From contig CACXQL010000001.1 of the NCBI GenBank assembly GCA_902769805.1, forward strand, positions 7,526-71,525: a stretch of DNA of 64,000 nucleotides, read 5' to 3'. Of this stretch, positions 1-64,000 are shown one piece after another. This stretch comes from an uncultured Prevotellaceae bacterium. GTDB taxonomy: Bacteria; Bacteroidota; Bacteroidia; Bacteroidales; Bacteroidaceae. The notes below the pieces were generated by a model, which saw nothing but the letters and a program-made list of their open reading frames with translations, was not told the DNA's origin and did not search any database. Both the position numbers and the translations under genes were made by a program. Each line of letters opens with the position of its first letter. Within the stretch, counting starts at the first letter, position 1.

Positions 1-748
1 TCAAGTTAGGGTTCTTTGAATACTTTTCTTTTATTCCCCTAGACCACTCTGTTACATTCCAATTACCAATATATACTAACGGCATCCGTGCATCCTTGAA
101 TGCCTCTAACAGCATTTCGACATTATTATCAGACTGGATTCGTGCGATAGCCACTGCAAACTTATCAGTCAGGAAAGGATACTTTTCGAGTGCTTGTGGT
201 GTTATCTCTACTTTTTCTGCCTGGTCTCCTCCATATGCTATCACCTCACTGTCTCTGCGTCCATATTCTTCCACATAATAATCTTGCATTCCAACATTAT
301 CAGCCACGAGATGTGCACTGTTATTAACTGCACTTCTCATAAGTTGACGCATTACCCAGCGCATCAATCCACTATATTTATTACGTTTCCATTCTACACC
401 TCCTACGTTAAGATAGAATCTATCCCTGTGTTTTCTATAGAAAGGAAGAGTAAAACCTCCATTGGGTCCACACAGCAGTATTTTGTCTGCACCATTTGCT
501 AAAGCATGTTTTATTCCATAAGTATGAAATTTCCATGCCATTAAGCCACGTGCAGGATATTTTACCCATTCCAAATGCACTCCTTTGTACATCTTTGGAT
601 GCTCTTCATACTCGTCAGCAACGCAATACACGGTTACATCAAAATCTTCGGGCTTATATTCTGCCAGATATTCTGCTAATGTACAATATCCACCATACTT
701 GGCAGGAAGTCCATGAGCGCCTACAATTGCAAGTTTAATTTTATTCAT
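1..748 (-). CDS. GT4 glycosyltransferase with DUF1972-type N-terminus (WchF/Cps2T-like), runs off the window start
   Basis: Manual translation from ATG at 748: MNKIKLAIVGAHGLPAKYGGYCTLAEYL, matching the G-x-x-G-x-P-A-x-Y-G-G motif; absent from the ORF track because it is truncated. Confidence 0.8.
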   Translation of the reverse strand, partial: MNKIKLAIVGAHGLPAKYGGYCTLAEYLAEYKPEDFDVTVYCVADEYEEHPKMYKGVHLEWVKYPARGLMAWKFHTYGIKHALANGADKILLCGPNGGFTLPFYRKHRDRFYLNVGGVEWKRNKYSGLMRWVMRQLMRSAVNNSAHLVADNVGMQDYYVEEYGRRDSEVIAYGGDQAEKVEITPQALEKYPFLTDKFAVAIARIQSDNNVEMLLEAFKDARMPLVYIGNWNVTEWSRGIKEKYSKNPNL

Positions 749-781
749 AATTATAATCTATATATACCTTATAATAACTTT

Positions 782-1867
782 CTATTTATTAAATACAAAA
801 CTGATTTTGGGTAAAACCATATATTTAACTACATGGCAAAACACAACAGCAATCACTATTGTCAAAACACATGTTGTCCAATAAACCACGTATATGTTAT
901 TAATATAGTTTTCAATATGAAGAAATTGCACTGCCCGAAAACACATCATATGGCATAAATATATCTCCATACTGATACCACTAAGATACTTCACTACTCT
1001 ATTATTCAATATTTTACCAGATGTTCCAATTGCATAGCACAGCCACAACACTGTCACTAATGACATCACTATCACAAATAAAAAACCTTTATGAGTTAGG
1101 GGAACAAACCAATAAACAAAAACTAAACCCCATGCCATCAATAGTGATACTGTTTTATAGTTCTTAACAAAATCTTCGATTCTATCTTTATACAAGAAAA
1201 TACACCCCCCCCATAATAAAAAGGGTGCATCATATACAATATTGTGTCTTGTCAACTCAAAGTTAATAAACTTATCGGTCAAAAAATACGATATTGCTGC
1301 AAAGCTAAAGATGTAGCCAATAATGAGTGATTTCCATGCTCTTTTCTTATTGTCCATAAGAAAAACAAAATAAGGAAATAACATATAAAAAAGAAATATT
1401 ACGCCCAAGAACCAAGCAACTCCTATGCTAGGTTTTGGATTTGGTAATAGATTAAAGGCAAGAGTAAGCTCTGCAAAACTATCATATAGAGAATTTATAA
1501 AAGCATCTATTCCTGTAGCAACTTCTCCTGTCATCCTAGACAGTTCCACCTTGTTAGGCGCATGTGGTATCAATGTGTCAATAATAACCAATATAGCAAA
1601 GAACGGTAGGATTCTTTTATATCGCTTCATATAGAATTCATTAGGAGCTATCTCCATATTTTTCATCTTTTCATAATAGCCACAACTCACCGAAAAAGAG
1701 GATATTAATAAAAAAAGGTACACAAAGTTAGTCAATGAAGGAATAAATACATCATATATAAAATTACCTTCTGGTCTGACCTCTACACAAGCCTGAACGT
1801 GCATTATTAATATTCCAATTGCCGCCAGAGCTCTCAGTCCGTCAAGTGAGGAATAACGTTTATTCAT
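782..1867 (-). CDS. Acyltransferase family 3 (membrane O-acyltransferase)
   Basis: LDGLRALAA...H, KRYKRILP, WFL and SMEIYLCH motifs; many TM segments. Confidence 0.88.
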   Translation of the reverse strand: MNKRYSSLDGLRALAAIGILIMHVQACVEVRPEGNFIYDVFIPSLTNFVYLFLLISSFSVSCGYYEKMKNMEIAPNEFYMKRYKRILPFFAILVIIDTLIPHAPNKVELSRMTGEVATGIDAFINSLYDSFAELTLAFNLLPNPKPSIGVAWFLGVIFLFYMLFPYFVFLMDNKKRAWKSLIIGYIFSFAAISYFLTDKFINFELTRHNIVYDAPFLLWGGCIFLYKDRIEDFVKNYKTVSLLMAWGLVFVYWFVPLTHKGFLFVIVMSLVTVLWLCYAIGTSGKILNNRVVKYLSGISMEIYLCHMMCFRAVQFLHIENYINNIYVVYWTTCVLTIVIAVVFCHVVKYMVLPKISFVFNK

Positions 1868-2694
1868 TTTTTATATGCTTTATATAAATGATGCGGAACT
1901 CTATCTTTCTCTGGAGGCAATTGCATATAATTACCATAATTTAGTTTCAGGATTTCATCATAATATTTGGATATCCTAAACTTCTGCTGTTCAAAGTCTG
2001 TAAGAAAAGTGTCTTCTATCCACTCTTTTTTCATTACCTTTGTCTGCGGATCTTTGGGCCTTTCTCCCCAAGCGGCAATGCCAACATAACTACTATTAGT
2101 ATAATCCAGTCTTCTCAACTTTTCATTCAATCTGTGTGCAAAATACATTTTTCCCATTATTTTGGCATAAAGATAGACAAATATTTTTTTGAACTTTTTT
2201 AGTTTGCCCTTTGTCATTCCAAAAGAGAATCTTTTTCGTGTAGACAAAAAAATAAGAGATGGATAATCCATTGTATTTTTTATAACTGTCGCAGCATCCT
2301 CTTTCTTATTTCCCAAGCCATCAACTACATAAATATCAACAAAAGTTCCCAAACCATAATCATTTTCATTATTTACATCAAGATAATAATCCGTGTTAGT
2401 AATACGGGAGATTACATGAGGACACTTAGATTCTGTCTCCATATTAAGTAACTTTAATGGATACATCTCATTTTGGTGTGCTAAAAAATAGTCTATGAAC
2501 CGTTGGTATTCAGGGCGACTCATCATAATGTCAAGATCATCATCCCATGGAATAAAGCCTTTATGACGAATAGCCCCTAATAAAGTACCATAAGCAAGAG
2601 TATAGTTAATTCCTTGTTTTTCACATATCTCAGCTATTTTATTTAATATAGCAAGAGATGATAATTGAATTTCTCTTATATTCAGTTCTTTCAT
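1864..2694 (-). CDS. LicD family phosphotransferase
   Basis: YGTLLGAIRHKGFIPWDDDLDI signature; C-terminal YGNYMQLPP. Confidence 0.93.
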   Translation of the reverse strand: MKELNIREIQLSSLAILNKIAEICEKQGINYTLAYGTLLGAIRHKGFIPWDDDLDIMMSRPEYQRFIDYFLAHQNEMYPLKLLNMETESKCPHVISRITNTDYYLDVNNENDYGLGTFVDIYVVDGLGNKKEDAATVIKNTMDYPSLIFLSTRKRFSFGMTKGKLKKFKKIFVYLYAKIMGKMYFAHRLNEKLRRLDYTNSSYVGIAAWGERPKDPQTKVMKKEWIEDTFLTDFEQQKFRISKYYDEILKLNYGNYMQLPPEKDRVPHHLYKAYKK

Positions 2695-2723
2695 ATTACA
2701 TGAGATAAACTATATACTTATAC

Positions 2724-3545
2724 CTATTTTAACGAAATCCTACATGTCAATGGATAATGATCACTTAAATCCGTCTTCAATACTCGAACATCAGATATCT
2801 TAAGTCCCTTAACCATGATATTGTCCAAGGAGGACGATTTGCTTGGGAAGGTCACAATCGATCCATCATTTGCAAGAGTGTAACCTGCTTTCATGAATTT
2901 CGAGTAATTACTTGTATTCATATCTCCACAAATAATCACTCTTTTATATTGTTCACAAGCTTTTATAAGTTCATCTATTTGGTCTTGACGACTCCGGCTA
3001 TATTTATCTGTACCATTAATAAGATGGGTACAGATTAACAACACTTTTTCTCCATCAATTATTATTTCTGAAGAAACATAATAATACCAATCTATTCTTT
3101 TTATTTGAGCTTTTAATTCTTTATTAAAAGAATACGCTTTTTTCCTGGTATTATTTAGACCAATATTGGAAAATATAGCATTGCATATGTATCTGTTCTG
3201 TTTAAACACTCTATGAACATTATAGTTATCAAATATTGCATCTTCTGCTGTAGCAGTTCCAGAAATAGAGTCTATACAAAATTCACTTTCATATTCATTA
3301 AGACACAAGATATCGGCTTTAATAGAATTATAGACAAAAGATCTATATTCTTCTGTTTTTTTTGCACACTCCGATGGAGATATAAGTGAATAATCTTTCT
3401 TACCTTTCGAGAAATGCCCAATGTTCCAAGTTGCAAGTTTTATACTCTGTTTGTTTTCATTTAACCTTCTTTCATTTTGAGCATGACATACACCTGTCAT
3501 ACACAAAAATAAGATCAGGAGCTTAATTAACATTTTACTTTTCAT
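2724..3545 (-). CDS. Secreted endonuclease/exonuclease/phosphatase (EEP) domain protein
   Basis: TWNI, CLNE, CTHL, ICGDMN, LDNI and SDHYP motifs; signal peptide; start moved to the ATG at 3545 to avoid overlap with the upstream gene. Confidence 0.82.
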   Translation of the reverse strand: MKSKMLIKLLILFLCMTGVCHAQNERRLNENKQSIKLATWNIGHFSKGKKDYSLISPSECAKKTEEYRSFVYNSIKADILCLNEYESEFCIDSISGTATAEDAIFDNYNVHRVFKQNRYICNAIFSNIGLNNTRKKAYSFNKELKAQIKRIDWYYYVSSEIIIDGEKVLLICTHLINGTDKYSRSRQDQIDELIKACEQYKRVIICGDMNTSNYSKFMKAGYTLANDGSIVTFPSKSSSLDNIMVKGLKISDVRVLKTDLSDHYPLTCRISLK

Positions 3546-3549
3546 ATTC

Positions 3550-4698
3550 TCATTTCTTAGTTTTTGCAGCAATCTTTGCCTTTAGTTCTGATGAAGACAC
3601 TCCCTCTGTGCGTCCTAACACAACATGCTCTTTCCCATGAGACTCACACCATCGAATAGCAGACTGGAAACCACTGTGGATCTGATCTGGACCAGTTACA
3701 AAAATGTCAAAATCGACATCCTTAACAATATCGTCTACGCCTCCATAGACAATAACCTCGTCAACAAAACGTATAGACTTTACCAGGAACATACGATCCT
3801 CAGTAGAGTTCATCACTTTTGCCGCAGGCTTATATTTTAAAATCTCATCTCCATCTTGAACTGCCACTATCAAATAATCACCCAGCCCTTTTGCTCTTCG
3901 AAACAATTCAACATGTCCCTTATGAAGCAAGTCATAGACCCCCACAGTAAACACCCTCTTACCTTTTCTCGGTTTAGAGTACGACAGTTCTACTTCCTGA
4001 GGAATCGGACATCCCCGTTCACTACAGAGATCCTTAAACTTCTTGAAATCCGACTGGTGATATCGACGGATAAGTGGGTAATACAAACTATTAGGCAAAT
4101 ATAATTTTAGACAGAACCAAGATTTATTGATGATTCTTTCAAACAAATTCTTTTTAAAGTTAGTTGTCTGAATTGGTTTCACCCAGTCTCCATATTGGAA
4201 CGTCAAATATTCATCAAGATCCTCCGGAACTCTCAATTCAATCCCCTTAAAAGTCCAGTCAGTTGTATTCTGGATATATTTCTCATGGATAAAATCTCGC
4301 CCACCTGAGTGTCGAATATCAGGAGAAATTTTTCTAAAAACAAAGAAATTTGAATACTCTCCTTTCCTTTGAAGTGTATAGAGACCTCTACGTTCATATT
4401 TCACTAATTCAAAACCTTCCTCTCTCAACTTCCATAGCAAATCTTTAAAACGCTCTTCGTCCTCTTTAAGAAAATAAAGATCTATACCTTGCATCCAAGG
4501 TAAAAGGCAGTCATTTCTAACAATCCCAATTAATGTTCCAAAAGCAGGTCCCCAATTTAGACCTGTCTTATTAAAATATTGTGCAATAATTCTAAGATTT
4601 TCAATTGCAACAATATCGTTGAGCCTCTTTGTACCATCATTGTAGATAATATGCTGTCTAAACTCGATGAGACCTCGCGATGTCTTTATATGTGCCAT
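3550..4698 (-). CDS. LicD-like domain fused to C-terminal TagD-like cytidylyltransferase
   Basis: N-terminal FGTLIGIVR and YLTFQYGDW; C-terminal TVGVYDLLHKGH and RTEGVSSS. Confidence 0.85.
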   Translation of the reverse strand: MAHIKTSRGLIEFRQHIIYNDGTKRLNDIVAIENLRIIAQYFNKTGLNWGPAFGTLIGIVRNDCLLPWMQGIDLYFLKEDEERFKDLLWKLREEGFELVKYERRGLYTLQRKGEYSNFFVFRKISPDIRHSGGRDFIHEKYIQNTTDWTFKGIELRVPEDLDEYLTFQYGDWVKPIQTTNFKKNLFERIINKSWFCLKLYLPNSLYYPLIRRYHQSDFKKFKDLCSERGCPIPQEVELSYSKPRKGKRVFTVGVYDLLHKGHVELFRRAKGLGDYLIVAVQDGDEILKYKPAAKVMNSTEDRMFLVKSIRFVDEVIVYGGVDDIVKDVDFDIFVTGPDQIHSGFQSAIRWCESHGKEHVVLGRTEGVSSSELKAKIAAKTKK

Positions 4699-4703
4699 TC
4701 GTT

Positions 4704-5309
4704 TTACTTAAACCAAAATCTAAATCTAAAATCTGGAGTAAAAAAAGTCTTAGAAACAAACTTAGAAAGATTATACATAAATCTAACAAATCTGTCACTA
4801 TATGGACTTTTCCCTATCCACTTAACCATAGTCACAGAATAATACCCTCCCCCATTTCCAATCGGAGCAAGCTGAACGCGTTTATACCCCATTTTCTCGT
4901 TAATTTTTAAAATGGTCTTATTATGTTCTGCCGTGTTAAACTGAATCATATCGACTCCCATCTCCTTATCATATTTATCTCTTATTCTTTTTAGTCCAAG
5001 ATAAACATCGGTTCCACGATAACTGGGAAGAATTGCATCAAAACAATGATATGAGACTTTACCTTTTGCCCACCATTTCTTACTTTTTTTTAGGATTTTC
5101 AGACTTGCTGTACCGACTACTGTTTGATTATCTATTGCAACGAAACACTTACCATCTTGAAGTCTTTCAGCTATTATTGCACCTGTTAAATTTGAATTTA
5201 ACATTTCAAAGCCCCATTTCTTGTTCGTTTGATGAGATGCATGAATACATTCACATATATCCTCCCATGAAACCCATTCAGGTTTCTCCATAAACAGAAT
5301 CTTACCCAT
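4704..5309 (-). CDS. GNAT family N-acyltransferase
   Basis: CFVAID-x-VVGTAS, DAILPSYRGT, N-x-MGY motifs; paralog of 20575..21162. Confidence 0.78.
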   Translation of the reverse strand: MGKILFMEKPEWVSWEDICECIHASHQTNKKWGFEMLNSNLTGAIIAERLQDGKCFVAIDNQTVVGTASLKILKKSKKWWAKGKVSYHCFDAILPSYRGTDVYLGLKRIRDKYDKEMGVDMIQFNTAEHNKTILKINEKMGYKRVQLAPIGNGGGYYSVTMVKWIGKSPYSDRFVRFMYNLSKFVSKTFFTPDFRFRFWFK

Positions 5310-5325
5310 ATTCTCTATTTCGATT

Positions 5326-6384
5326 CTATAACGTTATCATCTTTGGTACCACCATTGGTTTCGTTTTCAGCAACATTGTACCCCAACTCAAGCCGAGTCC
5401 AAACGAAGAACCAAGGATTGTAGTAGGTTCTTTGCGCAATTTATCCGCTATTCTCGTCACCATCAGGGAGGGAATACTGGCACCACCAAGGTTTCCGAAC
5501 TCCTCTAAGTTATAGGGACATTTCTCCTGTGGCAATTTCAGTTTCTTCACCACTCTGTCCACGATCATCTTATTAGCCTGATGTATCAGGAAATAGTCAA
5601 TGTCCGTATTCCTGTTAATATTATAATCAACCATGAATTGCTCCACACTCTTGGGGGGACGATTGATGGCAAAAGAAAAGACGTTCATACCATTAATCAT
5701 CGTATGGATTGGAGCTCGAACAATGCCATTACCAAAGTCCTCGTACTCAAAACTCTCTGGTGTGGCTGGATGACGGAAGCCTCCATGAGGGGTCATCAAT
5801 GCCTCATAGCCCTTACCCAAGGTGTGGAAATCAATGATGATGTCATTGGCTGTTTCGTCATATTCCAATGCAAGTGCAGTTCCTCCGTCACCAAACAAAG
5901 GCACTCGGCTCTTGTCTTTCATCGATCCCATACGCAAAGCTGTATCACCAACAAGCACCAAGGCACGCTTGATCTGCCCTGTAGTCAGCAGATTACCTGC
6001 CACTGTGATGGCATACATACAGCCACAGCATCCCATAGGAATATCTACACAAAAACAATCCTCACTCAGTCCCATCCTGTATTGTAAGAGACAGGAGGTA
6101 GGTGGTGTGCGATAGTCACCTGTTACTGACTCAAAGATCAGTGCATTGATACTCTCCTTTTCCCAGCCGAGTTCTCCCAATAGTTTCTCACCAGCTGCCT
6201 GACACATATCTGAAGCACACATCGTATCAGGGGCGATATGACGGCTTTTGATGCCGACGGTCTTGTCAAAGACATCCGCCTCCTCTGGTGTAAACAGGTC
6301 TATCTCTGCCGTCTTCACCGTATGCTCCGGCACAGCCATTGCAACACCGGCGATATTCACATTTTTAATTTCCCAACGTGCCAC
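5326..6384 (-). CDS. 3-oxoacyl-ACP synthase III (FabH-like)
   Basis: Catalytic Cys region (MGCCG), HQAN, FGN, LFGDGG, FGLGLSWG; GTG start. Confidence 0.9.
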   Translation of the reverse strand: MARWEIKNVNIAGVAMAVPEHTVKTAEIDLFTPEEADVFDKTVGIKSRHIAPDTMCASDMCQAAGEKLLGELGWEKESINALIFESVTGDYRTPPTSCLLQYRMGLSEDCFCVDIPMGCCGCMYAITVAGNLLTTGQIKRALVLVGDTALRMGSMKDKSRVPLFGDGGTALALEYDETANDIIIDFHTLGKGYEALMTPHGGFRHPATPESFEYEDFGNGIVRAPIHTMINGMNVFSFAINRPPKSVEQFMVDYNINRNTDIDYFLIHQANKMIVDRVVKKLKLPQEKCPYNLEEFGNLGGASIPSLMVTRIADKLRKEPTTILGSSFGLGLSWGTMLLKTKPMVVPKMITL

Positions 6385-6426
6385 TTTGTATAATGTAAAA
6401 ATTAAAAAATGAAATAATGTAAAAAA

Positions 6427-6666
6427 CTATAGGATCACATCGTATTTGGCAAGGATTTCCTTACCCTTGGCGTACGAGGTCATCTCCATGATATCCTCTG
6501 GATCGAACATGATATCGAAGGCTTCCTCAAACTCGGCTATCAGACTCAGTTGATGGACAGAATCCCACTCGTCAACCGTTTCCTTACCATAATTGTCATT
6601 CAACTCCTCGGCTTTGGCACCGAATACTTGCACAAAGGCATTGTTGTACTTTTCTAAATTCTCCAT
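6427..6666 (-). CDS. Acyl carrier protein
   Basis: 79 aa, acidic, WDSV phosphopantetheine site. Confidence 0.88.
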   Translation of the reverse strand: MENLEKYNNAFVQVFGAKAEELNDNYGKETVDEWDSVHQLSLIAEFEEAFDIMFDPEDIMEMTSYAKGKEILAKYDVIL

Positions 6667-6700
6667 ATTATTTCTGATTATTATTTATTTCTTTATTATT

Positions 6701-6797
6701 TCACACAGATAACACAGATATCACAGAAAATTTCCTTTTATAGATGACAGACCATGGTCTGCTATTCTTTCCGTGTGTTCTGTGATTTCAGTGTGAC
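6701..6797. repeat. Short (97-bp) internally deleted copy of the GxxExxY-flanking repeat element
   Basis: Same left end (tcacacagat..cacagatatcacagaaa..tagatgacagaccatggtctgct) and right end (attctttccgtgt.ttctgtgatttcagtgtgac) as 8217-8426 and 8811-9018, lacking the ~110-bp centre. Confidence 0.92.
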
Positions 6798-6798
6798 C

Positions 6799-8205
6799 TT
6801 ACTTGTTTTTTAGTTTTGCATATAGAATCTTTCCCGCCTCGTTCTTCGGAATCTCATTGATGATTCTCACTTCGAAGGAAGAGGCGACAAGTTTTAACCT
6901 GCTCACGAGTTCTTCCTTCACTTGTTCTTTATAACTCTCACTGGTTAGATAGACCAGCATTTTCTCGTCAGTTCCTACACAAGCACATTCCAATCCCTGG
7001 AACTTACCTTTGATGATGCGCTCACACTCATCGAGTCCGACACGCATACCGAAGAGTTTCAGAAAACGTCCCATGCGACCGACGATGTAATAACAGCCGT
7101 CCTCATCGAAATAGGCAAGGTCACCTGTACGAATAAAACCATGACGCTCATCTCCTAATAGTAAGTCCTCACGACTACGAGCATAGCCCATCGTCACATT
7201 CTTACCTCGGTAGCACATCTCACCCTCCGTATTAGGTGTAGTGATGGGATTCCCGTCCATGTCAATCAATGAGAGTTCTGCATTAGGCACAGCGATTCCG
7301 ATACTGCCCACCTTCTCTATTGCCCACTTGGCTGGAAGCCATGCCATTCGTGCCGTACACTCCGACTGTCCGTAAGTAGCTATCCATTGTTTACCATTAT
7401 CGCGACAATACTCTGCAAACTTCAAATTCAGTTCCTTAGGCATCCGTCCCCCACCCTGTGTCAGAAGTGTCAGGTCTGGCAGGTCCATCCGGAAGAACCG
7501 CATCATGTTCAGTATCTCAAAACTATAGGGTACACCCGTAAAACTCGTAGCACGTTCTTCCTTAATGAACTTCCAGAAATTACGGTCGGTCATACTGAGG
7601 TTGGTGATCAGTACCGTCGCTCCCACATAGAAGTGGCTGAACACCATCGACAAGCCCATCGTATAATACAACGGAAGTACCATTAACGGACGGTCTTTCT
7701 CTGTCAGTTCAAAGAAGGTCGAGATATTCAGGGCTGCTGCCTCTATGTTGTCATACTTGTGGCGCACTAACTTCGGACTACCAGTAGAACCAGATGTTGG
7801 CAACAAATGCGAGAGTTCATTGTTCATGGGGCATGCCTCATTGCCAGTCTTCATCAGCGTATAGCCATAGAAAGAGCCAACTACTTCATAATCGTACTTA
7901 TCTGCTATCCCTGTTGGCACACAAACATACGGAGGCAGATACAAGTCAAACAGACTCGTATATAGACCTTCGTCTAAATGAGCATTGAGTATCAACGGAA
8001 CATTCCCTGCACAGATATTACCAATCGTCCAGGCAATACCACCCACATTATTCTCCACTAATAGGAAGAACAATGAACGATCCTGCATCAGGTGCTCTGC
8101 CTTCTCTGCAAAGTTTCTCAACTCACCGTATGTCAGTTGCTGACCCTGCGAGTCAATTGCTGCAACCGCCTCCTTCTTCCACTTATCTAAATTCAGAATC
8201 ATCAT
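6799..8205 (-). CDS. AMP-binding adenylation enzyme (acyl/aminoacyl-ACP ligase-like)
   Basis: PTSGSTGSPK, TYGQSE, RTGDLA, GR and PKNEAGK ANL-family motifs. Confidence 0.9.
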   Translation of the reverse strand: MMILNLDKWKKEAVAAIDSQGQQLTYGELRNFAEKAEHLMQDRSLFFLLVENNVGGIAWTIGNICAGNVPLILNAHLDEGLYTSLFDLYLPPYVCVPTGIADKYDYEVVGSFYGYTLMKTGNEACPMNNELSHLLPTSGSTGSPKLVRHKYDNIEAAALNISTFFELTEKDRPLMVLPLYYTMGLSMVFSHFYVGATVLITNLSMTDRNFWKFIKEERATSFTGVPYSFEILNMMRFFRMDLPDLTLLTQGGGRMPKELNLKFAEYCRDNGKQWIATYGQSECTARMAWLPAKWAIEKVGSIGIAVPNAELSLIDMDGNPITTPNTEGEMCYRGKNVTMGYARSREDLLLGDERHGFIRTGDLAYFDEDGCYYIVGRMGRFLKLFGMRVGLDECERIIKGKFQGLECACVGTDEKMLVYLTSESYKEQVKEELVSRLKLVASSFEVRIINEIPKNEAGKILYAKLKNK

Positions 8206-8216
8206 TCATTCTTATT

Positions 8217-8426
8217 TCACACAGATACCACAGATATCACAGAAATTTCTTTTTTTTATAGATGACAGACTATGGTCTTGCTTTACCTTCTCTGTAAAGG
8301 TTATATTTGTCGGAAGTATATTGAAAATACATTTTCATAAGTACTTCTGCCAAAGATAACTTATCATCTATAAAAAATATCTACGAAAAACTATTCTTTC
8401 CGTGTATTCTGTGATTTCAGTGTGAC
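8217..8426. repeat. ~210-bp repeat element with inverted nonamer-array ends (copy abutting the GxxExxY stop)
   Basis: Near-identical direct repeat of 8811-9018. Confidence 0.95.
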
Positions 8427-8797
8427 TAATTAACTATTCGTGTAATTGCATTAAGTATATTGTCCGTATTGAAATTCACAAGAAGTCCAACCCTTTTATC
8501 CAACAGTCGAAGATATGTAAGGAGTTGTTTACTAAACACCTTTTTCATCTCCTCTACAGATTTAAGCTCAACTATAACACTGTCTTCTACGAGAAGGTCA
8601 AGCCGAAGTTCTGTTTTCAACACATTATCTTTATACAGAATAGGTACTTGCTTCTGTCTTTCCACTTTGAGACCACGTTGTTCCAATTCAAAGACTAGTG
8701 CTTCCTCATAAACAGATTCAAGCAACCCAGGTCCCAGTGTCTTATATACATCATATATGGCTCCACGTATCTCATATGTAATCTCGTTTTCTGTCAT
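8426..8797 (-). CDS. GxxExxY protein (PD-(D/E)XK nuclease fold)
   Basis: GPGLLESVYEEAL, RLDLLVEDSVIVELKSV, QLLTYL and GLLVNF motifs; 123 aa. Confidence 0.95.
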   Translation of the reverse strand: MTENEITYEIRGAIYDVYKTLGPGLLESVYEEALVFELEQRGLKVERQKQVPILYKDNVLKTELRLDLLVEDSVIVELKSVEEMKKVFSKQLLTYLRLLDKRVGLLVNFNTDNILNAITRIVN

Positions 8798-8810
8798 TTA
8801 TCCATTAATC

Positions 8811-9018
8811 TCACACAGATACCACAGATATCACAGAAATTCCTTTTTTATAGATGACAGACCATGGTCTGCTTTACTTTCTCAGTAAAGGTTATATTTG
8901 TCGGAAGTATATTGAAAATACATTTTCATAAATACTTCTGCCAAAGATAACTTATCATCTATAAAAAAATATCTACGAAAAACTATTCTTTCCGTGTATT
9001 CTGTGATTTCAGTGTGAC
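8811..9018. repeat. ~208-bp repeat element with inverted nonamer-array ends (copy upstream of GxxExxY)
   Basis: Near-identical direct repeat of 8217-8426. Confidence 0.95.
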
Positions 9019-9021
9019 AAT

Positions 9022-9780
9022 TTAAATTGAGGCGCATCCGTTTACACCTAAGATCTCTCCAGAGATATAACTGGCTCTGTCGGAAGCCAAAAAAGCACAT
9101 GCATTGGCAACATCCTCAGGAGTACCAAGGCGGCCTAAACCAATGCGTGAAATACGCTGGTCTATCTTTGCCCCGTCACTCTCGTAAAGTTCGGCAAAAC
9201 GTTCTGTCTTTACGATACCTGGAGCCACCGCATTCACACGGATACCCTGCGGTGCCAATTCCTTGGCGGCAGACTTTGTGAAGGAGATGATAGCACCCTT
9301 CGTAGCAGAGTATGCCGACTGACCAGGGGAGCCTAATACCGCTGTCACTGAAGCGATGTTCACAATAGAACCACCACCTGTACGTGCCATCAGGCGTGAA
9401 CAGAGTTGTACCAGTTCTATGACGGCTATCACGTTGATGCGGAACATCAGTTCCGTCTCCTGCCGCACAATCATGCCAATCTTTTTGTTGAACACCACAC
9501 CTGCATTGTTCACCAAGGTGTCAATACGCTTCTCAGCCTTGAAGATGCTCATAAAAGTATTCTTCACCGCTGCTGCATCCGACACATCGAAATACATAGG
9601 GATGACACGGGTATTGTTTCGTTCTCCACATTCCTTTGCCCACTCGTCCATGGTGCCTTCACGCAAGTCACAAGCATACACTATGGCACCATCAGCAGCA
9701 AACTGTTCCGCGATGCCCTTGCCAATCCCCTGAGCAGCACCAGTAATGATGCACACTTTATCTTGAAGTAATCTCTCCAT
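9022..9780 (-). CDS. SDR oxidoreductase (FabG-like)
   Basis: TGAAQGIG, NNAG, YSATK, NAVAPG; start placed at MERLL (9780). Confidence 0.9.
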   Translation of the reverse strand: MERLLQDKVCIITGAAQGIGKGIAEQFAADGAIVYACDLREGTMDEWAKECGERNNTRVIPMYFDVSDAAAVKNTFMSIFKAEKRIDTLVNNAGVVFNKKIGMIVRQETELMFRINVIAVIELVQLCSRLMARTGGGSIVNIASVTAVLGSPGQSAYSATKGAIISFTKSAAKELAPQGIRVNAVAPGIVKTERFAELYESDGAKIDQRISRIGLGRLGTPEDVANACAFLASDRASYISGEILGVNGCASI

Positions 9781-9781
9781 A

Positions 9782-10537
9782 TCAATACAGCGTTTTTCCT
9801 CCATCAATAATCAATGAATGTCCTGTCACAAACGATGAAGCATCTGACAAGAGGTAGACAATGCCTAACGCCACTTCACGTGGTTCTCCATATCGTTTCA
9901 TCGGGTATGTCTGCATATCACGTTGTCTGTCCTCTTCTGAATAAGTTCCTGGTTTAAGCAGTCCTGTATTAATCATACCAGGATTTACGCTGTTGCAGCG
10001 GATACCGCTAACTGCAGACTCTAATGCCACGTTCTTCATGAACACCTGAAGCGCACCTTTCGACGAACCATACATCGCATTGGCTATTGCCGTAGTGTAA
10101 ACACCACCAATAGACACCGTAAACACTATCGATGCTCCTTTTACAAACTTCTTTTTCTTCAGCAGGCGCTGTGTCAGGAACATTGGAGCCATTGCATTAA
10201 TAGACATAATACGCTCTAGATCCTCACGGTTAATGAATTTCACCAGAGCTGGTTTGGTGACACCGGCATTACTGACAAAGCCATCCAGTTTATCTATCTC
10301 ACCAACGAGTCTGTCTATTTCTTCGTCAATAGTCAGGTTGGCGACGATATATCGATGCAGGTCACTGTCTTCAAGTTCTGCTAAAGTTGTTCTCAACCCA
10401 TCCTCATTGATATCTGTAAGGATGAGGTTTGCTCCAAGTTTGGCACATTCGACAGCAGTTGCTCTACCTATACCCCCTGCAGCGCCAGTAATCAAAATCG
10501 ATTTACCCTCAAGCGTAAACGGATTATAACTTGCCAT
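9782..10537 (-). CDS. SDR oxidoreductase (FabG-like)
   Basis: TGAAGGIG, SNAG, YGSSK, NSVNPG, IDGG. Confidence 0.9.
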   Translation of the reverse strand: MASYNPFTLEGKSILITGAAGGIGRATAVECAKLGANLILTDINEDGLRTTLAELEDSDLHRYIVANLTIDEEIDRLVGEIDKLDGFVSNAGVTKPALVKFINREDLERIMSINAMAPMFLTQRLLKKKKFVKGASIVFTVSIGGVYTTAIANAMYGSSKGALQVFMKNVALESAVSGIRCNSVNPGMINTGLLKPGTYSEEDRQRDMQTYPMKRYGEPREVALGIVYLLSDASSFVTGHSLIIDGGKTLY

Positions 10538-10767
10538 TACAATTTAGATTTCACAATGTTGAATAAATCCTCAACTGTCATAGACTCGCGAATATCTTCA
10601 CCCTGTAACGACACGTTATATTCCTCGTCCACCATTCCAATCACACCAAGTGCAATCAGAGATGACCACTCATCCAATTCCTTGAACTTTGTTTCTGCCT
10701 TAATCTCACTTGCATCAGTATCATCAAACTGATTTGCAAAGTTTTCAATAAAATCTTTTAGTTCCAT
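10537..10767 (-). CDS. Acyl carrier protein
   Basis: 76 aa, acidic, EWSSL site, TVEDL. Confidence 0.88.
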   Translation of the reverse strand: MELKDFIENFANQFDDTDASEIKAETKFKELDEWSSLIALGVIGMVDEEYNVSLQGEDIRESMTVEDLFNIVKSKL

Positions 10768-10802
10768 AATTACTTAAATATTTTAAAATTTTGAATATTA
10801 CA

Positions 10803-11981
10803 TTATCGGTCACGCCAATTAACATCAACTCTATTGTTTAGAACATCATCCAACAAGACCTCCATTCCAGAAAGAACTTCCTCACGCTTTTGTTCTGAAC
10901 GGATATACATAAACAAAGTCATCAAATTTTTTAAAGAATATGATTTAAATGTATATGCTTTATGTATTGATGGGAAAAATTTCCTAATTGCTCTCATAAA
11001 TAATGATTGGTTTCTAAATGCCCCCATATACCGAGACAAGTCATGATAACAGAATTGCTTAAATTGTTGACCAACAAAGTTATCATCTTTTACTTTTTGA
11101 GATCGTTCTTGAAAAGCCGAAAAATCTTGCTGTTCATTATAGCGGGTGAATTTTTTATCAACACTCTTTACTAAATGTTTTTTTACTCCTACCTTTCTAT
11201 TAGTAAAAGAAACCTCAAGCATAATTGCCTCATCTGTTTGTCCTGGACGGATATCTCTAAATAAAAAATTACCTTGACCATATAACAGATAAGCACCATT
11301 ATACCACTCCTCACAACCAATACAATGAGTATGCTGAGAAAGTATCATATCAGCCCCATTATCTACCATACGATGGAAACGCTTTTTTATTTCTGGTGAC
11401 GGATAACGAAATCTTTCTATACCACCATGGTAGATAACAATTAAATAGTCACATTTTGATTTCAACTCCTCAATTTCCCGACAAACAACATATTCATCAT
11501 ATAACCATGCGCCTCCTTTATCTGTTGTCGGATTATTAAACATCAACTCACAGACATTATATAAACCTATTTTATTAGTGCCTAATTCATATATAATAGA
11601 ACGATTTATCTCCTTTTCATTGCATCCTGCACCAATATGACTTATACCGACCTTATCCAAAGTGTCAATTGTATCTATAACTCCTTGATGCCCCCCGTCA
11701 GTTACATGATTGTTTGCTAATGTTACACAATTAATTCCAAGCTTTTTATATGCAGCTATACAACTTGTTGGAGCCACAATAACCGCACCAACTTTATTAC
11801 ATCTTCCAGGATTATCTGTCAATGCCCCTTCCAAATTACATATAGCCAACTCTGCATCAGCAAACATCTCACATATTTTCTCACCAAAAAGTGATTTAGT
11901 ATCACCATCAGAAAAATAATTCACATTAGTATACGTTGGGAAAGTATCACCAACAATAATTATTTTCTTAGTATCAAGCAT
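10803..11981 (-). CDS. CapA/PGA_cap family metallophosphoesterase-fold protein
   Basis: VGD, NLEG, LANNHVTDGG, HGGIE, QHTH, YGQGNF. Confidence 0.88.
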   Translation of the reverse strand: MLDTKKIIIVGDTFPTYTNVNYFSDGDTKSLFGEKICEMFADAELAICNLEGALTDNPGRCNKVGAVIVAPTSCIAAYKKLGINCVTLANNHVTDGGHQGVIDTIDTLDKVGISHIGAGCNEKEINRSIIYELGTNKIGLYNVCELMFNNPTTDKGGAWLYDEYVVCREIEELKSKCDYLIVIYHGGIERFRYPSPEIKKRFHRMVDNGADMILSQHTHCIGCEEWYNGAYLLYGQGNFLFRDIRPGQTDEAIMLEVSFTNRKVGVKKHLVKSVDKKFTRYNEQQDFSAFQERSQKVKDDNFVGQQFKQFCYHDLSRYMGAFRNQSLFMRAIRKFFPSIHKAYTFKSYSLKNLMTLFMYIRSEQKREEVLSGMEVLLDDVLNNRVDVNWRDR

Positions 11982-12081
11982 GAATTTAAAATATTAATTA
12001 CCGAGAATGTGAAAACCTCAATAGTCATAAGAAATAGACACAGGGAACAAACTATGTAACCAACTATACTTTGTTCTTGCA

Positions 12082-13230
12082 TTAATTATTTTTTTTTAAA
12101 ACCTCTTTGTATATACTTATAATTTTATCTGCTATAACATTCTGGGAAAAATGGTTATAACAATATTTCTGAATATCTTCTGAATTGTAATCTGAATAAT
12201 GCGTCAACATATAATTCATCGCATCTGCCAACTCTTTCACATTTTCCTTTTCAACGAGTCTTCCATGTTCTGAGCGTAGGAAAGTCTCTGGACCGCCGCA
12301 TCTGGTAGCGATTACAGGCAGCCCCTTTGCCATAGCCTCAATCACAACAATGGAGAAAGTCTCATGGCGACTTGATAACACAAAACAATCAGAATGACAA
12401 AGTAAATCACTAACTTCATCTGGTGTTTTAATGCCCATCAGCTTTATCTGACTGTCGAGATGATTTTCTACAATTTTATTCTCAATATAGGGACGATCAG
12501 GACCGTCACCGATGATATCCAAATAAACATTTTTGGGGAAACAACCAAAGGCAAAGGCATCCACCAAGATATCAAAACCTTTGTCTCTGTTCTCTCTAAA
12601 TGCGCCACAAGCAATAAACCTAAAGGCATTACCATTCCTTCCTTTTCTGGATGATTGAAAGAAAAGATTACTGACCATGTTATGTATAACAATACTGTCA
12701 ACCTGGAAATTACGTTTCAGCGAATCAGATAAAACCTGTGAAACACAGATAACCGCATCTGCCTTGTGATAGACATTTGATATTGTTCTAAGCCATTGAG
12801 GAATTTCAGGGACATTTATTTTTGACCAATGCTCAGTGATAATAAAAGGCAAGCAATACTTTTCTTTCAAGAAAATAACAGAAGAAGCAAAACTTAAAAT
12901 ATGTGCATGAACCACGTCTGGCATTCCTTGTTCACTTACAAATCTTTTAAAAGCACATTTATAAGAAAACTGCCTAAAAAAAATATTCAATTTCCCCACA
13001 AATCGAATTTGGAGAAAAGGGAAACCACCTTCATATACATTAATTGTATCGACCTTTCTATATGTAATCTTACCCCAATTAAAGAGCCATAATAAAGGTT
13101 TGTTATATATAGAAATTACCGACACCTCATGTCCTTTTGCAGCAATAGCTTTCGCTTGGACAGCCTCATAATTGCCTGCCATTGGATCCTCTGCCGATGG
13201 GAAGCCTCTTGTTACGAATAAAACTTTCAT
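12082..13230 (-). CDS. Glycosyltransferase family 4
   Basis: PDVVHAH, ITEH, KGFDIL, ETFSIVVIEAMAKGLPVI. Confidence 0.92.
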   Translation of the reverse strand: MKVLFVTRGFPSAEDPMAGNYEAVQAKAIAAKGHEVSVISIYNKPLLWLFNWGKITYRKVDTINVYEGGFPFLQIRFVGKLNIFFRQFSYKCAFKRFVSEQGMPDVVHAHILSFASSVIFLKEKYCLPFIITEHWSKINVPEIPQWLRTISNVYHKADAVICVSQVLSDSLKRNFQVDSIVIHNMVSNLFFQSSRKGRNGNAFRFIACGAFRENRDKGFDILVDAFAFGCFPKNVYLDIIGDGPDRPYIENKIVENHLDSQIKLMGIKTPDEVSDLLCHSDCFVLSSRHETFSIVVIEAMAKGLPVIATRCGGPETFLRSEHGRLVEKENVKELADAMNYMLTHYSDYNSEDIQKYCYNHFSQNVIADKIISIYKEVLKKNN

Positions 13231-14434
13231 TTTTCATTCTATTTTTAACATCGAAATCAGACATAACATATAGTGTTGCAAAAAAAACCCATATAAAATG
13301 AGGTCTTAGATTCTCACTGTTAATGACTGAATAAAATGGGAAAGATAAAAGGGAACATATAATAATAGATTTAAGAGATTTGTCCTTTGTTTTCCTTGCA
13401 TTTTTGAACATCTTCATCAAAAATAGTATAAAACCAATAAATATAATCAATCCATATTCTAGCAAAATCTCCAATATCATATTATGGGAATAAATAACAG
13501 TATAAATATTCGTTTGTGAATGTTCCAAAATATAAAACATGCTTCCAACGCCTTTTCCAAAACCATAAGAATCCACAAATCCTAACCAAGAACTCAACCA
13601 TAAAATGAGTCTTGCATTATCTTCTAGCATATCCTTATCTGACAATCTATTAAATAATGTACTTAAAAGAATATGACCATACAACACAAACAGGACTAAA
13701 ACTACCAATAACCCTAAAAACAATAACAATTTCTTACGATAAGTTCCTCCTTTAAATTTGAATATAAAATATGTTGAACTCATAATTAAGAGTGATAATA
13801 GTCCACCCCGAGAAGAATTCCTTGACATAATAAATATAACTAGCAGAACTATTACCATATTTTTTATCCCCCAGCCTTTACTCTGTGATAAGGTATACAA
13901 TATAAATGGGAACGACAAACACATAAAATAGCAATATGTATTCGGATTATAAAAAGTTACTGAAGCGTATGTGTCCCCTCGAGATTCAACAAAAGCATCA
14001 CTTTCTTCTCTAGCAGAAAGTAAATGATTACCTGATATAATTTCCCACATTGCAATCACCGATGTTAAAAGAAATGCACACACCCATGCTTTTGCTATTG
14101 TTTGAAGCGGGTTATTTGCTTTGAAAGAAAAAACAATAATTTCCAAAAACAATATAACATGAATAAATAGAAAAAATATATCTAAACATCCATCTGCTAA
14201 TTTGGGGGTCCATACCAAAGAAAGAAAAGCATAAGCAAGCCAAAACATTAAAAAAGATACAAATATTTTTGTTGAAGTCAATTTTAAAATATTAGAATTT
14301 TTTAATAATTGAGGAAGAAAGAATATAGACAACAGTGTTGTTGGATGAAACCATCCCCACCTACCATATATTGTACTTACAATAATAACAAACAAAAATG
14401 TATCGTATTTATTATTTCGTAATACTATATCCAT
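13166..14434 (-). CDS. wzy: O-antigen ligase-like / Wzy polymerase
   Basis: Multi-TM protein; NPN, SRGG, R-x-x-LW, GKGVG and SHNMILEILLEYG motifs. Confidence 0.78.
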   Translation of the reverse strand: MDIVLRNNKYDTFLFVIIVSTIYGRWGWFHPTTLLSIFFLPQLLKNSNILKLTSTKIFVSFLMFWLAYAFLSLVWTPKLADGCLDIFFLFIHVILFLEIIVFSFKANNPLQTIAKAWVCAFLLTSVIAMWEIISGNHLLSAREESDAFVESRGDTYASVTFYNPNTYCYFMCLSFPFILYTLSQSKGWGIKNMVIVLLVIFIMSRNSSRGGLLSLLIMSSTYFIFKFKGGTYRKKLLLFLGLLVVLVLFVLYGHILLSTLFNRLSDKDMLEDNARLILWLSSWLGFVDSYGFGKGVGSMFYILEHSQTNIYTVIYSHNMILEILLEYGLIIFIGFILFLMKMFKNARKTKDKSLKSIIICSLLSFPFYSVINSENLRPHFIWVFFATLYVMSDFDVKNRMKNESFIRNKRLPIGRGSNGRQL

Positions 14435-14461
14435 CTGATAAATGTTTAAGACAAACTAAAC

Positions 14462-15628
14462 TTACATTAACAAATTAATAAGGTTTTCTGTTGCAGTACC
14501 TTTTTCGAATGAACCAATTTCCATCAAGAATTTGTCTAACTTTTTCTTATATTCTATTTGATTGTATTTTGCCAATTGCTGGTCAATATCCAGATTATTA
14601 TTTAAAACAATAAAAGGTAAGCTATCAATATCCAAATAAAAACCTCTGTCATACGTCAAGCGATCTGGAACATAAAGGATAACTGGCTTATAAGAATACA
14701 TAAAATCGAACATGCAGGAAGAATAGTCAGTGACTAACACATCTGCTGAATACAACAATTCTATCATGTCGGGATAGGAAGATGCATCAATAGTATCTGA
14801 CGGGAATCTAGTAAGAAAGTCCTCTTTGTTTTTCAGCAAATTAGGATGCAGTCTTACCATATTGACATATTTCTCTCCGTACTTCTGCTCTAATATGGTC
14901 TTAATTTTCTGCAGATCAACATCATAATAGGTAAAATCACCTCCAGCCCTAAATGTTGGCGCATACAAGATAATCTTAGTATCCTTGGCTATTCCATAGC
15001 ATACTCTAACCTTTTCTGTCACTTCTGGCTTTTGTTGGAAAAAGATATCATTTCGAGGAGTACCTATTTCATGTATGACCTGCATGGGATAAAGACACTT
15101 CTCATGCAGTATCTTAGTCATGAAGCGAGAACCGGAAACCAGAATATCAGTCAGTTTTGCATTATATTTTGTGATTAAACCACCTGAGAAGATGCCATGG
15201 TGAGATGGTTCTTTATGGGTATACATATCAATACCTATACGCTTTAATGCAGTCCCATGCCATGTCTGGACACATATCTGTCCCTTACGCTTTACCAGCA
15301 TCCTCTTGTCTAATGACACATTTGACAATATATATTTAGATGTCAGAATATGGAAATAATACCAAAATGTATATAACTTAACCTTTTTATGTTCACAATC
15401 GGTCAAATTATAAAACATATCCGTGAATGCCCAAACAATAGTTGATGAAGGGTTTTGAACAGCAATATAATCAGACAAACACTTTATACTATCTCCATAG
15501 CTGTTACCCGTCATGGAAATGCAAAAGAATTTGTTCTTACAAAGCGGAACAAAGGCTACAATGCACCTCGCCACATAGTAGGATATCAGGATCTTAATGA
15601 GTCTTATTACTTTAGCATATTTTGTCAT
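14462..15628 (-). CDS. CDP-glycerol/polyol phosphotransferase (TagF/TagB-like)
   Basis: QTWHGTALK, GTPRND, LYAPTFR, RLHP, TDYSS. Confidence 0.92.
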   Translation of the reverse strand: MTKYAKVIRLIKILISYYVARCIVAFVPLCKNKFFCISMTGNSYGDSIKCLSDYIAVQNPSSTIVWAFTDMFYNLTDCEHKKVKLYTFWYYFHILTSKYILSNVSLDKRMLVKRKGQICVQTWHGTALKRIGIDMYTHKEPSHHGIFSGGLITKYNAKLTDILVSGSRFMTKILHEKCLYPMQVIHEIGTPRNDIFFQQKPEVTEKVRVCYGIAKDTKIILYAPTFRAGGDFTYYDVDLQKIKTILEQKYGEKYVNMVRLHPNLLKNKEDFLTRFPSDTIDASSYPDMIELLYSADVLVTDYSSCMFDFMYSYKPVILYVPDRLTYDRGFYLDIDSLPFIVLNNNLDIDQQLAKYNQIEYKKKLDKFLMEIGSFEKGTATENLINLLM

Positions 15629-15662
15629 AATACGGTCTTGCTAACGCCTCTATTAAAATGCA

Positions 15663-16706
15663 CTATAGAGATATTTTCCAAAACTTATACAAATAGCATA
15701 TCGCCATCGTAATCAAAAGACATGCTAAAACGTATAAAAAAGGATGGGTACAAATCATCTCAGTTCCTCCCAAGTAATTTAGCCCTATCATCGGCAATCG
15801 CTGATATATATATAAGGGAAACAGACTCACACCAAACCACAACAGCAGAGGATTTCTAAGGCTAATCTTCATACTCAAAAGAATGGAAATCAGAACAAAG
15901 AAGATACAGTCAATGTTATTGGTCAATCCATATAAACGAGGGATACCCAGTCTTTTATGACAGTAGAATAAAATGAAGAGTATGATTGATGCTAATAACA
16001 TCACAATATAATGCTTTTGTAGCTGTTCTTCAATCCATTTCTTGTTATACGAATAAAAAACGCCAGCGGGAAAACAAAGGATTGTATTGTACCATCTATA
16101 CTCTTTTACTTGAGACAAGATGAGCATGATGATTATTAATAAACCCAACAACATCCACCTGTTACCCTTTAATCGATAGTTAATGTAAAAGGCAAGGTAA
16201 CAAACCAGTATCACAAATATATACCAATTGCTATTACCAACCGATTTCCAACCAATCAGGGACAAAGATATACGTGATAAAGAGAGTTCGTTACCAATTA
16301 AAAAAGCCAACAATATAAACACACATACAGCTACATCGAAATTCAGCAAGGTGGTCAACAGCCTTTTACGTGGGAAAGTTTCTAAATAAGCCCCACCCTT
16401 TTTCTTCAAGGATTCCATTACTCCATAACCGGAATAAAAAAGGAATAAAGCTACCACCCACTGACCAATCTGTGTACTTATAGAAATAAACCAGCTGTCA
16501 AACATGGAGCTACCCTCGTAGCCATTAGTCAACATGTACCTGGATATATGGCTATAAAAAATCAGAAGAATGAATATTCCTTTTACCGCATTGCACTGTT
16601 CTTTCCCTATATAATCTGCATAAAACCCAGATTTCTTGTAAGAGGCTCCAACAAGAATCAATAATGTCAGGAATATATAGAATGCTATCATCGGTTGAAA
16701 AGACAA
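15663..16706 (-). CDS. Acyltransferase family 3 membrane protein
   Basis: KGIFILLIFYSH, VALFLFYSGYG, WYIF, YIYQ; multi-TM. Confidence 0.8.
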   Translation of the reverse strand: MSFQPMIAFYIFLTLLILVGASYKKSGFYADYIGKEQCNAVKGIFILLIFYSHISRYMLTNGYEGSSMFDSWFISISTQIGQWVVALFLFYSGYGVMESLKKKGGAYLETFPRKRLLTTLLNFDVAVCVFILLAFLIGNELSLSRISLSLIGWKSVGNSNWYIFVILVCYLAFYINYRLKGNRWMLLGLLIIIMLILSQVKEYRWYNTILCFPAGVFYSYNKKWIEEQLQKHYIVMLLASIILFILFYCHKRLGIPRLYGLTNNIDCIFFVLISILLSMKISLRNPLLLWFGVSLFPLYIYQRLPMIGLNYLGGTEMICTHPFLYVLACLLITMAICYLYKFWKISL

Positions 16707-16710
16707 ACAT

Positions 16711-17448
16711 TTATTTGGCTACTCTTCCACTATTCACCTTGTATTCATAGCTGTGCGATCCCTCTTTTCTGAAGTCCTCATGGTAGCGTGTCAAAACATA
16801 CTTGAATACCTCTTCATACTGAGGGATGAACAGATCGTCCTTTGCTTCTACATGTGCTATTATCTGTTCTGCTAATTGAGATGTCTGACTCAAATCAGTT
16901 TTTCCTTGATTGAAACTCGTTCCTTTGATGGAGCCTGGAGACACATTCAATATCCTGTTAGATGTGCCTGCTTTCTCCAACTCAACGTTGACACTCTCGA
17001 TAAATATCTTCAAGGCTGCCTTGGAGGCACCATAAAGAGAGAAGAACGGTGAAGACATAAAGCCTGCGATGCTTACCATCACTCCACAATAGAAATCTTC
17101 GTCATGCAGCATCTTATCATAAAAATGTTTGACCACGCGAATGACAGCCACGGTATTTACATTGAAATACAAAGGTATCATGCGCTCATCAATGTCTTCA
17201 AACAAAGAGAGTCGGCCAAATCCTGCCGTAATAATCAAGCCATTAATATCATTGAAACGATCGAATATTGAATAATCTTCGCTGGTCAGATCAAACTGAT
17301 AACTCTCAATCTTATCTTCCTGGTATTCACTTGCCAATTCGGCCTTGTCTACGATATAGACTTTCTCAATTTCATCTTTGGCGGTCAACTCCTTTGCTAT
17401 GGAAAGACCGATACCATTAGCGCCGCCTACTACCAATACTCTTTTCAT
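16711..17448 (-). CDS. SDR oxidoreductase
   Basis: VGGANGIG, TAG, YGASK, NVSPG; start placed at MKRVL. Confidence 0.87.
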   Translation of the reverse strand: MKRVLVVGGANGIGLSIAKELTAKDEIEKVYIVDKAELASEYQEDKIESYQFDLTSEDYSIFDRFNDINGLIITAGFGRLSLFEDIDERMIPLYFNVNTVAVIRVVKHFYDKMLHDEDFYCGVMVSIAGFMSSPFFSLYGASKAALKIFIESVNVELEKAGTSNRILNVSPGSIKGTSFNQGKTDLSQTSQLAEQIIAHVEAKDDLFIPQYEEVFKYVLTRYHEDFRKEGSHSYEYKVNSGRVAK

Positions 17449-17486
17449 ATTTCCTAAAACTTCTTTGAAAACATTATATATGTACA

Positions 17487-18398
17487 TTATCTTGAAGTAT
17501 TAGTTATCATACTCCATATACTCCCATGTATTGTGGTAAACATAACTTTTTCATTATAAATAAAACACCCTTCTGGTTCATCATATATGCCATATAACAT
17601 CAAATCTATACGCTTTTCCAACTGACGAGAAAGCAAATTTATAATATTCATATACATACCAACCGAAGAATTACCTTGTAAAACATACAAGTTACCATCT
17701 TTAACACAACCACCTTGCATATTTATAGCACTACATGAAAGTATATATGAATCTATCATATCCTCATCTTCTAAATATACTTCTTTATGATGGACATCAG
17801 GAATCTCAAAACATGAAATTTTGCAGACTCCATAATTATCATCTTCCATATTATTATTCCTTGAATACGTATATATCAATCTTGTTTCCTGGTCAATTAC
17901 AGTATTTACATTTCCCATCGAATTCTCATTAGACATGACAGGGTAATAAATAGTCTGTACTTTTTCCACCTCAATAGAGGAAATATTCTTTAAACCATCA
18001 TCACTTGACGGAATTATTCTAAAAACCTCAGTAAAGCAACGGTTTACCTCGTTTGCTCTTTGACTGATATACAATAATGGGAAATAATCGTCTACCAAAT
18101 AAAAATTAACCCCAAATGTTGCTTGATTACAATGATATATAGAAGGTGTTCTGCATTTAAGTTTTATAGAACAAAGAATTTTTTTTATTTTTAAATCATA
18201 CAAAACAATATCCTTACATCCAATAGAAACTAAAAATAAATAATCATTATAAACTGCAACACTTTGATTATTAACAATGTCATCTGCAAAATGAGTAATA
18301 ATAACAGAGTCGTCGTTATTATAATCATTAGAACATGAGGTTATACATATAATATTACACAAAAATAATGTGATAAGAATATAATAAAAGTATTTCAT
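17487..18398 (-). CDS. Hypothetical lipoprotein (possible beta-propeller)
   Basis: Signal peptide ending ITSC; HCNQ, MQG and EPEG motifs. Confidence 0.65.
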   Translation of the reverse strand: MKYFYYILITLFLCNIICITSCSNDYNNDDSVIITHFADDIVNNQSVAVYNDYLFLVSIGCKDIVLYDLKIKKILCSIKLKCRTPSIYHCNQATFGVNFYLVDDYFPLLYISQRANEVNRCFTEVFRIIPSSDDGLKNISSIEVEKVQTIYYPVMSNENSMGNVNTVIDQETRLIYTYSRNNNMEDDNYGVCKISCFEIPDVHHKEVYLEDEDMIDSYILSCSAINMQGGCVKDGNLYVLQGNSSVGMYMNIINLLSRQLEKRIDLMLYGIYDEPEGCFIYNEKVMFTTIHGSIWSMITNTSR

Positions 18399-19741
18399 AT
18401 TCTTATCACATTTTTACATTCTCTAAACTGTTGCATCACATCTGCCATACAAATACTTTCATGCCTGCGAAGCCTAGCCGTACTTAAACGGTGATTAAAT
18501 ATACAAGATATAAATTCCTGAATTTCATACCTTAAGCCAGCACCATCCCACTTGTAAAAGTATTTTTTATTTTGATTCTGGTCTTCAAAACGAAACTCAT
18601 AATAATCCGTAAGCCACCACGGTGAAGTAACATATGCATAACCTTTTGTTCCTGAGATTACCAGATTTCCTTCTGTCTTAACACCCAATCCTAACTGGAA
18701 GGAACAAACACCATGAGGGTAAAGTATCACTCCTTTAGTGTATAAATCAACCCCATTCTGCATCTTGGAATAAAAATTGACATTCTGGATATCCGTTCCC
18801 ATCAGTCGAATAATCGGCAGTAAAGGATATGACCCCATCTCATACATGGAACCACCTGCCTGAGCCGGGTCAAGTTCACGAGTAAATTTCTCACCCCATA
18901 ACTTCGACTCTGATACGTTAATATCTACTACTTCGCCTATCACACCACTCTTAATCATCGCAATTAGATGATTAAAGGCGGGAGCATAAGCGGTTTTATT
19001 TGCTTCCATCAGCACCACGCCATTCTTTTCAGCCAAGACAAACAATTCTCTCGCCTCGGCACCATCAAGAACCAAAGGGGTCTCACATAGCACATGCTTC
19101 TTTTTCTGCAAAGCCTTTTTCGTTAACTCATAGTGTGAAAGATGAGGTGTTGCCACATATACTGCATCGACATGCTCCAGCAATTCTTCGTAGCTTTGGT
19201 ATATGTTTACAACACCATGGTTGTATGCAAAGTCACATGCTTTGGGACTATCAATGTCATAGACACCACAAACTTTGACATAGCTGACAAATTCCGACTC
19301 AGGCACAAAACGCTCAGCTATTCTCCCTGTACCAACGATGCCTACTTTGATATCTTCCTGCAGTTCCTCACGAAGCATAGTGGAGGATATCCCTTCTGTC
19401 CGAGGGAGATATACAACTTGGCAATACTCATTCAAATAATCAAATTCCCCCTCCCAGTCAGAACCAATAGCAAAGATGTCAACTTCATATTTTTGTATAT
19501 CATCTATCTTCTGACCGACATAATCTTCAATGATAATTTTGTCGGCAAGACCTGTTGCCTTGACTGCATCTACACGCTCCAAAACATTATTACGCACATT
19601 CAGTTTACCTCGTTCACGGTCAAAACTGTCATTTGTCACACCTACTATTAGATAATCGCCCAGTGCTTTCGCACGCTTCAACAGGTTTATATGTCCTTGA
19701 TGCAACAAGTCGTAGGTACCATATGTGATAACTTTACGCAT
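18395..19741 (-). CDS. Cytidylyltransferase (TagD-like) fused to Gfo/Idh/MocA oxidoreductase
   Basis: TYGTYDLLHQGH and RTEGISST, then VGIVGTGRIA, VYVATPH, HVLCETP. Confidence 0.92.
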   Translation of the reverse strand: MRKVITYGTYDLLHQGHINLLKRAKALGDYLIVGVTNDSFDRERGKLNVRNNVLERVDAVKATGLADKIIIEDYVGQKIDDIQKYEVDIFAIGSDWEGEFDYLNEYCQVVYLPRTEGISSTMLREELQEDIKVGIVGTGRIAERFVPESEFVSYVKVCGVYDIDSPKACDFAYNHGVVNIYQSYEELLEHVDAVYVATPHLSHYELTKKALQKKKHVLCETPLVLDGAEARELFVLAEKNGVVLMEANKTAYAPAFNHLIAMIKSGVIGEVVDINVSESKLWGEKFTRELDPAQAGGSMYEMGSYPLLPIIRLMGTDIQNVNFYSKMQNGVDLYTKGVILYPHGVCSFQLGLGVKTEGNLVISGTKGYAYVTSPWWLTDYYEFRFEDQNQNKKYFYKWDGAGLRYEIQEFISCIFNHRLSTARLRRHESICMADVMQQFRECKNVIRI

Positions 19742-19742
19742 T

Positions 19743-20570
19743 CTATTTCCAATAAAACTTTTGATATTTTATATGTGAGACTTGCTTTTCTTTAGGAGGA
19801 ATTTCCATATAATTTCCATAAATTTTTTTTAAAATATTATCATACCTAGATGATATACAAAACTCTTGGTCTTCAAATGGTACAGACTTATAACTCAGAA
19901 AATCTATAGTTTCAAATATCTCTTGTTTATTTTTCTTGTTCGCTTCTACACAAACTAAGCTAGAACACCTTTTCGTTTTACCAAATTGATGTTCTTTACA
20001 AATATCACATATTTTCTGGTGCCATAACTGAAAATTTCCTCTATTCACCAATTTCAATAAAACAAATTCTATTATAACTTTAATTCTGTTTTTAATGCCT
20101 GTTTTCTCTTTTCTACTTAAATATTTTCGCCAATTCATTACTAAGACAGTATATTGACGCAAATTTTGAAACTGTTCTATGCTCTCTTTTTCGTTATCTG
20201 ATATTCCATCTATTGGATAAATATCAATCCATACCCCAATTTTATGGGATGAAGCTTTTGCAGGACCTAAAACAATAGTCCTATTATCATAAACTCTTGT
20301 AAAGTTTATATAAGTATCATTGTCATAAACAGAACTCAAAATATAACCTTTTTTACTCATGTATTCAGCAGAAAATCTTTCAAAATCAGGGCGCGGCATC
20401 CAAATATCAATATCGTCATCCCATGGGATAAAGCCTCTATGCCTTATAGCACCTATTAAAGAACCATATGCCAAAGAATAATTTATTCCATTGCTTTTAC
20501 AAAAATCATGAATATCTTTCATCATTTCGAGATTTATCTTCTGAATCTCTTTTAGTGTCATTATTTTCAT
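19743..20570 (-). CDS. LicD family phosphotransferase
   Basis: YGSLIGAIRHRGFIPWDDDIDI, WIDIYPID, YGNYMEIPP. Confidence 0.93.
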   Translation of the reverse strand: MKIMTLKEIQKINLEMMKDIHDFCKSNGINYSLAYGSLIGAIRHRGFIPWDDDIDIWMPRPDFERFSAEYMSKKGYILSSVYDNDTYINFTRVYDNRTIVLGPAKASSHKIGVWIDIYPIDGISDNEKESIEQFQNLRQYTVLVMNWRKYLSRKEKTGIKNRIKVIIEFVLLKLVNRGNFQLWHQKICDICKEHQFGKTKRCSSLVCVEANKKNKQEIFETIDFLSYKSVPFEDQEFCISSRYDNILKKIYGNYMEIPPKEKQVSHIKYQKFYWK

Positions 20571-20574
20571 ATTC

Positions 20575-21162
20575 TTAAAACCTATTTCGATTGTGCAACC
20601 TTACACGTATCATTGAATACACATATCGGAAATGACAATACCATTTCGGAAAAGGACAACCACCAATCCATTTTGCTAAAATGACGGAATAATAGTCTGT
20701 TTTTTGTGATGCAAAAAAACCAACGAGCCTAAATCCTGCATGTTTTTTAATTTTATGCATCTTTTTATTGTGATAGGATGTATAAGTATAAATCAGATTT
20801 ATTTCTTTTGAAATGATATATTTGTCTCTTGCTTCCTCTAACTTTGAATATATTCCATATCCTTGATAACTAGGCAATACTGCATCAAACATATAATAGG
20901 CCATACAACCTTTCCCAAACCAGAATTCTCTTTCTCTGATACTTACAGAACATGTTCCTACGACCTTATCATCCAGCAAGGCAACGAAACATTTTCCTTT
21001 GCCTACTTTTTCTTTCAATTCTACCCCCGAATATCTTGCCGTAATTTGTACACCACCTTCTTTATTTTTGTCACAATGAGCAACTTGAAGAATATCGTGG
21101 ATTACCTCCCATGAAACATTCAATGGTTTCTCTACAATTTTGATATTATTACATTCTATCAT
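20575..21162 (-). CDS. GNAT family N-acyltransferase
   Basis: CFVALL-x-VVGTCS, AVLPSYQGYGI; paralog of 4704..5309. Confidence 0.8.
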   Translation of the reverse strand: MIECNNIKIVEKPLNVSWEVIHDILQVAHCDKNKEGGVQITARYSGVELKEKVGKGKCFVALLDDKVVGTCSVSIREREFWFGKGCMAYYMFDAVLPSYQGYGIYSKLEEARDKYIISKEINLIYTYTSYHNKKMHKIKKHAGFRLVGFFASQKTDYYSVILAKWIGGCPFPKWYCHFRYVYSMIRVRLHNRNRF

Positions 21163-22343
21163 TGAATATTAATTCCTTTTTCTTTCATCAGTACTTCTAG
21201 CCCTATTATTGCCTCCTCTCGTTTCTGCTCTGATCGGAGAGTGTGCAAAATTGTAAGTAGTTGATTTTCATTAAAACACCTATAAATAAAATTATTCTTA
21301 AAATACTTTGGAAAGAATTTCCGTATCATCCTTTGAAACAAAGTAGGACAATTGCATGCTTTTAAATAATGTGATAACCTTTCACGGCAAAAGATTTGAA
21401 ACTGCTGATTAAGATAATTCTCATCCTTAATTCGTTCCGACCGAGTTTCAAAATCTATAAGATTCTGATTATCATCATACCTTACAAAAATCTTTTCATA
21501 ACTTTTGACTAAATGTCGATAGATTTCAGCCTTACCTTTTTCAAAAACAATCTCAATCAACAATGCTTCATCTGTCTGTGTTGGTCTAATGTCTCTAAAC
21601 AGAAAATTACCCTGTCCATACAACAGATATGAACCGTTGTACCACTCTTCGCACCCAATACAATGGGTGTGTTGAGACAAGATCATATCTGCGCCACTAT
21701 CTGCCATTCTATGAAAACGTTTTCTTACCTCTGGCGATGGATAACGAAACTGTTCTATTCCACCATGATAGACAACAACCAAATAGTCGCAATCCTGCTT
21801 TAATTTTTTTATGTCATTGCATACAATATATTCATCATATAACCATGAACCGCCCTTTGTAAGTGTAGGTTTATTGAAAATTCGCTCACATACATTGTAA
21901 ATTATAATTTTCGTATCACACAAATCGTAATAAACCCATTTTTGGATAGAGTCTTCTTTTATGCCAGCACCAATATAGGCGATGTTGGCTTTCTCTAATG
22001 TCTCAATAGTATCTATAAGACCTTTTTGACCTCCATCAGTAATATGGTTGTTTGCTAACATACAGACATCAACGCCTAACCTCTTATATCCTTCAATAAC
22101 TGAGGTAGGCATGGTTAATACCGGACCTATCTTCCTACAGTTTTCAGGCTGATTACTCAATGCTCCTTCTAAATTGCAAATTGTCAAGTCCGCATTAGAA
22201 AATAATTGGCAAAGTTTTTCACCGAAAAGTTGTATAATATTGCCTTCGACAAAATAATCTACATTTGCAGGAATAGGGAAAAGGTCACCTGCAATAATAA
22301 TACGACTTTTGTTTGTCTTTTTTTGACTATTCTTTCCCTGCAT
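21159..22343 (-). CDS. CapA/PGA_cap family protein
   Basis: AGD, NLEG, LANNHITDGG, HGGIE, QHTH, YGQGNF; close paralog of 10803..11981. Confidence 0.88.
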   Translation of the reverse strand: MQGKNSQKKTNKSRIIIAGDLFPIPANVDYFVEGNIIQLFGEKLCQLFSNADLTICNLEGALSNQPENCRKIGPVLTMPTSVIEGYKRLGVDVCMLANNHITDGGQKGLIDTIETLEKANIAYIGAGIKEDSIQKWVYYDLCDTKIIIYNVCERIFNKPTLTKGGSWLYDEYIVCNDIKKLKQDCDYLVVVYHGGIEQFRYPSPEVRKRFHRMADSGADMILSQHTHCIGCEEWYNGSYLLYGQGNFLFRDIRPTQTDEALLIEIVFEKGKAEIYRHLVKSYEKIFVRYDDNQNLIDFETRSERIKDENYLNQQFQIFCRERLSHYLKACNCPTLFQRMIRKFFPKYFKNNFIYRCFNENQLLTILHTLRSEQKREEAIIGLEVLMKEKGINIQ

Positions 22344-22731
22344 TTTTTATATTTCTTAATATTTTTGAAGATATACCTTCGGTTCTAGGAATTATTACAA
22401 CCTTTCTGCCATGGTCGAGACACCATTTTGATGCCCTCTGAAAACCTTCATGATTTTGGTCGGGTCCTTTTGCAAAGATTTCAAAATCTACATACTTGAC
22501 TATCTCGTCCACATCATCGTAGGTAATCACATGATTAACATACTTAATTGAAGATACCATAAACAGACGGGGCTCAATGAAATTAACTATTATTGCGACT
22601 TATATTTTGATGCATTCATCGCTCTGAATTGCAACAATTAGTTCATCGCCTAACTCACATGCATTCTTAAATAGTTTGATGTGACCAATATGAAGCAAAT
22701 CATATACTCCAACTGTAAAAAACCTTTTCAT
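22327..22731 (-). pseudogene. TagD-like cytidylyltransferase with in-frame stop
   Basis: ATG at 22731 gives MKRFFTVGVYDLLHIGH...DECIKI, then TAA at 22602-22600; the same frame continues into ORF 22327..22560 (GPDQ, RTEGISS). Confidence 0.82.
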
Positions 22732-22737
22732 ATTATA

Positions 22738-24192
22738 TTATATTATTTTATTTCGAATCAATAATATTGTATCCTTCGTATAAACAAAAGATTCTGGCTT
22801 AAATAGAAAAGACCATATCAAATAAGATACTATATACACAAATAACTTACACAAACCGTCAATATATAATTGAAACTGGTATAATTGACCTATTCCGTAA
22901 CTAATTAAAGCTATAATTAATGACACTACCATCACAGGTAATATATCAAACAGCTGGTTCCACCACTTATATCCTATATATCTTGAAACTAAACCAATAT
23001 TAACGAAATAAGAAAACCATGTATTAAGAACCATTCCTATCAAAAGGCCATTCATTCCATACAAAAGTAATCCTATTATAACAAACAGTATACCCACAAC
23101 ACGTTTAACAATAGTCCATATAAACATCTTCTGACTTTTCCCAATAGCAGCAATAGATTGATAATTAACTGACTGTAAACAATAAGCGAGTCCTGCAATA
23201 CACAAAACTTGGAAATATGGTACACTACCTAACCATCTATCAGAATATAAAAAAACAAAAATGGGTTTCGCGCAAAGCAAAAGTATAAACATTAATGGAA
23301 AGGTAATGTATGAGAGTACCATGGTGATTTTTTTTATCATATTACCTAAAACTTGTTTATCATCCTGTACCTCAGCATATAGCGGATAGGTCACCTGTGT
23401 CATTACTTGAGACATACTAGTAGATGCAAGTTTTTCTGTATGATAAGCCTTTGTATACAAACCCATTACAGAAGGATTGTAAAATTTACCTATTAACAAT
23501 CCTTGTATCTGTTGACCAAACTGATTTAACAGATGCGTCAAAAACATATAAAAACCAAAACTGAACAACTCTTTGAAGGATTGCCAGGAAAAAGTCAACT
23601 GTGGGCGCCATTTAATATAGAACCAGAATACTAATGCTGGAATTAACGCTGTCAAAATCTGTTGAGTGACTAATGACCATACTCCATAGCCGTGATATGC
23701 CATCACAATAGTGACAACAAGGGATATAATGGAGGTTGTGATCGTTACAATAGACAGTACCTTGAAATTAAGTTTCTTCTGTAACTGGTTACGCTGGACG
23801 ACATTAAAGGCATAGATGAACAGAATAACTCCCTGTACCCGTAGAACATCACATAACAAGGGAATCCTATAGAATCTCGCTATAGCAGGGGCAGAGAAGA
23901 AAAGAATAGCGTATAATAACACTGCCATTCCAAGGTTCCAGAAGAATATCGTGGAATAGTCCTCTTGGGTCGGACGTTTCTTCTGTATCAATGCTGATCC
24001 AAAACCACCATCAATGAAAGACTCTGCCAAGACAACAAAAATCATCAGCATGCCGATACAGCCATAGTCGTATGGGGTGAGCAGACGGGCAAGGATAATA
24101 CCCGAGATGAACTGAATAATCATCGTCGAATATCGTTGCAATGCCGTCCATATCATTCCAGAGACAGCTTTCTGCTTGAGATTCTTTGCCAT
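22738..24192 (-). CDS. wzx: Wzx polysaccharide flippase (WzxC-like)
   Basis: ILARLLTPYDYG, GFGSALIQ, FSFG motifs; many TM segments. Confidence 0.9.
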   Translation of the reverse strand: MAKNLKQKAVSGMIWTALQRYSTMIIQFISGIILARLLTPYDYGCIGMLMIFVVLAESFIDGGFGSALIQKKRPTQEDYSTIFFWNLGMAVLLYAILFFSAPAIARFYRIPLLCDVLRVQGVILFIYAFNVVQRNQLQKKLNFKVLSIVTITTSIISLVVTIVMAYHGYGVWSLVTQQILTALIPALVFWFYIKWRPQLTFSWQSFKELFSFGFYMFLTHLLNQFGQQIQGLLIGKFYNPSVMGLYTKAYHTEKLASTSMSQVMTQVTYPLYAEVQDDKQVLGNMIKKITMVLSYITFPLMFILLLCAKPIFVFLYSDRWLGSVPYFQVLCIAGLAYCLQSVNYQSIAAIGKSQKMFIWTIVKRVVGILFVIIGLLLYGMNGLLIGMVLNTWFSYFVNIGLVSRYIGYKWWNQLFDILPVMVVSLIIALISYGIGQLYQFQLYIDGLCKLFVYIVSYLIWSFLFKPESFVYTKDTILLIRNKII

Positions 24193-24212
24193 GATTTTTT
24201 ATATATACAAGT

Positions 24213-24237
24213 TTCTTTGACCTAAAGGTACAAAGCG
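24213..24237. repeat. 25-bp dispersed motif TTCTTTGACCTAAAGGTACAAAGCG
   Basis: Exact copies at 38593-38617 (direct) and 52094-52118 (inverted). Confidence 0.9.
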
Positions 24238-24298
24238 AGCAAGCTCGAGTCCCGTTTTTACGGTCTTTATCTTATCGGTTATCGTATTACGGTCAACA

Positions 24299-24415
24299 CA
24301 TGGTTCAGGGTTCATGGTGCATGGTGCATGATTAATGGTGCATGACTTTTACCCTTTACCTTATTGTTCATCGTCTAACATTTGGTTCATTGTTCAGGGT
24401 TCATGATTCATGGTT
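24299..24415. repeat. Heptamer array (CATGGTT/CATGGTG family) downstream of the four-helix-bundle gene
   Basis: catggtt cagggtt catggtg catggtg catgatt aatggtg catgact ... cattgtt cagggtt catgatt catggtt. Confidence 0.88.
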
Positions 24416-24832
24416 TTCCAATCCTAACTTAATCCTCATAGTCTTTACAATAGAGGTAAGGATTTTCAAAATCCTAGTGATATCGGTTTCCAATGAATTG
24501 AACTGCTTGTCATCAAGGTAGCCATTATCGTGAAGAAGATTGAGCCAGAAATCTGTCTCGTCTGCTTCTTTATATGCTATTGACATCTTTGATAGGAAGT
24601 CAGCATCGCTTTGAGCGTGCTTGCTCTCCCTAACGTTAGCACCAATTGAAGTTCCACTTCTGTATATCTGCTTTGACTGTACGTATTCTTTATATTCTGC
24701 ATCCTCAGTGAGGTACTGGAAAAGACGAGTAATCCTGCCTGCGAAATCATATGAAAGCTCGTGAATAGAGGCGGTCGCTTTCGCCTCTTCTGACATTAGA
24801 GGCGCCAGACGACCTCGCTTACGCTTATACAT
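24401..24832 (-). CDS. Four helix bundle protein (TIGR02436 / 23S rRNA IVP-like family)
   Basis: KQIYRSGTSIGANVRE, AQSDADFLSKMSIAYKEADETDFWLNLL; start at 24832 or 24796, as the longer ORF only reads through the upstream repeat array. Confidence 0.92.
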   Translation of the reverse strand: MYKRKRGRLAPLMSEEAKATASIHELSYDFAGRITRLFQYLTEDAEYKEYVQSKQIYRSGTSIGANVRESKHAQSDADFLSKMSIAYKEADETDFWLNLLHDNGYLDDKQFNSLETDITRILKILTSIVKTMRIKLGLENHES

Positions 24833-24840
24833 AGCTGGGG

Positions 24841-24920
24841 CATGGTTCAAGGTTAAGGGTTCACGATTCATGGTGAAAGGTGACTTTGGGTTCATAGTGA
24901 AGGGGGCACGGTGAACGGTT
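24841..24920. repeat. Heptamer array (CATGGTT family) upstream of the four-helix-bundle gene
   Basis: catggtt caaggtt aagggtt cacgatt catggtg aaaggtg ... catagtg ... cacggtg aacggtt. Confidence 0.85.
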
Positions 24921-25024
24921 TTCTTACCTTTATAATAAGCTTTCTTTTCCAACTCCTACAAAATTCGATCAAAAATTATACAAAATTATTGTTCAAATTT
25001 CGAACACTGATTAATACATCTTTA

Positions 25025-25055
25025 TGAGGTGCCTGGCGGATTCGAACCGCCGTAG
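25025..25055 (-). other. Orphan tRNA 3' fragment (T-arm plus acceptor 3' strand, probably tRNA-Cys); att-like scar
   Basis: Minus strand CTAC-GGCGG-TTCGAAT-CCGCC-AGGCACC-TCA is a perfect T-arm; the upstream sequence does not form D or anticodon arms. Confidence 0.75.
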
Positions 25056-25307
25056 GTCGTGCTTGCCTTGTACATTCCCATCCATGCCTTCATCTCATCT
25101 ATCGTATGAACATCACCATTAAGAATCTCCTCCTTCAATGGTGCTGTCACTTGACTATCGTCTACTTCCTTCGCACCTCGGCAAATCGAACAAGCTCGTT
25201 TGCACTCGGTTTGGCGTCAGTTCACTGATATTCTTAATTGGCGGCGTTATAAGTGGCATAGTAAAACAACCTATTTATAGCAATTGCGACAAAAGACACC
25301 TATCTCT

Positions 25308-26213
25308 TTACCTTCGAACATCAATAAAGAGTATTGAAATCGCGCCATTATATTCTAGGTTTATCGCATTTCTTTCCTCTTTGATTGGGTCAAAAGCATT
25401 ATCTGAATCTTCATTTATCTCAGACAACAGAGACTGAGGTATATAATCCATACATTCCGATGTCTGCATAAAAATGAAGAAATCTCCATTAGCTCTATCG
25501 GCAGATTGTTGTATCGCTCGTTGGTTATAAACGACACTTCTTGTATGATTAATCAAATTCCAAATCAAGCGAGAACATTCATCTTCGTCCTTCTCAGCTT
25601 CAATTGAGATTGGACGACCTGTATCCCAATGGATGAAATTCCATAAATAGAGTCCAAATGATGCTTCATCATCGAAATATATATCATTTTTGGGTATCGA
25701 TGTTGAAAACATAACCGGTCTATAATATGGTGCATCCTCAATAATCATATATTGCGCCCCAGGTGAGACCATACGGGGACGAATCTTATAGCAGTCATTC
25801 TCATCGAATGTATATCCAAAGGAAAAAAGAGGCCACTTAGTATATAGATCATACTGGATAGGACTCAATACAACATTCTTTTCAGGAGAATTTCTATCAT
25901 CTCTTTTCAATTGAAATAGAGCTGCATTAAAGCGCTCGTTTCCTTGAGACTTGTCCCTACACAGAACCAACAAATCTCCTAGCTCACATCCATGAGGATA
26001 ACCTTGTGCTTTCACGATAGGACGTTGATGGATAAAACAACCACCAAATCTCACATAGGAAAACATAGAAGAATTAATCAGAGATGGGAATATGCTGACA
26101 ATAGCAGACGTATAGCAAGGCTCCGTAAACTTTTTACGGGGCAGAAGTCTCTGCTTAGCCTGGTTTACAGCTCCAATCAGTATATTGTCTGTAAATTCTA
26201 TGATGTCTGACAT
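25308..26213 (-). CDS. Hypothetical protein, possible restriction-endonuclease-like fold
   Basis: 301-aa ORF; ELGDLLV...AALFQLK resembles a PD-(D/E/Q)xK site. Confidence 0.6.
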   Translation of the reverse strand: MSDIIEFTDNILIGAVNQAKQRLLPRKKFTEPCYTSAIVSIFPSLINSSMFSYVRFGGCFIHQRPIVKAQGYPHGCELGDLLVLCRDKSQGNERFNAALFQLKRDDRNSPEKNVVLSPIQYDLYTKWPLFSFGYTFDENDCYKIRPRMVSPGAQYMIIEDAPYYRPVMFSTSIPKNDIYFDDEASFGLYLWNFIHWDTGRPISIEAEKDEDECSRLIWNLINHTRSVVYNQRAIQQSADRANGDFFIFMQTSECMDYIPQSLLSEINEDSDNAFDPIKEERNAINLEYNGAISILFIDVRR

Positions 26214-26273
26214 GTCGAATATAGAAAAATATGATTCTATTACAGCTAAATCTTTAATTATACAGGAGATTAG

Positions 26274-27152
26274 TTAAAGACCATATTGTTCCTTAATACT
26301 CTTAAAATTATATATTATTCCCCAAATATTATAGTTGTGCTCAACAGCATAAATCCCATTAGACAGTCGAACTGCCTCAACATCAAATTTCATGTCATTT
26401 CGGCCAAGGTCACTTTCAATCTTATTCAGTTCTTCTATTAGAATCTTCTCAACGCCTTTCGCTTCATGTGCCTTCCTAACTGCCTCCAAAGCAGCTGCTC
26501 CAGAGCTACCATCTGTCATAAATCCCATACCCATACCAAGATAACCAGTGCCATCTTTAGTCGTAATCATTACATTAACATGAGCTTTACGTAATTGAGC
26601 GATTTCAGTAGAAGAGAATGCCACCTCTGGTTTTCCATCTATCTTAAACGTTGAAATCAATTCCGGCCAGTTCTGATGAGCTATTTCGATAAGATCCAAA
26701 TCACTCCAATGATTATGAGGCTGTATTATAATAAAATGAACTTCATCTTTTGAGACGATTGCATATAATATATCACCTGTTCTGGATATATAGCCATCGG
26801 GCTTTAGTTCTGTTCCAAGATGAAAATGGTGTATATTCCAATCAAAAAGCATCATATCTGGGAACTCTAGAGTTTTCGTAGTTCTACTCAGATGAGGATT
26901 CACATCCTCGCCATTTTCAAACTTATGCACCAACACATCCAAGCCCGCTTTCAAAGGTTCTGGACATGTAAAGCCTTGTGGATAATAAACCTTACGAGGT
27001 CTCTTTTCTACAAGACGCTTACGCATTGTGAAATATGATATGATGAGCTTATAAGGGTCTGTTATAGATGCCGTTGGATAACCAACTTCCTCTATCTCAT
27101 GCCTGAAAATCTTCACCAAATCATCATATATATGAATATTAATCTTTGCCAT
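26274..27152 (-). CDS. Hypothetical protein
   Basis: 292-aa ORF co-oriented with neighbours; DWNIHHFHLG motif. Confidence 0.7.
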   Translation of the reverse strand: MAKINIHIYDDLVKIFRHEIEEVGYPTASITDPYKLIISYFTMRKRLVEKRPRKVYYPQGFTCPEPLKAGLDVLVHKFENGEDVNPHLSRTTKTLEFPDMMLFDWNIHHFHLGTELKPDGYISRTGDILYAIVSKDEVHFIIIQPHNHWSDLDLIEIAHQNWPELISTFKIDGKPEVAFSSTEIAQLRKAHVNVMITTKDGTGYLGMGMGFMTDGSSGAAALEAVRKAHEAKGVEKILIEELNKIESDLGRNDMKFDVEAVRLSNGIYAVEHNYNIWGIIYNFKSIKEQYGL

Positions 27153-27185
27153 ATTTCGTCAATTGAAAAGGAATAATAATTTTTA

Positions 27186-29177
27186 CTACACTTCATAATA
27201 ATTTGACAATTCTTGTTTTACGAGGTTATCAACTACAACCTTTCGTTCTCGATAATCCTCTATTAATCTCCAAGGCTTAACAATAAAACAAGTAATTCCT
27301 GCAGCTACGAGTTCGCCACCTACTGACATCACCACATTCCGCCAACTTTCATCAAAGACTAGCCAAGAGTTCAAGAAATTCAGCAAAATGAGCAAACAGG
27401 GGATGACAAATACACCACTTAAAAGAGCAGCCAGCTTAAACCATAGTTTACTATTATACTTCTTCCTAACGCGATCACGAACCTCTGCTTCCAGAGCCTT
27501 TTCCCCTTTATCGGAACGTTGTCTGTATCTTTCCTTTTCCATGCGTTCGTTTTCCATATTGCGCTTGGTATCTTCTAACTCGTCAACAATTCCTTTTTTC
27601 ACATCCTGCAACTCACGACGGAAGGTGAGGCCTATTTGCTCTTCACTTTCACCTTGCATGCGAAGTGTGGCTATATCAGTGGCAAGCTTTATTATATCTC
27701 TATCATCCAAACGTGTTATTTCTTGCTCCATTTCGCTCATTCGAGTCAAATCCTGTATTTGGAAGGTCTTCTCATCAGGAGATAATCCATGACGAATCAT
27801 CTGGGCAAAAAGAGGAATATAATTTTGAGGGTCTACTTCCGCACCTCCACTATCTAGAGCAAGGACATTTATCAATGTCTCCATCTTGATAGAAAGGGTA
27901 AGGCCCTGTTCTACAGGCCGTTGCTTAGAATAAGCAGATATGGTGCTATCCTGTGACAAAATAAAGGATTTCTTGGTCTTCCTCATTTCTTCAACTCCTG
28001 CTATCAGTCCTACATCATGAATGAGTGAATGAGTAGCTTTCTTTATGGTGTGAATAGTTAGATGAAGCGCACCGAGAGAATCAATTTTCTTTTCGTCAGC
28101 CTGACTCTGCGCAACGCTTTCCAGTACATTATCACTATCTTCTATCTCAATTGCTAACTTCTCATGGAAAGCGGTAGGGACTTGAAGCAGTTCCTCAAAA
28201 AACAACTCATAATCCTCTTCGGTTTCACACTTGCGCTCAATAGCAGTTCGTATATATCGGTCGCCGGTCTGTTTGAGAACTTCATCGCTATATCCTTTGG
28301 ATACCAATCTGATGACATCATTCTTTATATTCTGCATGGTATAAAGGTACTCGTCCCTAGTAATAGGGAGTATCTTTACCATAATGCCAAGACGCTCATA
28401 AACTTTCTCCAAAGAGGATAGAGTCTTATAGTAATTACCTTCCTCAAGTCCTATGTTCATCAGAATATTGGTATCCAGAAGACAAATACTACCTCGGAAA
28501 GTATCAAGCGTAACTGGATTTGCTCCGTGTGTTGAAGATATAAGTTTAGCGGAAAAGGCTGTTGTACCATATTCCCACAACAATTGATTGACATCAGAAT
28601 CGTTGGGGGCTAACAACATCGAAAGGAACTTATCTGGAAGTATGGCCCTATCTCTCTTCTCAACCAACTTGCTATTCTGTGTCCGTCGTTCTATGGCTTT
28701 TAGTAGTCCTTCCTTACTACTACGTATATAGTTCTTATTATAATACAAATCTGACACCCACTCGCTAGAATAGCTGTCAAAGAAAAAAATGAGGACATCA
28801 TCAAGCCACTCCAGTATCTGCTCGGGGGTCGAATAAACTTGACAAAAATATGTAGCAACTACATTTCTTTTTCTATCCTCGCTTGCAGCTCTTGCTTTAT
28901 CTATTCTCTCTATGCGGTTCGTTGAGAGATAATAAAAATCATCTTGAAAACGCACTAGCTTCTTCTCATACAATTCATCCAAAATTGCTCGTACTTCCTC
29001 TTCTGCAATAGAATCGGCCCCAAGTCCTTTCCTGTAATCCTCGTAAAGGTCTACAAACTTGGTGTGCTTCCTGCGCAAGTATAGCAGCTTCAAGATAAAG
29101 TTAGAGTGAGCACTCTTGGTCAGAGTCTGCATCTCTGTATCTCCTTGAAGATAAAACGATTTCAAATAATTCTTCAT
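27186..29177 (-). CDS. Hypothetical protein with PIN-like domain, coiled coil and two C-terminal TM helices
   Basis: 663 aa; CLLDTNILM, IHDVGL and ILSQDS acidic motifs; hydrophobic segments near the C-terminus. Confidence 0.62.
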   Translation of the reverse strand: MKNYLKSFYLQGDTEMQTLTKSAHSNFILKLLYLRRKHTKFVDLYEDYRKGLGADSIAEEEVRAILDELYEKKLVRFQDDFYYLSTNRIERIDKARAASEDRKRNVVATYFCQVYSTPEQILEWLDDVLIFFFDSYSSEWVSDLYYNKNYIRSSKEGLLKAIERRTQNSKLVEKRDRAILPDKFLSMLLAPNDSDVNQLLWEYGTTAFSAKLISSTHGANPVTLDTFRGSICLLDTNILMNIGLEEGNYYKTLSSLEKVYERLGIMVKILPITRDEYLYTMQNIKNDVIRLVSKGYSDEVLKQTGDRYIRTAIERKCETEEDYELFFEELLQVPTAFHEKLAIEIEDSDNVLESVAQSQADEKKIDSLGALHLTIHTIKKATHSLIHDVGLIAGVEEMRKTKKSFILSQDSTISAYSKQRPVEQGLTLSIKMETLINVLALDSGGAEVDPQNYIPLFAQMIRHGLSPDEKTFQIQDLTRMSEMEQEITRLDDRDIIKLATDIATLRMQGESEEQIGLTFRRELQDVKKGIVDELEDTKRNMENERMEKERYRQRSDKGEKALEAEVRDRVRKKYNSKLWFKLAALLSGVFVIPCLLILLNFLNSWLVFDESWRNVVMSVGGELVAAGITCFIVKPWRLIEDYRERKVVVDNLVKQELSNYYEV

Positions 29178-29255
29178 GCTTAAATCTTTTTCTCCTTGCG
29201 AGTATCAGATGTAATGACAAGAACATCTTATAAATAACTAGATACAATACTTCTT

Positions 29256-29540
29256 TTAATATCTTGCTACTTTGTAGTCTGCTTCAACAATGCTGTTCAG
29301 ACTGTCAAGATGTTCATCTTTCAGACTTGCTGAGTTATAAATAGCTTTAATCTTTGCATATTCGGCATCTAATGCATTCTCAGTTACAGCCAACTCCTGC
29401 TGTAACTCTGATGTAGAACCTAGTTCTTCTATCTTCTTACGCACAAATAGCACATTGGCTGATGCCTTAGCATAATCAGCCAGATATTTGCTATAGGGAC
29501 TTGTAAACAATTGATATATCGTGTAAATATGAATATTCAT
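29256..29540 (-). CDS. Hypothetical helical protein
   Basis: 94-aa ORF with 4-bp overlap to the upstream gene. Confidence 0.55.
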   Translation of the reverse strand: MNIHIYTIYQLFTSPYSKYLADYAKASANVLFVRKKIEELGSTSELQQELAVTENALDAEYAKIKAIYNSASLKDEHLDSLNSIVEADYKVARY

Positions 29541-29944
29541 AAACTATTTCTATATATGATTCTGATAGTATAGCTTAATGATCCATCACAAGATTGCTCT
29601 GGATGGTCAGGGGCTTCATTTCCCTGGCATCTCATTGTACCAGACACCTCCGTCTCATGATTACGGATTGCGGAACCAACAACACTGCTTAGTTCATATC
29701 CTATTGATGTACACTCTCTATTCAGACAGTCAATGACAAAATACATCTCACTTTGAGGAGTAAGAGTCCATTTGCCATCTTTTTCATTGTGACCTACAAA
29801 AGAATTATGCTCCCTCAGATAGTTGATTTCAATTATTTCAATTTGAGGATAAGCATCTTCGATGCGCATACCATTATGAAGAAAACTTCGAATACGTTGC
29901 TTCTGCCTCTCATTTTCGGCATCACTCATTATTCTTCTTACCAT
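29537..29944 (-). CDS. Hypothetical protein with four Cys (possible Zn binding)
   Basis: 135 aa; CLNREC and CQG...QSC. Confidence 0.62.
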   Translation of the reverse strand: MVRRIMSDAENERQKQRIRSFLHNGMRIEDAYPQIEIIEINYLREHNSFVGHNEKDGKWTLTPQSEMYFVIDCLNRECTSIGYELSSVVGSAIRNHETEVSGTMRCQGNEAPDHPEQSCDGSLSYTIRIIYRNSL

Positions 29945-29974
29945 AAGTCAAGCTACTATTATCGTCACTAGGGA

Positions 29975-30307
29975 TTAAAGCTTATAGAATCTGGTATCGT
30001 CTTTCCCAATACCCCTATATGGATTATCTCCAAAGGCAACAAATATCTCTCTATTCCAAATCTTCTCCCACAGGATTTTGCTTATCCTGATTCCATCGGC
30101 AATACTGATATCGCTGCTGGAATACTTTGTATGTGGTGCACCTTCTACCTTGTCATTTCGCTTTGCTTCATTAACAACGTAACGGCAAACACCTTTATAG
30201 GAAAACTCGCCATCCGTTTCAGACAAGCACTTATCCACAATACCCAGCAGTTCCTGGTCATCGTAAGTCACAGGCACTGGATTCGGATCAGAAGTATACA
30301 TGTGCAT
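29975..30307 (-). CDS. Hypothetical protein
   Basis: 110-aa ORF, tight operon spacing. Confidence 0.62.
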   Translation of the reverse strand: MHMYTSDPNPVPVTYDDQELLGIVDKCLSETDGEFSYKGVCRYVVNEAKRNDKVEGAPHTKYSSSDISIADGIRISKILWEKIWNREIFVAFGDNPYRGIGKDDTRFYKL

Positions 30308-30321
30308 ATCAGTAAAACATT

Positions 30322-30681
30322 TTAAACGAAAAACTCATCCATTGTCAGTTTAGACCACGACAAGCTTGTCAGTGGTCTCAATGGGGCGAGTTCCTTCAAG
30401 CCCTTCAATGGCTTTAGGGACTTCAGACCTTTCAAAGGTGACAAACTCCTTAGAGGCTTCAAAGGGCCACCAGTGGATTGCTCAGAAAAGAGCAGATACT
30501 TGCCTGAATGGTCAATAATCCATCCATTATGAATAAAGCCTAGATGCTTGCCATCATAATTCCACACGCTTTCGCGGTCTATATATGCGATAGGATTACC
30601 ATCAAAATCATAAATATGACTATCTTCCTCTGTATAACAGAATGGATTTCCATTCTTATCATAATACGTAATACCTCTCAT
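30322..30681 (-). CDS. Beta-hairpin repeat protein (4-fold beta-flower-like)
   Basis: Repeating YD-x-x-G-x-P/H-x-x-Y/F units followed by Pro/Leu/Lys repeats (PLKPL, PLKGL). Confidence 0.7.
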   Translation of the reverse strand: MRGITYYDKNGNPFCYTEEDSHIYDFDGNPIAYIDRESVWNYDGKHLGFIHNGWIIDHSGKYLLFSEQSTGGPLKPLRSLSPLKGLKSLKPLKGLKELAPLRPLTSLSWSKLTMDEFFV

Positions 30682-30695
30682 AGCCTTATCAAGTA

Positions 30696-31463
30696 TTAAA
30701 CATCTTCAGCTAATTTCTTCTTCCACCCCTTGTAATAATTTACAAGTCCGGTTTTATCTCCACCTCGAAATGTACGACCGTTTTTCAACCTGTCTAACAG
30801 TTCACCTACTTGTGCAGCATTACCAATTTTCCAATTCAGCTCCGTTACCAAGATGTCCTCTATCTGTGAAGATGTTACTTCTGGCATATATTTATGAAAA
30901 GTTCGAATGTAGGTCTTACAGGCATTTTCGTCATCGGGATTATGAAAATCCTTGGACCGGAACATTCTAATATCCATTTCTTCCAGAGCAATCCGGAGTA
31001 AAGCCAGATTGTCATCATTAGCATTCACTTGCTTAGATTCTTCTCCATAGATACATTCAGCATTCCATCTTTTAACCCATCCAGAGAGTCCGTCTTTAAG
31101 CCATGAAACAGCCATAATATACTTTGCCGAACGGAAATCATCTACTTTCTGCACGGCCTTTGAATCCATATGACAGCAGATAACAACAAATGACTGCTGA
31201 TAATAATCGTTGAAAGTACGTTCCGTCAAACACTGTACAGGCTTGGCAAGGTCTGGAAAACGTATAGGCTGCTTCTCCATCCTTAGCACATTTTCTGGGC
31301 CAAAGATTTGAGCCACTGTATTGAAATTGTTCTTTGTATAACTATACAACACTATGCGCTCAACATCAGGATCGTTTGCTATTATCTCATTTGCTTTCTT
31401 CAAGCAAGCCTCAATCGCATCTGGATCTGCCCCTTGAACATTAGCATAATATCTGTTATTCAT
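30696..31463 (-). CDS. Hypothetical protein
   Basis: Long ORF; start placed at MNNRYY, preceded by GGAGGT on the minus strand. Confidence 0.68.
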   Translation of the reverse strand: MNNRYYANVQGADPDAIEACLKKANEIIANDPDVERIVLYSYTKNNFNTVAQIFGPENVLRMEKQPIRFPDLAKPVQCLTERTFNDYYQQSFVVICCHMDSKAVQKVDDFRSAKYIMAVSWLKDGLSGWVKRWNAECIYGEESKQVNANDDNLALLRIALEEMDIRMFRSKDFHNPDDENACKTYIRTFHKYMPEVTSSQIEDILVTELNWKIGNAAQVGELLDRLKNGRTFRGGDKTGLVNYYKGWKKKLAEDV

Positions 31464-31612
31464 CTGTTTACCTCCTATTTTTAATTCGTTCTGAATGGCA
31501 GTATTGAACTGCATCGCTTGCGTCCACCTGTGCAATCAGAAAACGACCAATTTAGTTAAACAAACTTTCAAAACTTATATTTTTTTCTCGTCAAACGGTA
31601 GGATGTTGGATG

Positions 31613-33133
31613 TTACTTCTTCTCCGCCACAATCAATATTTCTTTTGCTTTTTTGTCTGTTGCAGACAAAGGTATATCCCAAGCACCTGCTTGAACATAC
31701 TGGGCAGACTTGATAAAAAAGCCCATGTCTTCAAATATCTTACAAATCTGGTCTTTTGTGAAACGATAGTCTGCTATAACATATTCTGACGACAATTCTC
31801 CATCCATTTCGAATTGCTCCTTACGATACACCAACTGGGACGTAGTATCTAGAAGATAATAATCTGGATTGAAAACATTACCTGTATTCTGCATAATATG
31901 AGATGCCTTCAGTTTAAGTAATTCTTGAGGATTATTCTTCACATCCTCAACTATATGAGTAGCAATGGCTGCTGTCAGTTCCATATTCATGACAGAGATT
32001 ACACACATACCACCATGCTTAAGAGAATTATATATAGACTTAAGAATATCTACATTATCCTCATAACTACGGAATGATCCTATCACATCGTATAAACATA
32101 ATACAACGTCATAATTGGATCCTCTCTTTAAATGGCGACAATCTTTTACACCAAAATTAATATGTAAATTACCTGCCTGTTTTCTTGCTTTATCAATAAG
32201 TCTTTCCGAAAAATCGTATGCTGTTATATGAGAATATCCTCTATTAGCCAATTCAATAGAATGTCGACCTTGGCCACATCCCATATCAAGTATATCACAT
32301 TCTTTTGACAAACAACACGTTTTTTCTATAAAAGATATCTCATCGGGAGTGTGACGAGTCCATCCTTGATTATTCATTTCCATCCGAGAATAAGCATCTT
32401 CTAACTGATACTCAGAAAAGTCTAGCATCTGTTCCCAATGCTCCTCGTCAAACTCCATATTTTGATGTTGGAACGTAAATGCCAACCATTCACAACCATC
32501 GTCTATAGCTCCTAATCTTTTAACATAGACTTCCATCAGACTATTGTCAAGACGCTGGAATTCTGGGTAGAAGTTTGTAAATATTTGTGATTTCTGGGCA
32601 TTCATACGAATTTGATTCTTATCAGTAAACGCAATCTCGTCACACATTTGTCCAATCTCATCAAGATGTTGATTAATGACTTTAGGATCTACTTGACGCC
32701 AAGTTACTGATTCTAATGTTTTTATCGTCAAAGCATTTGTTGTTGCCAATCCCCAAGCATAATAATCAGAAAAGCCCCAAGCAGACTGGAGCAGTCTAGT
32801 CGCAATTCTACGTTTTCTATAGGAATGATGGACAACCAACTGGGTAACCCAAGAACACTTTTCTCCGTTTGTAAGTTCTTTCTTCAAAAAGAATGCATGA
32901 CCAAGGAGCTTTTCACCATCATAACATAATGAAACATACATATTTGCATTATCACCAAGTTCTCGATATGCATTTGATGACAATTTAATATGTTTACCCG
33001 ACTTTGACTCATCATCCTTACCACTATAATATCCATAGTTCTCAGAATAAAGAGCGGAACAATCTTGAAGCTGCTTTTCAGTTAAAGCAGAACATTTTAT
33101 CGTTTTAAAAAGTGGTCTAAACTCGTTTGCCAT
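31613..33133 (-). CDS. GNAT acetyltransferase fused to class I SAM-dependent methyltransferase
   Basis: QLVVHHSYRKRRIATRLL (GNAT motif A); ILDMGCGQGRH and AYDFSE (SAM motifs I/II). Confidence 0.85.
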   Translation of the reverse strand: MANEFRPLFKTIKCSALTEKQLQDCSALYSENYGYYSGKDDESKSGKHIKLSSNAYRELGDNANMYVSLCYDGEKLLGHAFFLKKELTNGEKCSWVTQLVVHHSYRKRRIATRLLQSAWGFSDYYAWGLATTNALTIKTLESVTWRQVDPKVINQHLDEIGQMCDEIAFTDKNQIRMNAQKSQIFTNFYPEFQRLDNSLMEVYVKRLGAIDDGCEWLAFTFQHQNMEFDEEHWEQMLDFSEYQLEDAYSRMEMNNQGWTRHTPDEISFIEKTCCLSKECDILDMGCGQGRHSIELANRGYSHITAYDFSERLIDKARKQAGNLHINFGVKDCRHLKRGSNYDVVLCLYDVIGSFRSYEDNVDILKSIYNSLKHGGMCVISVMNMELTAAIATHIVEDVKNNPQELLKLKASHIMQNTGNVFNPDYYLLDTTSQLVYRKEQFEMDGELSSEYVIADYRFTKDQICKIFEDMGFFIKSAQYVQAGAWDIPLSATDKKAKEILIVAEKK

Positions 33134-33140
33134 TATATTG

Positions 33141-33276
33141 TTTACGGATTACGGTGAGCGGTTATCGGTTATCGGAGACGAAGATGCCGGATGGCCGATG
33201 TGCTACGAGATGTCAGATGTAGGATGTCAGATGTAAGAGTGATATGAGGTCAGAGGTAAGAAGGAAGATGTAAGAG
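33141..33276. repeat. Degenerate heptamer arrays (TTATCGG then AGATGTM families)
   Basis: ttacgga ttacggt ... ttatcgg ttatcgg; agatgtc agatgta ggatgtc agatgta; the TTATCGG family also occurs at 24272-24293. Confidence 0.75.
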
Positions 33277-33304
33277 TAATCTTTTTTACTAACAGTGTCT
33301 AAGA

Positions 33305-34897
33305 TTAGAACGGTTTTTTATGTTCTATCTCTATTTTACAATCATGTTGTTTGGATTTCTTGTCATAGTTTATTCCAACAAGGACTACATCACCCACAAA
33401 ATCTTTCAACGCGACACCATAATGGTTATTGTGGATCTGTGTTATAGCCGTTTCGGCAGAATAATCATATTTTAATTCTAATACAACGGCAGGCTGATTG
33501 CAGGCTGGCCGAGGTAACAATACGATATCAGCAAAGCCTTTTCCTGCCGGTAGTTCACGAATCAATAAATAATTCCTCCTGGCTGTATAATATGCTATAG
33601 TCAATACACATGCCAAGGAATTCTCGTCATTATACTGCAAGACACTTGTGTTGTCTGCATGAATCGCATCTATAGCAGCAGCAACCGCACCTTCATTCCC
33701 ACCTAACGTTTCATTTAGCAAACGCTCCGATTGATTGATGGCATTCGCTATTACGTCCCATCCTGGCTCCGAAACGATGGCATTCTTAAACTCTATCGCC
33801 ACTTCACGATTGGGGATCCGACACGTTCTGCTATCTCTGTCGTAAGACAGATAACCTAGGTGGATCAGCGATGTCAGCACATCATCCTTGCTGCGAACAA
33901 CATTCAGGTCATTTTGAAAACTCGCCGTATCAACTGAGCATGATTCATCGGCCAACAAACGAACGACATCGTCTCTTAAACCATCAAAATTCATGCGGAT
34001 ATATGTCGCCACAGTATCATACGCTCCTGTATTTGACCAGTAACTATCGCAATATTGATTATATAATGCGGTCATAACAGACGTAGGGTTGAACATCTCC
34101 CTGTCTGCCCCAATCTGATATCCGTCATACCACTCAGCAAACATGTTGTAATCCATCGCATGTTTTGCACACAAAGCACGAACCTCTTCTGACGTGAATC
34201 CGAAACAGTCTGCCATGGGGCCTGGTTGCACTACAGAGTACTCCTGGAAATTGTTCAAAGCAGATTGGGTGTCATACTTCTTAATCGGTAATATACCAGT
34301 CATATAAACACCTGCGAATGTGGACATCGCATTTGTTGACTTAAACAAGCCACGCAACAGGTTGAGATACTGTTCTGCAGCATCACCTCCATCTTTATAT
34401 TCCCTCAAAATAGCATCCCATTCATCGATAATCATGATGAACTTTTCCTGATATGGCAACTGCGACCTAATATCATGGAGTACACCTGCCAGATCACTGT
34501 CATCATGATACTTCACATCAGGGAATACCTCTTTTAGTTCCGTGATTACGTCTGATTGAATGTGGAGAATAACTTCACTTGACTTGTAGCGGGTAACAAA
34601 ATCAGTCATGTCAATATACAGCACTGGATAATGACGGAAATGCTTTTTAAAAGAAGTCGATTGGTATACATGCAAATCCGTAAACAAGTCTTCTGATGCA
34701 CTCCACTGGTCATAATAGGCATACAACATTTCCGCACCGATAGACTTTCCAAATCGACGAGCACGACTGACACAAGTAAATTGGCGATCTGTATGAAGAG
34801 TGGCATTAACAACTTCTATCAGCCGACTCTTGTCAACAAACTCACCATTCCGTACTGCACGGAATCTATCATTACCTTTTTTCAGAAACCTACCCAT
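33305..34897 (-). CDS. AAA-ATPase-like domain plus C-terminal PD-(D/E)XK (DUF1703-type) protein
   Basis: FVDKS, RARRFGKS, IIDEWD, MTGILPI, WYDGY, IPNREV, GFADI, LELK. Confidence 0.9.
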   Translation of the reverse strand: MGRFLKKGNDRFRAVRNGEFVDKSRLIEVVNATLHTDRQFTCVSRARRFGKSIGAEMLYAYYDQWSASEDLFTDLHVYQSTSFKKHFRHYPVLYIDMTDFVTRYKSSEVILHIQSDVITELKEVFPDVKYHDDSDLAGVLHDIRSQLPYQEKFIMIIDEWDAILREYKDGGDAAEQYLNLLRGLFKSTNAMSTFAGVYMTGILPIKKYDTQSALNNFQEYSVVQPGPMADCFGFTSEEVRALCAKHAMDYNMFAEWYDGYQIGADREMFNPTSVMTALYNQYCDSYWSNTGAYDTVATYIRMNFDGLRDDVVRLLADESCSVDTASFQNDLNVVRSKDDVLTSLIHLGYLSYDRDSRTCRIPNREVAIEFKNAIVSEPGWDVIANAINQSERLLNETLGGNEGAVAAAIDAIHADNTSVLQYNDENSLACVLTIAYYTARRNYLLIRELPAGKGFADIVLLPRPACNQPAVVLELKYDYSAETAITQIHNNHYGVALKDFVGDVVLVGINYDKKSKQHDCKIEIEHKKPF

Positions 34898-34948
34898 AGG
34901 ATTTCGAATATCCTTGAGATGAATATTATTACACAGAATTCTAAGCGG

Positions 34949-35443
34949 TTAGAGGTTAGCGGGATTGACTTCATAACTCTCCACAAATCGCAATGCCTGA
35001 ATAACTCGAGGGGTATGGAAGGAGAGTTGGTTGTAGGTCTTATAGGCCTTGAGTTCTGCGATAGCAGCTGGGGCATCCAAGACACCACTCTCATAGAGAT
35101 TCACTACGGTGAATACTTTATCATTGGCCACTGGACCATACACTAAATCATAATCATGCTCAACACCTTTACGACTATCAACTACGAAATTCAACCAAGG
35201 CTCATCAGGTCCATGGAATTCCCTGATCCTCAATTCTGGGCTGGACAAGAGCATATCATCCACCTCAAAAACTGATACGATACGCCTGCCTTTCTTTGCC
35301 CTATCTATCATAATAGAAGTCCAATGCTCTGCTTGTTCTTTTTGAGTTGTTGTGTAGAATCCTCGTCCAAAATCGGTCTTTTTTCGACTCTTCAGAAGAC
35401 TTGGTTTCCGTACTTCGACATTTGAACCATGATAAAGTCTCAT
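34949..35443 (-). CDS. DUF3990 family protein
   Basis: LYHGS, DFGRGFYTT, QAEHW, WLNFV, GPVAND, Q-x-SFHT. Confidence 0.88.
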   Translation of the reverse strand: MRLYHGSNVEVRKPSLLKSRKKTDFGRGFYTTTQKEQAEHWTSIMIDRAKKGRRIVSVFEVDDMLLSSPELRIREFHGPDEPWLNFVVDSRKGVEHDYDLVYGPVANDKVFTVVNLYESGVLDAPAAIAELKAYKTYNQLSFHTPRVIQALRFVESYEVNPANL

Positions 35444-35868
35444 CTTCTTTTCCTCTTTTGAATGAATCGGTCTACTTCATCAATCACATAACCTGTTCCT
35501 TGAGTGTGAAGCAAGTCATAATGATCTATCAGAAAATCATCGACTCCGTAACGCTTAAACAGGGCAAGTACCTGGAGACCTGTCTTGCCTTTTGTCAAGG
35601 CATATTTTTCCAGCGTATAGGTATAAAACTCGAACTCCTCAAGTGTTATGCTCCTACTTTCCACATTCCGCACCGCCTCAAACTCATCATAAAGTGCCTC
35701 AGTGCTCAGGTACCACCACTTGGCCCCTTCGTCATAGAGTCGGTCATACATAGGATTTATATATATGTACACAAGAGCCTCCTCCAAGGAAATACGTTTC
35801 CTCTGGGATATATATTCTGCCAATCGTGAAATCTTAATTGGCAATATTTGCTCTTCGTATACACCCAT
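35440..35868 (-). CDS. DUF3791 family protein (two-domain)
   Basis: C-terminal LEKYA...FKRYGV..FLIDHYDLLHTQG; 4-bp overlap with DUF3990. Confidence 0.8.
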   Translation of the reverse strand: MGVYEEQILPIKISRLAEYISQRKRISLEEALVYIYINPMYDRLYDEGAKWWYLSTEALYDEFEAVRNVESRSITLEEFEFYTYTLEKYALTKGKTGLQVLALFKRYGVDDFLIDHYDLLHTQGTGYVIDEVDRFIQKRKRR

Positions 35869-35871
35869 ATC

Positions 35872-36387
35872 TTATATCTTGACCTTAATAACAACTTTTT
35901 TGACTTCTTCGGGGGCGTCGATGCAGAGTTGAGGCATGTGAGCGTCGTGTGGGAAGAAAAGGGCGAAGGAGGTCAAAGGTCGAAGGTCAAAGGTCAAAGG
36001 TCGAAGGTCTAAGGTCAAAGGACGAAGGTCAAAAGTCAAAGGTCGAAGGTCGGAGGTCGAAGGACGAAGGTTTGATTCGTAGAAGGCGGCATCGGTATCA
36101 GGGTTGTAGGGTTGGGTTTCCTGCAGTTCGTCCACGGGGAGACAAGCGATTTTCTCGGTGCCCTTGAGGAGGTACTGGATGTCGATGTTCTTCTGATGGG
36201 CTTCGTAGCCATGCTCGTTGATTGTCTTTGTCGTGTATTCTGACACAATGGCTTTGACTCGAGGATTGATCTCGTAGGTGCCGGGGGCTGTGTCGGGGGA
36301 CATTTCCTTGAGGTACTTCAGACCAGCATAGATGTCGTCAGAGAGACCTTTGTACAGTTCTATATTTTTAATCTTATCGTAAACCAT
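35872..36387 (-). CDS. YhcH/YjgK/YiaL family protein with in-frame heptamer-array insertion
   Basis: EAHQKNIDIQY, G-x-E, FALFFPHDAHMP, VKKVVIKV; (LRPLTFD)n insert from 35969-36073. Confidence 0.9.
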   Translation of the reverse strand: MVYDKIKNIELYKGLSDDIYAGLKYLKEMSPDTAPGTYEINPRVKAIVSEYTTKTINEHGYEAHQKNIDIQYLLKGTEKIACLPVDELQETQPYNPDTDAAFYESNLRPSTSDLRPLTFDLRPLTLDLRPLTFDLRPLTSFALFFPHDAHMPQLCIDAPEEVKKVVIKVKI

Positions 36388-36393
36388 TTAAAT

Positions 36394-36522
36394 AAGGTCT
36401 AAGGTCTAAGGACTAAGGTCTAAGGACGACCTTTGACTTTTGACTTTTGACTTTTGACCTTAGTCTTTTGACTTTTGACCTTTGACTTTTGACCTTTGTC
36501 CTTAGGCCTTAGTCCTTTGACC
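36394..36522. repeat. Intergenic paired inverted heptamer arrays (AAGGTCT arm, then TGACTTT/TGACCTT arm)
   Basis: Read directly from the sequence. Confidence 0.9.
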
Positions 36523-36523
36523 A

Positions 36524-37363
36524 TTAGACAGAAGGACCTGTGTAGGTGGCTTTGACCTGTTCGTAGCTCTCGAGGGTACCGATGTCGTAGCGCTTGCCGG
36601 GCATCTCGTAGGTATAGACAGGAGTCTGGGTGGAGAGCCAGGCGATGAAGCTGCCGGGGGCATCGATGCCACAACCGCTGGCGATGCCCTTCTTAATCAG
36701 GCGAGCATCTTCACGGGTGTAGTAGTAGAAGGCAGGGATGCACCAGTGACTCTTGGGATTCGCGGGTTTCTCCTCCATGGAGAGGATACGACCATCTGTG
36801 TCTATCTCTGCCACACCTGTCTTATGGAGTCGTGCCTCGTCAGCCTCGTAGTAGCGCATGACACACGTTGCGTTCTTCTCTTTCGCATAGCGGATAAAGC
36901 CCTCCAAACTGAAGTCCAGCAGGTTGTCACCTGCCATGACGAGGAGGTCGTCGTCGAGTTTCAATTTATCAATGGCGAAGTCGATATCCTTTACCGCCCC
37001 AAGGCGAGTGGCGTTCGACGATGTGCCATCGTCGAGGACGACGATGTCTAAGGACGAAGGACGAAGGTCTGAGGACGAAGGTCCAAGGTCTAAGGTCGAA
37101 GGACTAAGGTCTAAGGTCGAAGGACGAAGACTGCTTTTGGCCTTTGACTTTTGACTTTTGACCTTTGACCATTCATTGAAAATGGGGGCGAACTTATGGT
37201 TGCTGATGACGATGTATTCGTTGATCAAGCCGGTCTTGTTCATATCGTCGATGAGCCAGTCAAGGATGGGCTTGCCTGCCACCTCCAGTAATGGCTTCGG
37301 GAAGTTTTCGGTCAATGGGTAAAGTCTTGTAGCATACCCAGCTGCTAGGATCAAACATTTCAT
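36524..37363 (-). CDS. Sugar-1-phosphate nucleotidyltransferase with in-frame heptamer-array insertion
   Basis: ILAAGYATRLYPLT-x-x-x-PKPLL, AGDN, EEKP, DIGT; insert at 37047-37171. Confidence 0.9.
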   Translation of the reverse strand: MKCLILAAGYATRLYPLTENFPKPLLEVAGKPILDWLIDDMNKTGLINEYIVISNHKFAPIFNEWSKVKSQKSKAKSSLRPSTLDLSPSTLDLGPSSSDLRPSSLDIVVLDDGTSSNATRLGAVKDIDFAIDKLKLDDDLLVMAGDNLLDFSLEGFIRYAKEKNATCVMRYYEADEARLHKTGVAEIDTDGRILSMEEKPANPKSHWCIPAFYYYTREDARLIKKGIASGCGIDAPGSFIAWLSTQTPVYTYEMPGKRYDIGTLESYEQVKATYTGPSV

Positions 37364-37395
37364 GTTTTATTCGGTTATAGGTTAGAGGTTAGCGG

Positions 37396-38568
37396 TTAGA
37401 GAGCTGCTCCGTCTGCACTTTCACATATAAACACTTCATACTTGCCCTTCATCTCAGGATAAGAAGCCAAATACTTCTCAGTGACCTTTCTTGAGATTTC
37501 GTCCTCGTAGGCAGGGTCGATAAGGGCCATGCAGCAGCCTTTGAAGCCGGCACCAGAGAAGCGGCCACCATAGATGCCTTCGGTCTGGGTCATGATCTCA
37601 TAGAGGCGGATTTGTTCGGGAGCACCTGACTCCCAGTTGTGGATGCTGCTCCACCCTGACTCGAAGGAGAGCTTGCCGTAGGTCTCGATATCACCTCTGC
37701 GCCAAGCCTCAGCACCCTTCTCTACACGCTCGAACTCCGTGTACCAGTGTTCACAGCGCTTTGCCCAGGGTTCGGGCAGGCGGTTCTTATATTGTTCGTA
37801 GATCTCACGGGGTACGTTACGGGCATTTGCCTCATTGAACTTACCATAGTCCATGCCTGCATAGGCTTGGAGGGCATAGACGCCTGAACGGAGTTCATCG
37901 ACGCGCATATTGTATTTCGAGCCGGCGAGGCTATGCTCTAAGCCAGAGAAGAAGATGGCAATCTTATAGGGTTTCATTGCTGGACTCTGGGGTATCAACT
38001 CATAATGGTTGTCTTTTGTGTCCAGATACAACAGATGGTTTTTCTTGCTCAACACCTCACAGCTCTGATCGAGCTTTCCGACACTCACACCGACGTAGTT
38101 CAACTCGGCATCATAAGCTATGTCGATGATCTCCTGTTGGCTTAACTGGATGTCGTTGACTTTACAGAGGGCTGTCAGGAAACTGATGATCACAGCAGCA
38201 CTGGAAGACAAACCACCGATAGGGAGTGTTCCTTCGATGACACCACAGAGTCCTACATGTAACTGGTGTTGTTTCGACAGTGACAACGTAGCACCACGAA
38301 GATAGTCTGCCCAGTCATTCTGTTTCTGTACGGGCACTGAGGCGATATGCCACTGGGCTCGCTTAGGGAACTGCAAAGAGGTCATCTCCACCACACCGTT
38401 ATGCTTGGGAGCATAGGCGAGATGAATGCCTTTGTCTATCGCCAGTCCGGTAATCTTACCGAGGTTGTGGTCGGAATGGGCTCCTATCGGACAAATACGG
38501 TAGGGGCAGAAGGTTGTTCCTTCTGCATCACGACCATAGATCTGATGAAACTTTGCTAAGCAGTTCAC
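37396..38568 (-). CDS. GHMP-family sugar kinase (galactokinase-like)
   Basis: PYRICPIGAHSDH, PIGGLSSSAA, GKLDQ, GGRFSGAGFKGC; GTG start. Confidence 0.88.
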   Translation of the reverse strand: MNCLAKFHQIYGRDAEGTTFCPYRICPIGAHSDHNLGKITGLAIDKGIHLAYAPKHNGVVEMTSLQFPKRAQWHIASVPVQKQNDWADYLRGATLSLSKQHQLHVGLCGVIEGTLPIGGLSSSAAVIISFLTALCKVNDIQLSQQEIIDIAYDAELNYVGVSVGKLDQSCEVLSKKNHLLYLDTKDNHYELIPQSPAMKPYKIAIFFSGLEHSLAGSKYNMRVDELRSGVYALQAYAGMDYGKFNEANARNVPREIYEQYKNRLPEPWAKRCEHWYTEFERVEKGAEAWRRGDIETYGKLSFESGWSSIHNWESGAPEQIRLYEIMTQTEGIYGGRFSGAGFKGCCMALIDPAYEDEISRKVTEKYLASYPEMKGKYEVFICESADGAAL

Positions 38569-38592
38569 TGTTTAAGAATTGAAAATTGAGAA

Positions 38593-38635
38593 TTCTTTGA
38601 CCTAAAGGTACAAAGCGTACTAAAGATACGATTAG
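38593..38635. repeat. Copy of the dispersed TTCTTTGACCTAAAGGTACAAAGCG motif, embedded in TTGAAAA heptamers
   Basis: Extends to ~43 bp with 2 mismatches against the reverse complement of 52076-52118. Confidence 0.9.
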
Positions 38636-38700
38636 AAAATTGAAAATTACAACCTCTTTGAGAATTGAGAGGTAGGAGTTGTCCTTTGTGTATATCTTCC

Positions 38701-38743
38701 CCTTGCCCCGACTGCTGTGTTTTTCACAGCGATGAGGGCGAGG
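38701..38743 (-). promoter_or_regulatory. Leader hairpin, candidate UpxY pause/loading element
   Basis: CCTCGCCC..GCTGTG-AAAAA-CACAGC..GGGCAAGG on the minus strand, in the long leader between the promoter at 38841-38872 and the kinase start. Confidence 0.45.
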
Positions 38744-38840
38744 TTAATTACACCTAAAAGGATATAGATCAACTAGTTACCACCTCTACACGAGGGACAG
38801 AGTCCCGTAGATTCAATAGGTTTAGTGCACTATAACGGGG

Positions 38841-38872
38841 CAAAGTTACTAAATATTTAGTAACTGTCCAAA
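38841..38872 (-). promoter_or_regulatory. Bacteroidetes sigma-A promoter for the polysaccharide operon
   Basis: TTTG (38872-38869), 20-bp spacer, TAACTTTG (38848-38841). Confidence 0.75.
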
Positions 38873-38934
38873 TATAATTTGGAATATTTGATACTGAAGA
38901 TTGATTTGTTGACATTTTACAATCCTGGCATTTT

Positions 38935-39644
38935 GGCCGTCTCTTACTAAGGGACTCTAAATTTTTTCTTCACAACTTCCCAACCCCTCTTGCCTTTTTT
39001 CTTCACAACTCCCCAACCCCTCTTGCCTTTTTTCTTCACAACTCCCCAACCCCCTCTTGCCTTTTTCTTTCACAACTCCCCAACCCCTCTTGCCTAAGAG
39101 GGGCTTCAACCTATCCCTAAATCCCTTTCCTCTCTCGGAAAGGGACTAAAAGTCGTCGTTGCGGAAACGCCGTATTTTTTGACGCCGCCTACGCTAAACG
39201 CTGGGCGTCGTAAGGACGAGATATGGATATTCTTCAATTCTCCATTACATCTAATAAACACCCAACGTTCAGCGTAGGCGTATAAAAAATCACGCCGGAC
39301 CTTTGATGGTCCGAGCGTACCTTAATGTAAGAGCGACGAGCAGGAGCGGTTAAGCCCCTCCATATAGGGAGGGGATGGGGGTAGGTGGATGTTTCTTTTA
39401 GTTCTTTTCTTTGCGCCAAAGAAAAGGACAATTGAGGTTGGGAGGTAAAAACACAGGGAAACCCTGCATTATAGCCGTCCCTTACTAAGGGACTCTAAAT
39501 CTTTGCGCCAAAGAAAAGGACAATTGAGGTTGGGAGGTAAGAACACAGGGGAACCCTGCATTATAGCCGTCCCTTATCAAGGGACTCTAAATCTTTGCGC
39601 CAAAGAAAAGGACAATTGAGGTTGGGAGGTCCTCCAATTTGAAC
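38935..39644. repeat. Mosaic of palindromic repeat modules (33-bp tandem x4, ~150-bp block, 92-bp tandem x2.4)
   Basis: Modules recur at 51652-52238. Confidence 0.88.
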
Positions 39645-39707
39645 AATTCGAATAGAATAATTTTCTTTTATAAGAAACAAAATAGAATTTTGCAGAAATT
39701 GGGGAAG

Positions 39708-39802
39708 ATCTCCTATAAAATGGTCGGAACACCGATAAATAAAGGGAAGAAGGCACGGGAGATGTTGCTTGAACATCTCCCGTAGATTACCCATACATCT
39801 CC
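39708..39802. repeat. Left arm of the 95-bp inverted repeat enclosing the VapE-like gene
   Basis: Ungapped manual alignment to the reverse complement of 41240-41334: 75/95 identical. Confidence 0.88.
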
Positions 39803-39816
39803 TACAGATACCCCAT

Positions 39817-41025
39817 TCATGCAGCTTTCAGAGGAATGGTTTTATAATAGGAAATATGACTCCTTACGACATTCTCAAAACCTAATTCTCTCATGGCGAG
39901 ACCAAGATGAACTCTTGTACTCCTGTCATTCTTGACGGCAGGATATTCCCGCTGTATCAGTTTAAGGATATCCCCACAGTTCATATATCTTGCCCCTTCT
40001 CCTTCACTGGGTTTTCTGAGAAGGATGCCGACAATCTCTGCAATATCCTTCTGTTCCATATAGTTGAGGTTCAGCTCCTGAATACGGATAACTTCCTCAT
40101 TATTAAACCAGTAAGGTGTCTTTAGTTCTCTCAGTTCATGAAGCACCTGTGCATAGAGTTGCTCATAATTGATATCACCCGTATTGTCAATATACTGTCC
40201 TTGGGGTATCAACAGACAGATATAACGTCGGCTACCTGTGGCATCCGTCAGGGGATGAGGATTATTGGTCGTAGCAACAAAGGAGGCAAACCTCGGTCTA
40301 TCCTCCTGACTGCATCCGAAAATAGGTCGTCCGTTCACTTTCGACTTCGATAGTGTCTGTTTCAAGGCAGGATGCTGACTGGGGCGTATCGCATCCAACT
40401 CATCGAGGTTGACCAAGAGATTGTTCGTCAATGCCATCTCCTTGTCGAACTTGTTCGAGAGGTTCAGATGGTCAAGGTAGTATTGTCTCAGATGAGGAGG
40501 CAACAGTCTCGTCAAGAAGGTCGTCTTACCACATCCTTGAGAACCTATCAGTGTAGGTACACACTCATTCCCGTGAATGGTATCCATCTGCAGCCAGTGA
40601 GCAACAGCAGAACGGAACCATACAGAAAGGAATCCAAGCTGCTCAGTACTGAGACCTGGTATCCTTCCAAACAATTGCGCCACATGGTTTTGTCCATCCC
40701 ATTGGGGAAGACCGTCCAAATACTCCTGGATAGGATTGAACAAAGGTACCTCTTCGGAGTTGACAAACTCCATCATCTTCGCTTTGGGACTACCCTTCTC
40801 ACAGATATCCTCGCGACGGGCTCGGATGATGATGCTGTTGAGTGCCTGTTGAGTCAGAGGTCTGTAGGCAGACTGACTTTCTCCTGACAAAATTGCGAAC
40901 TCCACCTTTCCACTCAACACGTTACGACGGAAGAGGTAGTTGTCTTGTAGAAACTGCTCGATTTCGAGTGTTGTTTCCTTTGAATCACTGATGGCATTGC
41001 CACTAATAACTAATTTTTCACTCAT
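39817..41025 (-). CDS. VapE (virulence-associated E) family ATPase with DUF3874-like C-terminus
   Basis: FRRNVLSGKVEF, FNPIQEYL..LPQWDG, LIGSQGCGKTTF (Walker A), VNLDELD, SFVATTN, LTDATGSRRY. Confidence 0.88.
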   Translation of the reverse strand: MSEKLVISGNAISDSKETTLEIEQFLQDNYLFRRNVLSGKVEFAILSGESQSAYRPLTQQALNSIIIRARREDICEKGSPKAKMMEFVNSEEVPLFNPIQEYLDGLPQWDGQNHVAQLFGRIPGLSTEQLGFLSVWFRSAVAHWLQMDTIHGNECVPTLIGSQGCGKTTFLTRLLPPHLRQYYLDHLNLSNKFDKEMALTNNLLVNLDELDAIRPSQHPALKQTLSKSKVNGRPIFGCSQEDRPRFASFVATTNNPHPLTDATGSRRYICLLIPQGQYIDNTGDINYEQLYAQVLHELRELKTPYWFNNEEVIRIQELNLNYMEQKDIAEIVGILLRKPSEGEGARYMNCGDILKLIQREYPAVKNDRSTRVHLGLAMRELGFENVVRSHISYYKTIPLKAA

Positions 41026-41114
41026 GTTGTTTAGATTAAATGGTTATTAAAATTGGCTGTTAGCTTTTTGCTTTTAGCTGTTAGCCTGTTTTTCATGTCT
41101 TTTGATTGACGGTG

Positions 41115-41147
41115 CAAAATTACAACACTTAGATACCAACCACCAAA
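41115..41147 (-). promoter_or_regulatory. Sigma-A promoter of the VapE-like gene, inside the inverted repeat
   Basis: TTTG (41147-41144), 21-bp spacer, TAATTTTG (41122-41115). Confidence 0.7.
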
Positions 41148-41239
41148 TTTTAGAGGTCAACTTCTAGTAAAAATATGTTAATTTAGAGATTATTCTTGAA
41201 AGATTTGTGTTAATAAGTATCAATTACCAAAGAATCGTG

Positions 41240-41334
41240 GGAGATGTATGGGAGATGAATAGGAGATGTTTGACTAACATCTCCCATGCTTTCTTCTCTT
41301 TATTCATCAACGTTCCGAGCAGTTTACAGGAGAT
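41240..41334. repeat. Right arm of the 95-bp inverted repeat enclosing the VapE-like gene
   Basis: Pairs with 39708-39802; multiple GGAGATG motifs. Confidence 0.88.
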
Positions 41335-41533
41335 GTTGACCTGTTTTGGATAAATTCTATAAATATACAAAACTGAATATTCATTTATCACGTTTTGTAT
41401 ATTTATTCTTCGAGAACAAAGGAATGCCTTCTATCGGTTGTTCCAATGCCTGTTATACCCCCACTCCAATGCCTGAAACAAGGTGAAGGAGGCTTTCCTT
41501 TACCCCCTAAACAGGCATTAGAACAAGTGATAG

Positions 41534-41559
41534 AAAGCCCTCCAACGTTGGAGGGCTTT
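41534..41559 (-). terminator. Hairpin after wzz, probable intrinsic terminator
   Basis: Perfect palindrome AAAGCCCTCCAA-CG-TTGGAGGGCTTT about 25 bp past the wzz stop. Confidence 0.65.
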
Positions 41560-41583
41560 TTATTTAGCGGTTAGCGTTAAGTT

Positions 41584-42672
41584 TTATAGACCAAGGAGGG
41601 GCTTCAACTGTCCTTCTTTGTGCAGCACACGTGCTGTAGTGCCGAGGAAAGCGAGGAAGAGGAAGATGAGTACTATCTTTGCTCTTGCAGGACCAGCCTT
41701 TTTCACTGGTACTGTGGCACTCTGCAATGTCGTGAAAGAAGGAGTTTCCTCCTGTACCTTCGCCTCTGCTGCCGTCAACTGGTTGGCAACCGTCGTATAG
41801 GCATTGTACTTCAACTGCATGTCGTTCTCCAAATCAATCAACTTCGTTCTGGCACTCTGCAGTATCATGTCCTGATTGGCATCCGCAAAGCTGGCATAGA
41901 GACGACGGGCTTTGTCATAGCGTTCTTTCGCCTCCTTATACAGTTTACGATTATATTCCAAATCAATCTTAGCCTTCTTTGTCCGGTATTCTGTAATGAA
42001 GTCCTGCAAGCGCACCTTCACCGAGTCCGCGATAGTCGCTGCTATCAACGGATCCTGATCGGTAACTGAAATCGTAATAGCCATTGTTTTCTGATCGACA
42101 TCACAGACTACCTTCTTATCTATCAGCTCAACAATATCTGTCTGCTGCTTCGTCAACATGAAAGGATTGACCTTGTGCTGGTCTATAGAGTCTCTTTCTA
42201 TCGGCAGCAAGCTAACCAGGAATCTTATACTACCTCCGATAGCCGCAGACCACCATGGTTTCTTTTGCTCATTTACCAGATAGTCATAATAAGACATCAT
42301 AGGAACAGAGTCTATCTTATGAACGGGGATATTGAAGAGACTCGCCTTGAAGTCAACTGAGTTCATCAGGTCTGGATAGAGTGTCGGGAACAACGCCTCA
42401 TTACCCACCGCTCCTGTTCCTAACTTCATACCGAAGGAAGCAGCAAGAGAAGACAGAGAGTTTCTGCTACCACTGGACGACAGTTCCGGTGCCAGCATGA
42501 CCTCACACTTATAATAATTAGGGATGGACAACATCAAGATACACCCGACCACGAATGTAATAGCCAGCACCTTCTTATACAGGCGCTTATGCTTCCTCAT
42601 CGCACCGAATATCGCACCAAAGTCAATACTGCTCTCCTCTTGTTCTACACTGATAATCTTATTTTCTTCCAT
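41584..42672 (-). CDS. wzz: Chain-length determinant / polysaccharide co-polymerase
   Basis: Two TM helices flanking a coiled-coil domain; LYPDLMNS, QDPLIAA, ATVPVKKAGP. Confidence 0.88.
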   Translation of the reverse strand: MEENKIISVEQEESSIDFGAIFGAMRKHKRLYKKVLAITFVVGCILMLSIPNYYKCEVMLAPELSSSGSRNSLSSLAASFGMKLGTGAVGNEALFPTLYPDLMNSVDFKASLFNIPVHKIDSVPMMSYYDYLVNEQKKPWWSAAIGGSIRFLVSLLPIERDSIDQHKVNPFMLTKQQTDIVELIDKKVVCDVDQKTMAITISVTDQDPLIAATIADSVKVRLQDFITEYRTKKAKIDLEYNRKLYKEAKERYDKARRLYASFADANQDMILQSARTKLIDLENDMQLKYNAYTTVANQLTAAEAKVQEETPSFTTLQSATVPVKKAGPARAKIVLIFLFLAFLGTTARVLHKEGQLKPLLGL

Positions 42673-42686
42673 ATTTTTTTATTTTT

Positions 42687-42825
42687 GTCAAAGGTCAAAG
42701 GTCGAAGGTCAAAGGATTCCCGAGCAGAGCTCGCCTACCCGTAGCCTTTCAAAGGTCGACCTTAGTTCTTAGTCTTTAGTCCTTAGTCCTTTGACCTTAG
42801 TCCTTTGACCTTAGACCTTTGACCT
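42687..42825. repeat. Composite element: AAGGTCR arm, conserved ~50-bp core, inverted TAGTCCT/TGACCTT arm
   Basis: Core aaggattcccgag...ctcgcctacccgtagcctttcaaa.gtcg.ccttag is shared with 45458-45509. Confidence 0.88.
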
Positions 42826-42829
42826 TATA

Positions 42830-45283
42830 TTAGAATTGCTTTATCAAGATAACAACCATGGCTGCCATGCTGAAGACGGACTGAGCAATGGATACCCATC
42901 TGGATGTTATTTCAGGATCAGCCTTCGGCTTCGTGGGCACAACAATCTCACAGCCTGCCTCTATCTTCGTGCCACGACCTACCTTCGCCATCGTACCATT
43001 CGGATAGATGACCCAGGTCTTGCTCTTCTTAGCACGGTTGCCAAAGCCACCTGCCTGATTGATATACCACTTATAATTCTTACCCTCCCGATAGGATACT
43101 GTATTCGGATACATCACATTACCAGATATCTTCACCGTTGCATTGTATTCCGGTACAATGATGCGATCACCCTCACGCAAGACAATATCGTATTCTCCAC
43201 CAGGATTTGCCAACGCCTTATCGAGATAGATACCAACCGTATAGGTGTTATCCAAATCCAACTGATTCATATATATGGTATCACCATCTTCTACCTGCGT
43301 CTTTAACTGTTTTAACAGGAAACTACGACGAGCACGCTCATCATCATTCAAACGGCGATCCAAACGGGCACCTTTGACATAAGCATCAGTAGTGACGCCG
43401 CCTGCCATCTTGATGGCATCAGTCAGTCGCATATTCTTATTAGGTAGCGTATGGGTACCCTCATACAGCACCTCACCCTCAACGGTGATGTTACGCGGAG
43501 TCTTGAAACCTGGACTTCTGCGGACATGTACCACATCATAAGGCTCCAAAACAAAACCCTGAACACCATCTACCACAAAACCATCCTTCAAAGAGAAACT
43601 GAAGGTTTTAGCAATCTCTCTGGAAGATGTCGTTGACTTCGGATCCCTGATACGACGAGAGACATCGACCTTTGCTGTCGAGGCAGCATCGGTCAAGCCA
43701 CCTGCTTGCAGAACCAGATCTTCGAGCGTCGTATTATCAGCATACTGATAAGTACCTGGCGACATCACCTCGCCTGAAATGGTCAGTGTACGCTGCTGTC
43801 GTAAATCGGCATCAGTAGGTATGAACAGTACATCCTCGTTAATCAATGGGATATCAGGAGACGTACCGGCAAGGATGCCCTTGACATCCACAGGTATCAC
43901 CTCCAGACTGCGGTCTTCCTTCAGACGGTGTAAGATTCCACGGTTGGTCATCGCATCCTCAGTGACACCCTCAGCAGCCTGCAACAAGGAACGGACACTC
44001 GTCACCTCCTTGCCCAACTGGTACTGACCGGGACGGAACACTGCACCTTTCACCTCTACCATATTCTCGTAGCGGTCGAGCATACCATCCACAACGACGG
44101 CATCCCCGTCCTCCACATGGAAGGAACTCATCTCAAACTCATCGACATTAAACACCGAATAACGCTCACCTGTCTGACGCGTCAAACGGACAGACTTCTT
44201 ATAGGCATCACCCATGAAGCCTCCAGCAAAATTCAACAGCGTTGCCACCGTCTCATTCTTACGCATCTCGTAGAACATCGAACGCTTCACATTACCCGTG
44301 ATACCCACCAGACACTCATAAGGACCTACCTGGATAACGTCTCCTTCCTGTAAAGGAATATTTCCAGCCAGACGACCATTGAGGATATACTCATAGACAT
44401 CGACGACCGTCACCAGATTACCATTACGGAATACCTTGATGTTACGGAGTGTTCCCAAAGAGGTGACACCACCTGCCATATACAAGGCATGGAAGACAGT
44501 AGAGAAAGCACTCAGATGGTAGGTACCGGGAGTACTTACCTCACCCATGACATTCACCATGATGGTACGAGTACGTCCAACAGACACCTTGACATTACTA
44601 CTGCTATAACGGGAACCTACCGTCGAACGGATCTTCGAGTTAGCGGCAGCCACCGTCATACCACTGACATAGATAGGTCCATAGCCTGGAACGGTCACCT
44701 CACCATCGGGCGAGATGGTCAGCTGCATACTTTTCTGAGATGCACCATAAATATCCACTATCAGCTGGTCGCCAGGACCCAAGACATAATTCTGGGGCGT
44801 GGCGATATTCATATTCGGCTCAAAACTTAGATTACGGCGGTTGAAGATGTCATGACCAAAGATTTTCTTACCTGTGGCCTCAGTGACATTACTCGTTGCC
44901 TGGATGTCATGCTCGACTTCCGAGATATCCTCACTGGCATCAGCATAAATCTCACCCGTCGTACCCACCTTTGCCGTGTTCAACTCCTGATTGGTGACGC
45001 CATCGGTATTCTGACGCAGACGCTCACTAACCTGATTACTTGTTCCAGAAACATTTGCATCAACACCACTCTCCGTGATACGTGCATCCGCCTGATTACG
45101 GATACGACGAATCTGGTCGATGGGTACGCCACGCTGCACCAACCTCGTCACAATCTGCGCCTGGCTGGCACCAGCCTTCATTTCACGTCTTACAAAATCA
45201 GCCACCTGCTGGTCTGTCATACCCTGCGCCATCACGCTCAGAGCAGAGACAACCATCATAGCGAAAAAAAGAACTCTTTTCAT
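42830..45283 (-). CDS. wza: Polysaccharide export protein with multiple SLBB domains (Wza/KpsD-like)
   Basis: Signal peptide, YVLGPGD, repeated V-x-GEV-x-x-PG and AGG SLBB units. Confidence 0.9.
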   Translation of the reverse strand: MKRVLFFAMMVVSALSVMAQGMTDQQVADFVRREMKAGASQAQIVTRLVQRGVPIDQIRRIRNQADARITESGVDANVSGTSNQVSERLRQNTDGVTNQELNTAKVGTTGEIYADASEDISEVEHDIQATSNVTEATGKKIFGHDIFNRRNLSFEPNMNIATPQNYVLGPGDQLIVDIYGASQKSMQLTISPDGEVTVPGYGPIYVSGMTVAAANSKIRSTVGSRYSSSNVKVSVGRTRTIMVNVMGEVSTPGTYHLSAFSTVFHALYMAGGVTSLGTLRNIKVFRNGNLVTVVDVYEYILNGRLAGNIPLQEGDVIQVGPYECLVGITGNVKRSMFYEMRKNETVATLLNFAGGFMGDAYKKSVRLTRQTGERYSVFNVDEFEMSSFHVEDGDAVVVDGMLDRYENMVEVKGAVFRPGQYQLGKEVTSVRSLLQAAEGVTEDAMTNRGILHRLKEDRSLEVIPVDVKGILAGTSPDIPLINEDVLFIPTDADLRQQRTLTISGEVMSPGTYQYADNTTLEDLVLQAGGLTDAASTAKVDVSRRIRDPKSTTSSREIAKTFSFSLKDGFVVDGVQGFVLEPYDVVHVRRSPGFKTPRNITVEGEVLYEGTHTLPNKNMRLTDAIKMAGGVTTDAYVKGARLDRRLNDDERARRSFLLKQLKTQVEDGDTIYMNQLDLDNTYTVGIYLDKALANPGGEYDIVLREGDRIIVPEYNATVKISGNVMYPNTVSYREGKNYKWYINQAGGFGNRAKKSKTWVIYPNGTMAKVGRGTKIEAGCEIVVPTKPKADPEITSRWVSIAQSVFSMAAMVVILIKQF

Positions 45284-45310
45284 ATATATCTTTATTTTTT
45301 TTATTTGTCG

Positions 45311-45623
45311 AAAGTCAAAGGTCGAAGGTCAAAGGTCAAAGGTCGAAGGTCAAAGGTCAAAGGTCAAAGGTCGAAGGTCAAAGGTCAAAGGTCGAAGGTC
45401 GAAGGTCAAAGGTCAAAGGTCGAAGGTCGAAAGTCAAAGGTCAAAGGTCAAAAGTCAAAGGATTCCCGAGTAACTCGCCTACCCGTAGCCTTTCAAAAGT
45501 CGTCCTTAGCCCTTAGTCTTTAGTCCTTAGTCCTTAGACCTTAGTCCTTAGTCCTTAGTCCTCAGTCCTTAGACCTTAGACCTTAGTCCTCAGTCCTTAG
45601 TCCTTAGACCTTAGTCCTTAGAC
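45311..45623. repeat. Large composite element: ~21 AAGGTCR units, core, ~16 TAGTCCT/TAGACCT units
   Basis: Read directly; fills almost the whole upxY-wza spacer. Confidence 0.92.
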
Positions 45624-46151
45624 CTATACCGGCTTGCAATACCACCTCGAGATGCGGAGCATGACGCTGATGCCTCCTACGGTCTTGATGAACCAGTATT
45701 TCTGGTTGCTCTTATGGAGCTTTCCTCGAATACCGGCAAACTGACCATGAACAACCTCCACCTCAGTACCCGGTTTCAACTCCGCCTCTGCCGCATCCAT
45801 GAACTCCACCGGTGTCTTCACGTAGTCGGGGTCACAGAGCAGACGGAAGTCTGTCATCTCACGGTCGGAAATCTCACTGATACGGTCGTCACCCTTGTTC
45901 TTCATCAACTGAAGGGGCATCGGATACCTCGTCAGCACTTTCCGTAAGTCGTCCTCCTGCATGGTCTTCTGCAGAAAGACGTAGCCGTGAACCACGGGAA
46001 CCAGTACCCTGCGAGGCTTTGGCTCATTGTGCACCACCTTCTCTTTGTATGTCATAGGTATGAAATAAGTGAGTCCATTTTCCTTCAGGAAAGACCCCAC
46101 ATCCATCTCCCTACGATTGAAGGTTCGTATCACGAGCCAACTGTTTTCCAT
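45624..46151 (-). CDS. upxY: UpxY family transcription antiterminator (NusG paralog)
   Basis: WLVIRT..RE, FIPM, VPVVHGYVF, C-terminal KOW motif VEVVHGQFAGIRG; start at MENSW. Confidence 0.9.
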   Translation of the reverse strand: MENSWLVIRTFNRREMDVGSFLKENGLTYFIPMTYKEKVVHNEPKPRRVLVPVVHGYVFLQKTMQEDDLRKVLTRYPMPLQLMKNKGDDRISEISDREMTDFRLLCDPDYVKTPVEFMDAAEAELKPGTEVEVVHGQFAGIRGKLHKSNQKYWFIKTVGGISVMLRISRWYCKPV

Positions 46152-46172
46152 CGTGGTATTCTTTTTCGAGTG

Positions 46173-46180
46173 CAAAGGTA
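46173..46180 (-). promoter_or_regulatory. -7 promoter box for upxY
   Basis: TACCTTTG(CAC) about 20 bp before the ATG, preceded by a TTTTCAA heptamer array. Confidence 0.6.
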
Positions 46181-46247
46181 ATAAATAAAATTGAAAATTG
46201 AAAGTTGAAAATTGAAAATTGTTTGTAAAAAGCAATAAATTTTTAAT

Positions 46248-49200
46248 TTATTCCCATTTTATTGACTGGAGGAGGGAGAGGGCGGACTCGACGGAGGGGA
46301 TATCGGAGAGGAGGAGGGAGCGCTTGTTATGGAGGTCACGGAACTGGCAGCGACGAGGATTCTGGGCGACAAAAGAGAGGATGGCATCAAAGGCAGGACT
46401 CTGATAGAAAGGACTGTCGGGATTGGAGACGAAGAACAGTGTCATACGTCCCTGTTTCAGCATAATCTTCTCACAACCAAGCTGTTGTCCGAGACGACGC
46501 AAAGGCACGACACGCATCAGTTCCTCCCCCACCTGAGGCACAGGACCAAAGCGGTCAATCAATCGCGAACGATACGCTGCCAACTGCTCGTCCGTATGCA
46601 GGTTATCCAGTTCCCGATACAACAGCATCCGCTCACTATCCGACGGCACATACTGGTCAGGGAAATAGAGGGCAAGGTCGGTGTCTACGGAGGCCTCGGA
46701 GACGAATTGCTCGGAGTACTCAGAGTTCTCAGAGTACTCCGAGAACTCGGAAGCAATCTCCTTTACTGCCTCATTCAGAATCTTCTGGTACGTCTCGTAA
46801 CCGAGGTCGGCGATGAAGCCAGACTGTTCGGCACCTAAGAGATTACCGGCTCCACGGATATCCAAGTCCTGCATGGCAATCTGGATGCCACTGCCGAGGT
46901 CACTGAAGTTCTCCAACGCCTCCAGGCGGCGGCGACTCTCCTGGGGGAGGTCGGCCAAAGGAGGAGCCAGGAGATAACAGAACGCCTTACGGTTGCTGCG
47001 CCCTACCCTACCTCGCATCTGGTGCAGGTCAGAGAGTCCGAAATGATGGGCTCCATTGATAATGATAGTATTGGCATTCGGGATATCGATACCGTTCTCG
47101 ATAATGGTTGTGGAGAGCAGCACGTCATAATCGTAATTAATGAAGTCATAGACCACCTGTTCCAGTTCGTCGGGCTTCATCTGTCCATGACCGATGGCGA
47201 TACGAGCTTCCGGCACATAGCGGTGTATCATGTCAGCGATACGTCGCAGGTCGTTGATACGGGGATTGACAAAGAACACCTGTCCGTTGCGTGACAACTC
47301 GAAATTGATAGCATCAGCGATGATCTCAGGTCCAAAAGTATGTATCTCTGTATGAATAGGATAGCGGTTGGGGGGAGGTGTCTGGATGATACTCAGGTCA
47401 CGGGCTCCCAAGAGAGAGAACTGAAGGGTACGGGGAATCGGTGTGGCTGTCAGAGTCAGTGTATCGACACTGGTCTTCATCTGGCGCAGCTTCTCCTTGG
47501 TGGACACTCCGAATTTCTGTTCTTCATCGATGATCAGGAGTCCGAGGTCCTTAAACTTTACTGTTTTACCGATGAGTCTATGAGTACCGATGATGATATC
47601 AATCTTACCGTCGGCAAGATCCTGTAGGAGTTCCTTGGTCTGCTTGGCAGAACGGGCTCGTGTGAGGTAGTCCACCCTCACGGGGAAGTTCTTCAGGCGC
47701 TCCTTGAAAGTCTGGTAGTGCTGGTAGGCAAGAACGGTAGTAGGTACCAATACCGCCACCTGCTTGGAGTCACATGCCGCCTTAAAGGCTGCACGGACAG
47801 CCACCTCCGTCTTTCCGAAGCCTACATCCCCACAGACCAGGCGATCCATCGGTCGCGCCTGTTCCATGTCTGCCTTCACCTCATTCGTCGCCTTCAACTG
47901 GTCGGGAGTGTCCTCATAGAGGAACGATGCCTCTAATTCATGTTGCATGAAACTGTCGGCACTAAATGCAAAGCCTTTCTCTTTCCGTCTTGCCGCATAG
48001 AGCTTGATGAGGTCACGGGCAATATCCTTGATCTTCGACTTGGTACGCTCCTTCATGCGTTCCCACTGACCTGTTCCCAACTGGGAGAGGCGTGGGGGTT
48101 CCCCATTATCCTGTGCCTTGTATTTGCTGACCTTATAGAGTGAATGAATAGATACGTAGATGGCTCCACCACCCTGGTAGATGATTTTGATCATTTCCTG
48201 ATAACTCGGAGAACTCTGAGTATTCGGAGAACTCTGAGAACTCTGAGAACTCTGAGTGATCGGCATCCTGACCAATCCGCCGAATTTTCCGATGCCATGA
48301 TCGACATGCACGACATAGTCACCGACTTCAAACTGACGAATCTCCTTCAGCGTCAGTGCCACCTTACCACTTCGTGCCTTGTCAGAGCGCAGTGTATATT
48401 TATGGAAGCGGTCGAAGATCTCATGGTCGGTGAAGACGCAGAGCTGCAGGTCATGGTCGACGAAACCGGCATGGAGGGCGGTGGTTATGTAGTTGATAGT
48501 TGATAGTTGATAGTTTAAAGTTGAGTTCTCGGAGTGCTCGGAGTGCTCGGAGTGCTCGGAGTTCTCAGAGTTCTCGGAGTTCTCAGAGAGAATCTCCTCC
48601 AACCGCTGCAACTGTTTCTTGCTATCGGCAAGAACATAGAGATGATAACCCTTCGACTGGAAGTCGGAAAAGGACTCACGGAGCAGGTCGAAGTTCTTAT
48701 GAAACAAGGGCTGCAGGGTGGTATGGAATGTCAGGGTGGCATCAGGCTTCTCCATCGGACGATGCCCGAACTCTATCTTCTTGTAAGAGGCGATAGCCTC
48801 CATGAACTGGTTACCGTCTATCAAGGGAACAGTATCACCTGTCTCCTGATAAGTACGGTCTATGGCATCATGGACATACTGGAGGTCTTTGGCAACGACT
48901 AACGTCCCTTCGGGGAGGTAATTGAAAATTGAAAATTGAAAATTGAAAATTGAAAATTGGCCTTCGTCCTTTGACCTTTGACCTTCGTCCTTTGTCCTTT
49001 GACCTTCGTCCTTTGTCCTTTGTCCTTTGACCTTCGACCTTTGACCTTCGTCCTTTGACAACTCCGGGACGATGCTGATCTGGGATTTGCGGTCACGGGA
49101 GAGTTGGTCTTCGACCTCAAAGGTACGGATGGAGTCGATATCGTCACCGAAGAAGTCGATGCGGAAAGGATACTCACTACTGAAACTATAGACGTCGAGG

Positions 49201-49952
49201 ATGGAGCCTCGCAAGGCATACTGTCCCGGTTCATAGACATAATCCACCTCCTGAAAGCCAAAGTCATGCAAGGTCGTCGTGATCTCCTCTACACTCACTG
49301 TCTGTCCCTGTTCCAACACCAATGTCCGTTCATTCAACTGTTCCTGCGATACCACCTGTTCTGCAAGAGCCTCAGGGTAGGTGACGATTGAGAGGCCTAA
49401 GGACTGAGGACTAAGGTCTAAGGCTGACCTTTGACCTTCGACCTTTGACCTTTGACCTTCGACCTTTGACCTTTGACCTTCGACCTTTGACCTTTGACCT
49501 TCGACCTTTGACCTTTGACCATTAAGAAATGTGAGGACTTCGGTACGGAGGATTTCGTTGGCGGGGTCACGTTGGGCATATTTGATGGAACGACGGTAGG
49601 AAGAGGGGAAGAACAATACCCTCTCCATTCCTAGCATCTGTTTGAGGTCGTGATAGAAATAGCCTGCCTCCTCTTCGTCGGAGAGGATGATTAATTGAAA
49701 ATTGAAAATTAACCTTTGACCTTCGACCTTAGACCTTTGACCTTTGTCCTTTGACCTTTGACCTTCCACCTTTGACCTTTGACCTTCGACCTTTGACCTT
49801 TGACCTTCCAAGGCAGCGAAGAGCATGGGGGCAGAAGAGGCAACAAGACCTTCGAGGAAAATCGTTTTTACCGATTTTTCCTCGATGGCTTTGCGTAGGG
49901 CTTCCACCTGGGGACCATGCCCATATAACTCTACTAATTCCTGTATCGTCAT
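46248..49952 (-). CDS. mfd: Transcription-repair coupling factor with six in-frame repeat insertions
   Basis: RGSILDVY, GDYVVHVDHGIG, CGDVGFGKTEVA, DEEQKFGV, TATPIPRTL, QMRGRVGR, DLDIRGAGNLLG. Confidence 0.97.
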   Translation of the reverse strand: MTIQELVELYGHGPQVEALRKAIEEKSVKTIFLEGLVASSAPMLFAALEGQRSKVEGQRSKVEGQRSKDKGQRSKVEGQRLIFNFQLIILSDEEEAGYFYHDLKQMLGMERVLFFPSSYRRSIKYAQRDPANEILRTEVLTFLNGQRSKVEGQRSKVEGQRSKVEGQRSKVEGQRSALDLSPQSLGLSIVTYPEALAEQVVSQEQLNERTLVLEQGQTVSVEEITTTLHDFGFQEVDYVYEPGQYALRGSILDVYSFSSEYPFRIDFFGDDIDSIRTFEVEDQLSRDRKSQISIVPELSKDEGQRSKVKGQRTKDEGQRTKDEGQRSKDEGQFSIFNFQFSIFNYLPEGTLVVAKDLQYVHDAIDRTYQETGDTVPLIDGNQFMEAIASYKKIEFGHRPMEKPDATLTFHTTLQPLFHKNFDLLRESFSDFQSKGYHLYVLADSKKQLQRLEEILSENSENSENSEHSEHSEHSENSTLNYQLSTINYITTALHAGFVDHDLQLCVFTDHEIFDRFHKYTLRSDKARSGKVALTLKEIRQFEVGDYVVHVDHGIGKFGGLVRMPITQSSQSSQSSPNTQSSPSYQEMIKIIYQGGGAIYVSIHSLYKVSKYKAQDNGEPPRLSQLGTGQWERMKERTKSKIKDIARDLIKLYAARRKEKGFAFSADSFMQHELEASFLYEDTPDQLKATNEVKADMEQARPMDRLVCGDVGFGKTEVAVRAAFKAACDSKQVAVLVPTTVLAYQHYQTFKERLKNFPVRVDYLTRARSAKQTKELLQDLADGKIDIIIGTHRLIGKTVKFKDLGLLIIDEEQKFGVSTKEKLRQMKTSVDTLTLTATPIPRTLQFSLLGARDLSIIQTPPPNRYPIHTEIHTFGPEIIADAINFELSRNGQVFFVNPRINDLRRIADMIHRYVPEARIAIGHGQMKPDELEQVVYDFINYDYDVLLSTTIIENGIDIPNANTIIINGAHHFGLSDLHQMRGRVGRSNRKAFCYLLAPPLADLPQESRRRLEALENFSDLGSGIQIAMQDLDIRGAGNLLGAEQSGFIADLGYETYQKILNEAVKEIASEFSEYSENSEYSEQFVSEASVDTDLALYFPDQYVPSDSERMLLYRELDNLHTDEQLAAYRSRLIDRFGPVPQVGEELMRVVPLRRLGQQLGCEKIMLKQGRMTLFFVSNPDSPFYQSPAFDAILSFVAQNPRRCQFRDLHNKRSLLLSDIPSVESALSLLQSIKWE

Positions 49953-49991
49953 TATATATAATCCTTCCCCTTAAGGGGGAGTCTGAGGGGG

Positions 49992-50753
49992 CTACTGGTC
50001 GGGGTTCTCTACGTAGCCCTGATATTCGGGAGTGAGGGCAGACATGATGGCTTCTGCAGACTGCGCCATCGTTTGCTGGACATTCTCCAAGCCCTGTCCC
50101 TTCGGATATATCGGTTGATGAATCGTCAGCGATAACGGATGCCAGTTCACGAAATGCCAGTCACGCATTCGGGGCATTACATTAAAGGAACCATTGATTG
50201 TCATCGGGACAATGGGTAACTGTAACTCATCCGCCAAAGCAAAAGCACCCTTCTTAAACGTACTCATGTGACCCGTGAAACTACGGGCACCCTCCGGGAA
50301 CACCACAACACTGCAGTTACCTGTCTCTAAGATATGACGCGCAGCCTTATAGGTCGCCCTCACCTTTGCCGTACCTCTCCGATCCACAAAGATCTGATGC
50401 GACTTGGCACAGGCATAACCGACAAACGGGATCTTCTTCAGCTGGTATTTCATCATCCACTTGAAGTTACGTCCCAAGAAACCGTATATCAGGAAGATAT
50501 CAAAGGCACCCTGATGATTCGCCACAAAGACATACGACTGGTTCTCCTCCAGATGTTCACGTCCCTCTACCTTGACAGGCAACAGGAACACATAGGCAAT
50601 CACCCTCGCCCACCAGCGACCAGGATAATAGCCCCAATAGTGACCATCACCTATGGTACATCCTATGCCCACGACAAGGGCTGTCCATATCGTCATCACT
50701 ATCGTGACTGGGATAGCGACAAATACCTGATAGATCCGATAGAGCACCTTCAT
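49992..50753 (-). CDS. 1-acyl-sn-glycerol-3-phosphate acyltransferase (PlsC family)
   Basis: NHQGAFD, FVDR, FPEGARS, FKKGAF. Confidence 0.9.
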   Translation of the reverse strand: MKVLYRIYQVFVAIPVTIVMTIWTALVVGIGCTIGDGHYWGYYPGRWWARVIAYVFLLPVKVEGREHLEENQSYVFVANHQGAFDIFLIYGFLGRNFKWMMKYQLKKIPFVGYACAKSHQIFVDRRGTAKVRATYKAARHILETGNCSVVVFPEGARSFTGHMSTFKKGAFALADELQLPIVPMTINGSFNVMPRMRDWHFVNWHPLSLTIHQPIYPKGQGLENVQQTMAQSAEAIMSALTPEYQGYVENPDQ

Positions 50754-50811
50754 GAATGATATCTTAAACTATAAACTTTAAACTCTTTAAACTGACTTTA
50801 AACTATCAACT

Positions 50812-51555
50812 TTAAACTTTCCTCGGGTATTTACGGGTCCAGCCATCCCAACGGAGGCGCATGACACCGAAGAAAGCCTCACCGAAGATGCCACCCGACA
50901 TCTTGGACGTGCCCTCCCTGCGATTGACAAAGATGACAGGGACTTCCTTGATCTTAAAGCCAATCTTATAGGCTGTGAATTTCATCTCTATCTGGAAGGC
51001 ATAGCCCTTGAAACGGATCTTATCGAGTTCGATGGTCTCCAACACACGACGCTTATAGCACTTGAAACCAGCGGTAGTGTCGTGTACCTTGAAGCCTGTG
51101 ACGAAACGCACATATTTCGAGGCGAAATAACTCATGAGGACTCGTCCCATCGGCCAGTTGACGACATTGACGCCACTGACATAGCGACTGCCAATAGCCA
51201 AATCGTAGCCTTCGTCAGCGCAAGCGCTATAAAGTCTGGGAAGGTCGTTGGGGTCGTGACTGAAGTCGGCATCCATCTCAAAGACATAGTCGTAGTCATG
51301 TTCCAATGCCCACTTGAAACCCATGATATAGGCAGTACCGAGTCCGAGTTTTCCACTGCGTTCCAACAGGAACAGACGGTCAGCGAATTCTTCTGCCATC
51401 AGTCCTTTGACAATACCAGCAGTACCATCGGGTGAGCCATCGTCAATCACCAAAATATGGAAATATTTCTCCAAGGAGAATACTGCCCGAATAATCTTCT
51501 CGATATTCTCCTTCTCGTTGTAAGTCGGTATAATAACGATGCTATCGCTCTTCAT
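50812..51555 (-). CDS. Polyprenol monophosphomannose synthase (GT2)
   Basis: IIPTYNEKENI, DDGSPDGT, KLGLGTAY, MDADFSH, GSRY, GYAFQIE. Confidence 0.92.
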   Translation of the reverse strand: MKSDSIVIIPTYNEKENIEKIIRAVFSLEKYFHILVIDDGSPDGTAGIVKGLMAEEFADRLFLLERSGKLGLGTAYIMGFKWALEHDYDYVFEMDADFSHDPNDLPRLYSACADEGYDLAIGSRYVSGVNVVNWPMGRVLMSYFASKYVRFVTGFKVHDTTAGFKCYKRRVLETIELDKIRFKGYAFQIEMKFTAYKIGFKIKEVPVIFVNRREGTSKMSGGIFGEAFFGVMRLRWDGWTRKYPRKV

Positions 51556-51651
51556 TACTTCTTGATTTTGTGTGCAAAATTAAGGCATTTTTTCCAATAT
51601 ACCAAGTATTTTGTTTTTTTCTTTTGAACATTGTTCAAATTAGAGAGGGTT

Positions 51652-52238
51652 CTTCTTCACAACTCCCCAACCCCTCTTGCCCTTTTCTTTCACAACTCCC
51701 CAACTTTTCTTTCACAACTCCCCAACCCCTCTTGCCTTTTTTCTTCACAACTCCCCAACCCCTCTTGCCTAAGAGGGGCTTCAACCTATCCCTAAATCCC
51801 TTTCCTCTCTCGGAAAGGGACTAAAAGTCGTCGTTGCGGAAACGCCGTATTTTTGACGCCGCCTACGCTAAACGCTGGGCGTCGTCAGGACGAGGTTTGG
51901 AGGTCCTCCAATTTGAACGGTTTGGTCGGTTCGGACCATCAAAGGTCCGGCGTGTCTTTTATCTTAAAAAAATTATAATAAAAAACATGGCGAACCCCGA
52001 AGGGGCGAAAGCTTGAGAGCCATACCAAGACTTTGATGGAGGGCGGTTTCTGCCCGGAATCAATTTAGTCCTTGCCTGATCGTATCTTTAGCACGCTTTG
52101 TACCTTTAGGTCAAAGAAAGATTGGCGAGGATTTAGGAGTGGTTGAAGCCCCTCTTAGGCAAGAGGGGTTGGGGAGTTGTGAAAAAACTTTTGGTCCTTT
52201 ACGAAAAGGACGATTGAGGTTGGGAGGTACCCTCCAAT
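51652..52238. repeat. Second mosaic of the same palindromic repeat modules as 38935-39644
   Basis: 51744-51894 is near-identical to 39069-39220; inverted modules at 51931-51955, 52076-52118 and 52141-52183. Confidence 0.88.
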
Positions 52239-52262
52239 CGGTCTATGACCGAAAAAGAAAGA

Positions 52263-53252
52263 TTATTTCGAGTGAAGGGTGATGACGACAATCTCACCAG
52301 GGAGACCTAAGCGGAAGGGAATAAGGGCACCTAATCCCGTGGAGACAAAGAGGGCACGGAGACCCTCATACGTCATACCACCCCACTCCTTATAACTCAA
52401 AGAAGCCGGAGAGAAACCGAAGACATCCGTCTGTCCTCCATGCGTATGACCACTCAACGTCAGTTGTGCATGACACTGGGGCAGGATGAGTTCACGCCAT
52501 GCTGTGGGGTCATGCTGGAGCATGATGATAAAGGGGGTATTGGTTAGCGTTGAGCGGTTAGTGGTTAGCGGAGAAGGAGTAGCGAGGGTCTTGGCGACAT
52601 CGCCACGACGGGGCATGCGCTTGACAGTGCCCCAGTTCTCCATACCAGCGATGACGATAGAGTCACTGTCGCGATGGATGATACGATGTTCATTCATCAG
52701 GAGCGTCCAACCTGTCTGACGCACCAAAGACTGCGTCTTGGCACAGTTGGCCTCTTTCTCTAACGAGTCACAGGGTTGATAGACGGCATAATCGTGATTA
52801 CCTAACACAGCATAGACACCATCTGGGGCTTTCAACCGACTTAACTGAGGCAGGTGGTCAACCAATTCCTCGGGATAGACATTCTGTAAGTCGCCCGTAA
52901 ACACAATCATATCGGGCTTTAAGGCAAGAATACTATCCACAGCGCGTTCCAGCAACCACTCACGACTGCCTGTCATGGTTCCGACATGGGCATCAGAGAA
53001 CTGGACGATGCGATAGCCGTCAAAGGCTTTGGGGAGGTCTTTGCTACTATATTCCACCTGATGTATCTCCAACTGCTGATAGCCTACGAACAAACCATAG
53101 GCAGCAAACAGCATGATGAGTATGGCGGCAGTAATACCGATCTTCTTACCCCATCGTTTGGGACAAAGCCAACGACAGAGGAAGAACACAACGACTGGAA
53201 CGATGACGAAAGCCATCAACAGGAAAAAGGGTACAGCGTAACGAGCGATCAT
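52263..53252 (-). CDS. Membrane-anchored metallophosphoesterase (YkuE-like)
   Basis: SDAH, FTGDL, LGNHD, HDP, SGHTHGGQ; GGTTAGC heptamer insert at ~52541-52572. Confidence 0.9.
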   Translation of the reverse strand: MIARYAVPFFLLMAFVIVPVVVFFLCRWLCPKRWGKKIGITAAILIMLFAAYGLFVGYQQLEIHQVEYSSKDLPKAFDGYRIVQFSDAHVGTMTGSREWLLERAVDSILALKPDMIVFTGDLQNVYPEELVDHLPQLSRLKAPDGVYAVLGNHDYAVYQPCDSLEKEANCAKTQSLVRQTGWTLLMNEHRIIHRDSDSIVIAGMENWGTVKRMPRRGDVAKTLATPSPLTTNRSTLTNTPFIIMLQHDPTAWRELILPQCHAQLTLSGHTHGGQTDVFGFSPASLSYKEWGGMTYEGLRALFVSTGLGALIPFRLGLPGEIVVITLHSK

Positions 53253-53289
53253 TTTGAAAATTGAAAATTGTAGTTCCTCCGACTCCTCC

Positions 53290-54165
53290 TTAGGGTGAGA
53301 GTAAGGGAATTAGGAATTTACGAAGGGTTTCGACAGGGAGGCCGCGACGAGCGGCATAGTCATGGAGTTGGTCTTCCCCAATTTTTCCGATAGAGAAATA
53401 ATGCGCCTCAGGGAGTGCTATCATCAGACCACTGACACTGGCATGAGGTTTCATCGCCCCACTCTCCGTGAGACGGATACCTATCTGTTTGAAGTGTATC
53501 AGTTCGTCCAATACAAAGTTCAGACTGGTGTCTGGCAGAGAGGGATAGCCAACAGCAGGACGGATGCCCTGAAACTTCTCGGCATGCAGTTCTTCCATAG
53601 TCAACTGCTCGTCAGGGGCATAACCCCAATCCTTTCGACGTACCTCTTCATGGAGTTTCTCTGCTGCTGCCTCCGCCAAGCGGTCCGCCAACAACTGAAC
53701 CATCATCTTCATATAGGCATCCTGGTCGAAGTCTTTCTCCAACCCATGATCGACACTGGTGGCAAAGACCCCTATCTTATCGTGATCAGGATGAATGAAG
53801 TCAGAGAGGCAGAGGCAGTCCCCATGTTGCTGACGCAACATGGGCATGTCTAAGGTCTGAGGTCTAAGGTCTAAAGACTCTGAACCTTTGTCCGTTGACC
53901 TTTGACCTTCGACCTTTGACCTTTGACCATTGTCCGTTGACCTTTGACCTTTGACAGAAATAACGATATCATCGTTATGACTATGGCAGTCGAAGAGTTC
54001 AAAGAGGGCATAGACCTGATACCTGGCATCAAGTTGACGGAGGATATCCTCTGCCTCAGCCCTATTCTTCTGTTGTTCGACAGGGTCGTGCAACTGCCAC
54101 GCATGATAGAAATACGCCCAGTTGATATAGGGTTGTAAGTCGTGTATGCGATAGGTACGTATCAT
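53290..54165 (-). CDS. Stand-alone B12-dependent methionine synthase activation domain protein, with heptamer insert
   Basis: YINW, LRQQ, CLSDFI, LADRLAEAAAE, GIRPAVGYP, PHASVSG; insert at 53849-53955. Confidence 0.88.
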   Translation of the reverse strand: MIRTYRIHDLQPYINWAYFYHAWQLHDPVEQQKNRAEAEDILRQLDARYQVYALFELFDCHSHNDDIVISVKGQRSTDNGQRSKVEGQRSTDKGSESLDLRPQTLDMPMLRQQHGDCLCLSDFIHPDHDKIGVFATSVDHGLEKDFDQDAYMKMMVQLLADRLAEAAAEKLHEEVRRKDWGYAPDEQLTMEELHAEKFQGIRPAVGYPSLPDTSLNFVLDELIHFKQIGIRLTESGAMKPHASVSGLMIALPEAHYFSIGKIGEDQLHDYAARRGLPVETLRKFLIPLLSP

Positions 54166-55505
54166 CTGAAAGCGATCTCTTCTCCGATATAGTTAGTATC
54201 CACGTTCCCGTCCATATAAACGGAATGTCCGTTACAGAGTGTGCGCTCCACACGCCATGAGAAGGTATGACCTTCCATCGGACTCCATCCGCACTTACTC
54301 AGAATACTGTCGGGTGTGACTGTCCAAGGGGTGTTCGGACGCACCAATACCAGGTCTGCCCGATAACCACGACGGATAAAGCCTCTGTTCCGCACCTCAA
54401 AGAGACGTGCCGGGTTATGACACATCAGTTCGACGAGTCGTTCCAAGGACAACACGCCCTGATCAACCAATTCGAGCATGGTCACCAGCGAGAACTGAAT
54501 CATCGGCATACCACTGGCTGCCTTCACACAGCCCCCTTCCTTCTGAGACAACAGATGAGGGGCATGATCGGTACCTATCACGGTGATACGCCCATCAGTC
54601 AGTGCTTGTCGCAAGGCTTCCCTGTCATTCGCTGTCTTGATGGCAGGATTACACTTGATACGAGTACCTAAGCGCTGATAGTCAGCGTCAGAAAAATAGA
54701 GGTGGGAGATCACCGCCTCAGCGGTGATCAGAGAGCTCGGAGCAAAGAGTTCCAACTCTTTGCCCGTCGTGAGATGAGCAACGTGCAGGCGGGTATGATG
54801 CTTCTGTGCCAGTTCTACCGCCAGTCTCGTACTCTCATAACAAGCCTCTTCACTACGTATCTCCGGATGATGCGTCACATCAGGGTCCTCCCCATACTGT
54901 GCCTTTGCCATTGCCATGTTACGGTTGATGATACTTGTATCCTCACAATGTGCCATAAGGGGTAACGGGGTTGTCTTGAAGATACGCTCCAGTGCCTCCT
55001 GGCGGTCAACCAGCATGTTTCCCGTAGAAGAACCCATGAAGAGCTTGATACCAGGAATACGATGGATATCCAATTGAGGGAAAGTATCTACATTATCATT
55101 CGTGGCACCATAGAAGAAACTGTAGTTGACATGACTCTTCTGACGGGCGATGGCAAATTTCGCTTCCAAAGTCTCTAAAGAAGTAGTCTGAGGATTGGTG
55201 TTAGGCATGTCGAAGAAAGAGGTCACTCCTCCTGCCGCTGCTGCCCTACTCTCCGTATCCATGTCAGCCTTCTCTGTCATTCCCGGTTCCCGGAAATGCA
55301 CATGGTCGTCAATGATGCCTGGGAGGATGTAACAGCCTGACGCGTTGATTAACGCGTCGTCGAAGGTCGAAGGACTAAGACTGCCTTTGACTTTAGTCCT
55401 TTGACCTTTGACAATATCAACGATATTCCCGTCTTCGATAATGATAGTACCATCGAAGGTACGACCTTCATTGACAATCGTTCCACCTTCGATGACTATT
55501 CTCAT
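54162..55505 (-). CDS. pyrC: Dihydroorotase
   Basis: DDHVHFREPG, AAAAGGVT, DMPNT, KLFMG, AHCE, KCNPAIK, TDHAPH; insert at 55360-55412. Confidence 0.92.
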   Translation of the reverse strand: MRIVIEGGTIVNEGRTFDGTIIIEDGNIVDIVKGQRTKVKGSLSPSTFDDALINASGCYILPGIIDDHVHFREPGMTEKADMDTESRAAAAGGVTSFFDMPNTNPQTTSLETLEAKFAIARQKSHVNYSFFYGATNDNVDTFPQLDIHRIPGIKLFMGSSTGNMLVDRQEALERIFKTTPLPLMAHCEDTSIINRNMAMAKAQYGEDPDVTHHPEIRSEEACYESTRLAVELAQKHHTRLHVAHLTTGKELELFAPSSLITAEAVISHLYFSDADYQRLGTRIKCNPAIKTANDREALRQALTDGRITVIGTDHAPHLLSQKEGGCVKAASGMPMIQFSLVTMLELVDQGVLSLERLVELMCHNPARLFEVRNRGFIRRGYRADLVLVRPNTPWTVTPDSILSKCGWSPMEGHTFSWRVERTLCNGHSVYMDGNVDTNYIGEEIAFR

Positions 55506-55511
55506 GACATC

Positions 55512-56288
55512 TTATTTCTGTGGGATATTGGTCAGCGGATTCGTGGCTGCCGTAGAGGAGGGAGTTTGAACTTCCTCAGGCTGTTCACCCAATCCATTCA
55601 TCCGTTTCTCATTCTCCTGAGCCGTCTGGTAATAGTCTTTCACATAAGGATCCTCCTTGAAGCGCTTGGTCGCCTTCGACATGATATCCTCAATCTGTGG
55701 AGTAAGTATCGGATAACGGTACTGACTGGTAATCATCATGAAGACACCAGGTCCCAAGACATTGTCAAAATTCTCCTCGATAAACTTCATGACGAGACGG
55801 TCTTCCTCCTGCGCAATCTTATTTGCCTCCATGGAGAGTTGTCGGTTGATGACCTCCTCATCAATACCTTCCAGCATCATCTGACTCTGCTTATGGGAGA
55901 GCTCGTTCATCTGGTTAGTCAGCTGATTGTGCTTGTCAATAAACTTATAGAGGGAGTCGTTCATAGGGGTGCCGCCTACAATCTGGCGAACAGGGTCTAT
56001 CGTAATAGTTATCTCGCCTTTCTCCAAGACTACCGGCATGATACTCTCGTCATCCATGTAAAGACTTACCATGCGTACAGTGTCCAACAAACCAGTGAAA
56101 TGGAACTCACCATGTACGACATCACATGAATCTATATTCTTGAATTCATTATTCTTAATCGCCTTGAGATAGAGTTTGTTCCCATCCAATGCCGAGACAG
56201 ACGAAGAACCCTCCACGTTGTATGAACTGGCACACGACGCGAGGATTGTCAAGACAACAGGCAAAAAGAAAAGTTTCTTCATAGACAT
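55512..56288 (-). CDS. DUF4369-like lipoprotein
   Basis: Lipobox LASC; IDSC-x-V-x-HG-x-F-x-F; GGTPMND. Confidence 0.78.
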   Translation of the reverse strand: MSMKKLFFLPVVLTILASCASSYNVEGSSSVSALDGNKLYLKAIKNNEFKNIDSCDVVHGEFHFTGLLDTVRMVSLYMDDESIMPVVLEKGEITITIDPVRQIVGGTPMNDSLYKFIDKHNQLTNQMNELSHKQSQMMLEGIDEEVINRQLSMEANKIAQEEDRLVMKFIEENFDNVLGPGVFMMITSQYRYPILTPQIEDIMSKATKRFKEDPYVKDYYQTAQENEKRMNGLGEQPEEVQTPSSTAATNPLTNIPQK

Positions 56289-56371
56289 TTTACTATTTCA
56301 CGTGCAAATGTACAACGATGGTTTGAAATGAAGAAAAATATTTGCGCAATTTAATATATTTGTGCAAATAT

Positions 56372-56782
56372 TTAGCGTTTTTTTGCCTCTGGATTCTCTT
56401 TTTCCAATTCATTAGCGATTCGATGACTCGTATAGAGCTGGAGAATGGCTGCCAATAACAATACGATAATCCAATTGTTATGTACATATTTAATATATAT
56501 AAGGAAATCCATACCGAAGAAGTTCGCCTGATTGGCAAACATCATCAGGGCGGCTATCAAGAACAGGATATCGCTGATGAGCATGATGCGACGAAGACGA
56601 CGGATGGTAAAGTTCGTACCCTCGTAGGACTGACGCATCTGCATGGATGCGAAAAGCAAAGCACCAGGGGCAAAGACATAGGGAGCCCACGACTGCTGGA
56701 ACACAGAGGCTCCTGCACCTATCACCATCAACATGCCTCCCAACAGCAGAAGGGCGGTCTCTATCTTACTCAACTGTCTCAT
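56372..56782 (-). CDS. Hypothetical membrane protein
   Basis: Four hydrophobic segments; start placed at MRQLS. Confidence 0.72.
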   Translation of the reverse strand: MRQLSKIETALLLLGGMLMVIGAGASVFQQSWAPYVFAPGALLFASMQMRQSYEGTNFTIRRLRRIMLISDILFLIAALMMFANQANFFGMDFLIYIKYVHNNWIIVLLLAAILQLYTSHRIANELEKENPEAKKR

Positions 56783-57113
56783 CGGTAGTCTTGGGGAGTG
56801 TAGCCTCGTCGTCACTGAGTACGAAGATGTCCTCGTCGTCGGCTTTCATGAAATAACGCTCACGGGCAATCTTCTCTATCGCTTTCGGATCACTGTCCAG
56901 TTTACGGATCTGCATCTTGTCATGATTATACTGATCATTCTGACGTTTAATCTCGTCATTCAGTTCCTCTATGCGCTGTTGGTTCTTGAAATGATTCCAC
57001 ACACTATTCTCGTCGAAGAAGCCAATCAGCAAGACGGCGACAACCGTCACCACAGCATATTTCAGCCATGACGAACGATACATTTTAATCAGTATATTTT
57101 TCAGATGCTTCAT
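56766..57113 (-). CDS. Septum formation initiator (FtsB/DivIC family)
   Basis: Single TM, coiled coil, IEKIARERYFMK..DEDIF; start placed at MKHLK. Confidence 0.85.
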   Translation of the reverse strand: MKHLKNILIKMYRSSWLKYAVVTVVAVLLIGFFDENSVWNHFKNQQRIEELNDEIKRQNDQYNHDKMQIRKLDSDPKAIEKIARERYFMKADDEDIFVLSDDEATLPKTTDETVE

Positions 57114-57139
57114 AATTTGATGGCAAAAGTATAAAAAAT

Positions 57140-57192
57140 AATTGAAAATTGAAAATTGAAAATTGAAAATTGCGTTTTTTTTGTTATCTTTG
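57140..57192 (+). promoter_or_regulatory. dnaX promoter region overlapping a TTGAAAA heptamer array
   Basis: (AATTGAA)n followed by TATCTTTG at 57185-57192; divergent TACTTTTG at 57131-57124 on the minus strand. Confidence 0.6.
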
Positions 57193-57213
57193 TGCCAAAA
57201 TTTAATGAATCTT

Positions 57214-59004
57214 ATGGAAGAATATATCGTATCAGCGCGGAAATACAGACCGACCTCTTTTGACACGGTGGTCGGACAACAGGCGTTGACCACCACACTG
57301 AAGAATGCGGTAAAGAGCGGGAAGCTCGCTCATGCCTACCTCTTCTGCGGTCCCAGAGGAGTGGGGAAAACGACATGTGCCCGTATCTTCGCCAAAGCCA
57401 TTAACTGTATGAATCCCACAGAGACCGGAGAGGCTTGCGAACACTGTGAGAGCTGTCAGGCGTTCAACGAACAACGCTCGTTTAACATCTTTGAGTTGGA
57501 TGCTGCTTCCAACAACTCCGTGGAGCACATCAAGACACTGATGGAACAGACACGCATCCCTCCGCAGGTCGGGAAATACAAGGTGTTCATCATCGACGAG
57601 GTACACATGCTCTCCACGGCAGCCTTCAATGCGTTTCTAAAGACGCTGGAGGAGCCCCCTGCACATGTCATTTTCATCCTTGCCACCACCGAGAAACATA
57701 AGATCCTGCCGACCATTCTGAGCCGCTGTCAGATCTATGACTTCGAGCGGATGACGGTGCGTAACACTATCAACCACCTGAAGGCTGTGGCAGAGAAAGA
57801 GGGAGTACAATATGAGGAGGAAGCCCTTGCCGTCATTGCAGAGAAGGCTGACGGCGGTATGCGCGATGCCTTGAGTATCTTCGACCAGGCGGTATCGTTC
57901 TGTCAAGGGAACATCACCTATCAGAAGGTCATTGAGGACCTGAACGTGCTGGATTCAGAGTATTATTTCAAGATCATCGACCTTGCCGTAGAGAACAAGG
58001 TTGCTGATATCATGGTGCTACTCAACCAGATTATCAACAAGGGATTTGACGGAGGACTGCTTATAGGCGGTCTTGCCAAACATGTGCGGAACGTCCTGAT
58101 GGCGAAAGACCCACAGACACTTCCCTTGTTAGAGGTCAGTGACCAACAACGGGAACGCTATCAGGAACAGGCAAGGAAATGTGAGACACGCTTCCTGTAT
58201 GATGCCCTGCGACTGATGAACCAGTGTGACATCAACTACCGACTGTCGTCGAACAAGCGACTGCTCGTAGAACTGACCCTCATCGAGGTGGCGCAGATTA
58301 CACAACCCGATGATGCAGAAGGTAGTGGGCGTAAGCCCAGAAGATTAAAATCCCTGTTTAAGCAATTGATACAGCAGCCTCAACCAAAGAATGCAGCCCC
58401 GCAGGTAGCTGCGGCTGAGGAGGTTGTGTCTCAGAGTTCTCAGAGTACTCAGAGTTCTCAGAGTTTTCCGAGTACTCCGACTGCCACTTACAATCCCACT
58501 TCGCGACCTCAATTAAAGAATGATATTGGCAGTTCCTTTAAGAAACTGCGCGAGAAAGCCAAGTCTTCCAAGGGGAAGATGCAGGTTATCCCGGGAACCC
58601 TGAGTGCCAGCGATCCCAATACCGTCATCAAGGACGAACAGTTGGAGTTTACCCAACAGGAACTGGAACTGCAATGGATGATGATGTGTAACCGTATGCC
58701 CCAGCATCTAAGCGGTATCGCTACCCGTATGAAGAACATGAACCCTGTCATCAAAGAGATGCCGAGGGTAGAAGTCGTTGTCGAGAATCAACTCGCCTTC
58801 GACCAGATGATGGAAATCAAAGGTAGTATTGTCAATACGCTAAAGGTCTACCTCCACAATAATGCCATCACCCTTGACATGAAAGTGGCAGAGTATCAGG
58901 ATAAAGTACATATCCTCACCCGAAGAGAACAGTTTGAGCTGATGGAAAAAGAAAATCCCGCAATCAGTAAACTGCGGGAACTCTTAGACTTGGAATTAGC
59001 CTAG
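57214..59004 (+). CDS. dnaX: DNA polymerase III subunit gamma/tau
   Basis: ARKYRP, GPRGVGKTT, Cys Zn module, ELDAASN, IIDEVHML, ILSRCQ, GGMRDALS; nonamer insert at ~58430-58481 in the linker. Confidence 0.96.
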   Translation: MEEYIVSARKYRPTSFDTVVGQQALTTTLKNAVKSGKLAHAYLFCGPRGVGKTTCARIFAKAINCMNPTETGEACEHCESCQAFNEQRSFNIFELDAASNNSVEHIKTLMEQTRIPPQVGKYKVFIIDEVHMLSTAAFNAFLKTLEEPPAHVIFILATTEKHKILPTILSRCQIYDFERMTVRNTINHLKAVAEKEGVQYEEEALAVIAEKADGGMRDALSIFDQAVSFCQGNITYQKVIEDLNVLDSEYYFKIIDLAVENKVADIMVLLNQIINKGFDGGLLIGGLAKHVRNVLMAKDPQTLPLLEVSDQQRERYQEQARKCETRFLYDALRLMNQCDINYRLSSNKRLLVELTLIEVAQITQPDDAEGSGRKPRRLKSLFKQLIQQPQPKNAAPQVAAAEEVVSQSSQSTQSSQSFPSTPTATYNPTSRPQLKNDIGSSFKKLREKAKSSKGKMQVIPGTLSASDPNTVIKDEQLEFTQQELELQWMMMCNRMPQHLSGIATRMKNMNPVIKEMPRVEVVVENQLAFDQMMEIKGSIVNTLKVYLHNNAITLDMKVAEYQDKVHILTRREQFELMEKENPAISKLRELLDLELA

Positions 59005-59008
59005 TAAT

Positions 59009-59102
59009 GGTCAAAGGTCGAAGGTCGAAGGTCAAAGGTCAACTTTAAACTCTTTAAACTGACTTTAAACTTTACACTATCAACTATCAACTTTAACCTC
59101 TA
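59009..59102. repeat. AAGGTCR array followed by AACTTTA/AACTATC array between convergent dnaX and asnA
   Basis: 59041-59071 is identical over 31 bp to 50774-50804. Confidence 0.85.
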
Positions 59103-59104
59103 CA

Positions 59105-60142
59105 CTAAATCAGCGTCATTCCCAACTTCTTACATTCTGAGCGCATATCATCAGGCCAAATAGATGCCTGTATCTCTCCGATATGTCCTTTGTGCAGGAG
59201 CACCATACATAGACGACTCTGTCCGATACCGCCACCAATACTCAAAGGCAACTGGTCGTTGAGCAGTTTCTGGTGGAAATAGAGCCCTTCACGCTCCTCC
59301 TGACCCTCCAGTTTCAACTGGCGTAATAGCGACTCCTTGTCAACACGGATGCCCATTGACGACAACTCAAAGGAACGTCCCAAGACAGGATACCAGATGA
59401 GGATATCACCATTCAGACCTGCCAGTCCATTCTCCCCGACTGTAGACCAGTCGTCATAGTCAGGAGCACGACCGTCATGTTTCTCACCATTCGACAACTT
59501 ACCACCGATACCGATGATAAACACAGCACCATATGCCTCACAGATGGCATCCTCACGTTCTTTCGGTGTCTTGTTCGGATACATCTTCAGCAGTTCCTCG
59601 GCATGGATGAATGTAATCTTCTCAGGCAGGAAGGGTTTGATCTGAGGATAGGTCTCACAGGTCAGATACTCCGTACGACGGATGGCTGCATAGATACGCT
59701 CCACCACATTCTTCAGATAAGCCACCGTACGCTGCTCTTTGGTGATGACTGCCTCCCAGTCCCACTGGTCGACATACAAAGAGTGAAGGTTATCCAGTTC
59801 CTCATCCGCACGAATGGCATTCATATCCGTATAGATGCCATAGCCTGGCTCTATCTGATACTCTGCCAACGAGAGCCTTTTCCATTTTGCCAGCGAGTGG
59901 ACGACCTCTGCACGGGCATCACCAAGATCCTTGATGGGAAACGAGACAGGACGCTCCACTCCATTCAGGTCGTCATTGATACCCAGTCCTTTGAGTACGA
60001 ACAAAGGTGCGGTGACACGACGAAGACGCAGCTCCGTCGATATATTCTGTTGGAAGAACTCCTTAATCAGTTTAATACCCTGCTCTGTCTGTTTCATGTC
60101 GAGCAGGGGCTGGTAGTCGATTGGTTTAATCAGTTGACTCAT
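59105..60142 (-). CDS. asnA: Aspartate--ammonia ligase
   Basis: DDLNGVE, VHSLAKWKR, VDQWDWE, RAPDYDDW, ELSSMGIRV, IGGGIGQSR. Confidence 0.97.
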   Translation of the reverse strand: MSQLIKPIDYQPLLDMKQTEQGIKLIKEFFQQNISTELRLRRVTAPLFVLKGLGINDDLNGVERPVSFPIKDLGDARAEVVHSLAKWKRLSLAEYQIEPGYGIYTDMNAIRADEELDNLHSLYVDQWDWEAVITKEQRTVAYLKNVVERIYAAIRRTEYLTCETYPQIKPFLPEKITFIHAEELLKMYPNKTPKEREDAICEAYGAVFIIGIGGKLSNGEKHDGRAPDYDDWSTVGENGLAGLNGDILIWYPVLGRSFELSSMGIRVDKESLLRQLKLEGQEEREGLYFHQKLLNDQLPLSIGGGIGQSRLCMVLLHKGHIGEIQASIWPDDMRSECKKLGMTLI

Positions 60143-60496
60143 CTCGTATATTTACTATTTGATGACTTACTATTTACTTTATTCTGTTATTTTGTGACTG
60201 CAAAGGTACTACTTTTAAACTAATCTGCAAGGAAAAAACTAAATAATTTTGCAAAATGACACTATTATTTCGCATTTCCTTTCATTTTGACTTCAACAAC
60301 ACTGGTTAGAGGTTAGAGGTTAGCGATTATAGTGTAATCATTAAAAGATTATAAAACTATAAACTATAAACTATAAACTATAAACTTTTTTGTAATTTTG
60401 AGAATTCTCTCGAAGTTACTCACGTTCGAGAAAATTCAAATATTATTTGGTTTTCTTCTCACTTATTCGTAACTTTGTTGCCGAAATTACAAAAAC

Positions 60497-60570
60497 GGTC
60501 CCGTAGCTTAGCTGAATAGAGCGTCAGATTCCGGTTCTGAAGGTCTTGGGTTTGAATCCCAACGGGATCA
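60497..60570 (+). tRNA. tRNA-Arg (CCG)
   Basis: Cloverleaf: GGTCCCG/CGGGATC acceptor, TCAGA-TTCCGGT-TCTGA anticodon arm, TTGGG-TTTGAAT-CCCAA T arm; TAACTTTG box at 60470-60477. Confidence 0.92.
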
Positions 60571-60669
60571 CGAAAGATTGAAAGGTTTCAAAGAGAAAAG
60601 CTTGCTTTTAACTCTTTGGAGCCTTTTAAGATTTTGTAGGATGGCAGGCGCCAGCCTACAGGGATATAC

Positions 60670-60700
60670 AATCCCAACGGGATCACGAAAGATTGAAAGG
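60670..60700 (+). repeat. 31-bp duplicate of the tRNA-Arg 3' end and trailer
   Basis: aatcccaacgggatcacgaaagattgaaagg is identical to 60555-60585. Confidence 0.92.
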
Positions 60701-60832
60701 AGTCATGAAAATGAAAGCTTGCTTATTGGATAATTTTCATACACTCGACAAAAGAAAATCATTCTTTTTGTTCTCGTTTATTTAAAAATTTAGTACCTTT
60801 GCACCCGAAAAGAGAGTGGTAGTATCACAAAA

Positions 60833-60907
60833 AGGAGCATAGCTCAGTTGGTTTAGAGCGCTTCAGTCACATTGAAGAGGTCTTGGGTTCGAGTCCCAAT
60901 GTTCCTA
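60833..60907 (+). tRNA. tRNA-Val (CAC)
   Basis: AGGAGCA/TGTTCCT acceptor, CTTCA-GTCACAT-TGAAG anticodon arm, TTGGG-TTCGAGT-CCCAA T arm; TACCTTTG box at 60794-60801. Confidence 0.92.
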
Positions 60908-60951
60908 CAAAGAGTAGCATCTCTCAAAGAAATAAGGAGGCAGTTGCCTCC

Positions 60952-61731
60952 TTATTTCTTTGATTTCCTGCGTTTATCTTTCTTTGTTTCCCTAATGCCA
61001 TATTTCAGGAAGCGGAACTCAGCCTTTGCCTTTGCCAACTGCTCCATGAATTCAGGAGAGGTATGCAAGCGGATGACGGCAGCACTGGCAGCGAGGCGTC
61101 CTGCATCCACGTCGCTCTGCCAATGAGCGCCCACGATGACACGGCTGTCACCGTACATCATGCCTCGTGCCAGAATTGTATCGGTAGCCTCGGGATTGAT
61201 CTCCATCATCAACAGGGCAAGGCTCCAGCCGCGGATGGTGTGTCCTGAGGGATAGGAGCCATTGGTACGGAGACCTTCCTCTTCCCAAGAGCTCAGCATA
61301 TGCTCGTTCATCACCATGAAGGGACGTTTGCGCTGATAGAAACGCTTGGCTTTACTACCTGCCTTATCACAGGTCGTGACACCCCGTACGAGAAATTTGT
61401 AAATCTCTGGAGTCTCCTCCTTGGATATCCGCATACCAAAAGCACCGCTATACTCATTGATGGTCGTATCAAGTTGCCAGATAGCATCACGCTTGGCAAT
61501 AGCTGCACGTACGGAATCCAGACGCTGGGTCTTGCCCCACATATAGCGCATAATATCATGGACAAACGCCTCACTGGTTGAGTCAGGAGGTGCCGGAAGC
61601 CATTTCAACAGGTCAGGAAGCTCACTTGTATGGAAAAAAGGTTTATACTCCTCTGTATCCTGTGCATTTACAGGCATACCGCAAAAAAGAATCAGGGTGG
61701 CAAAAAGCCATAATGTTTTCTTCACTCTCAT
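60952..61731 (-). CDS. PAP2 family (class A) acid phosphatase, secreted
   Basis: K-x6-[22 protein letters not shown]; signal peptide from MRVKK. Confidence 0.9.
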
Positions 61732-61824
61732 ACTACTTTCTTTGATATTGTTTGCAAAGTTACGATTTTTTTTTGTCATATCAGTATTTTTCATTATTTT
61801 TGCACAAAATATCATACAAACAAC

Positions 61825-63075
61825 ATGGATATTACAGAACGATTCCTAAACTACACCCAATTCGACACACAATCGGCTGAGGACAGCGAGAGTGTGCCCA
61901 GTACCTCCAAACAACTGATTTTCGCGGAATACTTAAAGAAAGAACTCGAGAAAGAAGGCCTCGACGAGGTGGAACTGGACGAGAAAGGCTATCTCTATGC
62001 CACGCTGAAGGCGAATATCAAGGATAAGGTACCTACCATCGGTTTCATCTCCCATTACGACACCTCTCCCGACTGTTCGGGTGCGAATATCAAACCGCAG
62101 ATTATCCGCAACTACGATGGGGAGGAGATTCTGTTAGGGAGGCAGGAGACAGGAGACAGGAGTCAGGAGAGAATCATGTCGCCGAAGAAATTCCCTGAGC
62201 TATTACAGCACGTGGGTGAAGACCTGATAGTGACAGACGGGACGACATTATTGGGTGCTGACGACAAGGCAGGCATTGCCGAGATCATACAGGCGATGGT
62301 GTATTTGCAGGAACACAAGGACATCAAGCATGGTAAGATCCGTATCGCCTTCAATCCCGATGAAGAGATTGGCATGGGTGCCCATCACTTCGACGTGGAG
62401 AAGTTCGGGTGCGAATGGGCCTACACGATGGATGGCAGTGATGTCGGAGAACTGGAGTTTGAGAACTTCAATGCCGCCTCAGCCAAAATCCATTTCAAGG
62501 GTGTCAATGTCCATCCGGGCTATGCCAAAGGAAAGATGGTGAATGCCAACCTGCTGGCAATGGAGTTTGCCGCCATGCTGCCCCCTGACGAGACCCCCGA
62601 GACGACAGAAGGCTATCAAGGTTTCTATCATTTGACAAATGTAGAAGGCAATGTAGAGAAAGCCTCCCTGTCCTATATCATCCGTGACCACGACCGTGAT
62701 CATTTTGAGGACCGCAAGCGATTCATCGAAAACTGTGTGGAGGCGATGAATGAGAAATACGGAGAAGGTACTGTCGCTGCAAATGTGAAGGATCAGTATT
62801 ATAATATGAAGGAGAAGATAGAGCCCGATGCGATGCATGTCATTGACCTCGTGTTACGTGCCATGCAGGAAACGGGTGTCGCACCAAAGGTACGTCCTAT
62901 CCGTGGAGGTACTGACGGAGCCCAGCTCTCTTTCAAGGGACTCCCCTGCCCTAACATCTTCGCAGGTGGCATTAACTTCCACGGGCCTTATGAATTCGTC
63001 CCCATCCAGTCGATGGAGAAAGCCATGCAGGTCATCGTCAAAATCTGTGAACTGGTTGGCAGTTATAATGCCTAA
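61825..63075 (+). CDS. pepT: Peptidase T
   Basis: [40 protein letters not shown]; CAGGAGA heptamer insert at ~62138-62171. Confidence 0.96.
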
Positions 63076-63130
63076 TTGACAGTTGACAATTTGGACTTTA
63101 AACTTTAAACTCTAAACTTTAAACTTTATC

Positions 63131-64000
63131 ATGGCCGAACTCCCAGCACTTATCAATGACCTTGCCCTGATACTCGTATCGGCAGGTATCGTGACACTGA
63201 TCTTCAAGAAGCTCAAGCAACCTTTGGTGTTAGGATATATCGTGGCAGGCTTTCTGGTAAGTCCCCACATGCCCTATACCGCTTCCGTTGTTGACATGGA
63301 AAGCATCCACATGTGGGCAGACATTGGTGTGATGTTCCTACTGTTCTCCTTGGGTCTTGACTTCTCATTCAAGAAGATCCTGAAGATGGGAGCGTCACCC
63401 ATCATCTCCACCGTTACCATTATCTTCTGTATGTCACTATTGGGTGTCATCGTCGGTCAACTCTTCGGTTGGGGAAAGATGGACTGTATCTTCCTCGGCG
63501 GTATGCTGGCGATGAGTTCCACCACTATTATATATAAGGCCTTCGATGACTTAGGACTGCGCCAACAGCAGTTTGCCGGACTGGTGATGAGTGTGCTGAT
63601 ACTGGAAGACATCCTTGCTATCGTCATGATGGTGATGCTGAGTGCCATTGCCAGTGGCAACAACCCAGACGGAGGACAGATGCTGGGTTCTATTGCCAAG
63701 ATCGGTTTCTTCTTAATACTCTGGTTGGTGGTGGGTATCTTTGCGATTCCTGCTTTTCTGCGTCAGGTACGCAGTCTGATCAACGCAGAGGTGTTGCTGG
63801 TAGTTTCTCTCGGTCTCTGCTGTGCCATGGCGGTCTTCTCGACAAAGGTAGGTTTCTCCTCCGCCTTTGGAGCCTTCATCATGGGTAGCATCCTTGCCGA
63901 GACTATTGAGGCAGAGCGTATTGAGAAACTGGTGGAGCCTGTGAAGAACCTGTTCGGTGCCATCTTCTTCGTGTCTGTGGGTATGTTGGTAGACCCGAAA
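63131..64000 (+). CDS. CPA2 family cation:proton antiporter, runs off the window end
   Basis: Manual translation MAELPALINDLALILVSAGIVTLIFKKLKQPLVLGYIVAG..., LLFSLGL, SSTTII, LILEDI. Confidence 0.88.
   Translation, partial: MAELPALINDLALILVSAGIVTLIFKKLKQPLVLGYIVAGFLVSPHMPYTASVVDMESIHMWADIGVMFLLFSLGLDFSFKKILKMGASPIISTVTIIFCMSLLGVIVGQLFGWGKMDCIFLGGMLAMSSTTIIYKAFDDLGLRQQQFAGLVMSVLILEDILAIVMMVMLSAIASGNNPDGGQMLGSIAKIGFFLILWLVVGIFAIPAFLRQVRSLINAEVLLVVSLGLCCAMAVFSTKVGFSSAFGAFIMGSILAETIEAERIEKLVEPVKNLFGAIFFVSVGMLVDPK

Follow-up and report, generated by a model that had tools for sequence, protein, structure and literature searches.

A GxxExxY gene cassette with inverted nonamer arms, a likely and little-described mobile element in operon gaps of a rumen bacterium

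The window, a stretch of 64,000 nucleotides from an uncultured Prevotellaceae bacterium, holds a small GxxExxY gene between two repeat units. This cassette is real and not a local accident; it is a nuclease-plus-hairpin-repeat system with a structured passenger, and a GxxExxY gene with flanking arms was not found described in our literature search, which covered few subscription papers. The gene and its inverted 9-mer arms are likely gained, lost and swapped as one cassette in operon gaps, in a distribution resembling that of a mobile element. This reading draws on empty, arms-only and filled alleles at a single gene junction and on the several unrelated nuclease lineages present there. Concerning the mechanism, the fixed polarity of the arms, the structured core inside them and signs of exchange between copies suggest that the nuclease cuts the folded repeats, while host recombination would copy the units to neighbouring gaps and between strains; we assign this reading a probability of about 0.55. 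Repeated loss together with host-driven recombination in a variable polysaccharide locus would fit the pattern nearly as well.

Repeat units at the gene junctions

On the transcribed (-) strand the order is the stop codon of the SDR gene, unit C, the GxxExxY gene, unit B, the AMP-ligase gene, unit A and the ACP-like gene (Table 1). The preliminary description had placed near-identical direct repeats around the GxxExxY gene, one abutting its stop codon and the other close to its ATG. Both points held: in blastn, units B and C are 94.6% identical (201 of 206 aligned bases match if gaps are disregarded), the last base of the TAG (8426-8428) is common to unit B, and the ATG lies 13 bases away from unit C. 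Unit A, reported as a third copy with both ends and no centre, has an internal deletion of 113 nt in the alignment with the full-length units. In the direction of transcription all units start 0-3 nt past stop codons, unit C after the SDR gene (3 nt), unit B after the GxxExxY gene and unit A after the AMP-ligase gene; no open reading frame is broken, in agreement with the claim of repeats at gene junctions in an intact operon. Orthologues of the SDR gene often align from residue 8-13, and its real start may be a later ATG. The 79-aa gene had no Pfam match at E 0.001; we take it to be an ACP gene from its size, motif and context.

Table 1 Positions of genes, repeat units and derived features in the window
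Feature	Position	Strand	Remarks
ACP-like gene	6427..6666	(-)	79 aa; downstream of unit A; from the list of open reading frames
Unit A	6701..6797	(-)	both 9-mer arms and the last core helix; 1 nt past the AMP-ligase stop
AMP-binding (ANL) ligase gene	6799..8205	(-)	host gene between units B and A; PF00501, E 1.9e-42
Unit B	8217..8426	(-)	left arm ~8398-8426, core, right arm ~8217-8245
Four-way-junction core of unit B	8258..8371	(-)	match to model R1 at 8256-8374 (97.9 bits; this copy belongs to the training set of R1) and fold
GxxExxY gene	8426..8797	(-)	123 aa; PF13366, TIGR04256
Exchange tract	8702..9018	(-)	unit C and the first ~30 codons of the GxxExxY gene; likely, from comparison with L034
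Unit C	8811..9018	(-)	left arm ~8990-9018, core, right arm ~8811-8839
Four-way-junction core of unit C	8850..8962	(-)	outer helix, one long and two short hairpins
SDR (FabG-like) gene	9022..9807	(-)	upstream host gene; PF13561, E 1.8e-60

Unit C folds with -69.6 kcal/mol (z = -8.1) and unit A with z = -3.9; none of 200 shuffles of either was as good, thus the units are not a product of chance. Searches of the source genome (2.67 Mb, 85% complete) by blastn and by an arm-motif scan yielded no unit copies beyond A, B and C, all within 2.3 kb of one locus, and a single TIGR04256 gene was present; the further genomic copies anticipated for the repeat did not appear. A promoter scan gave 8 promoter-like sites (7.0 expected) and a terminator scan 4 terminator-like sites (1.4 expected), none of them sense-oriented at the 3' end of a unit. 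Rfam had no match at E 1 over 6500-9200, and a single sub-threshold match to a eukaryotic miRNA over six related loci. ARAGORN predicted no tRNA. The RNA run X20 contained no long piece of the source organism; in run X19, which is RNA by our guess, one piece of 327 nt covered the GxxExxY gene.

Contigs from four runs (X1, X4, X8 and X10) reproduce the junctions between gene and units and between units and neighbours, so the layout is not an assembly artefact. The C-specific centre was almost without depth in X1 and X4, where one 210-bp contig of type B serves both B and C, and 144 bp of B/C were collapsed at twice the depth in X10. This collapse, only partial in X10, points to homogenisation of the copies within strains. 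At site A, a contig of X8 extends for 33 letters past the junction into centre sequence, thus unit A likely derives from a full-length unit. In X10, A has the deleted form, and the identity is 98% over a piece of the gene and 89.5% over a stretch of the ligase; the ligase of X8 is 92% alike in its 5' two-thirds. An apparent pop-out at the X10 joint 8250-8844 was rejected as repeat collapse, since the gene contig has full depth. Neither cutting nor an excised circle nor a new insertion was seen in these data, which are assembled contigs and not reads. A one-off local duplication or an assembly artefact would explain why all three copies lie in 2.3 kb with none elsewhere in the genome, and why the C-specific centre was not seen in X1 and X4; but the layout recurs in four runs, the arms are enriched across the family and the unit-gene-unit plan, with 60-70% divergent cores, is found again at three other loci (L134, L185 and L252). 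This explanation is largely refuted and very improbable.

Exchange between loci is visible in the comparison with L034. The tract in Table 1 is 92-97% identical to this locus and the neighbouring coding DNA 67-88%; in detail, the SDR gene has 80-88% identity, unit C 93-97%, the next codons 92% and the rest of the gene 67-80%. Fourfold sites agree with L034 at 11 of 14 positions in the first 40 codons, at 8 of 28 after these and at 73 of 172 in the ligase gene. The GxxExxY gene is likely a mosaic, and the tract, which begins at the stop codon, a trace of recent recombinational exchange.

The GxxExxY protein and its arms

The protein matched only TIGR04256 (148.4 bits, cut-off 35, E 1e-43) and PF13366 (142.3 bits, cut-off 22, E 1.1e-41) in scans of Pfam and NCBIfam. 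The residues E27, D67, E77, K79 and Y95 are invariant in all 38 aligned homologues, and the putative catalytic residues E27, D67, E77 and K79 are intact. The structure was predicted with a pLDDT of 94.7. Its best structural match is the Cas4 protein SSO0001 (Foldseek E 5e-4; VIA Z 7.8, rmsd 3.8, 99 aligned). Restriction-type folds and Hjc rank next; a Z of 7.8 is a middling to weak fold score that indicates the superfamily and does not name the substrate. The protein has the core fold together with the acidic and E-x-K residues that characterise PD-(D/E)XK nucleases, and the fold assigned beforehand is borne out by PF13366, TIGR04256 and the Cas4 match. Compared with L034 the amino-acid identity is 89%, but only 19 of 42 fourfold sites are identical, thus the protein is under purifying selection. 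At least 7999 homologues exist. Genes above the cut-off were present in 162 of 301 genomes of the genus and in 85 of 151 of the phylum, with up to 8 copies per genome in the genus and 13 in the phylum. PDDEXK_3 (PF13366) or GxxExxY (TIGR04256) proteins are listed with unknown function and multiple transfers in PMC3424549, and the passage on PDDEXK_3 in that paper mentions neither flanking repeats nor mobility.

From the loci L001-L260, 145 distinct GxxExxY genes with 300 nt of flank were obtained, 118 of them below 90% identity; this set was picked by similarity or top score and is nearly all Bacteroidota. In a motif-free test, arrays of period 9 occurred on both flanks of 45 of the 118 genes, compared with 6 of 1926 ORFs of the source genome and 0 of 1180 shuffles. 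The suspected 9-bp periodicity around homologues is thus present in this set. Other periods on both flanks mark other subfamilies (period 8 in 8 and period 10 in 5 of the 118). With an arm motif that was defined after seeing the data, 81 genes had an arm and 37 had none. The order left arm, gene, right arm, the most frequent one among genes with arms, was found for 23 genes and the reverse for one, while a whole hairpin on each side, as in the window, was found for 10; direct repeats are therefore not the basic unit. Of 46 cases that could be measured, 21 have arms starting within 15 nt of the upstream stop codon (median distance 21 nt), thus the close contact to stop codons is common, but not strict. 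The trees of arm words and proteins agree (29 changes vs 63 for shuffled labels), an agreement that linkage alone could explain. Both neighbours are co-oriented with the gene in 77 of the 118 cases. The 60 closest genes occur at many sites with a variety of unrelated neighbours, and many neighbours are presumably polysaccharide genes. In plasmid records outside the Bacteroidota (4 of 8 matches inspected), arm-like words were recognised by eye: a Sphingomonas plasmid has the minimal form between fabD and fabG, and a Gemmatirosa plasmid a hairpin-gene-hairpin arrangement.

Alleles at the SDR-ligase junction

A scan with the ligase yielded 80 orthologous loci. Loci were kept if they shared at least 84% identity and showed both the beginning of the ligase and the end of the SDR gene; after removal of identical ones, 52 distinct alleles including the window were left. 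The alignment of the junction revealed the empty sites that had been expected: the gene and 9-mer arms are both missing from 42 alleles, the gene is present in 7, and arms without a gene occur in 3. Several of the empty alleles have bare spacers of 10-20 nt, and many have 7-mer arrays that likewise start at the stop codon. In the minimal filled alleles (L040, L049 and L078) the stop codon is followed by three 9-mers, the gene, three inverted 9-mers, a short tail and the next ATG; here the GxxExxY gene is the loop of one palindrome with terminal inverted repeats. At filled junctions the spacer appears to be replaced rather than interrupted. L053 has lost the gene except for its first and last codons and retains both arms, and the sister alleles L080 and L058 (support 100) have one unit and unit-gene-unit, respectively. 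Together with L071 and unit A, the alleles L053 and L080 are the gene-less derivatives, in line with the non-autonomous copies claimed before.

On the host tree, built from the ligase, alleles with the gene are dispersed. The state of the gene changes 7 times on this tree, at least 4 of the changes being forced by starred branches, and shuffled labels did no worse. On the nuclease tree, which rests on 125 columns and has many open forks, the 8 genes at the junction require 3 changes, a number that stays at 3 over the 5-95% range of the bootstrap, with at least 2 forced. The junction holds at least three nuclease lineages. The nuclease of L058 is 36% identical and has different arms. In the identity matrix of the junction alleles, the cells of L058 are alignment artefacts and were left out. 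Repeated gain is the simplest reading of this pattern, although loss and ligase recombination blur it. With an element at the SDR junction, 5 of 10 alleles also had arms at the ligase-ACP junction, vs 2 of 39 with none there (Fisher p 0.002, for kin that are not independent), an association compatible with spread in cis.

Insertion sequences and MITEs share with the cassette the inverted ends around one gene and the internally deleted derivatives (unit A and L053), but a recognised transposase is absent here and a target duplication was not visible between empty and filled alleles, whose pairs are only about 80% identical. A common MITE that carries the GxxExxY gene as cargo and depends on a transposase acting in trans from another locus would account for the terminal inverted arms, the deletion derivatives and the variable contents of the loop. 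We consider such a MITE rather improbable, as no further copy of the arms lies beside any transposase in the source genome and the type of arm follows the nuclease clade; that no target duplication is visible also speaks against it, though only to the extent that the diverged pairs allow.

A structured core and the comparison with known systems

The unit centre of about 113 nt forms a four-way junction with compensatory pairs, found at 23 sites. Its relatives, 60-70% identical, lie inside the arms of other elements. All 19 aligned core copies, folded singly, gave the same four-helix junction with a linker of 3-4 nt from the outer to the long helix. Pairing was retained in 97.4% of 627 cells, compared with 35-47% in slid controls, and changes on both sides of a pair numbered 93 vs 28 in shuffles; these values come from the same sequences as the structure, and related copies are not independent. 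Of three held-out cores of genome G604, one had the same fold and two nearly so. The branch-point bases do not vary, whereas covariation is seen in the outer stems. A period-9 doublet lies within 80 nt of the core at 21 of 23 sites, compared with 294 of 2000 random pairs, and the remaining two adjoin arms by eye. Arms of at least three types bear the core, and the adjacent nucleases are 38-100% identical to that of the window; the core has thus crossed between subfamilies. This conserved core was absent from the preliminary description.

In a genome search of limited sensitivity, with 23 candidates scored per genome, strong core matches were obtained in 6 of 150 genus genomes, in one further of 149 family genomes and in none of 149 order genomes; 9 of the 13 strong sites have a GxxExxY gene no more than 1 kb away. 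Within this sensitivity the core is rare and found only within one family, and from its rarity it follows that the system does not need it. Several other assignments were discarded. Matches in viral contigs (102) are due to chance, as none of 100 tested scored with the model, and a weak partial core in genome G524 (E 8e-4) has a different fold and was not counted. As to a decayed open reading frame, five of six frames contain stops and one is open. For a ribozyme or a retron, no matching Rfam family and no reverse transcriptase beside the inspected cores were found. The attC site of integrons has an AAC box on the 5' arm and a GTT box on the 3' arm of its hairpin; the long helix of the core has the reversed order, GTT then AAC.

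Intervening sequences of 23S rRNA form stem-loops, and some with an open reading frame are described (PMC4990558). An element acting at the RNA level in this manner would have arms that pair within the mRNA of the operon, so that the gene is looped out, and the core would be a processed or bound structured RNA. The arms enclosing the gene in the minimal alleles L040, L049 and L078, the co-orientation of both neighbours in 77 of 118 genes, the very stable RNA folding and the sense orientation of most cores relative to the adjacent gene agree with it. However, the core folds equally on both strands (G-U pairs 26 vs 26; among the non-Watson-Crick cells 7 G-U vs 6 A-C), which fits a DNA structure, one core lies antisense inside an operon (L112/L259), no Rfam family matches and the gain at new junctions would stay unexplained. 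An action through RNA is therefore quite improbable, and we read the core, with modest confidence, as a DNA fold. The small open reading frame in the loop of a terminal stem is a likeness to these intervening sequences, but the cassette is flanked by protein genes and not located in an rRNA gene, it codes for a nuclease fold and it lacks an RNA-strand bias.

The closest parallels are two systems of nucleases with repeats. In the available text of Chenal et al. 2025 (PMC11893778), 42% of the Ssn homologues of the GIY-YIG family have hairpin repeats on both sides. The Ssn-NTS/SRM system has in common with the cassette a small single-domain nuclease gene with hairpin repeats on both sides (45 of 118 here, by period 9), and an origin from an element and a pairing of nuclease and repeat are proposed there. 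Unlike Ssn (cd10448), the putative nuclease is of the PD-(D/E)XK type, the arms are tandem 9-mers, and three local copies stand against hundreds in that text. REPIN-RAYT systems, as far as covered by the available part of Bertels and Rainey 2011 (PMC3337134), resemble the cassette in inverted doublets that form extragenic hairpins, in tandem arrays and in a short gene for the enzyme that lies between repeats of its own type. The HUH/Y1 tyrosine transposase is absent here, the fold being Cas4-like, and so is the genome-wide dispersal (three copies at one locus in the source genome). RAYTs are described in the same part as single-copy and immobile, whereas the GxxExxY gene itself appears to move and is often multicopy. 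The system works like REPIN-RAYT and Ssn-NTS, yet its enzyme is not the one that defines either. Of the REP/RAYT-like selfish system suggested earlier, the gene travelling with inverted 9-mer arms, the empty-site alleles and the gene-less derivatives stood, while a REP-like spread through the genome, a RAYT enzyme and direct repeats as basic unit did not.

A function for the host as in Ssn is a less probable alternative. The nuclease would cut single-stranded DNA that bears the repeats and so tune the recombination of incoming alleles into a surface-polysaccharide locus, and the repeats would spread passively by host recombination. Strains differ more in the ligase gene flanked by A and B than in the cassette (92% in the 5' two-thirds in X8, 89.5% in X10), many neighbours are presumably polysaccharide genes, and the repeat-gene-repeat layout equals that of NTS-ssnA-NTS, a modulator of transformation in the available text of PMC11893778. 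But the patchy presence, the several nuclease lineages and the three repeat copies look selfish rather than domesticated, and NTS is given there with hundreds of copies.

In the preferred reading, cutting of folded repeats followed by host recombination, the GxxExxY protein would recognise the arm or the junction fold in single-stranded DNA and nick or cut it. Repair from another copy would then write a unit just past a stop codon without a target duplication. Gene conversion would keep B and C alike, recombination between direct copies would drop the gene (L058 compared with L080), and internal deletion would yield forms like unit A. The position behind stop codons may reflect targeting or the mere survival of harmless insertions. 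A bolder version is possible, but doubtful: a transposase-free homing element, in which the 123-aa Cas4-like nuclease would read its own 9-mer arms and cut the self-folded four-way DNA junction of fixed sequence in the manner of a Holliday-junction resolvase, host repair would insert the unit after stop codons, and the core would be a hyperparasite moved between arm families and nuclease subfamilies. If this homing element were true, each pair of nuclease and arms would be a natural cutter specific for sequence and structure.

GxxExxY proteins form a very large family without known function. The locus provides a set of substrates (arms, core and deleted unit) together with natural empty, arms-only and filled alleles, which makes this function directly testable. 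If the preferred reading is right, flanking hairpin repeats would be paired with a further nuclease superfamily besides HUH and GIY-YIG, the third of its kind. The family could supply small site-specific nucleases, and its cassettes could help to explain the fast turnover of spacers and alleles in the surface-polysaccharide operons of Bacteroidales.

Repeat arrays elsewhere in the window

Many 7-mer arrays are present in the window, frequently arranged as inverted pairs, and they likely constitute a second, heptamer repeat system. Several run in frame within genes, e.g., as QRSKVEG-type runs in an ORF of 1234 aa (46248-49952) which we take to be Mfd-like. Arrays of 9-mers differing in type from the inverted 9-mer arms of the GxxExxY cassette lie in frame inside two ORFs, presumably Mfd-like and DnaX-like, and encode SENSE/SQSSQ runs. 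A partner gene for these in-frame 9-mer arrays of the window was not identified; the window's genome, 85 % complete, has a single GxxExxY gene.

Repeat arrays and the host locus of the cassette in the window
Feature	Position (nt)	Remark
7-mer arrays	35970-37170, 42687-42827, 45314-45625, 48920-49808, 53848-53955, 55359-55412	
33-bp and 92-bp tandem repeats	38962-39630, 51656-51769	near ORF 39817-41025 (presumably VirE-like)
9-mer arrays of the other type	46710-46748, 48198-48256, 48523-48588, 58429-58477	
FabH-ACP-ligase-SDR-SDR-ACP block	5326-10767	within polysaccharide locus

Variant cassettes in other genomes

Further long structured loops (z -3 to -7) were found within the arms at three GxxExxY loci, upstream of the gene in L167 and L203 and on both sides in L187, where one piece resembles the long helix of the four-way-junction core in a different arrangement. 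In L185 (1827-2917), four cores surround one gene, three of them in tandem downstream; one core retains its fold with an insertion of about 25 nt at the long-helix tip. Locus L139 (1462-2358) carries two tandem copies of the GxxExxY gene with direct repeats between them, a layout as expected from unequal recombination.

Genomic placement

A GxxExxY match was present in only 8 of the 72,556 plasmid records in PLSDB, and these 8 are mostly very large replicons; the cassette is thus essentially chromosomal. Upstream of the SDR gene, the gene content differs widely between orthologues of the window operon. At least six types of 7- or 8-mer arrays, unrelated to one another, occupy the SDR-ligase and ligase-ACP spacers of near-orthologous operons (L032-L089), each starting at the stop codon or overlapping it. 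The gene junctions of these operons are thus common landing sites for several repeat families.
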